A stretch of DNA of 64,000 nucleotides from Candidatus Margulisiibacteriota bacterium (GTDB taxonomy: Bacteria > Margulisbacteria > WOR-1 > JAHJIW01). The position numbers were made by a program, and so were the translations under genes. The notes beneath the pieces were generated by a model that saw only the letters and a list, made by a program, of their open reading frames with translations, made no database searches and was not told where the DNA came from. The stretch lies in contig JAHJIW010000005.1 of assembly GCA_018823125.1 (NCBI GenBank), forward strand, positions 142,542-206,541, given 5' to 3'. Below are positions 1 to 64,000 of this stretch, in pieces (the first letter of the stretch is position 1; the number at the start of each line of letters is the position of its first letter).

Positions 1-1625
1 ACTTTTGACCAATCAATACAACTTTCTATGTCCATCTCATAGTTTAACTGCTTCCATTTTGTTCCATGTTTAACAATGAAAACCGGCAGAAGAATTTGAG
101 CGGCCTTTTCTTTAAATTCTTTTCTCAACTTATACGTTTTAACACCCTTAGTTATTCCTTCTTCATCTGGCATTTTGTCGGCAACGACTTGCCCAGCCAG
201 ATCGCCCAAACCTTCGTCTTCAAAACCATCTCTAATGCTGGCCAGAATATTGGCAGCCTTTTGCTGGAAGGTAAAAACATAGCTTTCGTCTAAATCCTTC
301 ATTTTAGTCTTACGCGCGAATGGTTGACGAAGTATCCGGCCAACCAGTTGTGTCATAGCATTCTTAGAGCTGGGATTCGTAAGGACAGTTAAGATGTAGG
401 CAAAGGAGCAATCCCAGCCCTCCTGCAATGCCTGCTTTGTAATGATGTACCTGATAGGGCAGTCTTTAGCATAAAGATCGACCCCTTCAATTTCCTTTAA
501 TTCGGCTGAAGTAACAGCTACCTGATCTTCCGGCACACCTGCTGTTTTAATAAGATATTCACGAACGTCCTCAGAATGGATATATTTACTTCCTCGCTGA
601 TCCTTACCCGTTCTTTCTGCCTGAATAAGACAAATAGGCCTGATATAAACCCCTGAATTAGCTTGATATTTCTTTGCAATTTTCTGCAAATGGTTTGTTT
701 TTTCAATGCTTGCCAGCAAGGTATTTTTCCAATCCGGACTGGCTTTATTAATGACATGAAGATCAAGCTTGATCATTTCTTCCTGATTAAGCTCAACCCC
801 TCTAATGTCCACAAGTATATTACTGTTTTTATGTGGAGTAGCAGACAGTTCAACTATTATCGAAGGATTGAATCCGCGCAAAGTGTCCTGAGCGGTTTCA
901 CTGTAGGCCTTATGACCTTCATCGAGGATAATTACTGGAGACAATATCCGCAAGGTGTTACCGAGGGAGGTTTTAATCTGCTTTCCCCAAAACCCCTTAT
1001 CACTGCCATAAACATCAAGGTTGGGAAATCGCTCTAATATCTTTTTGTGCTCAGTGATCTTATCCTCTGAAGGGAAGAATTCCATAAAACCGCCATTATC
1101 TTTAAAAATTCTTAATGTCTCTTTGCTTTTTCTTGAGGCAGAAGGGAGCATAAGCATCAGCACAGCCAGACTTTCTTCAATATCCAGGGGAGTAAAACGA
1201 TCGGTCTTTTCGAGAATAATAGTTCTACCGCCGCTGGCAATATCCAGGTGCTGTCTGTAAGGGTGTTCTCTATTCCGTAAATTTTGAATAGTTTGATGAT
1301 ATATCTGATTTGTTGGTACAACCCATAAAATTAAGCCGGTCCTTTTCTTGCGGTATACAGCATTGATCAGGTCTATTGTTTTAACCGCTAATAAAGTTTT
1401 TCCGCCGCCGGTAGGAATTTTGAGACAGAAATTTGGCAAGAATTGACCTAATCCGTTTTTCCTTGAATGATAAGCTCTGCCCACATTGGCTTTTTCCCAA
1501 GCTTTTAAAGGGAAATCTATGTCCAGTTCAAGATTGTCTTTTGATTTTTTTTGCCATTCAGTGAGGTGCTTAAGGTAATCTTTTATTTGGTCTAATGTTT
1601 TTAGTTGATAATCTTTTAGCTCCAT
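1..1625 (-). CDS. res: Type III restriction enzyme Res subunit (SF2 helicase-nuclease), 3' end truncated by window edge
   Basis: Hand translation of the reverse strand from the ATG at 1625-1623 reads without a stop to position 1: MELKDYQLKTLDQIK...FCLKIPTGGGKTLLAV (Walker A), VIILDEGHKAY (DEGH motif II), LVGRILRQP (motif VI). It starts 3 nt after the mod stop. It is absent from the ORF track because it has no in-window stop. Confidence 0.8.
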   Translation of the reverse strand, partial: MELKDYQLKTLDQIKDYLKHLTEWQKKSKDNLELDIDFPLKAWEKANVGRAYHSRKNGLGQFLPNFCLKIPTGGGKTLLAVKTIDLINAVYRKKRTGLILWVVPTNQIYHQTIQNLRNREHPYRQHLDIASGGRTIILEKTDRFTPLDIEESLAVLMLMLPSASRKSKETLRIFKDNGGFMEFFPSEDKITEHKKILERFPNLDVYGSDKGFWGKQIKTSLGNTLRILSPVIILDEGHKAYSETAQDTLRGFNPSIIVELSATPHKNSNILVDIRGVELNQEEMIKLDLHVINKASPDWKNTLLASIEKTNHLQKIAKKYQANSGVYIRPICLIQAERTGKDQRGSKYIHSEDVREYLIKTAGVPEDQVAVTSAELKEIEGVDLYAKDCPIRYIITKQALQEGWDCSFAYILTVLTNPSSKNAMTQLVGRILRQPFARKTKMKDLDESYVFTFQQKAANILASIRDGFEDEGLGDLAGQVVADKMPDEEGITKGVKTYKLRKEFKEKAAQILLPVFIVKHGTKWKQLNYEMDIESCIDWSK

Positions 1626-1628
1626 AAT

Positions 1629-3308
1629 TTATCTAGCCATTCTATAAATTTCAAAAGGCAGTTGCGCGAATTCGATACGCAACTCATCGAGGAATTCCTG
1701 ATCAAGATATTTTGTAGGAGCAAAAACCAATCGTTTCTTTTTGCGAAAAGGACCCAACGACTTAGCACGATCCAGAGTAAGGGCGGTATTCTTTAAATAA
1801 GCCAGGTCAGGTTTATAGAAAAGGTAAACCTCATATTCGTCGTTTTCCCCGATATAACCACTTTTAATATCCACTTCTTTCTCCTTGAATTCCTCTCCAG
1901 TTGCTGTGTAGAAAACATATCTGGCCAGTTCTTTAAAAGAGGGTAAATTCTTGCCTGAAAGGATATTTTCAATCTCTATCGGTTTGCCTAATTCAAAAAA
2001 ACTAAACGAACCGTCCAATCCTTTCTTAAGCTCTTCATCTTTTGCCTTTGGAACTCCTTTTGTAATCCTTCTAATCCTTTCTGCTGTGATCTTATCGGCA
2101 TAATCTTCACATTCGACAAGTACAAATTTACGGTTTCCACCATCTTCTTTATTTAAATCAAGAACCGCATGGGCGGTTGTTCCGGAACCAGAAAAGGAAT
2201 CTAGCACAATGTCATTATCACCTGATCCCAATTTAATGCATTTCTTAATTAAATCCACTGATTTGGGAAAATCAAAAGGGCTCTCTCCATTGAAAATTTC
2301 TCTCAACACTTCCTTGCCATTTTCATTATTTATTTCCTTTTCTATCCATAAAGCTTTTGCCTTTGTAACTGCTGTTTTGCCATCGTCGGTTAGTAGATAA
2401 TCTTTCCTGTATATCCTCCACGCACCGGTTGACACTTTTCTGCCAAGTAAAATATCAGTATTCTCCTTAACCTTCTTTTGTCCCCATGTCCAACAACCAT
2501 CTACCCCTTCTGAATTTCTAGGCAATACTTCCACCGAATAAGTTTTATCCCTTTTAAGAGATACTTTCTCTGTGCGAGGATTAACATAGATAGGGAAAAA
2601 TAGATTTGGGCGGTTATTCCGATTAAACACGGGGTTGCGGTTTCTTAATTCTAATTTTCTGAATTTGCCCTTTTTATCTTCTTTGTTATATTCTGAAAGT
2701 GCTTCGCCTTCTTTTGTAACTAGATTAATTGAGGTTTCTAATAGAGCATTTTTTGAATATAAAAGTATATATTCATGTGTCTTCGCAATGAATCTATCCA
2801 ATGTTCTTCCCCTTGGATTTAATTGGACAACAAGGCATCCAATAAAATTATGTTCTCCGAATATATCATCCATTAACATTCTTAAATTGTTAATCTCATT
2901 ATCATCAATAGAAATAAAAATAACTCCATTATCTGACAACAGTTCTCGCAATAATTTTAGTCTTGGCATCATCATACAAAGCCATTTGTCATGGCGAGTC
3001 AAATCATCTTTATCAACAACTTTGCCTAACCATTCCTGCATCATGGGAGAATTAACATTATCATTGTATGCCCATTTTTCATTGCCTGTATTATAGGGTG
3101 GATCTATGTAGATACATTTAACCTTGCCAGCGTAAGCAGGCAGTAGCGCTTTTAGCGCCAACAAGTTATCACCATGAATAATAAGATTATCATTAAGCGA
3201 TACTTCTTTGGTCAAACTTTTAGATTTGACGGGAACTAATTCATGGTATTTGACAGAAAGATGAAGATTTTGGACGAATTGCTTACCTTTGAACTTTAGT
3301 TGGGCCAT
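1629..3308 (-). CDS. mod: Type III R-M Mod subunit, beta-class N6A/N4C DNA methyltransferase
   Basis: 559-aa ORF. IYIDPPYNTG (DPPY catalytic motif) precedes VLDSFSGSGTT (FxGxG AdoMet motif), the beta-class order typical of Type III Mod. Immediately upstream of res. Confidence 0.85.
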   Translation of the reverse strand: MAQLKFKGKQFVQNLHLSVKYHELVPVKSKSLTKEVSLNDNLIIHGDNLLALKALLPAYAGKVKCIYIDPPYNTGNEKWAYNDNVNSPMMQEWLGKVVDKDDLTRHDKWLCMMMPRLKLLRELLSDNGVIFISIDDNEINNLRMLMDDIFGEHNFIGCLVVQLNPRGRTLDRFIAKTHEYILLYSKNALLETSINLVTKEGEALSEYNKEDKKGKFRKLELRNRNPVFNRNNRPNLFFPIYVNPRTEKVSLKRDKTYSVEVLPRNSEGVDGCWTWGQKKVKENTDILLGRKVSTGAWRIYRKDYLLTDDGKTAVTKAKALWIEKEINNENGKEVLREIFNGESPFDFPKSVDLIKKCIKLGSGDNDIVLDSFSGSGTTAHAVLDLNKEDGGNRKFVLVECEDYADKITAERIRRITKGVPKAKDEELKKGLDGSFSFFELGKPIEIENILSGKNLPSFKELARYVFYTATGEEFKEKEVDIKSGYIGENDEYEVYLFYKPDLAYLKNTALTLDRAKSLGPFRKKKRLVFAPTKYLDQEFLDELRIEFAQLPFEIYRMAR

Positions 3309-3419
3309 ATCTAGTCTCCTTGTGTTACGAATTATCTAACTCAAATTCTACTCCCTCCCCACAAAAAATCAACAACCCTTTCCTTTATTGACAGGGGAAT
3401 GGGGGAGTGGGGGTTTAGA

Positions 3420-4055
3420 TTAAGGTAATTCTTGATCAGCGTCGAATTTCTTTAGTATCTTTTTTAATTTGATGTCATCTTCAAAGTGAGCTTTATCAAG
3501 ATCCATAAGCAACAATGAACCGTTTTTTGAATTTGTTCTAATGCAAAGATATTTTTGCTTACAATAAAGTCTTTTGTCCACTGGATGACGATAAGTTATA
3601 TAAACTAGAATGCAAGGAATCCTAATCTGTTTAATTTCCTTTTCCAAATCTGAAACGTAGTATCTTGGTTCTTTAAAATATCTATCTTCAATAGAAAATA
3701 CTTTAGAAGAGTTTGGCGGGAGGTCTTTGATGGTTCTCCAGCTTTTCCCTCCAGAAATCCCACCTAGGACTTTTTCCTCTAAGATGCCTACGGTTCTCGC
3801 CAATAAATAAATATTAATGTCATCTGCGGAGGTAGCTCCGTCATTGGAAATAATTAGATCGCATTGAGTTCTATTATTTTTGATTTCAAAAGCTACGAAT
3901 AGGGATGGTTCTTTTGCAAGATCAAGAATTAAAATGGTGAAATATAGTGTAGCGCCCGCTAAAATTAAAACCAAGAACCCACCGATAAACTTAAATGCTT
4001 TTATCATTGACGGCGATATCCAATTAATGATTTTCGAAATATGCATATTTGACAT
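3420..4055 (-). CDS. Hypothetical protein with one N-terminal TM helix, defence-island neighbour
   Basis: 211-aa ORF. The N-terminal stretch IGGFLVLILAGATLYFTILILDL is hydrophobic. I recognise no motifs. Sits between the R-M genes and the HEPN gene on the same strand. Confidence 0.5.
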   Translation of the reverse strand: MSNMHISKIINWISPSMIKAFKFIGGFLVLILAGATLYFTILILDLAKEPSLFVAFEIKNNRTQCDLIISNDGATSADDINIYLLARTVGILEEKVLGGISGGKSWRTIKDLPPNSSKVFSIEDRYFKEPRYYVSDLEKEIKQIRIPCILVYITYRHPVDKRLYCKQKYLCIRTNSKNGSLLLMDLDKAHFEDDIKLKKILKKFDADQELP

Positions 4056-4070
4056 CTGCTGACTGAGAAA

Positions 4071-5063
4071 TTATTGTTTTATTAGATATTTAACAAGTTT
4101 TACCCCACCGTCAATTCCCTTTTCTAATACAGATCTATCAATATCTTTTTCCTTTATTTCTCCATGAATAATCCTGTTGCGTATTTTGCGCAAAGCATTG
4201 ACGGCCGCTAAACTTTCTTTCATTTTTTTAAACTTGCTACCACTCAAACTTAATGGCAAAACTATATTTAAGACATTATTAAAAGATAGTTCATCTTTAA
4301 GATCTTTCATTTTGTTATTGCTTTGCCATTTGTTTCTTAATATCCTATAAGAATGTTCCACCAACATTGCTTCTAGCATAATTGAACATTCTAATACCGC
4401 AAATTTTTTCTTATTATATAAAAATTCAGATTGTATGCGAAGAATCTGGAGGATTTCTTCTTGAGGGAAATCATTTACACTAATTGCGTAATTCATCTTT
4501 ATCCACTTATCTTTTGTAATCAATTCCTTTTTTTTAAAAAGAGGATTTCTTTTCCTGTTCCCTTTAGGGATTTTCGGTTTAAAATTCTGAAAAGTTTTCC
4601 CCTGATAACACCATCTAACTGGAGCTCGATATCCTGGCTCATCAAAGAAAAGATCAAATGATTTTTTAAGGGGAGGACCCATAAAATGCTTCATGCCGCC
4701 GATGGTGCGACAAGTCATTTCGAATTGATACATGACTTGTTCATAAATACTATATATCTTTTTTGCGGTTTGAAAAGAAAGTTTACCTGAGGTTTTTAGC
4801 CCCCTAATAAAATCAGCCGGCGGATTATCATATTCAATTTCTATGGTTGAATTGTGCATAATTTCCAGATTTTTTCTTTTTGCAGGAGTTGAAAGGTGTT
4901 TATGATCATCAATCGGGTCTTGCAACAAAAACTTAACTTTGCATTTATCAATATAAAAAGTCAAAGGAGTTTTGTAATCTTTAGCTACCCATTTCCAAGT
5001 TCCAAAAAGTGGTATATCAGCGAGACTTAAATCAATCTTAATTAGCACTTTATTTTTTGACAT
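4071..5063 (-). CDS. HEPN-domain protein (Abi-like) with N-terminal domain of unknown function
   Basis: 330-aa ORF. The C-terminal ~110 aa contains ...SLAAVNALRKIRNRIIHGE, i.e. R-N-x3-H, the Rx4-6H HEPN RNase motif. Confidence 0.55.
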   Translation of the reverse strand: MSKNKVLIKIDLSLADIPLFGTWKWVAKDYKTPLTFYIDKCKVKFLLQDPIDDHKHLSTPAKRKNLEIMHNSTIEIEYDNPPADFIRGLKTSGKLSFQTAKKIYSIYEQVMYQFEMTCRTIGGMKHFMGPPLKKSFDLFFDEPGYRAPVRWCYQGKTFQNFKPKIPKGNRKRNPLFKKKELITKDKWIKMNYAISVNDFPQEEILQILRIQSEFLYNKKKFAVLECSIMLEAMLVEHSYRILRNKWQSNNKMKDLKDELSFNNVLNIVLPLSLSGSKFKKMKESLAAVNALRKIRNRIIHGEIKEKDIDRSVLEKGIDGGVKLVKYLIKQ

Positions 5064-5116
5064 AATTTTTATATAGCCTAATTCGTGTTAGCGATAAATA
5101 GAATCCAAAGTTCTCC

Positions 5117-5314
5117 CTACTTCCTAAACCAAAAACTATATAACGGTATAATCGCACATAAAACTGCTAATACGATTAAAATAGGGTAGTCGATTTTTAA
5201 TAGTACCGGCAAAAGTTTTACGATAACGATGGTGGCGAAGAAAACTGTGGCTTTAGTTAATCCGATATCCCAAATATTCAGCTTTTTTACTCTTTCGTTA
5301 AAATAGTTAAACAT
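5117..5314 (-). CDS. Small membrane protein (2 predicted TM helices)
   Basis: 65-aa ORF. Two hydrophobic stretches (ATVFFATIVIVKLLPVLL; ILIVLAVLCAIIPLYSFWF). It is the last gene of the minus-strand operon. Confidence 0.35.
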   Translation of the reverse strand: MFNYFNERVKKLNIWDIGLTKATVFFATIVIVKLLPVLLKIDYPILIVLAVLCAIIPLYSFWFRK

Positions 5315-5326
5315 GGTTCACCTCTT

Positions 5327-6970
5327 TTATTTTTTTCTGGATCTTATCCAACGCCAGATGAATACTATCAAAACCAGCAGCAGAACAAAAGGTGAAATTA
5401 GTACCAGAACACTCTTGATCATCATCCAGAAACTGATTGGCTTGGTGGTCATCAAGAGGCGATTGACGGGTGTATCCTTGATGCCCAGCGTGGCAAAATT
5501 TTGGGTAAAGTACCAATCGTGGCCAACATAATTTACTCCTTCGGCAAAACCATAACCGGTGAGTTTTTTGTTTCCCCGTTTGCCTACGACGCGGGTAGCG
5601 CCTTCACGGTACTCGGCTGAGCTGGCAAAATACAATAATTGGTTATGTACAATGGGTTTCATGGTAAAGGTTATGTCTAAAGACGGGAAACTAAATGTCC
5701 AGCCATTGGGGGTCCAGCAATGGGACCTTTTACTAAGAATCCAGTCGGTGATGGTCAGCGTTCCTTTTAACTCCGAAGGCACGCCATTCTTATCAACATA
5801 TTTTCCTTCGCAAGCTTTGGTCATATTAGGCGGAGGGTTGGGTCCTTTGTTATCAATGTCTTCTCCGCCTTCGTGTGGTGCCGCAACTGTGATCTCGGTA
5901 TCATCATCCAGCTGGATGCAGTACCAGTCCCAACCATATTCCTCAGATTTTCCCGTAAAATAATTGATGGTGTTGGAAAGGGCCCGGATATATAAGTTGG
6001 GTACATAACCGATCGGCATCAAGCCCGCCACCCATTGATTATCCATCCACATCTTACCTTTGACCTTAATGGCCTTACCTTTATAAGTGATCACTCCATC
6101 CGCCATGATGTGCGGGATCGAATAATACCAGCAGCCTAAACCATAAATATCCGGCGTCTTGCCTTGATCGCCCTGATAAAGGATCGGTTTAGCGCTGTGC
6201 ATGGTCATTTCAACCTTCATCGGAATATTCGGATCATTCCATTGCAGCTTCATTGGAAAGAGGGCGCCTTTTTGTAAACTCCAGGCTTTATTTTTCCCTA
6301 CCGCAACCAGGAAGGGATCGGCTTGGTATTTAATTAAACCGGTCGAGCCGGCAATGACCGCGCTGCGGCCCTGGACCTGCAGGTTTTTATCGCCAAAACT
6401 GACGGCGTACTGGAGTTCGGAAATCTGGTTATCCATCAGGCTTAAGTCCATCGCTTTAGCAAAAGGTGGTGCTATCATCGCCCGTCGAAAAACAACACAT
6501 TCGATACCGTAATCATTGCCGGCCGCATCTTTTAAATTGCCCACAAAAAAGACCCAGCCAAACTGGTAGGCCAGGTCCGCGCCCAGGTCCTGAGGAAAGA
6601 TTAATTTTTTCTTATCGTCAATCGTTTTAAAACCATAAAAATAATCTGGTCCGGTAAAGTTGACCATCCGGATCATCTGGATAGGGGTCAGCCCCTTAGC
6701 GCTGATCTTTTTAAAAAGCGCGTATCTTTCGGGATAGCGGGGGACTAACGGCAGCCAGTGTTTTTCCAGCATATTGAACATCTTAGCCATGCGCTGGCCA
6801 GCGTCGGTAATATTATTTTTAAGTTTTGCCTTAATGCTAGCCGGAAGTGGGGCCGAAGATGGCAGCCACAGCACGTTTCGAATATCATTTTCAATTTTGG
6901 CCTCATCCGCCGCCGCAACTCCGGATGCCAGCATAACCAGCAAAATCAAACACACGATTAATTTTTTCAT
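5327..6970 (-). CDS. Secreted protein with signal peptide and C-terminal TM anchor, function unknown
   Basis: 547-aa ORF. N-terminus MKKLIVCLILLVMLASGVAAADEA (signal peptide). C-terminus VLVLISPFVLLLVLIVFIWRWIRSRKK (TM helix plus basic tail). Confidence 0.6.
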   Translation of the reverse strand: MKKLIVCLILLVMLASGVAAADEAKIENDIRNVLWLPSSAPLPASIKAKLKNNITDAGQRMAKMFNMLEKHWLPLVPRYPERYALFKKISAKGLTPIQMIRMVNFTGPDYFYGFKTIDDKKKLIFPQDLGADLAYQFGWVFFVGNLKDAAGNDYGIECVVFRRAMIAPPFAKAMDLSLMDNQISELQYAVSFGDKNLQVQGRSAVIAGSTGLIKYQADPFLVAVGKNKAWSLQKGALFPMKLQWNDPNIPMKVEMTMHSAKPILYQGDQGKTPDIYGLGCWYYSIPHIMADGVITYKGKAIKVKGKMWMDNQWVAGLMPIGYVPNLYIRALSNTINYFTGKSEEYGWDWYCIQLDDDTEITVAAPHEGGEDIDNKGPNPPPNMTKACEGKYVDKNGVPSELKGTLTITDWILSKRSHCWTPNGWTFSFPSLDITFTMKPIVHNQLLYFASSAEYREGATRVVGKRGNKKLTGYGFAEGVNYVGHDWYFTQNFATLGIKDTPVNRLLMTTKPISFWMMIKSVLVLISPFVLLLVLIVFIWRWIRSRKK

Positions 6971-6994
6971 TTTACGCCTCCGATTTAATTATGG

Positions 6995-8221
6995 TTACCG
7001 GGCTTCCAGCCAGTTATAAATAACTTCGTAAACCCGATCCCGGGCGTATTCGCCGACCAGGATATCGAGATGGCCGAAGCCTTCTAATAGCACGTATTGG
7101 CGGTCGGTGCTGGTAATCATCTCATAACCTTCGTGTTTCCAGCGGTATTGGTATCCTAAAGCGTCAGTCCACTGAGTTGAAGCAAAAACCAGGATCGGAA
7201 TATTGACCGAGGCGATATTATTAATAAACTGCAATGTGGTATCGGGTGGATTTCCTACCCAGTTGCCAAGATAAGCATCTTCCAGATAATCAACCAGCGG
7301 CCAGTGATCGACGCCGGCTTCAATTACAAAATCAAGCAGGACGGCGACCGAGGCATAGCCATTTAAAACATTGGTTAACTGTCCATCTCCCCAAACCGTA
7401 TAGAATTGATCAGCAAGATAATCGGATACGGTGGCAAAGCCGGGTACCGGGCTGGGTGCATTTGGTCCTTCGGCATAGTACGTATAAACTGCTTCGCCAA
7501 ATGGAGTCGCAAAATTAGTGATCTCAACATCATAATAAAGTTCGCCAGGATCAAGCCCCCAGCTTGCAAAGAGAGCGCGGTTGGCGGGAGTATCTCCGGC
7601 GGCCAGTGCGGCATAACCAACATCGATATCCATTTGATTTTCAGCTTCCGGAGAGCCGTTCGCCTCCCAGGGCGATCCGTCCATGGGGATCATGCCGGCT
7701 AGGTCTTCTTGCCATCGGGCGCAGGCATAAAGATAAACGTAGCGGGCGCCGGTGCTGTGGCCAATTAGATAAACCTTATCAACCGCGGTGATTTCTTTAA
7801 TAAATGAGATCGCACTCTGAATATCGCTTAAAGTAACGCTGGTTGTAAAACCGGCCATCTCAGAGATATCGGTTGCTCCCTCGGTTATAAAACTGCTGCG
7901 GTAATCGACACTAAAAACCGTATAGCCGCGGTTGGCTAGGTAGATGCGGAAATCATAATTTTCAGAGGTGGTATAGAGCCGGGCACTGGTTCCGGACGGT
8001 GGTAGATAGACAACTACACTCTTACTGCTTGTAACATTTTTTAAACTGAGTCGTCGCAGACCGACGACGTTATTACGCATCCAAAAAGTTTCTTGTAAAG
8101 TAGTACCGACATCCGTGGTTGAAATTAAATTCCATTGATCAGCGGCATTATCAAAAAATCCGCAGCCTGCCCATAGGAACAGCATAAATCCACAGATTAA
8201 AATGAAGCCGAGTCTTTTCAT
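6995..8221 (-). CDS. Lipoprotein alpha/beta-hydrolase (esterase/lipase-like)
   Basis: 408-aa ORF. Lipobox LWAGC after an N-terminal hydrophobic region. Nucleophile elbow VYLIGHSTGARY (GxSxG). Its start ATG overlaps the stop of the upstream zinc-ribbon gene (ATGA). Confidence 0.7.
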   Translation of the reverse strand: MKRLGFILICGFMLFLWAGCGFFDNAADQWNLISTTDVGTTLQETFWMRNNVVGLRRLSLKNVTSSKSVVVYLPPSGTSARLYTTSENYDFRIYLANRGYTVFSVDYRSSFITEGATDISEMAGFTTSVTLSDIQSAISFIKEITAVDKVYLIGHSTGARYVYLYACARWQEDLAGMIPMDGSPWEANGSPEAENQMDIDVGYAALAAGDTPANRALFASWGLDPGELYYDVEITNFATPFGEAVYTYYAEGPNAPSPVPGFATVSDYLADQFYTVWGDGQLTNVLNGYASVAVLLDFVIEAGVDHWPLVDYLEDAYLGNWVGNPPDTTLQFINNIASVNIPILVFASTQWTDALGYQYRWKHEGYEMITSTDRQYVLLEGFGHLDILVGEYARDRVYEVIYNWLEAR

Positions 8222-8397
8222 TTTTTCTTTCTGCTGCCTTTACCCTGTACACTTTTTTGGTACTTACGGTCCTCGTTCTTCATGGTCTTAAAGTTTCTGC
8301 GGTTGACCTCCGCTACACAGTGTGAGCAAAAAACGCTTCCTTTGGAAACTACTCTGCCGCACTCGCATTTTGGCGCGCCCCTTTTTATTTTTTTCAT
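8218..8397 (-). CDS. Small zinc-ribbon protein (59 aa), not in ORF track
   Basis: Hand translation gives MKKIKRGAPKCECGRVVSKGSVFCSHCVAEVNRRNFKTMKNEDRKYQKSVQGKGSRKKK with CxC...CxxC. AAGGAG sits 8 nt upstream. The gene abuts the ygiQ stop and overlaps the hydrolase start. Confidence 0.45.
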   Translation of the reverse strand: MKKIKRGAPKCECGRVVSKGSVFCSHCVAEVNRRNFKTMKNEDRKYQKSVQGKGSRKKK

Positions 8398-10106
8398 ATC
8401 AACTCCTTAATTAATTTTGTTTTCCCCATTTGTTTCAATGCTTTGGCCACCAGCCGGTAGTTATTTTTCAGATACGGCTGCAGCAGGGCCTTTTGAAAAC
8501 TCCTCTCTTCACTTTTAGGCACATGTACGGCTTTACCGGTAAAAGGATTAAGACCAGTATAGTACATACAGGTCGAAATTGTCATGGGGGTAGGCGTAAA
8601 ATTTTGCACCTGCTCAATTCTAAGCTTATGTTTCTTTAAAAATAAGGACAGGTCCAGTGCGTGTTTAAGGGTGCTGCCGGGATGTGAAGCGATGAAGTAG
8701 GGGATCAAAAACTGCTTCTTTTTATGTTTTTTATTCAATTGTATAAACTTATCCTTAAATTCCAGAAATTTATTTATTTTCGGTTTGCCCATCATGAGCA
8801 AAACTTCTTCACAGATATGCTCCGGCGCTACGCTCAGCTGACCGCTGATATGATATTTAACTAACTCATCCAGGTATTCGTTGTCCAGCAGCGCCAGGTC
8901 ATAACGGATGCCGGAATTAATAAACAAATGCTTTACCCCCGGCAACTGACGCAGTTCTTGCATCAGCTTAAGCGAAGGCTTTTGGGAAAAATCCAGACTG
9001 GGACAAATATTGGGGTAAATACAGCTGGCCCGGGTACAACCATCCGCTTTTAAACAAGTAATCCCGTACATATTAGCGGTGGGTCCGCCGACATCCAGAA
9101 TGGTGCCTTTAAAATCCGGCCTCGGCACAATTTTCTCCTCGATTTCCTTTTTGATCGACTCCGGACTGCGGCTGATAATATATTTACCGTGATGTTGTGA
9201 GATCGCGCAAAAAGCGCATCCGCCAAAACAGCCGCGGTGGGAAATGGTGGAATGTTTAACAAAACCCCAGGCCGGGATCGGGGTATTTTTGTATTTAGGA
9301 TGCGGCGCGCGTTTGAACGGCATCTCAAACAGCTGGTCCAATTCCTTGGGTGATAAATTCTGCGGCGGAAAAACCACCAGGTAGCGGCCCTGGCAGTGCT
9401 GAATGATAATTCTCGGGTGTTTTTTTCGTCCTTCTAAATAATATAGTTTAGAGGCTTCGGCAAATTTCTTTTTATCACTGGAAACTTCTTCGAAGCTGGG
9501 AACAACTAATGCATCTTTATAAGCTGCAATATCCTTAACTATGATTGCGGTGTTTGGAATTTTAGATTTTGGTAATTCGGATTTGTTTAGGGTTTCTGAT
9601 TTAGGATTTAGGATTTTTGCAATTTCTAAAATTCCCTTTTCACCCATGCCGTAAACCAAGTAATCGGCTTTGGCATCAAACAAAACAGAGCGGCGCACCT
9701 TATCTGACCAAAAATCGTAATGCGCAAAACGTCTTAAACTAGCTTCGACTCCGCCTAAAACAATCGGCACCCCGGGAAAGAGATGCTTGAGCTTACTGGT
9801 ATAAACGATAGTTGCCCGGTCAGGGCGGTGGCCGGCTTCATTGTTTGGAGAATACATATCATTGCGCCGGATTTTTTTGTCCGCGGTATAATTGGCCACC
9901 ATCGAATCGAGATTGCCTGCCGAAACGCCAAAAAACAGTTTGGGCTTGCCTAACTTTAAAAAGTCTTGATCTGTTTTCCAATCCGGCTGATCAATGATTC
10001 CAACCGAGAAGCCGTGCTTTTCTAAATAGCGGGCGATTAGGGCGGTGCCAAAGCTGGGATGGTCGATATATGCGTCGCCGCTGACTAAAATTATGTCGAA
10101 TGTCAT
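8394..10106 (-). CDS. ygiQ: YgiQ-family radical SAM protein (UPF0313)
   Basis: CxxxCxxC (GCFGGCAFCAI). The N-terminus MTFDIILVSGDAYIDHPSFG is YgiQ-like. The track ORF extends to 10184, but the Met at 10106 matches the family N-terminus and avoids overlap with the typA promoter. Confidence 0.75.
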   Translation of the reverse strand: MTFDIILVSGDAYIDHPSFGTALIARYLEKHGFSVGIIDQPDWKTDQDFLKLGKPKLFFGVSAGNLDSMVANYTADKKIRRNDMYSPNNEAGHRPDRATIVYTSKLKHLFPGVPIVLGGVEASLRRFAHYDFWSDKVRRSVLFDAKADYLVYGMGEKGILEIAKILNPKSETLNKSELPKSKIPNTAIIVKDIAAYKDALVVPSFEEVSSDKKKFAEASKLYYLEGRKKHPRIIIQHCQGRYLVVFPPQNLSPKELDQLFEMPFKRAPHPKYKNTPIPAWGFVKHSTISHRGCFGGCAFCAISQHHGKYIISRSPESIKKEIEEKIVPRPDFKGTILDVGGPTANMYGITCLKADGCTRASCIYPNICPSLDFSQKPSLKLMQELRQLPGVKHLFINSGIRYDLALLDNEYLDELVKYHISGQLSVAPEHICEEVLLMMGKPKINKFLEFKDKFIQLNKKHKKKQFLIPYFIASHPGSTLKHALDLSLFLKKHKLRIEQVQNFTPTPMTISTCMYYTGLNPFTGKAVHVPKSEERSFQKALLQPYLKNNYRLVAKALKQMGKTKLIKELI

Positions 10107-10124
10107 ATCTTTAGTATAACAGAA

Positions 10125-10133
10125 TGGTATAAT
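10125..10133 (+). promoter_or_regulatory. Extended -10 promoter TGGTATAAT of typA, positioned for a leaderless transcript
   Basis: aaTGgTATAATatccggATG. The -10 ends 6 nt before the ATG at 10140 and there is no SD. Confidence 0.5.
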
Positions 10134-10139
10134 ATCCGG

Positions 10140-11903
10140 ATGAAAAAGATTCTTAACGTAGCCATTATCGCCCACGTCGACCACGGGAAGACCACTTTAA
10201 CCGATCATCTCTTGCGACAGGGCGGGGCATTTTCGGAGCGCGAAGAGGTTCGGGATCTGGTAATGGACTCTAACGAACTCGAACAAGAGCGCGGCATCAC
10301 CATCTTCTCCAAAAACTGCTCGATCCACTATAAAGATTACAAAATTAATATCGTCGATACTCCGGGCCACGCCGATTTCGGTTCCGAAGTTGAACGCGTC
10401 TTAAAAATGGTCGATTCGGTTTTACTGCTGGTCGATGCTAAAGAAGGCCCCATGCCGCAAACGAAGTTTGTCTTGGCCAAATCGCTTAACCTCGGACTCA
10501 AACCGATCGTGGTCATTAATAAGATCGATAAAAAAGACCACCAGGCCGATAAAGTCATGGATATGATCTTTGATCTGTTTGTTAAACTGGACGCCAATGA
10601 CGAACAACTTGATTTTCCGGTTATCTATACTATTTCCAGAGAGGGGATTGCAAAATTAGAACTGGAGGATGAGGGCAAAGATCTGACTCCGCTCTTTGAA
10701 ACCATTATCACCAAAGTTCCCGCTTACCCCGACAAAACCGACCAGCCGCTGCAGTTTCAGGTTACCAATCTGGCCTACGACGATTATGTCGGCCGGGTTG
10801 CAATCGGACGGGTTAACAGCGGACAACTAAAAAAAGCGCAGAACGTGGTGGTTTGTAAGCGTGACGGCTCGGTGAAACCCGGCAAAATTATCAGGCTGCA
10901 AACCTTTGAAGGACTGAAAAGCGTGGAGGTCGAAGAGGCCGACTGCGGTGACATTGTGGCGGTCGCCGGTTTTCCGGATATTACGATCGGGGAAACCATC
11001 TGTCTGGCCGATAATCCGATCCCTTTACCATTATTAGTAATCGATGAACCAACCATGTCCATGGAATTCTTAGTCAACAATTCTCCCTTCGCCGGCCGCG
11101 AAGGTAAATATGTGACCACCCGGCAAATTAAAGAGCGCCTGGAGCGCGAATTACAAACCAACGTCGGCATGCGCATGGAAACTTTGGACAACATTGAAGG
11201 CTATAAAATATCCGGCCGCGGCGAACTGCATCTTTCAATTTTACTCGAACAAATGCGCCGGGACGGTTACGAAGTTCAGGTCTCACAGCCCAAAGTAATC
11301 TTTAAAACCGTTCACGGCGAAAAGATGGAGCCAATTGAAAAGGCCCACATCGCGGTCCCGGAAAAAAGTGCCGGAACGGTAATTGAGAAACTGGGCAAGC
11401 GCAAAGGTGAAATGATTGATATGTTAACTAAAAACGGGACATCCTTTCTTACCTATGTAGTACCCAGCCGGGGATTACTCGGTTTTCGCGCCGCCTTTAT
11501 TATGGATACCAAAGGCGAGGGGATTTTACATCACGGTTTCTATCGCTACGAAAGATATAAAGGCGAAATCGCCGGCCGTCAAAACGGCGTATTAATATCC
11601 GGCAACACCGGTAAAACCACTTCCTATGCTTTAAATAATATTCAGAAACGGGGAAAACTTTTTGTCGGGCCAGGAGTAGACGTTTACTCAGGAATGATTA
11701 TTGGTGAAAATGCCCGCAACCAGGATATGCCGGTTAATCCAACCAAAGAAAAGAAAAAATCCAACATCCGCACCACCAGTACAGATGAAGCGGTTCAACT
11801 AACTAAACCAATTAAAATGACATTAGAAGCCGCGCTTGAATTTATCGAGCAGGATGAGTTAATCGAAGTTACCCCAAAAAGCATACGGTTAAGGAAAAAG
11901 TAG
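10140..11903 (+). CDS. typA: Translational GTPase TypA/BipA
   Basis: MKKILNVAIIAHVDHGKTTL, DTPGHADF, NKID G-domain motifs. 587 aa. Confidence 0.9.
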   Translation: MKKILNVAIIAHVDHGKTTLTDHLLRQGGAFSEREEVRDLVMDSNELEQERGITIFSKNCSIHYKDYKINIVDTPGHADFGSEVERVLKMVDSVLLLVDAKEGPMPQTKFVLAKSLNLGLKPIVVINKIDKKDHQADKVMDMIFDLFVKLDANDEQLDFPVIYTISREGIAKLELEDEGKDLTPLFETIITKVPAYPDKTDQPLQFQVTNLAYDDYVGRVAIGRVNSGQLKKAQNVVVCKRDGSVKPGKIIRLQTFEGLKSVEVEEADCGDIVAVAGFPDITIGETICLADNPIPLPLLVIDEPTMSMEFLVNNSPFAGREGKYVTTRQIKERLERELQTNVGMRMETLDNIEGYKISGRGELHLSILLEQMRRDGYEVQVSQPKVIFKTVHGEKMEPIEKAHIAVPEKSAGTVIEKLGKRKGEMIDMLTKNGTSFLTYVVPSRGLLGFRAAFIMDTKGEGILHHGFYRYERYKGEIAGRQNGVLISGNTGKTTSYALNNIQKRGKLFVGPGVDVYSGMIIGENARNQDMPVNPTKEKKKSNIRTTSTDEAVQLTKPIKMTLEAALEFIEQDELIEVTPKSIRLRKK

Positions 11904-13112
11904 TTATCTTCTCTTTCTTCTTCGAAAACGCGAACGTTTAGGGCCAAAACTTCTGGCCTGGGTTGCGTAAAAGCCGAGTTCATTAATTTCCGGGTGTTTA
12001 ACAATTGGTAAAGCTTTTTGCATTACTCTTTCGATACTGCGAACATCGCCTTTTTGGTCTGGAGTGGCAAAAGAGATGGCGCGGCCTTCGTGACTAGCCC
12101 GGCCGGTGCGGCCAATGCGGTGTACGTAATTTTCGGCATCATCCGGAAGGTCAAAATTAATCACTAACTCTATTTCTTTAACATCGATCCCGCGGGCCGC
12201 GATGTCGGTAGCCGCTAAGATTCGGAATTTTCCAGTTTTAAAACCATCTAGCGCATCTCTTCTTTGCCGGAGCGAGCGATCCGAATGGATTTCGGCCACA
12301 TTGTGGCCCATTTCCCTGATGCGGCGGGTAATTCTAGCCGCACCTCTTTTGGTGCGCATAAAAAGAAGGACCGTACCGCGATATTGATGGAGCAATTTTT
12401 CTAATAATTGAATTTTATCTTCTTTGCTGATAATAAACAGTTCTTGGGTAACATTTTTAGCGGCGGTGCCGGAACGGGCAATTTCGACACTGACCGGCAG
12501 TTTCATGTACTGAGTGGCAATCCTGACTATTTTTTCCGGGATGGTGGCCGAGAAGAGCATGGTTTGTCTGTCTTTGGGCAAATTTTTGAGCACCTGTTCA
12601 ATTTGCGGCATAAAACCCATGTCGAGCATGCGATCCGCTTCGTCCAGCACCAGGATTTTAAACTCATTCAGGCGGAAGGTTCTTTGTCTTAAGTGATCGA
12701 TCAGCCGTCCCGGAGTAGCAATGATTATCATTGGGTTGTGACGCAGCATTCTTAATTGATTGCTCATGGAGGCGCCGCCAATCAGAACCGCGGATTTAAG
12801 CCCCATCGGTCGAGCAAGTTTTTGCAGTGCTTCATCAACCTGGAGGGCGAGTTCTCGGGTAGGGACCAGAATCATGGCCCGGCCCGGACCCTGGGCTAAG
12901 CGTTGGATCATCGGAATACCAAAGGCCATGGTTTTTCCGGTTCCGGTTTGAGCTACACCAACAATATCTTTACCTTCAATGGCGATGGGAATGGCTTTGA
13001 ATTGGATCGGGGTGGGCGTTTTAAACTGCATGCGGTTAATCAGTTCCATTATCTTTGGCGCGATACCTAGTCCGTAAAAGTTGGCATTATTTTGTTGTTC
13101 TTCGTTTTTCAT
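11904..13112 (-). CDS. DEAD-box ATP-dependent RNA helicase
   Basis: AQTGTGKT, DEAD, SAT and HRIGRTGR motifs, plus an RRRKRR basic tail. Confidence 0.9.
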   Translation of the reverse strand: MKNEEQQNNANFYGLGIAPKIMELINRMQFKTPTPIQFKAIPIAIEGKDIVGVAQTGTGKTMAFGIPMIQRLAQGPGRAMILVPTRELALQVDEALQKLARPMGLKSAVLIGGASMSNQLRMLRHNPMIIIATPGRLIDHLRQRTFRLNEFKILVLDEADRMLDMGFMPQIEQVLKNLPKDRQTMLFSATIPEKIVRIATQYMKLPVSVEIARSGTAAKNVTQELFIISKEDKIQLLEKLLHQYRGTVLLFMRTKRGAARITRRIREMGHNVAEIHSDRSLRQRRDALDGFKTGKFRILAATDIAARGIDVKEIELVINFDLPDDAENYVHRIGRTGRASHEGRAISFATPDQKGDVRSIERVMQKALPIVKHPEINELGFYATQARSFGPKRSRFRRRKRR

Positions 13113-13155
13113 GTTGTAATTATAACATTTTTTGGGAAAACGTGCTGTTTTAATT

Positions 13156-15033
13156 CTATCCTTTCACGATCTTCCCGATTTTCTCCTGCATAATCTTCAG
13201 GAAGGTTCCCCAGTACTCATTATATGTTGTATTTTTAATCAGCCACGGACTTAATACGCAGGATCGCAATACATAGACGCTTTTTTGTTTATCCCATTGT
13301 TCCTTTGGAATACCCAGCACCGCCACAAAAGAAGCCGGAGCATCGCCGTAGGCGTCGGTGGCTAAACTGGTTTTAGATGTGATCCAGTCGTTAGCGTAAA
13401 CCGGGCCGGAATTGTAAGAGCTTAGTTCATACAGTTTTTCGTTGAGATCGTCCATTTTGGCCAGATCAGTATTGCCAACGGCGTTGAAAGCAAAGTCGAC
13501 GATATTAAAATCCGGTTTGGTTAATGGATGGACGATATATTTTTTACCGTTAACTTCAAAGGCCGGTTCGGCTTTGAGCGACATGTAAAATCTTTGGGCA
13601 CCGGTGATGGAGCGGCCGATAATGCGGCCGTAGCCGGTGATGTTTAATGGAATAACTTCATGCGAGGCCCAAACTGCGGCGGCAGTGGCGCCGGCTTTCG
13701 ATCCTTCTAAAATATAACTGCCCAGCAGCATCGGATCGTTGCCTTTTTCAAAAACGTAAGCGGCAAAATATGAAATTAAATCCAAAATGCGGCGGTCTTT
13801 CATTACCACTGCGCCGGCAGCGTAGGGGACGTAGCCCATTTTATGAGGATCAACCGTAATTGAATCGGCTTCGCTAAAAGCTTTATAAGCTTCGTATACA
13901 TCTATAGGCGGCCAATCGATGTCTTTATGTATAATGCCTTCTTCGTGCCATCTATGTTTCATCTTATGCATATCCATAAATTTGTCATTTTCATCTAAAA
14001 AGATAGCGCGGGCGTAGCCGCCGTAAGCGCCGTCGATATGGAAATAAAAAGAGATGCCTTGCTTTTCGTATTCGTCGCGCAGTTTGGCAATTTCGTGAAC
14101 TTCATCCACCGCGCCTTCTTCGGTAGTGCCAACCACCGCCACGACACCTAAAATCGGAGTCTTGGTTGCAATAAATTTATCGATGGTTGCTTTTAAAACA
14201 TTAACGTCCATGCGGTAATTATCTTTCACCTGGACATTAATTAAGTTGTCGGTACCGATCCCTAAAATGTCGGCGGCTTTCGCCCAGGAGTAGTGTCGGG
14301 ATTGCGGCACCAGCAGGACGCCCAGATTTTCTTTGGACATGCCAACCCCGCGGGCCGAGAGGGCGCGGACTTCGTCAAATTTATTAGCGGCTTTTACCTT
14401 ATCAACCAGGTCTAAAACTTTACTGACCGGTAGATTCAAGAGCTGCCAGTCATCTAATCCTTTGACCAAATTTGGCAATACGGCTTTAACTGCCATGGGG
14501 AAGGACTTGAGATTACGCGCTACCCAAAATGCTTCGTAGTTAGCCACGTGTCCGCCCGAAGTAATGTGTCCCCAGCCTTTGTTGGCGTCAAACCCCAACA
14601 TGGTGCAAAGTTGTTTGCCGGCCTGAATTTCAAGTCCGGTAGTAGCGGGAGAAGCTTCAAAAGCACAGTTATTCGGGTTGTATAAAATAGTTGCCATGTA
14701 AGCTAAGTTGGCGGCCATCAAAGTATCTGAATTCATGTGACCCAGATATCTGGGCGAAAACCAGGGCATCGAAGTAGTTTTTAATTTTCCGGAAAGCTCC
14801 AGCAGGGTTTCTTTGGTTCTTCTCAAAGTATCTTTATAAAGTTGTTCGTCCTGTTCCTCCAGTGAAACTGCAGGCTTATCATCCGGATGAAAATCCCGGC
14901 GCCATTGGATGTGTTCTTCCATTAAAAAGTTTAACGTATTGGTAAAAAATCCCTGATTTTCGGATTTGGGGCCCAGAAACAGTGCATCCACATTTACCTT
15001 AGCCGAATTATTATCTCTTTTAAACCAACCCAT
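13156..15033 (-). CDS. tyrDC: Group II PLP-dependent amino-acid decarboxylase, tyrosine decarboxylase-like
   Basis: 625 aa, the size of bacterial TyrDC. HIDGAYGGYA and SITVDPHKMGY (PLP lysine). The N-terminus VDALFLGPKSEN...EEHIQWRRDFHPDD resembles enterococcal/lactobacillal TyrDC. Confidence 0.75.
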   Translation of the reverse strand: MGWFKRDNNSAKVNVDALFLGPKSENQGFFTNTLNFLMEEHIQWRRDFHPDDKPAVSLEEQDEQLYKDTLRRTKETLLELSGKLKTTSMPWFSPRYLGHMNSDTLMAANLAYMATILYNPNNCAFEASPATTGLEIQAGKQLCTMLGFDANKGWGHITSGGHVANYEAFWVARNLKSFPMAVKAVLPNLVKGLDDWQLLNLPVSKVLDLVDKVKAANKFDEVRALSARGVGMSKENLGVLLVPQSRHYSWAKAADILGIGTDNLINVQVKDNYRMDVNVLKATIDKFIATKTPILGVVAVVGTTEEGAVDEVHEIAKLRDEYEKQGISFYFHIDGAYGGYARAIFLDENDKFMDMHKMKHRWHEEGIIHKDIDWPPIDVYEAYKAFSEADSITVDPHKMGYVPYAAGAVVMKDRRILDLISYFAAYVFEKGNDPMLLGSYILEGSKAGATAAAVWASHEVIPLNITGYGRIIGRSITGAQRFYMSLKAEPAFEVNGKKYIVHPLTKPDFNIVDFAFNAVGNTDLAKMDDLNEKLYELSSYNSGPVYANDWITSKTSLATDAYGDAPASFVAVLGIPKEQWDKQKSVYVLRSCVLSPWLIKNTTYNEYWGTFLKIMQEKIGKIVKG

Positions 15034-15034
15034 T

Positions 15035-16474
15035 TTAATTACCTCCTTGAAGTTTTTCTTTCCAACTGGGACGTCTAAACTGATAAATGATTAACGGAAT
15101 CGCGGCGAAAATTATCGTGCCGAACAGCAGAAATAAAACATAAAATCTGATATCGGTGATATGCATTTGTGATGGCGGGAAAAAGCCTACAAAAATGGCC
15201 AGGATCGAGGTGACGATTCCGATTCCGGCAATCAGCCACATGCCTAATTTTCCTCCGGGAACTTTATAAGTCCTCGGCACATTGGGCGCCGAATAACGCA
15301 AACGTATTCCAGCCGCCAACATCAGAATATACATAATTAAATATAGAAGGATCGTCATGTTGAGCATCATTAAAAATACGGTATTGATATTAGGAATGAC
15401 GATAAACATCAAGCCAAAAAGTGAAATTAAAGCAGCCTGGATGATGAGCATCGTAGTTGGAATTCCGTTTTTGTTAACCTTTTGCATGATGGGGGGGAGG
15501 TCGCCATTTTCGGCAGTGGCTAAAAGCCCTTTAACCGGACCAACAACCCAGGTACTGACCTGACCGATGGCGCCCAAACCGGCCAGCAGCGCCATGACCG
15601 GAACCAGCCAGGATACATTAAATCTATTGAAGAAAATTTTAAAGGCTTCCATGATGCCGGCGGTTAAACTGATTTCGTTATGCGGAACCACGGCGCCTAC
15701 GGCAAAACCGCCTAAAATATTAATTAAGATTAAAAGCAGTCCGGCAAAAAAGATGGCGATAGGGTAGTTGCGCTGGGGATTATTTACTTCTGCGGCGTGG
15801 GAAGCCGAAGCTTCGATGCCGGCGTAAATAAAAATTACTCCGGCCAGCAGGGCGATATTAGTGATTTTACTTAAGTCGGGAATAAAATTACTAACCGTTA
15901 GCGATAGATTTAACTGAATCGGGTTTCCGCCGAAAATATATACCAGACCAAAGCCAATAATAAATATGGCCGGAATAAAAACTCCGCCGATTAAACAGAC
16001 GGTGCTGATCCATCCCGAAGTTTTCATGCCGCGCATGTTTAACAGGGTTAAGATCCAATAGGTGATGACAATCACGGCTAATACATAAAACTTATTGCCG
16101 GCTAAAGCGGGATTAATCGCAAAGGCTAATGATCCGGCGACAAACGACAAAATCATCACCATGCCGAATACCATTTGCACCCACTGCATCCAGATTGCTA
16201 AAAATCCGATGCGGTCGCCAAAAGCTTCTTTAACCCAGACGTAAACTCCGCCTTTTTGCGGCCATCCGGTGGCCAACTCTGCCGAGATGAGAGCCGTGGG
16301 CATCAGAAAAGCCAGCACCGCTACCAGACACAGGAAAATCATTTGCATGCCGGTTTCGGCCAGGATCGGAATGTTTCGAACACTAACGGCAAACGCGGCG
16401 GTGATCATAACCAGAGTGAAAACGTTGATCTTGTTCGGAGGAGTTACCGGTTTATTATTCATAAATACCTCCAT
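15035..16474 (-). CDS. tyrP: APC-family amino acid permease/antiporter (tyrosine:tyramine exchanger-like)
   Basis: 479 aa with about 12 hydrophobic segments. Ends 2 nt upstream of the decarboxylase. Confidence 0.7.
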   Translation of the reverse strand: MEVFMNNKPVTPPNKINVFTLVMITAAFAVSVRNIPILAETGMQMIFLCLVAVLAFLMPTALISAELATGWPQKGGVYVWVKEAFGDRIGFLAIWMQWVQMVFGMVMILSFVAGSLAFAINPALAGNKFYVLAVIVITYWILTLLNMRGMKTSGWISTVCLIGGVFIPAIFIIGFGLVYIFGGNPIQLNLSLTVSNFIPDLSKITNIALLAGVIFIYAGIEASASHAAEVNNPQRNYPIAIFFAGLLLILINILGGFAVGAVVPHNEISLTAGIMEAFKIFFNRFNVSWLVPVMALLAGLGAIGQVSTWVVGPVKGLLATAENGDLPPIMQKVNKNGIPTTMLIIQAALISLFGLMFIVIPNINTVFLMMLNMTILLYLIMYILMLAAGIRLRYSAPNVPRTYKVPGGKLGMWLIAGIGIVTSILAIFVGFFPPSQMHITDIRFYVLFLLFGTIIFAAIPLIIYQFRRPSWKEKLQGGN

Positions 16475-16554
16475 TAAGTGATATGTGAAGTATTATAACA
16501 CCCCAAAAGGTGGTTTCAACCGCAATTGTTGTCCTTTAAAAACTCTCAAAATTT

Positions 16555-16563
16555 TGGTATAAT
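16555..16563 (+). promoter_or_regulatory. Extended -10 promoter TGGTATAAT of otsA, near-leaderless
   Basis: tttTGgTATAATtactatctATG. The -10 ends 8 nt before the ATG at 16572 and there is no SD. Confidence 0.5.
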
Positions 16564-16571
16564 TACTATCT

Positions 16572-18038
16572 ATGGTATCTTCCAAAGAAACTCTTAAAGA
16601 ATTGGTTAATAAGAAGCTAAAAAAGTATACTTTCGTCGTAGCTTCTAACCGCGAACCCTACATCCACACGTATTCCGGAGATAAAATTATCTGTATTAAG
16701 CCTGCTTCCGGCGTTACCACCGCACTCGATCCCGTATTAAGGGCCTCCAAGGGTATCTGGGTAGCACATGGTGCCGGTGATGCCGATAAAAAGGTAGTCG
16801 ACGGCAAAAACCGCATTCAGGTTCCTCCCGATAATCCCGAGTATACTTTACGCCGGATCTGGATGAATAAGGCCGAAGAAGACGGCTATTACTACGGTTT
16901 TTCCAATGAAACGCTTTGGCCGCTGTGCCACATCGTGTATAACAAGCCCAAATTTGATGAAACCGACTGGAAGTACTATAAATTAATCAACGAAAGATTT
17001 GCCAAAACCGTCATTGACGAGATCGACGGCAAACAAGCCATCGTATTTTTGCAGGATTATCACTTAACTTTAGCTCCCAAAATGATTAAAGAAGCCAATC
17101 CTAATGCTAAAGTTGCGCTTTTCTGGCATATTCCCTGGCCAAACCCTGAAGTATTTCGTATTTGTCCGTGGAAAAAAGAAATAATAGAGGGGATGCTGGG
17201 CGCCGACCTGCTTGGTTTTCACATCGGCTATCACGTCGATAACTTTTTAGAAACCGTGAACCAAACCGTGGAAGCCCAGGTAGATAAGATTCGCCCGTCG
17301 ATCACCATGGGTGGACACAAAACTCTGATCCGGCCGTATCCCATCAGTGTGGATGCCGAAAGCATCAGCGCGGAGGCCGATAGTCCGGAAATCGAAGAAG
17401 CCATTAAAAATTTGCGCCACACCTTTGACCTGAATTATGAATTTATCGGGGTAGGGGCCGACCGCGTGGATTATACAAAAGGAATTCCCGAAAGATTTAA
17501 AGCGATTGATCTTTTCCTCGAAAAAAATCCCAAGTATCACAAAAAGTTTGTCTATATCCAGGCCGGCAGTTTGAGCCGCATTCATATTACCGATTATAAG
17601 GATATTAATGACGAAATTAATGATCTGGTTGAAAATATCAACTGGAAATATTCATCCGATCACTGGACGCCCATTATTTTAGTGCGCCGCCATTTTTCAT
17701 CTAAAGAATTAATCGCGCTTTTTAAACTAGCCAATTTCTGTGTTGTTTCTTCTCTGCATGACGGGATGAATTTAGTGGCTAAAGAATATGTCTCTGCCTG
17801 CGACGCAGAGAAGGGCGCCCTGATTTTATCGCAGTTTACCGGCGCTTCGCGGGAATTAGCCGATGCCATTATGGTTAACCCTTACGCGCCCGCTTCTTTT
17901 GCGGATGCCATCAAGCTGGCTATCGAAATGCCGAAAGAAGAAAAAGCAGAACGGATGCGCCGCATGAAAGAAACCGTGCGCGAAAACAACATTTACCGCT
18001 GGGCCGAAAATATCATTCAAACCCTTTTAAAAATATAG
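16572..18038 (+). CDS. otsA: GT20 trehalose-6-phosphate synthase family
   Basis: 488 aa with GT20 (OtsA/GgpS-like) features. Confidence 0.8.
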   Translation: MVSSKETLKELVNKKLKKYTFVVASNREPYIHTYSGDKIICIKPASGVTTALDPVLRASKGIWVAHGAGDADKKVVDGKNRIQVPPDNPEYTLRRIWMNKAEEDGYYYGFSNETLWPLCHIVYNKPKFDETDWKYYKLINERFAKTVIDEIDGKQAIVFLQDYHLTLAPKMIKEANPNAKVALFWHIPWPNPEVFRICPWKKEIIEGMLGADLLGFHIGYHVDNFLETVNQTVEAQVDKIRPSITMGGHKTLIRPYPISVDAESISAEADSPEIEEAIKNLRHTFDLNYEFIGVGADRVDYTKGIPERFKAIDLFLEKNPKYHKKFVYIQAGSLSRIHITDYKDINDEINDLVENINWKYSSDHWTPIILVRRHFSSKELIALFKLANFCVVSSLHDGMNLVAKEYVSACDAEKGALILSQFTGASRELADAIMVNPYAPASFADAIKLAIEMPKEEKAERMRRMKETVRENNIYRWAENIIQTLLKI

Positions 18039-18806
18039 ATGAAATATATCTTATTGTTAGACTACGATGGTACCTTAACGCCGATCGTCAAAACTCCGGA
18101 ACTAGCTAAACTTTCGTCTGCTAACCGCCGGCACCTAAAAAAACTTGCTGAAACCAAAGACCTGACGGTTTGCATTGTCAGCGGCCGCGCCCTAAAAGAC
18201 ATAAAAAACAAAGTAAAAATCCCGGACATATATTATATCGGCAATCACGGCTTTGAAATGGAAGGGCCCCAAGGAAAAATGATTCAGTCCCAGGCCAAAA
18301 AATATCTGCCATTAATGTCCAAAATCAAAAAAGATCTCAAGCCGCTGCTTAAAATCAAAGGCGTCATCGTAGAAGATAAAAAATTCACGTTGAGTGTGCA
18401 TTATCGATTGGCTTCTCCCTCCGGAGCACGTAAAATCAAAGCGCTGACCGAAAAATATTTAAAACCCTACGCTAAAGCAAAGCGCATCCGGGTTACCTAC
18501 GGCAAAAAAGTAATCGAAATCCGCCCGCCGATTAAATGGGATAAGGGTAAAGCCGTACTTTGGATCTTAAATGCGCTAAAAATTAAGGATGCCATCCCGA
18601 TTTATATCGGCGATGATGTCACCGATGAGGATGCCTTTCGGGTGCTGAAAAAAATCGGCGTAGCGGTCCGCGTCGGCCGCGCTAAAAAATCGTGCGCCGA
18701 CTATTTTTTAAGAGAAGTCGGCGAGGTTTACAAACTTTTACACTTCATTCAAAATGTGATAGAATCATCGCCAAGTTGTGTTAAAATGCCCAAGAGGAAA
18801 AAATAA
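18039..18806 (+). CDS. otsB: Trehalose-6-phosphate phosphatase (HAD superfamily)
   Basis: LLLDYDGTLTPIV motif I, GDDVTDEDAF motif IV. Confidence 0.8.
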   Translation: MKYILLLDYDGTLTPIVKTPELAKLSSANRRHLKKLAETKDLTVCIVSGRALKDIKNKVKIPDIYYIGNHGFEMEGPQGKMIQSQAKKYLPLMSKIKKDLKPLLKIKGVIVEDKKFTLSVHYRLASPSGARKIKALTEKYLKPYAKAKRIRVTYGKKVIEIRPPIKWDKGKAVLWILNALKIKDAIPIYIGDDVTDEDAFRVLKKIGVAVRVGRAKKSCADYFLREVGEVYKLLHFIQNVIESSPSCVKMPKRKK

Positions 18807-18808
18807 AG

Positions 18809-19516
18809 ATGAAAGCTAAAGTCCCTTTTGTTTTTTATACCAGTTCACAGCTCGTTCAAATTACCGGCAAAAAAGCCGCGCACTTAAAAGAATTTGTTGA
18901 AGTCATGAAAGAAGTTGAAGACTCAACTATCTTTTACCACATCCACCACGCTTACCGCGAACACCAGTTTGCCCCCGGCGCTTACTCTAACGATTTTGCC
19001 CACTGGGTCGGCGAAGAACTGGGCGAATCCGCCCTGGCCGAAAAACTGGCTAACTTAAGCATTAAGGATGTCACCAGCTTGTCGGTGCTGCGCAGCAGAA
19101 TTATTGAAATTGTTGAAGAATTTCTTAATAACGCCACCGAAATCCGCCGTGCCGCTCCCCAGCACGAATTTTATTTTTGTAAAAACATCGGATTTATCAG
19201 TAAAACCAAGTATCAGGCCTGGGATTTAGGCGAATTTTGCGAAATGCTTAAAAAAGTGGGGCTGCGTTCACTCTTCTTTCACTTTTTTGAAGCCCGCCTG
19301 CGCTTAAACCGCCGCACCAACGACTTTTCGGACTGGATCAAAGCCGACTTCAATGACGCGGTGCTGGCTAATAAAATTGAAGCGCTGGATCCTTACGTTT
19401 ATACCCTAGATGAATTACGCGATAAAATTATTTCACTGATCAAAGCAAGCCAAGGTTTTCCATGGAAGAAGGCGGTTAAATGGCTCAGTTCAAAATTAAA
19501 GATTACGCAAAAATAA
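18809..19516 (+). CDS. Hypothetical protein embedded in sugar-osmolyte operon
   Basis: 235-aa ORF. Adjoins otsB and overlaps the GT4 gene. No motif I recognise. Confidence 0.5.
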   Translation: MKAKVPFVFYTSSQLVQITGKKAAHLKEFVEVMKEVEDSTIFYHIHHAYREHQFAPGAYSNDFAHWVGEELGESALAEKLANLSIKDVTSLSVLRSRIIEIVEEFLNNATEIRRAAPQHEFYFCKNIGFISKTKYQAWDLGEFCEMLKKVGLRSLFFHFFEARLRLNRRTNDFSDWIKADFNDAVLANKIEALDPYVYTLDELRDKIISLIKASQGFPWKKAVKWLSSKLKITQK

Positions 19517-20709
19517 TTCGTCCGCAAAATTTTGACGAACTGCAGCTCCTGGCCGAAAGGGTCAGGGGCAAAACCCTGAAAATGGTTAATTCTACCGCGG
19601 TGGGCGGCGGCGTGGCCGAAATCTTAAGCCGCTTTATTCCGCTGATTAACGAGTTAGGGGTTATAACCAAATGGGAAGTAATTAAAGGTTCGGGAGCGTT
19701 TTTTGGGGTAACCAAGGCCTTTCACAATGCACTGCACGGATCCAAAGTGGACGTTTACGGCCAGATGTTTGAAATTTTTCGTGAAAATAACGAAGAAAAC
19801 CGGCGCAATATGACTTTTGATGAGGATTTTGTGGTGATTCACGATCCGCAGCCGGCCGGCCTGATTGAATCCAAGAAAAAATCTAAAACAAAATGGGTGT
19901 GGAGATGCCATATCGATCTTTCCAATCCGCAACCCGAGATCTGGAACTTTTTAAAGGGCTACGTTTCTAAATATGACGGTTCGATATTTTCAACTCCCTG
20001 GTTTGCCAAAGAACTGCCCATTCCGCAGTATTTTATTTTTCCGGCCATCGATCCGCTGAGCGAAAAAAATAAGGATTTAACCCCGTCCGAAGTTGATAAA
20101 ATACTCAGAAAATACAATATCGACCGCAGCCGGCCCATTGTTACCCAAATTTCTCGTTTCGATCGCTTAAAAGATCCGGTGGGCGTCATCAAAGCCTACA
20201 AATTAGCTAAAAAGCATACCGACTGCCAGCTGGTTTTAGCCGGCGGATCGGCCTCCGATGATCCGGAAGGGGCAGAAGTACTGGAAGAAGTTAAAAACGA
20301 AGCGGGTAATGATCCGGACATCCATATTTTATCGCTGCCGCCGTTTGCCGATTTAGAAATTAACGCTCTGCAGCGGGCTTCGACCATTGTTATGCAAAAA
20401 TCTCTGAGAGAAGGCTTTGGCTTAACCGTGACCGAGGCGCTCTGGAAAGGTAAACCCGTAATTGCCAGCGCGATTGGCGGAATTACCCTGCAGGTTATCC
20501 ATAATTTTACCGGTCTTTTGGTGCACTCCGTTGAAGGTGCGGCTTATCAAATCCGCTATTTACTCAATAACCCGCAGGTAGCCGAACGGCTGGGTAGATA
20601 CGGCAAAGAACAGGTTCGTGAAAAGTTTTTGATTACCCGCATTCTGCGAAATTATCTCTTATTACTGATTGCACTAGACCATCCTAATGAAAACATCATT
20701 CAACTTTAA
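19480..20709 (+). CDS. GT4 family glycosyltransferase (possibly TreT-like glycosyl-transferring synthase)
   Basis: N-terminus VNSTAVGGGVAEIL. The C-terminus has an EX7E-type GT4 fold (REGFGLTVTEALWKGKPVIAS). Confidence 0.65.
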   Translation: MAQFKIKDYAKIIRPQNFDELQLLAERVRGKTLKMVNSTAVGGGVAEILSRFIPLINELGVITKWEVIKGSGAFFGVTKAFHNALHGSKVDVYGQMFEIFRENNEENRRNMTFDEDFVVIHDPQPAGLIESKKKSKTKWVWRCHIDLSNPQPEIWNFLKGYVSKYDGSIFSTPWFAKELPIPQYFIFPAIDPLSEKNKDLTPSEVDKILRKYNIDRSRPIVTQISRFDRLKDPVGVIKAYKLAKKHTDCQLVLAGGSASDDPEGAEVLEEVKNEAGNDPDIHILSLPPFADLEINALQRASTIVMQKSLREGFGLTVTEALWKGKPVIASAIGGITLQVIHNFTGLLVHSVEGAAYQIRYLLNNPQVAERLGRYGKEQVREKFLITRILRNYLLLLIALDHPNENIIQL

Positions 20710-21217
20710 AAACATCGTCCTGATTGGTTTTATGGGTTCCGGCAAAACCGAAGTCGGTAAACGCTTAGCAGAGAAATTGGGCTGGAACTTTATTGATACA
20801 GACGATATCATAGAAAAGACCGACGGCCGCAAAATCCCGGAAATATTTCAGATCAAGGGTGAAAAATATTTCAGGAAACTCGAGTCGCAAACCATTGAAA
20901 CCCTGCAGACTTATCGTAATTTTGTGATTTCAACCGGCGGCGGCATCGTTTTAAAAAAAGAAAATGCGGCGGGCTTAAAATCGGTAGGGCCCTTGGTGCT
21001 ACTGGCGGTCGATCCCAAAACAGCATTCGAACGCCTGGCCGGAGTTAAAAACCGGCCGTTAATTGACGTGGATGATCCCGAAGAAAAGATTCGGGAAATT
21101 CTGGAGTACCGCACTCCAATTTATAATGCGGTGGCGGATTATGTGATTGATACTAATAATTTAAGTATCGATCAGGTAGTCTACGAAATTTTAGAGGAGT
21201 TAAATTCAAATGGGTAA
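20687..21217 (+). CDS. aroK: Shikimate kinase
   Basis: GFMGSGKTEVG Walker A. 176 aa. Confidence 0.8.
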   Translation: MKTSFNFKNIVLIGFMGSGKTEVGKRLAEKLGWNFIDTDDIIEKTDGRKIPEIFQIKGEKYFRKLESQTIETLQTYRNFVISTGGGIVLKKENAAGLKSVGPLVLLAVDPKTAFERLAGVKNRPLIDVDDPEEKIREILEYRTPIYNAVADYVIDTNNLSIDQVVYEILEELNSNG

Positions 21218-22328
21218 GGTTAAGGTTGAGCTGGGAGACCGCAGTTACGAAATATTCATTGGTTCCGGAATTCTGGAAAACTTTGGAAAATTAGCCAAAG
21301 AAAAGAAATTAGGGCCGCAAATTGTCATCATTACCGATCCTTTAGTATGGGATTTGCACGGCGCACCCCTGCGCAAAGGTTTAAAAGACGAAGGGCTAAA
21401 GTTTAACGTTTTAACCGTTCCCCGCGGCGAGCGCTACAAAAACATCCGCAGTGCGGTTAAATTATATGATTCCTTGGTAAAAATTAAAGCACACCGTGAC
21501 TCAACCATCGTGGCTTTTGGGGGCGGAGTGATCGGCGATTTAGCCGGTTTCGTGGCGGCCACCTACATGCGCGGAGTAACTCTGGTTCAAATTCCAACCA
21601 CGCTTTTGGCACAGGTAGATAGTTCGATAGGGGGAAAGACCGGCGTTAATCATCCTAAAGGCAAAAATCTGATTGGCGTATTTTGTCAGCCGCAGCTGGT
21701 CTATATTGATGTGAAAACCTTAACCACTTTGCCCGAAAGAGAACTGCAAACCGGATTAGCCGAAGTTGTAAAATACGGCGTGATTGCGGATGACGCTTTC
21801 TTTAAGTTTGTTGAAACCAATGTAGCGCATTTGACCACCGCCGCATTTGAAACCGATGAAAAAATGCGGGCGGCCATGAAAGTCTGGGAGCGGATCGTTG
21901 AAGAATCCTGCAAAATTAAAGCGCGGGTGGTATCGAAGGACGAGCGCGAATCCGGCCTTAGAATGATCCTGAATTTTGGACACACCATTGGCCACTCAAT
22001 TGAAACCGTAACTAAATATGCTAAGTATAATCACGGGGAGGCGGTTGCGGTGGGAATGGTGGCGGCCATTAAGCTTTCTAATACGATGGGCATTACCGAC
22101 GCTAAGCAGGTAGAACGATTAGAGAGTCTTTTACAAAAGCTTAATCTGCCGACGTCGGTCGATAAATTATCTTCGCGCAAAATATTTAATAATTTGCTTT
22201 TAGATAAAAAAGTTAAAGGCGAAAAACTGCATTTTGTTTTACCGGATAAAATCGGCAAAGTAGTAATCAAAACCGATATTCCGGATGCCAAAATAAAAAA
22301 GGTGCTCAAGACGATTGGCTGCAGATAA
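21210..22328 (+). CDS. aroB: 3-dehydroquinate synthase
   Basis: Glycine-rich NAD site [11 protein letters not shown], metal-binding HxxGH region. Confidence 0.85.
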
Positions 22329-23547
22329 AGGGGTAAACATGGACCCAAGAAAACAACTAACCATCATCAAGGCCGGCTGTGTCGAGTTAATTCCCGAAGA
22401 CGAATTGCTTAAAAAACTCTCCAAAGGAAAACCCTTAAAGATAAAGTTTGGCGCTGACCCTTCGGCACCCGATTTACATCTCGGGCATACCGTAATCCTG
22501 CAAAAACTGCGTACTTTTCAGGAACTGGGCCACGAAGTTATCTTTATTATCGGTGATTTTACCGCCATGATCGGCGATCCTTCCGGAAAATCCGAAACCC
22601 GTCCGCAATTATCAGAGAAGGAAGTTAAACAAAACGCCGAAACTTACAAAAAGCAGGTCTTTAAGATCCTTAATCCTAAAAAAACCAAGATCGTATACAA
22701 CTCAAAATGGCTCAAGGATATCAAATTAGCTGATATCATCCATTTAGCTTCACAATATACCGTGGCCCGCATGCTCGAGCGCGATGATTTTATGAACCGC
22801 TACGAAAAAGAGCGGCCCATCTCCATTCACGAGTTTTTATATCCGTTAATTCAGGGTTACGATTCGGTGGTCGTTAAATCGGATATTGAAATTGGCGGAA
22901 CCGATCAAAAGTTTAACTTATTAGTAGGGCGCGAACTGCAGCGGCAATATAAAGAAGAGCCGCAGGTTATCCTGACCATGCCGATCCTCGAAGGTTTAGA
23001 TGGCCAGAAAAAGATGAGTAAGTCTTTGAATAATTATATCGGCATAACGGAGCCGTCGCTCGAGATCTTCGGTAAAATCATGTCTATTTCGGACGAACTA
23101 ATGCTGCGTTATTATGATCTGGTATCGGGATTAACACCGCAGCGCATTAAAGAAATTAAAGAGCTCATCCGCAGTGAAAAATTACATCCTAAAAAAGCCA
23201 AGTCTGAGTTAGCGCAAATATTAGTGGAACGTTTTTATTCCGCCAAAGAAGCCAGGGTAGCGGCGGCGGAGTTTGAATCCATCTTTAAAGAAGGCAATGT
23301 TCCTCAGGATATCGAGCTTGTTAAAATCCCTAAACATGAATTAAAGCATAATAAAATCTGGCTTCCCAAGTTGATGCTGCTTTGCGGGCTGTCTGACAGT
23401 ACGTCCAACGCGCGCCGGGTCATTAAACAAGGCGGCGTAAAAGTAAATAATAATAAAATTACCGAAGAAAAAGCCGAAATTGATGTATCTAGCGAAACAT
23501 TGATTCAGGCCGGCAAGCGAGGTTTTAAAAAAGTTATATGCGCATAG
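22315..23547 (+). CDS. tyrS: Tyrosyl-tRNA synthetase
   Basis: HIGH-type motif (PDLHLGHTV), KMSKS, C-terminal S4 domain. Confidence 0.9.
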
Positions 23548-24017
23548 GCTTTGGTTACGATTGTCATGCACTGGTTAAGGGCCGCAAACTGATCTTAGGC
23601 GGGGTCGAAATTCCTCATTCCAGCGGTCTTTCCGGACATTCCGATGCCGATGTTTTAACCCACGCGATTATCGATGCCATTATCGGGGCGTTAGGGGAAG
23701 GGGATATCGGAAAACATTTTCCGGATACCGATCCGGCCTATAAAGATATCTCCAGTTTAAAGCTTCTGGAAGAAATTAAAAAGTTATTAAATAAAGATCA
23801 GTATTCAATCCACAATATTGATACCACGGTAGTATTACAAGAACCTAAATTAGCGCCGTTTGTTGACCAAATACGCTTGAATCTAGCTAAAACCCTGGGG
23901 ATTCCTGCCAATCAAATCAATATCAAAGCCAAAACCGAGGAAAAGCTGGGTTTTACCGGCAATAAACAAGGTGTCAAAGCATATGCCGTATGTTTACTTC
24001 ATCAAGTCATTAAGTAA
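23538..24017 (+). CDS. ispF: 2-C-methyl-D-erythritol 2,4-cyclodiphosphate synthase
   Basis: [12 protein letters not shown]..., HSDADV. Confidence 0.9.
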
Positions 24018-24043
24018 CCATTCTGGTTTTAAAGGAAATTTAA

Positions 24044-25465
24044 ATGTCAAAAGTAAGAGTTAGATTTGCGCCAAGTCCCACCGGCAATTTGCACTTAGGC
24101 AGTGCCCGCACCGCGCTTTTTAATTATCTTTTTGTTAAATCGGTAGATGGAGTAAATATTTTAAGAGTAGAAGATACCGATTTTGACCGATCGGCTGAGG
24201 TTTACGTAGAAAATATCTTAGAAGGATTGAAATGGCTGGGGATTAATTATGATGAAGGACCCTTTTATCAATCCCAGCGTCTCGAAATCTATAAAAAGTA
24301 TGCCGATAAAATCCTCAAAGAAGGCCACGTCTATAAATGTTACTGCACCAGCGAAGAGCTGGAAGAACGCCGTAAAGTGGCGCTTTCTTTAGGAAAGCCG
24401 CCGCGCTACGACGGCCGCTGTAAAAAATTAACCCCCGAACAAATGAAAAAGTTTGAAGCCGAAGGCCGGACCGCAACGATAAGATTTGAAGTAGGGGACC
24501 GGGTGATAAAATTTAATGATCTGGTCAGGGGCGAGGTTAAGTTTGATTGCTCATTAATTGGCGATTTTGTAATCATCAAGTCAAACGGCACCCCGGCTTA
24601 CAACTTTGCCGCAGTCATTGATGATGCCTTAATGAAAATCACTCACGTGGTTCGCGGAGAAGATCACATTTCAAATACTCCTAAACAAATTCTCTTGTAC
24701 GAAGCTTTAGGTTTTACTCCTCCGCAGTTTGCTCATATTTCGATGATCTTAGGGCCGGACCGTACCAAGTTATCCAAAAGACACGGGGCCAAATCAGTGT
24801 CTGAGTTTATGGAAGAAGGTTATTTAAAAGAGGCCTTACTTAATTTTTTAATGCTGCTTTCCTGGTCGCCCAAACACGATCAAGAAATATTATCTCTGGA
24901 TAAAGCCGTAAAATTATTCAAATTAGAAGATCTTTCCAAAAGCCCCTCGGTTTTTGATATCGAAAAACTGCAATGGATGAATGGCATCTATATCCGGCAT
25001 TTACCGGTCAAAGATCTGACCGAAAGATGTATCCCGTTTATGAAACAAGCCCAGTACGACGTTAATAAATATGCGGGCAGACAGCTGGAAGAAATTGTTG
25101 ATTCGGTTAAAGACAACCTGATCGTATTGTCAGATATCGCAAAATACGTCGATTTTTATTTTAAAGACGAACCCGATTATCAGGATGTAAAGGACGCACT
25201 GTATAAGCCCGAATCAATAAAGGTGTTAGAGCTTTTCCCTAATAAAATCGAGCGTTTATCCGAATTTTCGCATGAATCGATCAATGCCAGTTTAGCTGAA
25301 ATCGCCAAAGAATTAGGTTTGAAAAAAGGGCAGGTTTTAAAACCGGTGCGCATTGCCTTAACCGGTAAAACTGCCGGTCCCGAACTATGGCGGGTTATCC
25401 GGATTTACGGCGCCGAAAAGTGTAAAAAGTATATCGAACACGCCTTAAAATCCAGAAAGATGTAA
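24044..25465 (+). CDS. gltX: Glutamyl-tRNA synthetase
   Basis: PTGNLHLGSART (HIGH), KLSKR (KMSKS). Confidence 0.9.
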   Translation: MSKVRVRFAPSPTGNLHLGSARTALFNYLFVKSVDGVNILRVEDTDFDRSAEVYVENILEGLKWLGINYDEGPFYQSQRLEIYKKYADKILKEGHVYKCYCTSEELEERRKVALSLGKPPRYDGRCKKLTPEQMKKFEAEGRTATIRFEVGDRVIKFNDLVRGEVKFDCSLIGDFVIIKSNGTPAYNFAAVIDDALMKITHVVRGEDHISNTPKQILLYEALGFTPPQFAHISMILGPDRTKLSKRHGAKSVSEFMEEGYLKEALLNFLMLLSWSPKHDQEILSLDKAVKLFKLEDLSKSPSVFDIEKLQWMNGIYIRHLPVKDLTERCIPFMKQAQYDVNKYAGRQLEEIVDSVKDNLIVLSDIAKYVDFYFKDEPDYQDVKDALYKPESIKVLELFPNKIERLSEFSHESINASLAEIAKELGLKKGQVLKPVRIALTGKTAGPELWRVIRIYGAEKCKKYIEHALKSRKM

Positions 25466-25469
25466 TTTA

Positions 25470-26180
25470 ATGGAAAAAGTTCGCTTAGGAGTAAATGTTG
25501 ATCATATTGCAACCCTCCGGGAAGCCCGCAAAGAGGGGATTCCCGATTTAATGGCTGCGGCTAAAGAGGCTTTATCAGGCGGAGCCGATGGAATTGTCTG
25601 CCATTTGAGAGAAGACCGACGCCATATTCAGGATGCGGATGTTTATGCTCTGCGCAAATTAGCCAAAAGATTAGATTTTGAGATGGCCGCCACTGACGAA
25701 ATGGTAGAAATTGCCACTAATATTAAACCCGAGATGGTAACCATTGTTCCCGAAAAAAGAGAAGAGTTAACCACCGAGGGCGGTCTGGATGTAGTTACCA
25801 TATTTGAAGACCTTAAACCCAAAGTGGCTAAGTTAAACGCGGCCGGAATCTTAGTTAGCTTATTTATCGAACCGGACCCGGTGGTCATCCGTAAATCCAA
25901 GGAAACCGGAGCTGCTTATATTGAAATCCATACCGGACGCTACGCAATTGCGAAAGATCCCAAACCCGTATTAGATAAAATCATCAAAGCCTGTAATTTA
26001 GCCGAAGAATTGGGACTAAGGGTCAACGCCGGCCACGGCTTGGACTATCAAAATACGCGTGCCATCGCTGAAATTCCCCAGGTTGAGGAATTGAATATCG
26101 GATTTAGTATTATTGCGCGCTCGGTTTTTGTAGGAATTAAACAGGCGGTCAAAGAAATGGTCGACCTGCTGAATGCATAG
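25470..26180 (+). CDS. pdxJ: Pyridoxine 5'-phosphate synthase
   Basis: N-terminus LGVNVDHIATLREAR. 236 aa. Confidence 0.9.
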   Translation: MEKVRLGVNVDHIATLREARKEGIPDLMAAAKEALSGGADGIVCHLREDRRHIQDADVYALRKLAKRLDFEMAATDEMVEIATNIKPEMVTIVPEKREELTTEGGLDVVTIFEDLKPKVAKLNAAGILVSLFIEPDPVVIRKSKETGAAYIEIHTGRYAIAKDPKPVLDKIIKACNLAEELGLRVNAGHGLDYQNTRAIAEIPQVEELNIGFSIIARSVFVGIKQAVKEMVDLLNA

Positions 26181-26227
26181 TATATAATATAATGTATAAG
26201 CCCGCCTAAGGCGGACAGGGAGTTAGT

Positions 26228-26656
26228 ATGAAAATTGCCATTGGATCGGATCACGGCGGATACGAATTAAAAGAATATCTAAAGAAATACTTAGCAAGAA
26301 AAAGACATCAAACCACCGACTTTGGTACTTTTAATCATGATTCAGTTGATTATCCGGATATTGCCAAGCCGGTAGGCAGGTCGGTAGCTAAAAAAGATTA
26401 TCACTTTGGTATTCTTATTTGTGGTACCGGCATTGGGATTTGCATTGCGGCTAACAAAGTTCCTGGAATCCGCGCTGCAGTTTGTCACAATGTTTACACT
26501 TCTCAAATGGCCCGCGAACATAACGATGCGAATGTCTTGTGTTTAGGCGGACGCGTCGTAACTAAAAAAATGGCCTTGAATATTCTAAAAATATTTTTAA
26601 AAACTAAATTTGCCGGCGGACGGCACTTACGCAGAGTCAGAAAAATCGGGAGGTAG
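26228..26656 (+). CDS. rpiB: Ribose-5-phosphate isomerase B
   Basis: MKIAIGSDHGGYELKE. 142 aa. Confidence 0.85.
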   Translation: MKIAIGSDHGGYELKEYLKKYLARKRHQTTDFGTFNHDSVDYPDIAKPVGRSVAKKDYHFGILICGTGIGICIAANKVPGIRAAVCHNVYTSQMAREHNDANVLCLGGRVVTKKMALNILKIFLKTKFAGGRHLRRVRKIGR

Positions 26657-26661
26657 GGGCT

Positions 26662-27762
26662 TTGAAAGCATTCATTATGGCGGCAGGCTACGGGACTCGT
26701 CTGGAGCCGTTAACCATTGCGGTTCCAAAGCCGCTCGTTCCCATCGTCAATAAGCCTTCGATGCTGCACAATATCGAGCTCCTGCATTTTTACGGATTTC
26801 GCGAAATCACCGCTAATATCCACTATCATCCCGAACAAATTCAAAACTATTTCGGCGACGGAAACGAATTTGGCGTGCAGCTGAGGTATTCGTACGAAGA
26901 AGAGCTAATGGGGACCGCGGGCGGGGTGTGGAGGATGGGAAAAGTAATTAATGACGTGCAGGATACCTTTGTGGTCATGAGTTCGGACGCGATCACGGAT
27001 ATCAATTTGTCAAAAATTGTGGATTTTCACAAAAAGAAAAAAGCGCTGGTAACCATCGGCCTGGCGCCGGTTGAAGACCCCAGTGAATTTGGCGTGGTAA
27101 TTACCGATGCTGATAGTAAAATCAGCGCTTTTCAGGAAAAACCTAAAAAAGGCAAAGCTTTATCCAACATGGTCAATGCCGGTATCTACGTTATGGAGCC
27201 GGAAGTGCTGGATATGATTCCGGCTAATACTTTTTATGATTTTGGAAAGCAGCTCTTCCCAAAACTGGCGGAAGGCAAGGATGAAATTTATGGTTATAAA
27301 ATGACCGAGTACTGGAGTGACGTTGGTAATTTAAGCCAATATCGCACGGCCAATACCGATGCGATGACCGATAAAGTAAAGCTCAGGATTCCGGGCAAAA
27401 GGTCAGCAAAAAATATGTGGTTATCCAGGGGAAGTAAGGTTTTGGATAAGGCGGGGATCAGCGGAGCGGCGGTTGTCGGGGTAAGCAGCCATATTGGTAA
27501 AAACGTAAAAATTACCGGCCATACGGTTATCGGCGGTTTGTGTATTATTGAGGACGGGGCCGAACTGCATAATACCATTGTCTGGCCCAACGTATATATC
27601 GGAAAGAATACCAGAGTTGAAGACAGCATTATCGGGGCCTGGTGCCATCTGGATAGTAATGTTACCGTAGGCAAAGGAACGGTTATTTCTAATCGTTGCC
27701 GCGTCAGAAACAATACTAATATTCCTGCGGGTACCAAAATTTCTCCGGATGCGATTGTGTGA
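26662..27762 (+). CDS. Sugar-1-phosphate nucleotidyltransferase with C-terminal left-handed beta-helix
   Basis: MAAGYGTRLEPLT (GxGxRL). C-terminal hexapeptide repeats. TTG start in the track; alternative ATG at 26677. Confidence 0.7.
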   Translation: MKAFIMAAGYGTRLEPLTIAVPKPLVPIVNKPSMLHNIELLHFYGFREITANIHYHPEQIQNYFGDGNEFGVQLRYSYEEELMGTAGGVWRMGKVINDVQDTFVVMSSDAITDINLSKIVDFHKKKKALVTIGLAPVEDPSEFGVVITDADSKISAFQEKPKKGKALSNMVNAGIYVMEPEVLDMIPANTFYDFGKQLFPKLAEGKDEIYGYKMTEYWSDVGNLSQYRTANTDAMTDKVKLRIPGKRSAKNMWLSRGSKVLDKAGISGAAVVGVSSHIGKNVKITGHTVIGGLCIIEDGAELHNTIVWPNVYIGKNTRVEDSIIGAWCHLDSNVTVGKGTVISNRCRVRNNTNIPAGTKISPDAIV

Positions 27763-27765
27763 TTT

Positions 27766-28929
27766 ATGAAAATTGCTTTTGATGCCCGGTGGATTCATTC
27801 ATCAAATTTAGACGGGTTGGGGGGCTATGCCCTTAACCTGCTGATCCACCTGCTTAAAAATGATCCGCAAAACCGGTATTTAATCTTATTCGACCGTGAA
27901 GACCGCCGCCGGTTTATTATTCGTGAACTTACTAAAGCCGCCGTTCCCAAAGAGCGTTTCTCTGAACTAACAACTTTTTCCGAAACGTCAGCCTTAAAAA
28001 ACACATTTTGGCTGCCGCGGATTTTAGGCCACCATCAGGTGGACGTGGCTTTTGCTCCCAATTATATTTTTCCGCCGTTTTTTAAGAGATATAAAACGGT
28101 GGTGATGGTTCCGGATTTAATCCCGTTTTATTATCCGCGGTATTTAAAACGGGCCTGTTATTTTATGAAATTTATCCACCGCTTCCGGGCCGTCGTGCAA
28201 ATGATATTTAAACGCAGTGATTTAATCATTGCGTTATCCAAAGGAATTCAAAAAGATATCGAAACCCACTTTAAAATTGATCCGGCTAAAATTAAACTGG
28301 TTTATCCGGGCATCGAAGATATTTATTTTCAGCCGATACCGAACGATGAAATTGCCATGGTCAAAAAGATTTATAGCCTTCCCGATAATTATATTTTATA
28401 CTTCGGCCGCCACGAAAAAGAAAAAAATATTGACGCCTTAATTAATGCGTATGCCCGGCTGCCCGAAGACTGGCGTAGTAAAATAAAACTTTTTATTGGC
28501 GGATTGCATTCAAATTTAACTTCACAGGAATTGGATAATTTAGTCAGTAAATTAGGCATTAAAGACAATGTTATTTTTCCTGGATATATAGCCAAAAATC
28601 ATCGACCCACTATTATTAAAATGGCTAAGGCGATGGTCTTTCCTTCAAGCTACGAAGGCTTCCCATTAGTCGTATTTGAAGCGATGGCGGCTAAGGTGCC
28701 AGTAGTTGCCTCCGAACGCTTTAAAAGTGAATGCGGCGAGGCTATCTGCGCGGTAGAATCAACCAATAACCGCCAAATTGCGGATGAATTGAAAAAGTTG
28801 TTGTCCGACTTCACCTTTTATTCAAAAATGCAAAAAACGGGCCAGGAATTAGCTGGCCAATTCCGCTGGGACGCTGCGGCCAAAAAAGTGCTGAAATTGC
28901 TAAATTCGCTGGGACCCCAAAATTTGTGA
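27766..28929 (+). CDS. GT4 family glycosyltransferase
   Basis: EGFPLVVFEAMAAKVPVVAS (EX7E motif). Confidence 0.7.
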   Translation: MKIAFDARWIHSSNLDGLGGYALNLLIHLLKNDPQNRYLILFDREDRRRFIIRELTKAAVPKERFSELTTFSETSALKNTFWLPRILGHHQVDVAFAPNYIFPPFFKRYKTVVMVPDLIPFYYPRYLKRACYFMKFIHRFRAVVQMIFKRSDLIIALSKGIQKDIETHFKIDPAKIKLVYPGIEDIYFQPIPNDEIAMVKKIYSLPDNYILYFGRHEKEKNIDALINAYARLPEDWRSKIKLFIGGLHSNLTSQELDNLVSKLGIKDNVIFPGYIAKNHRPTIIKMAKAMVFPSSYEGFPLVVFEAMAAKVPVVASERFKSECGEAICAVESTNNRQIADELKKLLSDFTFYSKMQKTGQELAGQFRWDAAAKKVLKLLNSLGPQNL

Positions 28930-28957
28930 TCGCCCCAAAAAAAATTGCGGTTTTCAT

Positions 28958-28985
28958 GCAAGTTTCATGCAAGTTAGCCCGATAG
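28958..28985 (+). promoter_or_regulatory. Sigma-28 (FliA/SigD)-class promoter-like motif, copy A: GCAAGTTT-N12-CCCGATAG, with partial tandem duplication of the -35 element
   Basis: ttttcatGCAAGTTTcatgcaagttagCCCGATAGg, 68 nt upstream of the ATG at 29054. Matches TAAAGTTT-N11/12-GCCGATAA. Confidence 0.55.
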
Positions 28986-29053
28986 GACAAGTGGAAGCAA
29001 TGTATAGTATAAAAATAACAATTTATCCTTTAAGATAAAAAAGGAGAGTTTAT

Positions 29054-29398
29054 ATGGGATTCAATGTTTTTGGTGCGAATGTAGGCGGAGCTTTGAACAG
29101 AGCAACCTATAGTGTCGGGGGCAAGGCAAAGGAATACGGAAAGCTGGCACAAAGTGTTGGTCGAGGGTTTAACCTTTTAGGATATGCGTTACACGGGGAG
29201 TTTAAAAAATCAACCGATGGTCTTGCTAATCGTGCCGGGGTTGATGAACAAGAGCAAGATAGACTCACAGGTGGAACTGATACTGATTTAAATGGTGAAG
29301 CAGAAGTGACGGCTACCGGAAACGAACAAATTGTTGCCCCGGTAAATTTCTCAGATCCAAACAGTTCAGCCGGCGGCACCATAGACATTACTGGATAA
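29054..29398 (+). CDS. Hypothetical Gly-rich protein (114 aa)
   Basis: SD AAAAGGAG. MGFNVFGANVGGALNRATYSVGG... with an acidic C-terminus. First gene after promoter A. Confidence 0.5.
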   Translation: MGFNVFGANVGGALNRATYSVGGKAKEYGKLAQSVGRGFNLLGYALHGEFKKSTDGLANRAGVDEQEQDRLTGGTDTDLNGEAEVTATGNEQIVAPVNFSDPNSSAGGTIDITG

Positions 29399-29408
29399 GG
29401 AGTAATCA

Positions 29409-29630
29409 ATGCCATTTCAAATTGATTGGGTTACGATTGCAATTGTACTTTTTGTGATTTTAGTTTTGTACCATGGTACAAAAATCATCTCTTCATACTT
29501 AAAATTAAGAAACACCAAAAAGAAGCTTAAAGAATTAGATGCCCAGCTTAAAGGCATCAATGCTCAAATTGAAACTCATAAAAATAAAATTCAAGCTGAA
29601 ATTAATCAGCGGCAAAATAAACAGGAATAA
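29409..29630 (+). CDS. Small TM plus coiled-coil protein (73 aa)
   Basis: One N-terminal TM (WVTIAIVLFVILVLY) followed by a K/Q-rich helix. SD GGATAAGGAG. Confidence 0.5.
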   Translation: MPFQIDWVTIAIVLFVILVLYHGTKIISSYLKLRNTKKKLKELDAQLKGINAQIETHKNKIQAEINQRQNKQE

Positions 29631-29632
29631 AT

Positions 29633-30880
29633 ATGACAACCTTTGATCCAGTAAATACTAATTCAGCCAGATCACTTATCCCTCGGTTCGAGAGAGGGAC
29701 CCCGGATGAGCAGATCAGCCGTGACGAGTGGGGTCACCATAACGATCCTGATCAATTTAATAGTCATGATAGCAATGGTGATGGTAAGTTGAATGCAGAC
29801 GAATTTTTAGAACTGATTAATGCAAATCGAAATATCACCATTTATGACATTGACGGAAAACCCATCGGTGTGGTAGAAGAAGGGGTGCTTACTGAAGTAC
29901 CACCGGAAGCCAATCCGGCTGCGGATGAAGTAGATCCAGATGACACTACTGCAGATGCTGGTCTTTTAGCTGCACCAGGTGAAGCCTCCGATAACTCAAC
30001 AGAAATAGACGCTCTCCGCAAACTTTATACTCTAGTGAGTGAAGGAGAACGAGTGATCATTGGTGGGCAAGCAATTGATCTTCCTCCAATGATGATGGAG
30101 GCTTTTGGGATCCGGGGCACCGAAAGAGACTGGGTTGGCAAGGCGAAAAACTTTTTAGAAACACGTGGTGGTGAGATTTACGTTAGAGGAGACAAACTGT
30201 TTAAATTTTTAAAACATACCACGGATATTGATGATGCAAATTTAAAAGTTGTGGAAGCACTTTTTGGAAATTATGACGGACAGATTACCGCAGAAGATGC
30301 CATCTTGTTAGATGATTTTATTAGTATCATGCGGGGCAAGATGATTGACCTCACTACCGAAGGTGAGTATTTTGGTGAATGGGTCACCCGCCGTCTGCAA
30401 AAATTTGATTACAGTGAGCTGGGCAACAGACTACAGGCCCTGAATTTTAAAGCACTGGGACCGAAAGCTGAGCAAATCTATAACCTGGCCCTCTTGAGAA
30501 CCAGAGAATCAGATAAAAAGGCTACCGAACCAAATTGGGATTATGTAGCCATGTATTTAATGAACAACTTCTTTAAATCAGCTAAAAAATCTTATAATCC
30601 TACACAAAAAGCAGTCATGATGCAAATAAAGTGGGACGATCCGCTGGCACTGCAGGAACTAGTGCACGAAATTTCTTCTCGAGACGATGCCGGTGAAGAA
30701 ATTACGGTTAGCATTATCGGAAGTTGGTTATCCGAAGGCGAACTACCAAGTACCAGAGATCTTTTATATCTACTTAGAGCTTCGCACGGTAATGTGGATG
30801 CCACATTAGAACCAGTTACGGTGGCGGAAAGCGATACCTCAGCCGCCGAAATCACAGCTTCTTTAGTTGTAGGGAAATAA
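29633..30880 (+). CDS. Hypothetical protein with EF-hand/dockerin-like Ca-binding loop (415 aa)
   Basis: HDSNGDGKLNADEF fits the DxNxDGxIxxxE loop. Acidic overall. Confidence 0.55.
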   Translation: MTTFDPVNTNSARSLIPRFERGTPDEQISRDEWGHHNDPDQFNSHDSNGDGKLNADEFLELINANRNITIYDIDGKPIGVVEEGVLTEVPPEANPAADEVDPDDTTADAGLLAAPGEASDNSTEIDALRKLYTLVSEGERVIIGGQAIDLPPMMMEAFGIRGTERDWVGKAKNFLETRGGEIYVRGDKLFKFLKHTTDIDDANLKVVEALFGNYDGQITAEDAILLDDFISIMRGKMIDLTTEGEYFGEWVTRRLQKFDYSELGNRLQALNFKALGPKAEQIYNLALLRTRESDKKATEPNWDYVAMYLMNNFFKSAKKSYNPTQKAVMMQIKWDDPLALQELVHEISSRDDAGEEITVSIIGSWLSEGELPSTRDLLYLLRASHGNVDATLEPVTVAESDTSAAEITASLVVGK

Positions 30881-30885
30881 CCTTT

Positions 30886-31125
30886 ATGTTTGACCTTTCT
30901 CCCTTTGAAATTAGTCTTTTAGTCTTGGCCGCGATTGGGTTATTAGGTGCATTCTATTTTCTGATGAGAGGAATCAAGGCTAAATCCGATCGAAAATTAA
31001 GACTTATTGCCAAACGTGCACGCAGTGAAGCAAAAATTGAAAAATATCGGGAGCACATTCAAGATAACATTGATCAAACCAAGGCCAAATTACAAGATCA
31101 AATCAACCAATCCAAGCGTCAATAA
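30886..31125 (+). CDS. Small TM plus coiled-coil protein (79 aa), paralogue-like of 29409..29630
   Basis: N-terminal TM (ISLLVLAAIGLLGAFYFL), then a KLQDQINQSKRQ-type helix. Same architecture as the 73-aa ORF. Confidence 0.5.
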   Translation: MFDLSPFEISLLVLAAIGLLGAFYFLMRGIKAKSDRKLRLIAKRARSEAKIEKYREHIQDNIDQTKAKLQDQINQSKRQ

Positions 31126-31175
31126 TCCTTCCTTTTCGAGACTGCCTCATTCAGCAAAAAATATGCATTATTTAT

Positions 31176-31203
31176 GCAAGTTTTTGCCTTCAGAACCCGA
31201 TAT
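31176..31203 (+). promoter_or_regulatory. Sigma-28-class promoter-like motif, copy B: GCAAGTTT-N12-CCCGATAT
   Basis: tttatGCAAGTTTttgccttcagaaCCCGATATat, 50 nt upstream of the giant ORF. Confidence 0.55.
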
Positions 31204-31253
31204 ATTTAGTGAAGCCACGCTAAAAACTATATAGTTAAAAGGCAAATTTTATT

Positions 31254-34200
31254 ATGGTTAATTTTGAGGTCGTAAATAGCATCCAAAATATTGAAGATTT
31301 AAAAGACGATTTACCAATCGGGGAACCTACTCAATCTAATTATATCCCCAATGAGATAGAAATTTCGGATGATGTTTTAAAAGTTGATACTGCCAGCATT
31401 AACAATAATCCTTCTTCGCCTTCCTCAAAATCTGACTTCAAAAGTATTAAAAAAGCCTTACAAAACGACCATCATAACTTCATCAAAAACTTTCAATTTT
31501 ACTGGGGCCAATATGGTGGTGGGGAACCATTAAATGGCAGTTGGTCTGGTGTTACGCAGGCTCTGTTCAACAACGGTTTACTAGATGGAATCGATCTTCC
31601 GGGAGATACCCATCAGTGTGATGGTGATATGCCAGACGGGTGGGATTCAACAGACTCAACATCTGAAACCGGTGGAACCGAAAATAGTGGATCTACAACA
31701 AACGATACCTCTTCGACGAATGAAACGATGGGAGATCTTTTTGACAGCGTGGATAACATGATTGATGAAATTAACTCAATTATTGATGGGTTTTCTGCTG
31801 ATGATTTTGATTTCGACCAAATGATTGCAGACCAGGATAAGATTATGGAGTATTGCAATATGTTACGTACCATCGCAATTATATTAGAAGGTTTGTATCA
31901 TTCACGTGAAATGGTTGCCGAAGAACTATCCGGGCATAAAATTGAATCGGATCGCGGATTCAAAAAGATAGTAGAAGGCTATGTTACCAATCGGGTACAA
32001 ATGATTCAAGCTCAATTGATGGAATCGATAACTAATTATCTTGATCAACTAGAGGCAGATTATGATAAAAAACTTGCCCAAATTGAAGAAGATCACGCTG
32101 ACGATTGCGATAATATGGATAAGGAAGAAGCCATTGCCAATGCCACCAAAGAGTATGAAGAAAAATTAGAAAAATTAACCAGTCAAATGCAAAGTGCATT
32201 CTCAAAACTATACAATTCTGATATCTCGCTTAGTGATATCGGATCTGCTGATGAATTTAAAGAAGAAATGAATGCCTTAGCTAATAATATTATACTGAGC
32301 GGTTTTTCTACTATGTCAACTACGGAAAACGGTTATTATGATCCCGGCGTTGAAAAAATGGAGGGGATCCGTAGTAAACTAAATGATTTACACAATATGA
32401 ACCGGGCGATAACGATTGCACTTTATACTCCGCTAGAGTTAAGAGAAACGGTTTCGCGTGAATTACAGGGAAAAGTAGGTACCGTTTTAAATAAAGATAT
32501 GACCGTCAGCGCAGAAGAAGAGACCATGGCCATTCAAACCAGTTCATTAGATACCTCCATGAATTTACAACTAAAGTTAGCCCAGGTTCATAACGAATAT
32601 AACTATCACTATCTGCAATGGGTTAAATTAGATGCTTCTTATGCCGCGCGAGTTTGGGAATGGCTAAACCGTGCCGGAGCTATCGTAATGTCCATTTTCT
32701 CGATTGTTTGTCCTTATTTGATGATCGGTGTAGTAGCGGCTAATATTGCAGCTAGTTTATGTAATTTTGCCGGTCAAAATGAAGCAAATAATAATATTGA
32801 TGATTCATTTGATTTAGACGTACCGGATCGCGTAGAGGAAGAGGAAAACTCAGACCCAAGTTGGGTGCCGCAGACATCCGGCCAGCAAAGTGTGCTGGAT
32901 GGTATTTCAGATATGGGTTACATCGAAGGTGACGATGGTCTGCTGTATTTTGATACCACGATCAGTGCGCAATTATATGGTGAAATGGGAGCGATGCAAA
33001 ATATTATTAGAGCCCAATTACTTATTTTGGAAGCCAAGCAAGATTTAAGAAATACCGTAAAAGAAGAACTAGATGGATTCCCGGCCGCTTCCAATAATTC
33101 AACTACCGTTAAAAATGCTTATGCTTCTCAAAATGCCATGTATCTATTTGCGTCCCAGGCGCGCACCTTTGTCAAAGATCAAATTCGTTTTTATACCAAT
33201 ACCGAACGTATGCAACAAGAGCAAATTGATAAAGCCGCCACTAACTGTTGGATTTCCATTGGGGCTTCGGCATTGGGTGGAATACTTTCGATAATTAATC
33301 CGGCTTTGGGAGGAATTGTTGGAACGCTGTTGGGTGCCGCAGCTTCAATTATTACGAGTGCGGTGAATAATAGCTGGGCTATGGATTATGATCAGCTGCA
33401 TGCGGGTGCAAACTTTGTGGATGATACTAGCATTAATGGGAGTGGTTCCAACCATCATGATCCGGAATTTCCCGAAACCGAGTTAGACGTCGCAGAACAA
33501 GATGTTTTACAAGATGCTACGGCATTAGGATTTATTGAAACTGGAACCAATGGATTTAGCGGACCGCTCGGTGGTGCTTATTTCACCGTAGATCCTGCAC
33601 AAATTATAGAATTGCGACAAAAACTAGCTGAAATCCAAAATCGTAGAATGGGTATTATTACCATCCGGAGAGCGCTGGCAGAAATGCGTAAAGCGGTACA
33701 TGCTGAAATGACTGGAAAAGTGGGCACCATGGGTAAATCCTATCAAACTTCCACCGAGGCTGCGGTAGCCCAAACCAGGATTATTGGACAACAACTCCAG
33801 CATATTATAAATTTCGTTAGTCAAAAAGCACAACTTGAAAACCGGGTCACCGATGCCAAAAAGCAACTGGTGCAAGATATTATCTCAGGAAGCATCTCGG
33901 GAGGAATTTCGATAGCCGGAACGATCCTCGGTGCTGCAGTTAAAGGAGCTACCGATGTTATTTGGGCCGTGGCTAATAGTGTTGCTAATTTTTCCAGTAA
34001 TCTGTGTCAGATCATATTCAGTGCATCAGATATTAATGAGAGTTCAAATATGCTTAATGAAGAAGACCTTACCCAGCGCCTCATCGAAGGTTTGAGGAAG
34101 ACCTATTCATCCGGGAAAGACGATAATTCTATCCGGGAAGCAGAACTCAATGTGTTATCTCAAATTACAACTGAGCTCATTGAGTCTATGCAAGGGGGAT

Positions 34201-36869
34201 TATGGGGATTAAATGCCGGATGGAAAGACTATTTTGCCAGTTTAATGGAAAAAATATTTAGGATTCAAGAAGCACAACGTAAAATATTACAGGGCATTGT
34301 CGAGATGAAAGCCAACGTGCACCAAACGTTTACCGGAAAACCGTCGGTGATGCTGATGGATGCTTCATCACTGCTGAGCGCTGAAGAAACCAAGGCCATG
34401 AGTTTAGTTTCAGATATGTTTAGTTACCTGGAAATGATCGTGACTCAGCATAATCGTATGGCTCAAGCGGAGAAAAATCTTTGGCTTTCAATTATCGAAT
34501 CGGTGGCTACCGTAGCACAATCCATTGCTTATACTGTTTCAACGGCTAATGGTGAGAAAGCCGATAATCTGCAAAAAGACATGAAAGACAATCCAAACCT
34601 TAATACCTTAAAAAATAATATCGAGCTGGCTAATTTTTCGAAGCAATCTACCAAGTGGTATAACATTTATTTATTAATGAATATTTGCCAAACCTGGAAC
34701 CGGGTTGTTGTCGGAAATTTAATTGATTTAGCTTTAAGCGATAAGTACGCCAAAAATGGTCCTAATATTGCAGTGGATGCTACCTCGGATTGTGAATTTG
34801 CTCAGATGAAAAAAGAGGCGATCGAGGCTAGTCTGCAAAAGGGACAAGCGGAACTATCCCGCATGAATTCGGCGGCTTCTTTTGAGAAATTTCAGGAGTT
34901 TTATCAAGCCGCCTGGCAATCGTTGGAAGACGTTAGTTATTTAGTAGCTAAATTGGCAAAAGAAAAAGCGGACCAAGGATTTGCGGTTGTGGACAAAGCT
35001 AATCGTCAGGATTATTACAACTCATGTACTAGTGCTGGTCAAAACTACCTTGAAATTCAAGAGGATCTCCTGGATCTATTGGAGCTTTTAGAAACGGTTC
35101 CACGTGATTCTGATCAGGCTCAAGAAATTAGAGATCAAATTACTGCTAAATCCAATCAGCTAGAGACCATGAGTACAGAAATGGTGGAATTAATCGAAGT
35201 AGCTGAAGAAAATAGGGTAGTAGAAGCTTCACGCGATACCAAAGGTACGCCGCAAATACCAATCTTTGATATACATAATGTAACACCTCAATTTCAGCAA
35301 CAGGTTCAAAGCAGCACCACCGCACTCTTAGCATATGCCGATCAGCTGATGGCACAAATGCAACCAACGGATACCACGGCACCGGTATCGGCTCAAGTGA
35401 TTGAAGAATGCCCCGAAACAAAGCAAAAACGACTGGAAGCTCAGGAAAGCCTACAATCCTTAAAAACTACCACCGATCGTATGGCAGATAGTGAAATTGT
35501 GTTCAAAGGTATTGCTACCATGGAAGAAGCCCAAAGCATAGATCAGGTCTCCAATGGAGAAACTGCTAAACCGGAGACCGAGGAAGAATGCTTAACTAAT
35601 ATCCGAGAGTTAAGGGGCCAAAGATCAGCTATTCTTAATGATAAAACTTTGACCAGAGAACAAAGAGCACAGTCACTACAAGAAGTTTCCAAGAGCTTAA
35701 ATCTTAATATTCATCACTTAAGAGGCTTCATTAGAAAACGCATGAGCAAAGCTAATCAGGGGTTAGGTGAGCTTCAGATATTAAATAAAGTTGACCGCGA
35801 AATGGATCGTTTATTAGCGGAACATTGTAATATTGAGATGACACCGCCGAGTGAATCAGTAGTTGCTCCAGCTGGAACTGCAGCCACTGAACCGGCGCAA
35901 TCCCAAAGAAGAGAGGAAGATTCTGATTCGGTAAGTGCCCTGGTTGAAGACAGTCTGGCATTAAGAGAAACGATCGAAAGCTCACCAGCTTTAGCTGATC
36001 TTGCTCAACCAATTCCGGTTGATAATGTAATGGCCGAATACATTCCGGAAGCACGTTCGCAATCTTCTGATGCTAACTTTAATGCCTTGCTGAATTCAAT
36101 TGAAGCTTCAATCAATGCCAGAGAAGCGGCTTTAAATAATGAAGGAATACAACCAAATGAGGCCGACATTGCAACCAGAGCAGGGGAAGTTACACTTCCG
36201 GAAACTTTAGAAGAGCTTAGAACATTGCGTAGAGAAAAATTAATTGAAAGAACGAATCTTCAGTCTGAATGGCAGGATAATACTCAAGAAATTGATTCCC
36301 AGATTGAAACCTTAACTGCGTATACCCAAACTTTACAAGATTTAGAAACGCAAGCCGCAGGTGTAACCCAAATGCTTTCTAATTTAATGAATCAACCCGC
36401 AGCCGAAGATGAAGTCATAAAGCTTGAAGCGTTAAATACAATGATTGGCCAAAGAATTGATCATTTAGAAGAAACGTCAGGTCTTTTGAGGCAGTCTTTA
36501 GAAGCTACTACCCAAAGATCACTTAATATTATGGGTCAAATTAAGGATATTAATGCAGATATCCAATTAATCGAAGCTAAAATGGATGATGTTAGAGAAC
36601 GGATTAGTGGTATAGAAATTACTGATGAGGAGCCAAAAACTGCACAACTCAATATTGATACTCAGGTATCGCATAAGAATCCAAGAAGAAGCATCCTTAA
36701 TGATTTAATGGGTGGTTTTTCGACCTGGATTACACCAAATTCAAGCGCTAATAACGGTTCAACTCAGGCCCGCAGAGTTGATACCGGTAGACAAACCTCT
36801 ATATATAATGAAAGAGAAAAAGCAGCCCGCGCCCAAGAAGAATTAACCGAAAAAAGTTTTTCTGCCTAA
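31254..36869 (+). CDS. Giant (1871 aa) coiled-coil protein with three Gly/Ala-rich hydrophobic segments, no recognisable homology
   Basis: Acidic S/T/D-rich N-terminus. Long heptad-like Q/E/L/N-rich stretches. Hydrophobic segments AGAIVMSIFSIVCPYLMIGVVAANIAASL, ISIGASALGGILSIINPALGGIVGTLLGAAASIITSAV and SGSISGGISIAGTILGAAVKGATDVIWAVANSV. No Walker motifs. Confidence 0.7.
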   Translation: MVNFEVVNSIQNIEDLKDDLPIGEPTQSNYIPNEIEISDDVLKVDTASINNNPSSPSSKSDFKSIKKALQNDHHNFIKNFQFYWGQYGGGEPLNGSWSGVTQALFNNGLLDGIDLPGDTHQCDGDMPDGWDSTDSTSETGGTENSGSTTNDTSSTNETMGDLFDSVDNMIDEINSIIDGFSADDFDFDQMIADQDKIMEYCNMLRTIAIILEGLYHSREMVAEELSGHKIESDRGFKKIVEGYVTNRVQMIQAQLMESITNYLDQLEADYDKKLAQIEEDHADDCDNMDKEEAIANATKEYEEKLEKLTSQMQSAFSKLYNSDISLSDIGSADEFKEEMNALANNIILSGFSTMSTTENGYYDPGVEKMEGIRSKLNDLHNMNRAITIALYTPLELRETVSRELQGKVGTVLNKDMTVSAEEETMAIQTSSLDTSMNLQLKLAQVHNEYNYHYLQWVKLDASYAARVWEWLNRAGAIVMSIFSIVCPYLMIGVVAANIAASLCNFAGQNEANNNIDDSFDLDVPDRVEEEENSDPSWVPQTSGQQSVLDGISDMGYIEGDDGLLYFDTTISAQLYGEMGAMQNIIRAQLLILEAKQDLRNTVKEELDGFPAASNNSTTVKNAYASQNAMYLFASQARTFVKDQIRFYTNTERMQQEQIDKAATNCWISIGASALGGILSIINPALGGIVGTLLGAAASIITSAVNNSWAMDYDQLHAGANFVDDTSINGSGSNHHDPEFPETELDVAEQDVLQDATALGFIETGTNGFSGPLGGAYFTVDPAQIIELRQKLAEIQNRRMGIITIRRALAEMRKAVHAEMTGKVGTMGKSYQTSTEAAVAQTRIIGQQLQHIINFVSQKAQLENRVTDAKKQLVQDIISGSISGGISIAGTILGAAVKGATDVIWAVANSVANFSSNLCQIIFSASDINESSNMLNEEDLTQRLIEGLRKTYSSGKDDNSIREAELNVLSQITTELIESMQGGLWGLNAGWKDYFASLMEKIFRIQEAQRKILQGIVEMKANVHQTFTGKPSVMLMDASSLLSAEETKAMSLVSDMFSYLEMIVTQHNRMAQAEKNLWLSIIESVATVAQSIAYTVSTANGEKADNLQKDMKDNPNLNTLKNNIELANFSKQSTKWYNIYLLMNICQTWNRVVVGNLIDLALSDKYAKNGPNIAVDATSDCEFAQMKKEAIEASLQKGQAELSRMNSAASFEKFQEFYQAAWQSLEDVSYLVAKLAKEKADQGFAVVDKANRQDYYNSCTSAGQNYLEIQEDLLDLLELLETVPRDSDQAQEIRDQITAKSNQLETMSTEMVELIEVAEENRVVEASRDTKGTPQIPIFDIHNVTPQFQQQVQSSTTALLAYADQLMAQMQPTDTTAPVSAQVIEECPETKQKRLEAQESLQSLKTTTDRMADSEIVFKGIATMEEAQSIDQVSNGETAKPETEEECLTNIRELRGQRSAILNDKTLTREQRAQSLQEVSKSLNLNIHHLRGFIRKRMSKANQGLGELQILNKVDREMDRLLAEHCNIEMTPPSESVVAPAGTAATEPAQSQRREEDSDSVSALVEDSLALRETIESSPALADLAQPIPVDNVMAEYIPEARSQSSDANFNALLNSIEASINAREAALNNEGIQPNEADIATRAGEVTLPETLEELRTLRREKLIERTNLQSEWQDNTQEIDSQIETLTAYTQTLQDLETQAAGVTQMLSNLMNQPAAEDEVIKLEALNTMIGQRIDHLEETSGLLRQSLEATTQRSLNIMGQIKDINADIQLIEAKMDDVRERISGIEITDEEPKTAQLNIDTQVSHKNPRRSILNDLMGGFSTWITPNSSANNGSTQARRVDTGRQTSIYNEREKAARAQEELTEKSFSA

Positions 36870-36888
36870 AATTATTTTGCATTTTCAT

Positions 36889-36916
36889 GCAAGTTTTTCG
36901 CGTCAAAACCCGATTA
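36889..36916 (+). promoter_or_regulatory. Sigma-28-class promoter-like motif, copy C: GCAAGTTT-N12-CCCGATTA
   Basis: ttttcatGCAAGTTTttcgcgtcaaaaCCCGATTAtc, 24 nt upstream of the ATG at 36941. Confidence 0.55.
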
Positions 36917-36940
36917 TCTAGGTGAGAGGAACAATAACCT

Positions 36941-37186
36941 ATGATTGGAAATGTAGCATCAAGCTTAGCTTCGAATGTAACTTCTAAAGTTGCAGAGTAT
37001 GCTAACGACGTGATTAAGGAGTTGGGCGGAGAAAGTACTCAACAACTTAATCCGGATCAACTGACAGATCAACTGGGAGTTAATACTAGTAGTAAAATCA
37101 ACGGCGCGGAAAACGAATTAAAAGAAGGACAGATGATTAATGCAATGCTGGGTGGAATGGGTGGCAGCGTAAATTTATTAGTGTAA
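36941..37186 (+). CDS. Small helical protein (81 aa)
   Basis: SD GAGAGGA. Central QQLNPDQLTDQL turn and a Gly-rich C-terminus (MLGGMGGSVNLLV). The length and central N-P-x-x-L pattern loosely recall T3SS needle protomers. Confidence 0.5.
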   Translation: MIGNVASSLASNVTSKVAEYANDVIKELGGESTQQLNPDQLTDQLGVNTSSKINGAENELKEGQMINAMLGGMGGSVNLLV

Positions 37187-37198
37187 AGGAATTAAATT

Positions 37199-37501
37199 AT
37201 GAGTTATCAAGCAGCGATGATTGCCGGGGGAGTTAACCAAACTGCTTTGGCTAAAACTAGTAAAGCGGAAAATGCTCATAATAATAACGGTATCAGTTTT
37301 ATCGGATCAATCAGCGAAAGTATTCAAGGTCAACTAGCCGCCACCACGGTAGTTGAAAGAAGCACGATTAAAGATTTAGGAATTAACCAAAAAGAGATTA
37401 ACGGGGAGGAGTGGGGTTGGCCAGACGAAGAAGATTTAGCACAAGAGTTTATTAATAAAATTGAAAGAATACTAAGCCAGATCCAAGGCTTTAGTTCATA
37501 A
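37199..37501 (+). CDS. Small helical protein (100 aa)
   Basis: SD AAAGGA. Contains EEWGWPDEE. Confidence 0.5.
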   Translation: MSYQAAMIAGGVNQTALAKTSKAENAHNNNGISFIGSISESIQGQLAATTVVERSTIKDLGINQKEINGEEWGWPDEEDLAQEFINKIERILSQIQGFSS

Positions 37502-37520
37502 AAAAAGGAGGTGAAATAAT

Positions 37521-37799
37521 ATGACAGCGAACGTAGACATAGTATCACAAGTTTCCGATATGTTAGATACCTTTAGTGCTGAAATGATGAACTTTTTAGG
37601 TGAAATAACGGCAAATGAAGGAACCGGTACACTGACACTGCTTAACCAGTCGTACGACATCGATACCACGACTGCCGGTGGTGTAATGAAATCTGATTTC
37701 ATCGCCAACCAAATGCAAAGTGTAACTCAAAATGCCGTACAAGGAACAAACCTAGTAACTAAAACACTAGGACAGTTAATCGCAAAGTATACCCAATAA
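37521..37799 (+). CDS. Small helical protein (92 aa)
   Basis: Perfect SD AAAGGAGGTGAAAT. Followed by a terminator hairpin. Confidence 0.55.
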   Translation: MTANVDIVSQVSDMLDTFSAEMMNFLGEITANEGTGTLTLLNQSYDIDTTTAGGVMKSDFIANQMQSVTQNAVQGTNLVTKTLGQLIAKYTQ

Positions 37800-37804
37800 G
37801 ATAA

Positions 37805-37836
37805 CGAGGGGTTTCGCGAGGAACCCCTCTTCTAAA
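37805..37836 (+). terminator. Rho-independent terminator-like hairpin
   Basis: cGAGGGGTTtcgcgaggAACCCCTCttctaaaataattt: 8/9-bp GC-rich stem followed by a T-rich tract. Confidence 0.5.
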
Positions 37837-37898
37837 ATAATTTATAGCTTTATAAGTTATTTTTGAAGATAAGAAATAATTAATTAGGGAGGAATAAA

Positions 37899-38204
37899 AT
37901 GGGATACGTTACACCAACCAGTAAAGTAACTAATGCGGTAGTGTCGATGGGCAGCACAATTGACGAAACCATGCGGAGTTTTTATGAAGAAACCCAGCAT
38001 ATTTTGTCCGCAATGCTTAATTATGATGATGATACAACGTTAGAAATCATGGGTATTACTCTTACCGGTGATCAAATTGTTTCTGCTCCAGGACAGTACT
38101 TATTTAATCAGTTTACTTCGGTCTCGGAAAATGTCACCAGCACTTCTTTAAGTATTTGGAATGCGATTAACAAAGCTGAGGAAAGTATCGCGCAAATGAT
38201 ATAA
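37899..38204 (+). CDS. Small helical protein (101 aa)
   Basis: SD AGGGAGG. MGYVTPTSKVTNAVVSMGSTIDETMRSF... Confidence 0.5.
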   Translation: MGYVTPTSKVTNAVVSMGSTIDETMRSFYEETQHILSAMLNYDDDTTLEIMGITLTGDQIVSAPGQYLFNQFTSVSENVTSTSLSIWNAINKAEESIAQMI

Positions 38205-38216
38205 TACGGAGAATTT

Positions 38217-46949: not shown

Positions 46950-47207
46950 TTACTTATCCTTTCACGAAAGTTACCACAATTCTAGCATATAAGTGGGGGA
47001 GCTAAAAGAGAAGGAAAATAGGAGTTTCCCTAAAGGTTAGAAACAATGGCCCAAAGCAAACCTTCATGAGGGTGAGCGGGCATGGTTTCCGCCGCAGGCG
47101 GGAGAGCGAGCCCGAAATGAGAGCCCGAAAACCACGCTGGGGTTTGAGGGCGTGTTTGCGCGGGCCATTGATTTTTAGAATTTTGGGGAAACTCCTGTAA
47201 AATAACC

Positions 47208-47237
47208 TTGACAGCAAAAGCATACATATAATATACT
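47208..47237 (+). promoter_or_regulatory. Sigma-70-type promoter of groESL (TTGACA-N18-TATACT)
   Basis: ccTTGACAgcaaaagcatacatataaTATACTatgg, immediately upstream of CIRCE. Confidence 0.55.
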
Positions 47238-47245
47238 ATGGTCTG

Positions 47246-47272
47246 TTAGCACTCGTCTTTGGTGAGTGCTAA
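47246..47272 (+). promoter_or_regulatory. CIRCE element (HrcA operator)
   Basis: TTAGCACTC-gtctttggt-GAGTGCTAA: perfect 9-N9-9 inverted repeat matching the CIRCE consensus, 25 nt upstream of groES. Confidence 0.9.
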
Positions 47273-47296
47273 TCGTACGTAAGGAGGTGAATCAAG

Positions 47297-47590
47297 TTGG
47301 CCACTAAACTAAAACCACTCGGAGATAAAGTAATCATAAAACCGGCTCCTGCTGAAGAAAAAACCAAAAGCGGAATTGTTCTTCCGGACAGCGCAAAAGA
47401 AAAACCATCAGAAGGCACCGTCATCGCGGTCGGCAGCGGAAAAGTAACCGATAACGGACAAACCGTAGCTTTAGAAGTTAAAGTTGGGGATGTGGTGTTG
47501 TATTCAAAATACGGCGGAACCGAAATTAAGCAAGACGGTGAGGAACTTATTCTTTTATCCGAAAGAGATATTCTTGCAATTAAAAAATAA
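47297..47590 (+). CDS. groES: Co-chaperonin GroES
   Basis: TTG start 8 nt after AAGGAGGTGA. ...[32 protein letters not shown]... Confidence 0.9.
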
Positions 47591-47611
47591 CAGGAGGTTA
47601 AAAAACTTAAC

Positions 47612-49261
47612 ATGGGATCTAAACAAATTATTATGGGTGACGAAGCATGGCGATTACTCGAAAAAGGAGTAACTAAAGTCGCCAATGCAGTAAAAGCTAC
47701 ATTAGGCCCGCGCGGCAGAAATGTAGTGCTCGAAAAAAAATGGGGTTCTCCAACCATCACTAACGACGGAGTAACCATTGCTAAAGAAATCGACCTTGCC
47801 GACCCGTTCGAAAACATGGGAGCCCAGCTTTTAAAAGAAATTGCTTCCAAAACCAATGACATCGCAGGAGACGGAACTACCACCGCTACACTTTTAGGCC
47901 AAATCATATTTAAAGAAGGTTTAAAAAATGTAGTTTCCGGCGCCAACCCGATGGCCATTAAAAAAGGTGTCCAAAAGGCAGTCGATGCAGCCGTCGCAGA
48001 ATTAAAAAAGCAAAGTAAACCGGTCGAAAGCAAAGAATCCATTGCCCAGGTTGCGGCCATTTCTGCCAATAACGATAACGAAATTGGCAACTTAATTGCC
48101 GACGCCATGGAAAAGGTCGGCAAAGACGGCGTCATTACCGTTGAAGAATCAAAGGGAATTGAAACCAATCTGGATGTTGTAGAAGGAATGCAATTTGATA
48201 AAGGCTATGTTTCTCCATATATGGTTACAGATAGAGAAAGAATGGAAGCCGTTTTAGAAGATTGTGTAATATTACTGACTGACAAAAAAATCAGCGCAAT
48301 TAAAGATCTGCTGCCCACCCTTGAAAAAGTAGTGCAGGAATCTAAACCATTACTAATTATTGCGGACGATATCGAAGGCGAAGCGCTGGCCACCATCGTA
48401 GTTAATAAATTGCGTGGAACCTTAAACGTAGTAGCCGTTAAGGCTCCGGGTTTTGGCGATCGCCGCAAAGCAATGTTAGATGATATTGCAATCTTAACCG
48501 GCGGTGAAGTAATTTCTGAGGAAAAGGGACTCTCCTTAGAAAAGATAGATGATACTCTTCTTGGAAAAGCAAAAAAGATCATTGTTAAAAAAGAAGAAAC
48601 TACCATTATTGAAGGCAATGGCAAATCCGCTGCAGTTAAAGAGCGCATTGCCCAGATCAAAAAAGAAATCGAAACTTCTGACTCGTCTTATGACAAGGAA
48701 AAACTGCAGGAACGCTTAGCCAAGCTTTCGGGCGGAGTAGCCATTATTAAAGCCGGCGCCGCTACCGAAACCGAGCTTAAAGAGAAAAAACACCGTATTG
48801 AAGATGCTTTATCGGCTACCCGCGCAGCGGTAGAAGAGGGCATCATTGCCGGCGGTGGATCAACCTTTATCCATATTCTTCCAGCAATAGAAAAACTTGA
48901 AGACAAAGTCGAGGGTGACGAAAAAATTGGAGTTACTATTGTACGTAAGTCTTTGGCTGAACCGCTCAGGCAAATCGCCATAAATGCAGGCATGGAAGGA
49001 TCCATCGTAGTTGAAAAGGTGAAAGGTGAAAAAGCCGGAATTGGATTTGATGCCCAAAAGCTGGAATATACCGATATGTTCAAAGCTGGGATTGTCGATC
49101 CAGTTAAGGTAACCCGCTCGGCACTGCAAAATGCAGCTAGTATTGCGGCGATGCTGCTTACTACTGAAGTTTTAATTGCCGACAATCCAGATGAAAAGAA
49201 AGATGCTTCCGCGATGCCATCCATGGGTGGAGGCGGCATGCCAGGCATGGGAATGATGTAA
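47612..49261 (+). CDS. groEL: Chaperonin GroEL
   Basis: [27 protein letters not shown]-repeat C-terminus ([11 protein letters not shown]). Confidence 0.95.
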
Positions 49262-49290
49262 AAAGCTTTAAGCTTTCACAAAATAATAAA

Positions 49291-49320
49291 AAGGCCCTGA
49301 TTTTCGGGGCCTTTTTTATT
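49291..49320 (+). terminator. Rho-independent terminator after groEL
   Basis: aaGGCCCtgattttcGGGGCCttttttatt. Confidence 0.7.
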
Positions 49321-49338
49321 TACATTAATTGAGGTATT

Positions 49339-49397
49339 TGCTATAATCCAATGGTAATTTGAAGCACACACAAAGTGGGAAAAACCCCACTTTTTTC
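49339..49397 (+). promoter_or_regulatory. nusA promoter (extended -10 TGCTATAAT) plus leader terminator-like hairpin (attenuator candidate)
   Basis: tTGcTATAAT at 49339-49347. Hairpin GTGGGaaaaacCCCAC followed by TTTTTT at 49375-49396, before the nusA SD. Confidence 0.45.
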
Positions 49398-49417
49398 GTT
49401 CTAGGAGGATGATGGGT

Positions 49418-50734
49418 ATGAAAATCGAAAGATTAAAAGAAATGTTAGAAGTAATTGAGCGCGAGCGAGGTATTTCAAAAGAAGCCTTACTCGATGCGCT
49501 CAAAGCTTCGCTGGTATCCGCCTGCAAAAAGAAATTTACCAATATCGAAAATCTGGAAGCCGATATTCAGGAAGACGGCACCACCAAGATCTTTTCTAAC
49601 AAAACGGTAGTCGCCAAGGTTAACGATCCGGAACTTGAAATCACTAAACCGCAGGCGAAAAAGCTGGGAGCCAACGCTAATTTAGGCGAAATCGTAAAAA
49701 TTAACGTCACCCCTGAAGACTTTGGCCGACTGGCCGCCCAAACCGCTAAACAAGTCATTATTCAACGCATTCGCGAAGCCGAAAAAGAGGGAGCCTTTGA
49801 AGAATTCAGTAAAAAATCCGGAGAAATTATTACCGGAATGATTCAACGCAGAGAACGGGGCGGGTACCTGGTTAACCTGGGCCGCATCGAAACCTTTTTA
49901 CCTGCCAGCGAAACTATTCCCGGTGAAATTTTCCGTCCTAAAGACAGGGTTAAATTGTATGTAGTCGAGACTAAAATGTCTCCCAAGGGACCGCACGTAA
50001 ACATTTCCCGCACCAATGCCAATTTAGTAAAAAAATTATTTGAGCTGGAAATACCGGAGATCCTCGAAGGCATCTTGGAAATCAAAGCCATTGCCCGCGA
50101 AGCCGGACGCCGCACCAAAATTGCAGTTTTAAGTAAAGATAAAAACGTGGCCGCGGTTGGAACCTGCGTAGGCCAGATGGGATCCCGCATTCAAAATATC
50201 GTTAGAGAGTTAGGCAACGAAAAAGTAGATATTATCGAATGGAACGATGATCCCAAAAGGCTGATCTCCAATTCGTTGAGCCCGGCTAAAATCATTAAAG
50301 TAAAACTCAACAAAGAAGCGAAAGAAGCCAAAGTTATCGTTCCCGAAGATCAATTATCGCTCGCCATCGGCAGAGAAGGGCAAAACGTACGTTTAGCCGC
50401 TAAATTAACCACCTGGAAGATCGATATCATCAATGAAAAAGACGATGCAGAGGCAGAGGCCGCAGCCGCAGCGGGCGAAGCAGGAGAAAAGAAAACCAAG
50501 AAAAAAGAAAAAACCACAGAAGCAAAGGAATCAAAAACCAAAATCCATGAACTGGCCAAAGAACTTTCGATTACCAGCAAAGCAATATTAGCTAAAGCCA
50601 AAGAGCTGGAAATTGAAGCGAAGGCCGCCACCTCAAGCTTAGCCGACGAAGATGTTAAAAAGTTAAAGGAAGCGTTAGCGCAACCGGCAAGCGAAGAAAA
50701 GGAAGAAGAAAAAGAAGATGCCCAAGAAAGTTAA
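49418..50734 (+). CDS. nusA: Transcription termination/antitermination factor NusA
   Basis: S1 and KH domains (e.g. GEIITGMIQRRERGGYLVNLG), acidic C-terminus. The ATG at 49418 has better spacing from AGGAGG than the track start at 49409. Confidence 0.85.
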   Translation: MKIERLKEMLEVIERERGISKEALLDALKASLVSACKKKFTNIENLEADIQEDGTTKIFSNKTVVAKVNDPELEITKPQAKKLGANANLGEIVKINVTPEDFGRLAAQTAKQVIIQRIREAEKEGAFEEFSKKSGEIITGMIQRRERGGYLVNLGRIETFLPASETIPGEIFRPKDRVKLYVVETKMSPKGPHVNISRTNANLVKKLFELEIPEILEGILEIKAIAREAGRRTKIAVLSKDKNVAAVGTCVGQMGSRIQNIVRELGNEKVDIIEWNDDPKRLISNSLSPAKIIKVKLNKEAKEAKVIVPEDQLSLAIGREGQNVRLAAKLTTWKIDIINEKDDAEAEAAAAAGEAGEKKTKKKEKTTEAKESKTKIHELAKELSITSKAILAKAKELEIEAKAATSSLADEDVKKLKEALAQPASEEKEEEKEDAQES

Positions 50735-52793
50735 AGTTGGATCCCTAGCCAAAACCCTTAAAATTGAGGTCAAGGAATTACTGACATTACTAAAAGACCT
50801 GGGGGTCGATGCTAAAACTTCCGCTTCATCCGTTGAAGCTGATTCCGCTAAACTAGTTAAAGAATTAGTACAAGAACAACAGGGTAAAAAGAAGCAAGCT
50901 CCCAAAGCCCCAAAAGAAGCCGCCCCCAAGAAAAAAGCAACTAAAGCCATCAAGAAAGAAGAGCCCGTACAGGTTGAAGAGGAAGCCGAAGAACCGCAAG
51001 TTGAAGAAGTGGTTGAGGAAGCCCCCGCTGAACCCGAACTAAAAGTAATTAAAATTGATACCCCCCAGGTTATTTTAAAAGATCTATCCGAAAAGATGGA
51101 GATTAAGCCTTCGGAACTGATCAAAGAACTAATGAGAAAAGGCGTAATGGTTACCATTAACCAACAGATTGATGCTTCCATCATTCAGCAAATCGCTCCT
51201 GATTTAGGCTATAAAATTGAAATCGAAGAAAAAGTTAAAGCCAAAAAAGACAAATCCACCGAAGTAGTGGACGAAACCAAACTCAAAACGCGTCCTCCGG
51301 TTGTCGTTATTATGGGCCACGTTGATCACGGAAAAACCAGGCTACTGGATGCCATCCGCAAAACCAACGTAATCGATACCGAAGCGGGTGGTATTACTCA
51401 GCATATCGGTGCTTATCAGGTTGAGGTTCACGGCAAAAAGGTAACTTTCTTGGATACTCCCGGTCACGAAGCCTTTACTGCTTTACGCGCCCGGGGAGCT
51501 AAAATTACCGATATCGCAATTTTAGTAGTCGCCGCTGATGACGGAGTAATGCCGCAAACCGTTGAAGCCATTGACCACGCTAAAGCCGCCGAAATTCCAA
51601 TTATTGTGGCCATCAATAAAATCGACAAAGAAGGCGCTAATCCTGACCGGGTAAAACAACAGCTTTCCGAACACGGTCTCATTCCCGAAGACTGGGCCGG
51701 AAAAACGGTAATGGTTCCCATTTCCGCTAAACAAGAAACAGGAATCGATGATTTATTAGAAATGATTTTATTGGTAGCCGATGTCCAGGAACTAAGAGCT
51801 AATCCCGAAGGACCGGCCCGGGGCGTAGTCATTGAATCCAAACTGGATAAAGGGCGCGGATCGGTAGCCACCGTGCTGATTAATTCGGGTACTTTAAAAG
51901 TAGGGGATTCAATTGTTATTGGATCAACTTACGGAAGAGTAAGAGCACTCTTAAACGACCTGGGTAAAAAACTCTCCAGTGCACCGCCGGCGACTCCGGT
52001 TGAAATTTTGGGTATCAATGCCGTTCCTAGAGCTGGTGAATATCTAAAGGTCACTAAAGGAGACAAAGAAGCCCGTCTCGAAGCCGAAAAAAACCAGGAA
52101 GCCGAAGGCAAAAAATTAAAAGGTAAACTTTTTAGTTTAGAGGATTTTTCTAAACAAATTAAAGAAGGCGAAAAAGAACGTAAAGATTTAAATCTAATTG
52201 TTAAAGCCGACGTCGATGGCTCGATGGAAGCATTAGCAGCCGCACTGCAGGGGCTTTCCAGCCAAACGATTGCCATCCACATCATCCATTCAGGCGTAGG
52301 TCCCATAACCGAATCCGATATTATGCTGGCAATTGCCTCAAAATCCATTGTCATTGGTTTTCACGTTGGCTACGAAGGCGCCGCCAAAACCATCGCCATC
52401 CGTGAAGGAGTCGATACCCGGGCATATAACATTATTTATAAAGTTACCGAAGACATCAAGGCCGCGATGGAAGGATTATACGAACCCGTATACGAGGAAG
52501 CGGTCATCGGCCATGCTAGAGTAACCGCTTTATTTGAATTTTCTAAGGTGGGGGTCATTGCCGGCTGTTATGTTGAAGACGGCTTACTCAAACGCGGTGC
52601 CGGACTCCGCCAAACCAGAGACGGCAATATTATCTACGAGGGAACGATCGAAAACTTAAAACGATTTAAAGACGATATCAAAGAAGTACAAAAAAACTTT
52701 GAATGCGGTGTATCCATTAAAGGCTACACCAATTTTAAAGAAGGGGATCGGATCGAGTGCTTTGAAATGCGTCCTAAAGCCAGAAGAGGTTAA
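50718..52793 (+). CDS. infB: Translation initiation factor IF-2
   Basis: GHVDHGKTRLLD, DTPGHEAF, NKID G-domain motifs. 691 aa. Confidence 0.9.
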   Translation: MPKKVKVGSLAKTLKIEVKELLTLLKDLGVDAKTSASSVEADSAKLVKELVQEQQGKKKQAPKAPKEAAPKKKATKAIKKEEPVQVEEEAEEPQVEEVVEEAPAEPELKVIKIDTPQVILKDLSEKMEIKPSELIKELMRKGVMVTINQQIDASIIQQIAPDLGYKIEIEEKVKAKKDKSTEVVDETKLKTRPPVVVIMGHVDHGKTRLLDAIRKTNVIDTEAGGITQHIGAYQVEVHGKKVTFLDTPGHEAFTALRARGAKITDIAILVVAADDGVMPQTVEAIDHAKAAEIPIIVAINKIDKEGANPDRVKQQLSEHGLIPEDWAGKTVMVPISAKQETGIDDLLEMILLVADVQELRANPEGPARGVVIESKLDKGRGSVATVLINSGTLKVGDSIVIGSTYGRVRALLNDLGKKLSSAPPATPVEILGINAVPRAGEYLKVTKGDKEARLEAEKNQEAEGKKLKGKLFSLEDFSKQIKEGEKERKDLNLIVKADVDGSMEALAAALQGLSSQTIAIHIIHSGVGPITESDIMLAIASKSIVIGFHVGYEGAAKTIAIREGVDTRAYNIIYKVTEDIKAAMEGLYEPVYEEAVIGHARVTALFEFSKVGVIAGCYVEDGLLKRGAGLRQTRDGNIIYEGTIENLKRFKDDIKEVQKNFECGVSIKGYTNFKEGDRIECFEMRPKARRG

Positions 52794-52795
52794 GC

Positions 52796-53191
52796 ATGTC
52801 GAGGATGGACCGCATCATTGAACTGATTAAACAGGAAGTAAGCTCGATTCTTAAGCGTAAAGTAAATGATCCCCGGATCGGGTTTGTGAGCATCACCGAT
52901 GTATCCATAACCCCGGATCTTAAGTACGCCCAGATTTATGTAAGTATCATGGGCGACGAAACTGCTAAGCTAAAGAGTCTAGCCGGACTCAATAGCGCTA
53001 AAAGTTTCATTCGCGGAGAACTGGGGCACGTCTTAGAGTTTCGGGTAGTGCCGGATATTAGTTTTGTCAGAGATGATTCAATTGAGAGAGGATCGCGCAT
53101 CTTGAATCTGCTCAGCAAAATTAAATACGAGGGGAAAAAACATGATCAAAAACCTAAAAAGCGTCGCAAAGTTACTAAAAAAAGAAAATAG
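52796..53191 (+). CDS. rbfA: Ribosome-binding factor A
   Basis: 131 aa, KH-like RbfA N-terminus (RIIELIKQEVSSIL), basic C-terminal tail. Confidence 0.85.
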   Translation: MSRMDRIIELIKQEVSSILKRKVNDPRIGFVSITDVSITPDLKYAQIYVSIMGDETAKLKSLAGLNSAKSFIRGELGHVLEFRVVPDISFVRDDSIERGSRILNLLSKIKYEGKKHDQKPKKRRKVTKKRK

Positions 53192-54104
53192 CTTTTTAAT
53201 CGTGTGTCACATTGATCCCGACGGCGATACCATCGGATCCGCTCTCGGCTTAAAATTTGTACTCAATAAATTGGGCAAAAACGTCACGGTATATTCAAGA
53301 GACCATATACCAAAAATATATCAATTTTTACCCGGGATTTCCTCAATTAAACAAGACCTTCCCCAATCAAAAACATTTGACGTGATCATCAGCGTAGATG
53401 CCGGTGACGTTAAACGCATCGGTAATGCTCCCAGTATTCTTCCCCGCGGTAAAACTCTGGTTAATATTGATCACCATCCGGATAATACCTATTACGGAGA
53501 CCTAAACTTAGTAGAAGGGGTATCCTGCGTTGCTGAATTGATTTATAAACTGGCTAAAGAATTAAAGGTTAAACTCGATGCCAAAGCCGCAATTTGTCTT
53601 TATGTCGCGATGATGACCGATACCGGCAATTTTAAATACGAAAATACCACTGCTAAAACTTTTGGCATCGCTAAGGATTTAGTTGAAGCCGGGGCGGATC
53701 CCAGTGAAGCCGCTATTCACGTCTACGAAGAAAAACCATTTACCGCGGTTGCGATTCATGCCTTTGCGGCATCGCACGCTAAGCTGGCTCACGGCGGAAA
53801 AGTAATCTGGTCAACCATTAAGCGCTCAACCATGAAAAAAATGCATGCCACCGATGAAGACCTCAATGGCATTGTAGATAAATTACGTGCGGTTGAAGGA
53901 GTAGAAGTTGCTATCCTGATTAGAGAACACGGTAAAAATCAGGTCAAAGCTAACTTCCGCTCAAAAAGAAGAGTCAACGTACAAAAAATCGCTAATAAAT
54001 TGGGTGGCGGAGGACACGTGAGAAGTTCGGGTGCGGTAATCAAAGGGAAAATTGATGCTGTTGAAAAGAAAGTTATTAAAACGGTGCTGGACCAATTAAA
54101 GTAG
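53142..54104 (+). CDS. nrnA: DHH/DHHA1 phosphoesterase, NrnA-like nanoRNase/pAp phosphatase
   Basis: HIDPDGDTIGS, DHH (NIDHHPDN), GGGH in the DHHA1 C-terminus. Overlaps the rbfA 3' end by 50 nt; SD GAGGGG is present. Confidence 0.7.
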   Translation: MIKNLKSVAKLLKKENSFLIVCHIDPDGDTIGSALGLKFVLNKLGKNVTVYSRDHIPKIYQFLPGISSIKQDLPQSKTFDVIISVDAGDVKRIGNAPSILPRGKTLVNIDHHPDNTYYGDLNLVEGVSCVAELIYKLAKELKVKLDAKAAICLYVAMMTDTGNFKYENTTAKTFGIAKDLVEAGADPSEAAIHVYEEKPFTAVAIHAFAASHAKLAHGGKVIWSTIKRSTMKKMHATDEDLNGIVDKLRAVEGVEVAILIREHGKNQVKANFRSKRRVNVQKIANKLGGGGHVRSSGAVIKGKIDAVEKKVIKTVLDQLK

Positions 54105-54107
54105 TTT

Positions 54108-54845
54108 ATGACACACGACGGTATATTAATTGTAAACAAACCTAAAGGAATCACCTCATTTGATGTTATTCGCAAACTCCGCAAACTCTTAAACATAAAA
54201 AAGATGGGGCATACCGGCACCTTAGATCCCTTGGCAGAAGGGGTTTTACCCATTTTCATTGGTAAAGCTACTAAAGAAATCACGGGGTATCTGGCCGGGG
54301 ATAAAGGCTATGTTGCCGAGATGACATTAGGTATCCGGACCGATACGCTAGATAGTGAAGGAAAAATAATTGACCAGAGACCAAAGACCAGAGACCAAAG
54401 ACCGGCCGCCAAAGGGAACCACCCCCTAAATCAACAATTAGAACAGCTTCTTCCAAAATACATCGGGCAAATTGAGCAGCTGCCGCCGATGTACTCCGCC
54501 GTACATCACAAAGGCAAACGTTTATACGAATTGGCCCGCCAGGGAAAAACCGTAGAAAGAAAACCACGGAACATAACAATCCATTCAATTAAGGTATTAG
54601 AAACTACCGATGGTGAATTTCCCAAGGTTAAATTAGAGGTTTTATGCTCAAAAGGTACCTATATCCGCCAGTTAATCTCGGATATCGGCGATGATTTGGG
54701 TTGCGGCGCCCATATGTCAGCCTTAACCCGTATTATTTCGGCGCCTTTCCATCTTTCCCAAGCCTTTACCCTGGATGCAATAGAAGATTTGGCAAAGATC
54801 GGCAAAGTTGATACAATTGTTCTTAAGGTAGATTCTCTAAAGTAG
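54108..54845 (+). CDS. truB: tRNA pseudouridine-55 synthase TruB
   Basis: GHTGTLDPLAEGVLPI (catalytic Asp). Contains an in-frame insert with a 14-nt tandem repeat. Confidence 0.85.
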   Translation: MTHDGILIVNKPKGITSFDVIRKLRKLLNIKKMGHTGTLDPLAEGVLPIFIGKATKEITGYLAGDKGYVAEMTLGIRTDTLDSEGKIIDQRPKTRDQRPAAKGNHPLNQQLEQLLPKYIGQIEQLPPMYSAVHHKGKRLYELARQGKTVERKPRNITIHSIKVLETTDGEFPKVKLEVLCSKGTYIRQLISDIGDDLGCGAHMSALTRIISAPFHLSQAFTLDAIEDLAKIGKVDTIVLKVDSLK

Positions 54846-54863
54846 CTGATTAAACTTTCAGGA

Positions 54864-56924
<2,061 letters not shown>

Positions 56925-58658
56925 TTATCTAGGTAATTCCCCACTAATAAATGCATTGGTCATGGTTTCGGTTGAAGGATTAAGATCATCTCTGGCAGCA
57001 TCAACCCTAAAGGTTGAATCTGCATTTGATCTAAAGAATAAATTTCTTATTTTTACACCTAATTGTTTACCTAATTCAACACCCCATTGATCAAAACTAT
57101 TGATACCCCAAATAAATCCTTTTACCGCTGCACGATGCTCTGTCCAGGCTAGTAATGCTCCTGCAGTAAATGGGGTGAGCTCCTCAATTAACATAACACT
57201 CGATGGGCGATTGCCGGTAAAAACTTTATGTGGAGATAAGCCAGCAATTGCTTCTGGAGAGAGCTTATTTTGGCTGACTAATTCATTGATAACCTCAACC
57301 TCACTTTTCCCAAAAGCCAGCGCATCCGGTTGGGCTAGAACGTTAGAAGATAATTCTTGGTGATGATCAACTTCTTCCGCCGTTTTTTCTCCAACTTGAT
57401 ATTGCGGATTTATCACACCAATAAAATCAGCCGCAACTTTCATGCCTTGGTGAATCAATTGATAGAAAGAATGCTGGCCATTTGTACCCGCTTGGCCAAA
57501 AACTACTTCACCAGTAAAGTATCTAACTACTCTTCCCCAAAGATCAGTTCCTTTTCCATTACTTTCCATCTCAACTTGTTGAGTATGGGCAGGTAGTTTA
57601 TCAAGCGCCTGGCTATAGGGGAGCAACGCTCTAGTTCTAATTCCTAAGAAGTTAATATTCCAAATATCAATTAAAGCAGAAAGAACCGGTATATTTCTGC
57701 TAAAAGGTGTATGCCTAAAATGTTGATCCATCCAACAGGCACCTTCAAGAATTTCTGTAGCTCGATCGTATCCAATATATAATGCTAGTGGTAGCATTCC
57801 AACTGCAGAAGTTGCACTATAACGACCACCAACCCAATCCCAGAATCCAAACATATTGTCCGTATCTATCCCAAATGCTTTAACCTTTTCGGTTGCAGTA
57901 GATGCAGCCACAAAGTGTTTTTTAACAACCTCAGGACTATCCCCCAATCTCTCTCTCATCCATGCTTTTGCGGTTCTTGCATTTTTCATGGTTTCAGCCG
58001 TCGTAAATGTTTTTGATTCTAAGACAAACAAGGTTTCCGCAGGATCTAAATTTTTAGTAACCGTTTTGAAATCGTGGCCATCAACATTAGCTACAAACCT
58101 TAAATCCATTCCTTCTTTTGCATAAGCCGCACAAGCTTCAGACAAAAATTGTGGTCCCAAATATGAACCGCCAATTCCAATCGCAACAATATTCTTTATT
58201 TTTCTATCCGTTACACCCGTTCTTTCTCCACCTAAGACCTCATTAGAAAACGTTTTAATCTTTTCTAATACTTCCCTCACTTGTGGAATTACATTTTCTC
58301 CATCAACGTATACCGGGGTATTATCTTGTTGACGCAATGCGGTATGCAAAACTGCCCGACCCTCAGTAACATTTATTTTCTCCCCATTAAACATAGCTTC
58401 GATTTTAGCTTTTAACCCCGCCGCATCCGCTAACCCAAATAATAAATCCATGGTCTTGTCAGTTGCCAACTGACGGGAATAATCAAAAAATACATGTTCA
58501 GTTCTCACTGACATGTCTTCAGCCCGATGCGGATCACTTTCAAAAGCTTTCCTTAAATTAAGTGGACTAGCTTTGCGTTTTAATGCATGCGCTCTCAATC
58601 TTATCCATTCATACGTACGATTAATTTGTCTTGGTGCTCTTGTAACAGTTGCTCCCAT
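56925..58658 (-). CDS. pgi: Glucose-6-phosphate isomerase, long (577 aa) eukaryote/proteobacterial-type
   Basis: 577 aa. GIGGSYLGPQ and surrounding PGI signature regions. Confidence 0.85.
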   Translation of the reverse strand: MGATVTRAPRQINRTYEWIRLRAHALKRKASPLNLRKAFESDPHRAEDMSVRTEHVFFDYSRQLATDKTMDLLFGLADAAGLKAKIEAMFNGEKINVTEGRAVLHTALRQQDNTPVYVDGENVIPQVREVLEKIKTFSNEVLGGERTGVTDRKIKNIVAIGIGGSYLGPQFLSEACAAYAKEGMDLRFVANVDGHDFKTVTKNLDPAETLFVLESKTFTTAETMKNARTAKAWMRERLGDSPEVVKKHFVAASTATEKVKAFGIDTDNMFGFWDWVGGRYSATSAVGMLPLALYIGYDRATEILEGACWMDQHFRHTPFSRNIPVLSALIDIWNINFLGIRTRALLPYSQALDKLPAHTQQVEMESNGKGTDLWGRVVRYFTGEVVFGQAGTNGQHSFYQLIHQGMKVAADFIGVINPQYQVGEKTAEEVDHHQELSSNVLAQPDALAFGKSEVEVINELVSQNKLSPEAIAGLSPHKVFTGNRPSSVMLIEELTPFTAGALLAWTEHRAAVKGFIWGINSFDQWGVELGKQLGVKIRNLFFRSNADSTFRVDAARDDLNPSTETMTNAFISGELPR

Positions 58659-58683
58659 TTTCTTTTCCCCCTTAAAAAAATAA

Positions 58684-58707
58684 CCCCGACGCTGTCGGGG
58701 TTTTCTT
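58684..58707. terminator. Bidirectional terminator-like hairpin
   Basis: aaaaaaataaCCCCGACgctGTCGGGGttttctt: 7-bp GC stem, 3-nt loop, A-tract on one side and T-tract on the other. Confidence 0.5.
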
Positions 58708-58806
58708 AAAACTCTTCTGTTGACTTATCGGTCTTCCGCATAATAAATTTCACTTTTTAAGCCGATTTTTTTTCGCTTTTCTGCCGATTTTTGCTAAAAT
58801 ATAAAT

Positions 58807-59079
58807 ATGAAAAAGCGTCTCGAAGTTGAGTTTATCGGCAATGTTCAAATGGTAGGATTTCGCTATACCGCCCAATATATCGCCCGGCGCTATCCGGTAG
58901 TAGGGTACGCTAAGAATTTAAGTAACGGAAACGTTGAAGTAGCGGTTGAAGGCGAGGAATCCGTGCTTAAAGACTTCATTAATGACGTTAGAGATTCTAT
59001 GGCCCGCTATATTGACCGTGAACAAGTAGCCTGGATGGAACCACAGGGACAGTTTAAGGACTTCAGGATTAGGGGTTAG
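58807..59079 (+). CDS. acyP: Acylphosphatase
   Basis: 90 aa. VQMVGFRYTAQ signature (GxVQGVxFR-like). Confidence 0.7.
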   Translation: MKKRLEVEFIGNVQMVGFRYTAQYIARRYPVVGYAKNLSNGNVEVAVEGEESVLKDFINDVRDSMARYIDREQVAWMEPQGQFKDFRIRG

Positions 59080-59258
59080 TGTCGAAATCTACTTCATATT
59101 GTTACTGGCCTGACGAAAATCACTACATCCACACGCATAAAATCATTGGCATAAAAATTGCTAGTTATTATCTCGGATTGGCACGCCGATGTCGAAAATT
59201 CAACATCTTGACATGGGGTATATAATTAATTCGCATAGGGGGACAGAAGGAGAGAAAT

Positions 59259-64000: not shown

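Follow-up and report, generated by a model that had tools for sequence, protein, structure and literature searches.

Four small genes in a conserved block of hypothetical genes

The window, i.e., the whole stretch of 64,000 nucleotides analysed here, comes from a contig of Candidatus Margulisiibacteriota bacterium. It carries a block of genes, all annotated as 'hypothetical', in which four small ORFs follow the gene of a giant protein. The features of this block are:

29054..44004, plus strand: block holding the four small genes
29054..29398, plus strand: p114, Gly-rich protein of 114 aa, first gene of the block, assigned by position (genes of 103–120 aa lie there in other loci)
29409..29630, plus strand: p73, small bitopic protein with an N-terminal transmembrane (TM) helix and a basic coiled coil, conserved member
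29633..30880, plus strand: p415, acidic protein with one EF-hand-like loop (DSNGDGKLNADEF; EF-hand hits weak, below the Pfam cut-off)
30886..31125, plus strand: p79, p73 paralogue that likewise combines a TM helix with a basic coiled coil, retrieved in the jackhmmer search started from p73
31254..36869, plus strand: p1871, giant protein of 1871 aa with five diverged modules (~200 aa each), then a long acidic coiled-coil tail
36941..37186, plus strand: s81, candidate family B, acidic protein of 81 aa, predicted helix (2–29)-loop-helix (38–71), Gly-rich tail ending in VNLLV
37199..37501, plus strand: s100, family A, 100 aa (jackhmmer, alignment A7, periodicity)
37521..37799, plus strand: s92, 92 aa, putative diverged member of family C, with a predicted N-terminal amphipathic helix, a variable Gly/Thr-rich middle and a predicted long C-terminal amphipathic helix
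37806..37829, plus strand: GC-rich stem-loop with a 10-bp stem, just after the family C gene
37830..37867 (approx.), plus strand: further hairpin, AT-rich, formed by pairing of the CUUCUAAAA tract with the downstream UUUUUGAAG
37899..38204, plus strand: s101, family D, 101 aa, always directly before a p523-family gene (alignment A4)
38217..39788, plus strand: p523, conserved aromatic-rich protein with a Lys-rich tail, always following family D (jackhmmer, 16 hits)
39886..40536, plus strand: p216, assigned by gene order (jackhmmer recruits no homologue)
40538..40948, plus strand: p136, basic protein of ~130 aa with an invariant NLEYE (jackhmmer, 19 hits)
41186..42847, plus strand: p553, basic coiled-coil protein, conserved member (jackhmmer, 15 hits)
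42859..44004, plus strand: p381, acidic coiled-coil protein, last gene of the block (Pfam coiled-coil hits sub-threshold only; no homologue recruited by jackhmmer)

The initial annotation had reported four ORFs of 81, 100, 92 and 101 aa between positions 36941 and 38204, and we found them at exactly these coordinates; the same four genes are called in the public annotation of this MAG. In a codon-usage log-odds test with 25 housekeeping genes from the window as training set (which themselves average 0.37, with a lowest value of 0.14), only the annotated frame of each of the four ORFs scores positive (+0.20 to +0.36 bits/codon); the other five frames range from -0.2 to -1.5 bits/codon. Moreover, pN is lower than pS in every pair compared, and for three of the small proteins orthologues or profile matches were detected in other genomes. 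All four are thus genuine genes, and their position is conserved. Their products are all acidic, Cys-free and rich in S/T/N/Q, and none of them has a signal peptide. A strong Shine-Dalgarno sequence (SD) had been proposed for each of the four genes; this is the case for s92 (AAGGAGGTGA, the strongest of the four), s101 (GGGAGGA) and s81 (GGTGAGAGG), but that of s100 is moderate (AAGGAA). The SD AAGGAGGTGA of gene C is present in the window as well as in L003, L004 (second copy), L005 and L014. By contrast, the promoter proposed ahead of the first small gene ('promoter C') corresponds to a 9/12 sigma-70-like match at 36843–36872, of a kind found 37 times against 40.4 expected in shuffles, and was not retained.

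The cluster comprises about 12–15 genes centred on the giant five-repeat membrane protein and was found here only in Margulisbacteria, Saganbacteria and further MAGs. The gene order (giant, A/B, C, D, p523, p216-like, p136 and p553) is kept across 30 loci and the flanking genes ispF-gltX-pdxJ-rpiB-NTP_transferase are likewise conserved; the cluster occupies a fixed chromosomal place. The family A gene varies somewhat in its position relative to the giant gene: it overlaps the stop of the giant gene in Saganbacteria and lies upstream of the giant gene in L012, L013 and L015. The GC content of the block (0.38–0.41) is slightly below that of most of the upstream housekeeping region (0.42–0.46), and no Rfam match was obtained in the block. 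Glycosyltransferase genes are located beside or inside the cluster, e.g., a GT4 gene in the window and GT2-TPR genes in L003 and L032.

Several other genes of the block are also conserved. The jackhmmer search started from p73 gave 30 hits, 28 of which are small ORFs including p79 (blastp E-value of 0.003 between p79 and p73, in a tiny database) and two of which are spurious matches to giant ORFs. The p136 protein is the best-conserved small protein of the cluster (mean column identity of 56% in alignment A8), and the p523 alignment (A9) displays invariant W, H, D, R and Y positions. The equivalence of p114 with genes of other loci is positional only, since jackhmmer recruited no sequence homologue; equivalence is also positional only for p415, at whose place other loci carry genes of 360–471 aa. 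Genes of 164–183 aa are found at the position of p216.

A giant protein with five colinear modules

Each module of p1871 is composed of a beta-hairpin, a 40-aa helix, a conserved loop and a helix of 45–70 aa (module alignment A1). The consensus of the loop is R-N-L-V-H-x-E-M-T-G-I-G-G-R, of which R-N-L-V-H-x-E-M-T-G is near-invariant. In modules 2–5, a Gly/Ala-rich hydrophobic hairpin comes after the 45–70-aa helix or directly continues it; module 1 does not have this hairpin. An exhaustive search with the five-module profile retrieved 50 proteins at E ≤ 1e-3, nearly all of 1300–3000 aa and with 4–6 matched modules; word-index searches, with p1871 or with a 47-member alignment, only returned the protein itself and one relative, so that the family is visible by exhaustive profile search only. 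The modules are colinear between p1871 and its relatives, the closest of which (P0012 and P0019) share about 30–38% identity with it. Members of the giant family contain a mean of 3.9 hydrophobic segments per protein. The flanks of the hydrophobic hairpins are slightly enriched in K/R (0.124 versus 0.098), and the positive-inside rule gives no orientation. The p1871 protein is acidic (pI 4.5). Its AF2 model, obtained with a 47-sequence MSA, has a pLDDT of 73.7 and a pTM of 0.71, and a Foldseek search with this model yielded no match in the PDB or BFVD.

Weak BLAST co-linearities suggested that the small proteins could be free-standing p1871 modules. This candidate was rejected: the module HMM scores the small proteins at chance, and a 200-module profile compared with families A to D gives hhalign probabilities of at most 7%.

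The four small protein families

The s100 protein has clear orthologues, which we grouped as family A: jackhmmer recruited 23 ORFs at E ≤ 5e-15 from a database of 3219 locus ORFs, and in the reverse search the family A HMM matched s100 alone in the window (E-value of 6e-30). The N-terminal third of this protein is polar and lacks hydrophobic periodicity; beyond it come an invariant Phe (F34), a short amphipathic helix and, at the C-terminus, an amphipathic helix that is acidic and conserved (EE-AQxIxxxIxKI); the alignment-averaged periodicity of the family reveals the short helix and the C-terminal helix, and nothing more. Similarly, s101 has clear orthologues (family D), with 18 ORFs recruited by jackhmmer at E ≤ 5e-27 and s101 as the sole match of the reverse family D HMM in the window (E-value of 3e-33).

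Family C is robust in other loci, where it comprises 19 ORFs. HMMER does not recruit s92 to this family (E-value of 0.18), but hhalign aligns the two with P = 4e-4 over 43 C-terminal columns, and s92 agrees with family C in position, length, SD and downstream hairpin. On the basis of this single hhalign P-value and of its position, s92 would be a diverged member of family C. It exhibits the motif 'IDxxxxxGxhV..D' between the variable middle and the C-terminal helix (alignment A5). Families C and D are probably distant paralogues, as suggested by two hhalign comparisons (P = 2.8e-5 in one spanning 92 columns, P = 5e-4 in one spanning 43). In both (alignments A4 and A5), a variable insert of 0–60 aa separates the terminal amphipathic helices, and the alignment-averaged periodicity of s92 and s101 indicates an amphipathic helix at either end, with a non-helical stretch in between. 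The folds of A, C and D are read from sequence periodicity only.

The positional orthologues of s81 (77–88 aa, in L003, L004, L005, L015 and L017) share with it only a C-terminal V[NS]x[LM][VI], within approximately the last eight residues (G-x-x-V-N-x-L-V). This ending is present in 10 of the 3219 locus ORFs, nine of them at the s81 position, and in a single one of the 356 ORFs of the window, namely s81. The family B HMM ranks s81 on top of the 356 window ORFs with a non-significant E-value (0.59), and in Margulis-type loci the ORF located at the family B position is unalignable. From its tail motif and its position, s81 is a putative fast-evolving positional orthologue of family B. Between two Saganbacteria, B and C are the fastest evolving proteins (33–38% identity versus 53–66% for A, D and p136). 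The single-sequence AF2 model of s81 consists of a helix (2–29), a loop (30–37) and a second helix (38–71), with low confidence (pLDDT 69, pTM 0.30), and the Gly-rich tail noticed earlier is indeed floppy in this model. The N-P-D-Q-L 'turn' that had been read as a needle-like feature is absent from the positional orthologues, which keep only the C-terminal tail.

A conserved stem-loop between genes C and D

The GC-rich hairpin located after the third small ORF had been described as an internal terminator. The hairpin itself is real and conserved, but its tail (CUCUUCUAAAAU) is not a clean U-run, which explains why a consensus scanner called no terminator on the plus strand. Together with the AT-rich hairpin that follows, it folds at -23 kcal/mol (z = -4.8), and none of 200 shuffles folds as well; the spacer that separates the giant gene from s81 is not significantly structured (z = -0.1). 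In all 16 distinct loci tested, the gene C orthologue is followed by a strong stem-loop, which is absent after the other genes: the median minimum free energy of the 60 nt past the stop is -25.9 kcal/mol for gene C, whereas six further genes of the cluster give values of about -6 to -7. An analogous second hairpin with a 'CTCTTCTAAAA'-like tract is present in L003, L004, L005 and L015. We read the GC-rich stem-loop after gene C as an intrinsic-terminator-like or 3'-end-stabilising element. It separates two transcription units, giant-(B/A)-C and D-p523-p216-p136-p553. In several loci, unrelated genes are inserted in the C|D spacer, the only junction at which foreign insertions occur.

Comparison with known protein families and secretion systems

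The genes of the block have no match in Pfam, NCBIfam, PHROGs, PADLOC or the PDB, and the cluster has no counterpart among the known secretion, filament, phage and defence systems. The Pfam and NCBIfam libraries include the needle, WXG100, FliS/FliT/FlgN and LXG-partner families, and the four small proteins gave nothing at E ≤ 1 against them, including the FliS, FliT, FlgN and LXG-partner models and the WXG100 models PF06013 and TIGR03930. Searches of the PDB with the small proteins, by sequence and by profile, were also negative, as were those with p523 and, as far as credible profile matches are concerned, with the FliS-sized p136. Sub-threshold WXG100 hits were obtained for p381 (E-value of 0.057 with Pfam and 0.2 with NCBIfam).

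The small proteins had been initially annotated as possible helical secretion substrates or chaperones. Their helical character holds in part: s81 is predicted (with low confidence) to form a helix-loop-helix and s92 and s101 have predicted terminal helices, but the middle of the latter two is non-helical and for s100 only a short helix and a C-terminal helix are predicted. Likewise, small and partly helical proteins are indeed encoded next to large coiled-coil proteins, and this layout has been conserved in evolution. What survives of the secretion idea is that of dedicated helical partners of the big neighbours, but not the specific family assignments. As for T3SS needle proteins, s81 has no Pfam/NCBIfam or PDB match, no Foldseek match of its model in the PDB and no BLASTP alignment at E ≤ 100 with an approximate PrgI sequence; hhalign probabilities between PrgI and the alignments A4 (family D) and A5 (family C) are 0.1–0.2%. 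No gene of the T3SS export apparatus (SctN/V/R/S/T/U/C/J) was detected in the cluster, the 64-kb window or the Pfam-scanned fetched loci. The WXG100, FliS/FliT/FlgN and Lap-type assignments are not supported: there is no model hit, and no secretion ATPase, gate or secretin in the cluster, the window or the fetched loci examined. The E-E-W-G-W-P stretch of s100 (residues 70–75) lacks a W-x-G, lies off-centre and, according to alignment A7, is not a conserved feature.

General resemblances to several systems can nevertheless be noted. Like the axial or filament subunits PrgI/MxiH/YscF, EspA and the D0 domain of flagellin, the small proteins are Cys-free and have no signal peptide, C and D have conserved, predicted terminal amphipathic helices around a variable middle, s81 is predicted with low confidence as a helix-loop-helix, and putative paralogous minor subunits adjoin a larger downstream gene. 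However, there is no sequence or profile similarity to these subunits, no export apparatus gene lies near the cluster, the C/D loop is an insert of 20–60 aa rather than a tight PxxP turn, and those systems have no counterpart of the giant five-module membrane partner. As in WXG100 and LXG-Lap systems, several helical proteins of ~100 aa are encoded beside a much larger helical protein and could form long bundles with it; unlike in these systems, the small proteins have no model hit and no W-x-G, an FtsK/SpoIIIE-type ATPase (EssC/EccC) is absent from the window and the fetched loci examined, and the host lineage is sister to Cyanobacteria. In some pilus and fimbrial operons, an intra-operon hairpin after the major-subunit gene, e.g., papA, raises the output of the upstream gene. 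The stem-loop located right after the small gene C, ahead of putative minor-component genes, is similar to this arrangement, but the cluster encodes no usher, chaperone, sortase or type IV pilus proteins and no signal peptide or prepilin leader.

A putative membrane-associated assembly and alternative explanations

We consider the chances about balanced that the four genes encode dedicated components of a vertically inherited Margulisbacteria/Saganbacteria assembly organised around the five-module giant. This assembly would be built at the cytoplasmic membrane and anchored by the giant and by the bitopic p73 and p79 proteins. Gene C would be its most abundantly made product; the very strong SD, the C-specific hairpin and the confinement of foreign insertions to the C|D junction suggest a high expression of C, keeping in mind that a terminator downstream of a gene does not prove the abundance of that gene's product. 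The C protein may be a helical-hairpin structural subunit, with its terminal amphipathic helices packed as a coiled coil and its variable middle exposed, and one may speculate that it polymerises. D, as a probable paralogue of C, could be produced along with p523 and serve as a minor subunit or an adaptor. Proteins A and B may be largely unstructured accessory factors that dock onto the giant or its partners through their C-terminal elements, i.e., the acidic amphipathic helix of A and the G-x-x-V-N-x-L-V tail of B. That no NTPase, which could provide energy for export or assembly, is encoded in the cluster counts against this explanation, as do the lack of a clean U-tract at the window hairpin, the failure of HMMER to place s92 and s81 in their families, the unsettled orientation of the giant in the membrane and the missing hydrophobic hairpin of its module 1. 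A fully developed envelope apparatus seems unlikely to us; in such an apparatus, the giant, with four to five membrane hairpins and five coiled-coil fingers bearing conserved tips, and p73/p79 would form the base or conduit. The helical-hairpin subunit C (possibly glycosylated) would polymerise, giving a filament, a sheath or a lattice; D and p523 would cap it or contribute minor components, and assembly would be assisted by A, B and p136, the whole being independent of known secretion and pilus systems and working without a dedicated NTPase.

Alternatively, the complex could be an intracellular membrane-anchored scaffold that, for instance, marks a cell pole, belongs to the cytoskeleton or shapes the membrane, with the small proteins as stoichiometric adaptors or regulators on the coiled-coil hairpins of the giant and with neither filament nor export. 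Signal peptides are absent from the small proteins and, judging by its N-terminus, from the giant. In p73 and p79, the basic residues that follow the TM helix point to a coiled coil on the cytoplasmic side; each hydrophobic hairpin starts and ends on the side of the soluble modules, and the missing NTPase for export fits this explanation. Giant acidic repeat proteins with membrane anchors, such as HubP and TipN, are known polar hubs, and p1871, like HubP, FimV and TipN, is very large, acidic, rich in coiled coils, internally repeated and membrane-anchored; however, it has no LysM, TPR or other common domain, and its five modules are colinear, each with a loop motif and, with the exception noted above, its own hydrophobic hairpin. 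Against a scaffold, the conserved terminator and the very strong SD mark C for a high output, as would be expected of a bulk structural component rather than of an adaptor. Moreover, a middle of variable length, as in C, and rapid divergence, as in B and C, are seen more typically at exposed surfaces, and the K/R flank counts do not settle the topology of the giant. We regard an intracellular scaffold as possible, if doubtful. It is improbable that a classical non-Sec secretion system, with its machinery encoded elsewhere in the genome, uses the small proteins as substrates, as chaperones or as both (of the T3SS needle, WXG100/T7SS or FliS/FliT/FlgN type) in the service of the large coiled-coil neighbours. 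The absence of signal peptides, the acidic, Cys-free and S/T/N/Q-rich composition shared with many non-Sec substrates and the predicted helix-loop-helix of s81 would agree with it, as would the large coiled-coil-rich neighbours with hydrophobic hairpins, two traits of T3SS translocators, and the glycosyltransferase genes that adjoin or lie within the cluster, since some exported filament proteins have such gene neighbours. Yet no needle, WXG100, LXG-partner or flagellar chaperone match was obtained, neither the NPDQL turn nor the WGW of s100 is conserved, the ATPase, gate and secretin are missing from all the regions listed above, and the cluster belongs to the chromosomal core, beside rpiB, of free-living groundwater lineages.

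An ion-driven motor appears very improbable. The giant would then correspond, as a single chain, to the pentameric ring found in 5:2 motors (GldL5M2, ExbB5D2, MotA5B2 and ZorA5B2), with TM hairpins surrounding the p73/p79 helices and the small proteins as driven or coupling elements. About five TM hairpins together with small single-TM partners, two of them paralogues in the window, are reminiscent of the GldLM, ExbBD, MotAB and ZorAB stators, the five tandem modules are each followed by a hydrophobic hairpin in many members of the giant family, and the pTM of 0.71 means that the five modules of p1871 are predicted as one assembly. Nevertheless, the family alignment of p73 reveals no conserved protonatable, acidic or other charged residue in the TM helix, and there is no fold or sequence match to stators (no stator protein listed by Foldseek against the PDB, no Pfam MotA_ExbB, ExbD or GldL hit). 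Furthermore, most loci carry one p73 gene, module 1 of p1871 has no hairpin, and hairpin number varies, with a family mean of 3.9 hydrophobic segments rather than five hairpins. Finally, the block could be a degraded prophage or mobile island, with a tape-measure-like giant, or a defence or polymorphic-toxin locus, with the small ORFs encoding chaperones, immunity proteins or morons. The slightly low GC of the block, the 'hypothetical' status of every gene in it and the nature of the best BFVD matches (tape-measure or minor tail proteins, all non-significant) would be in line with this origin, which is already largely refuted and hardly credible: the best BFVD E-value is 0.015 with TM-scores of ~0.1, there is no significant PHROGs or PADLOC hit, no relative in 2.9 million viral contigs (IMG/VR) and no integrase, capsid or terminase gene, codon usage is host-like, and the same chromosomal position and gene order are found in deeply diverged genomes.

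Implications for Margulisbacteria and Saganbacteria

Margulisbacteria and Saganbacteria are uncultured sister lineages of Cyanobacteria whose cell biology is almost wholly unstudied. The conservation of gene order, chromosomal position and an intra-operon RNA hairpin, in a cluster with no relative among described families, points to an undescribed conserved cellular machine. The giant protein is unusual in itself, with its five colinear modules and their near-invariant loop tied to hydrophobic hairpins. The ortholog alignments A4, A5, A7, A8 and A9 and the module profile A1 provide concrete targets for structural, expression and tomography work. Should the small proteins prove to build a new kind of filament or export device, they would add a new class to the few known bacterial surface and secretion machines; if the complex is intracellular, it would represent a new membrane-scaffold system.

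The four small genes and their genomic block

Four small ORFs lie on the forward strand, at the positions and with the lengths given in the initial annotation:

36941-37186, +, s81 (81 aa)
37199-37501, +, s100 (100 aa)
37521-37799, +, s92 (92 aa)
37899-38204, +, s101 (101 aa)

The same four gene calls appear in the source genome's public annotation, and a codon model, with 25 Pfam-confirmed housekeeping genes from this window as its training set, gives log-odds of 0.20-0.36 bits per codon in the annotated frame of each ORF and negative values in the five other frames. The strong SD claimed for each gene is present for s92, s101 and s81, whereas that of s100 is moderate. The proposed 'promoter C' is not confirmed: matches of the 9/12 kind seen at 36843-36872 number 37, and shuffled sequences yield 40; a folding test of the spacer between the giant gene and s81 detected no significant structure. 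The four proteins have a pI of 4.0-4.6, are Cys-free, almost without Arg and rich in S/T/N/Q/G, and none contains a signal peptide or transmembrane (TM) segment. Identical proteins, all annotated as 'hypothetical', are present in four Candidatus Margulisbacteria / Margulisiibacteriota MAGs (GCA_018814585.1, contig JAHIZP010000005). Clustering at 90% identity leaves 9 of the 10 proteins looked up as singletons, the four small ones among them.

The genes are part of a forward-strand block (29054-44004) with the order p114, p73, p415, p79, p1871, s81, s100, s92, s101, p523, p216, p136, p58, p553 and p381 (numbers are protein lengths in aa). Housekeeping genes occupy both sides, with gltX, pdxJ, rpiB, an NTP-transferase and a GT4 glycosyltransferase gene upstream and hisF/hisH, groEL, nusA and infB downstream. 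No block gene reached curated thresholds in Pfam, NCBIfam, PHROGs or PADLOC. The p73 and p79 proteins each combine a single N-terminal TM helix with a basic coiled coil. The acidic p415 (29633-30880), otherwise unmatched, carries a canonical-looking EF-hand loop (DSNGDGKLNADEF) near its N-terminus, with sub-threshold Pfam matches.

Elsewhere in the window, a trehalose module forms one forward-strand run (16572-20709; OtsA-like GT20, trehalose phosphatase, DUF5752 and TreT-type trehalose synthase). Two phosphoglucose-isomerase-like genes (56925-58658 and 60082-61464) enclose a stretch of lower GC (0.36) in which the gene for a 149-aa HEPN-domain protein (59259-59708) precedes a 103-aa ORF (59774-60085); the two may be toxin and antitoxin of the HEPN/MNT type. 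A 659-aa ORF (61522-63501, -) has no Pfam match at E<=0.001.

A family of giant proteins

The giant protein p1871 (31254-36869) contains internal hydrophobic hairpins and five diverged modules spaced by ~200 aa, which were spotted by eye and missed by BLAST, but which do align. Searched exhaustively by HMMER with the five-row module profile, 1.84 billion representatives yielded 50 proteins at E<=1e-3, 24 of them at <=1e-10; p1871 defines a family of at least 50 giants at the 50% identity level. Nearly all of these relatives measure 1300-3000 aa and contain 4-6 matched stretches, with colinear modules and a hydrophobic segment, often of hairpin length, after most modules. The module loop is strikingly conserved (consensus R-N-L-V-H-x-E-M-T-G-[IV]-G-G-R), with diverged versions in p1871, e.g., RKAVHAEMTGKVGT. 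AF2 modelling of residues 150-1120 from a 47-sequence alignment (pLDDT 73.7, pTM 0.71) predicts for each module two long helices, of 40 and then 45-70 residues, joined by the conserved loop and preceded by a short helix and beta-hairpin; in modules 3-5 the second long helix would run into the hydrophobic segment, and in module 2 a separate helix pair would carry it. Neither a Pfam domain nor a fold match was found for this family. Two loci from other genomes present unusual giant genes, which could reflect duplication or assembly frameshifts: two in tandem with near-identical N-termini in L008 (7379-13594 and 13792-16020), and three ORFs of 445, 1192 and 1702 aa in L010 (4864-14929).

Conservation of the small-gene run

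Scanning GTDB genomes and JGI metagenomes with conserved-loop peptides recovered 29 loci from candidate division WOR-1 / Saganbacteria, Margulisiibacteriota single-cell genomes and other MAGs; no relative turned up in 2.9 million viral contigs (IMG/VR). In these loci, a set of three or four small ORFs (60-135 aa) comes after the giant gene, and p523-like, 164-183-aa, p136-like and p553-like genes follow in that order. Among all 3219 ORFs of the fetched loci, s100 recruited 23 (family A) and s101 recruited 18 (family D), seeds other than s92 defined a family C of 19, and p73, p523, p136 and p553 are likewise conserved. The four genes belong to a conserved cluster. The upstream order ispF-pdxJ-rpiB-NTP-transferase is common to the window, L008, L010 and L014, which marks the block as chromosomal and vertically inherited rather than a mobile island. 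Results from PHROGs, PADLOC and IMG/VR, together with codon usage and this fixed position, contradict an origin as phage or defence DNA.

The assignment of s100 to family A and of s101 to family D is secure, as the reverse HMMs matched only s100 (E 6e-30) and only s101 (E 3e-33) in the window. The s92 gene has the position, length and SD of family C; its HMMER score (E 0.18) is below recruitment, and its C-terminal 43 residues align to the family by hhalign at P = 4e-4 (alignment A5). We take s81 to correspond to the small polar ORF beside A (family B), the fastest-evolving member. Its match to the family B HMM is non-significant (E 0.59), yet top-ranked among 356 window ORFs, and its C-terminus, GSVNLLV, fits the one part that is conserved among the Saganbacteria orthologues (e.g., GANVNLLV). 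The motif V[NS]x[LM][VI]-COOH is terminal in 10 of 3219 locus ORFs, nine of these at the s81 position. Margulis-type loci show an unalignable polar ORF of 58-94 aa directly upstream of A, and the B-A-C-D order of the window. Distant paralogy of families C and D is probable, hhalign giving P = 2.8e-5 over 92 columns for the jackhmmer alignments and 5e-4 over 43 columns for the MAFFT alignments. Comparisons with the module profile indicate that families A-D are unrelated to the p1871 modules.

In the one pair of Saganbacteria compared, pN is lower than pS for all four families, and identity is lowest in B and C (33-38%), compared with 53-56% in A and D and 66% in p136. The basic, ~130-aa p136 (40538-40948), without credible PDB match, is by far the best-conserved small cluster protein (56% mean column identity, invariant N-L-E-Y-E; alignment A8), making it a good anchor for locating the cluster in new genomes.

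A hairpin specific to the end of family C

The following element lies immediately 3' of s92:

37806-37829, +, GC hairpin with a 10-bp stem, followed by a second, AT-rich hairpin

Folded together, the two hairpins reach -23 kcal/mol (z = -4.8 versus dinucleotide shuffles). The tail of the GC hairpin, CUCUUCUAAAAU, has no clean U-run, and the hairpin is absent from the forward-strand terminators of a consensus scanner. A GC-rich stem-loop of 9-16 bp is located 5-30 nt past the family C stop in 16 of 16 distinct loci, often followed by a T-run in Margulis-type loci. The median MFE of the 60 nt past the C stop is -25.9 kcal/mol (88% at or below -15), compared with -6.1 to -7.3 past the stops of A, D, p523, p136, p553 and p73. 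The initial annotation was right to describe the run as split by an internal terminator, this position-specific hairpin being a property of the whole family.

In the window (37806-37867) and in Saganbacteria loci L003 (15510-15600), L004, L005 (16295-16370) and L015 (19880-19950), the second hairpin arises from pairing between a CTCTTCTAAAA-like tract and a TTTTAGAAGAG downstream of it, and is kept though the proteins of the window and these loci are only ~20-25% identical. It has no Rfam match and may be a processing or regulatory element. A AAGGAGGTGA SD precedes the family C gene in the window and, among the other loci printed, in four (L003, the second copy in L004, L005 and L014). The conserved C-specific hairpin and the SD therefore point to two units (...giant-(B/A)-C and D-p523-...), with C set for highest output.

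Several loci carry unrelated genes lodged exactly in the C|D spacer. Genes for proteins of 119-179 aa resembling, by eye, the 'four-helix-bundle / 23S rRNA intervening-sequence' family are inserted in the small-gene run:

L004 15611-16150, upstream of C
L010 15241-15636, upstream of C
L024 15157-15591, upstream of C
L014 17466-17825, in the C|D spacer
L013 19001-19438, downstream of the giant gene

Predicted shapes and comparison with known systems

Hydrophobic periodicity averaged over alignments supports, for C and D, amphipathic helices at both ends, the C-terminal one long, with a Gly/Asp/Asn-rich break after the N-terminal helix and then a non-helical middle (0-60 residues without helical periodicity, variable in length in C). 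For A, it supports just a short helix and a conserved acidic C-terminal helix, with no periodicity in about the first 35 residues. Single-sequence AF2 modelling of s81 (pLDDT 69, pTM 0.30) predicts helices at 2-29 and 38-71, a loop at 30-37 and a disordered tail; this model has no fold match.

Glycosyltransferase genes occur in or beside the cluster, of GT2-TPR type in L003 and L032, with a CgeB-like GT (DUF3880) also represented:

L003 19256-20362 and 22584-23687
L032 16759-17871
Window 27766-28929, GT4

Their presence fits glycosylation of the Thr/Ser-rich small proteins without proving it, and hints that some cluster product is glycosylated.

The initial observation is confirmed, and much strengthened by conservation. 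The general intuition of dedicated small helical partners of large neighbours survives, but the family-level interpretation is not supported. Classical secretion substrates or chaperones are improbable. None of the four proteins matched models of T3SS needles, WXG100, LXG partners or FliS/FliT/FlgN at E<=1 in Pfam and NCBIfam, PDB sequence and profile searches gave no match, PrgI shows no similarity to them, and the cluster encodes no ATPase, secretin or export gate. The NPDQL turn of s81, read as needle-like, is lineage-specific and not kept in orthologues; nor is the WGW of s100, equally lineage-specific, conserved. A 5:2 stator, in which about five hairpins would join p73/p79, is appealing and fails on three counts: the p73 family lacks a conserved charged TM residue, hairpin number varies in the giant family, and there is no fold match.

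The main rival, a purely intracellular scaffold with the small proteins as adaptor subunits, appears rather unlikely. The best-supported explanation, with chances that we consider about even, is an undescribed membrane-associated assembly, specific to the lineage, whose subunits the four genes would encode. In such an assembly, C would be an abundant helical-hairpin structural subunit, D its minor paralogue, and A and B accessory docking proteins.
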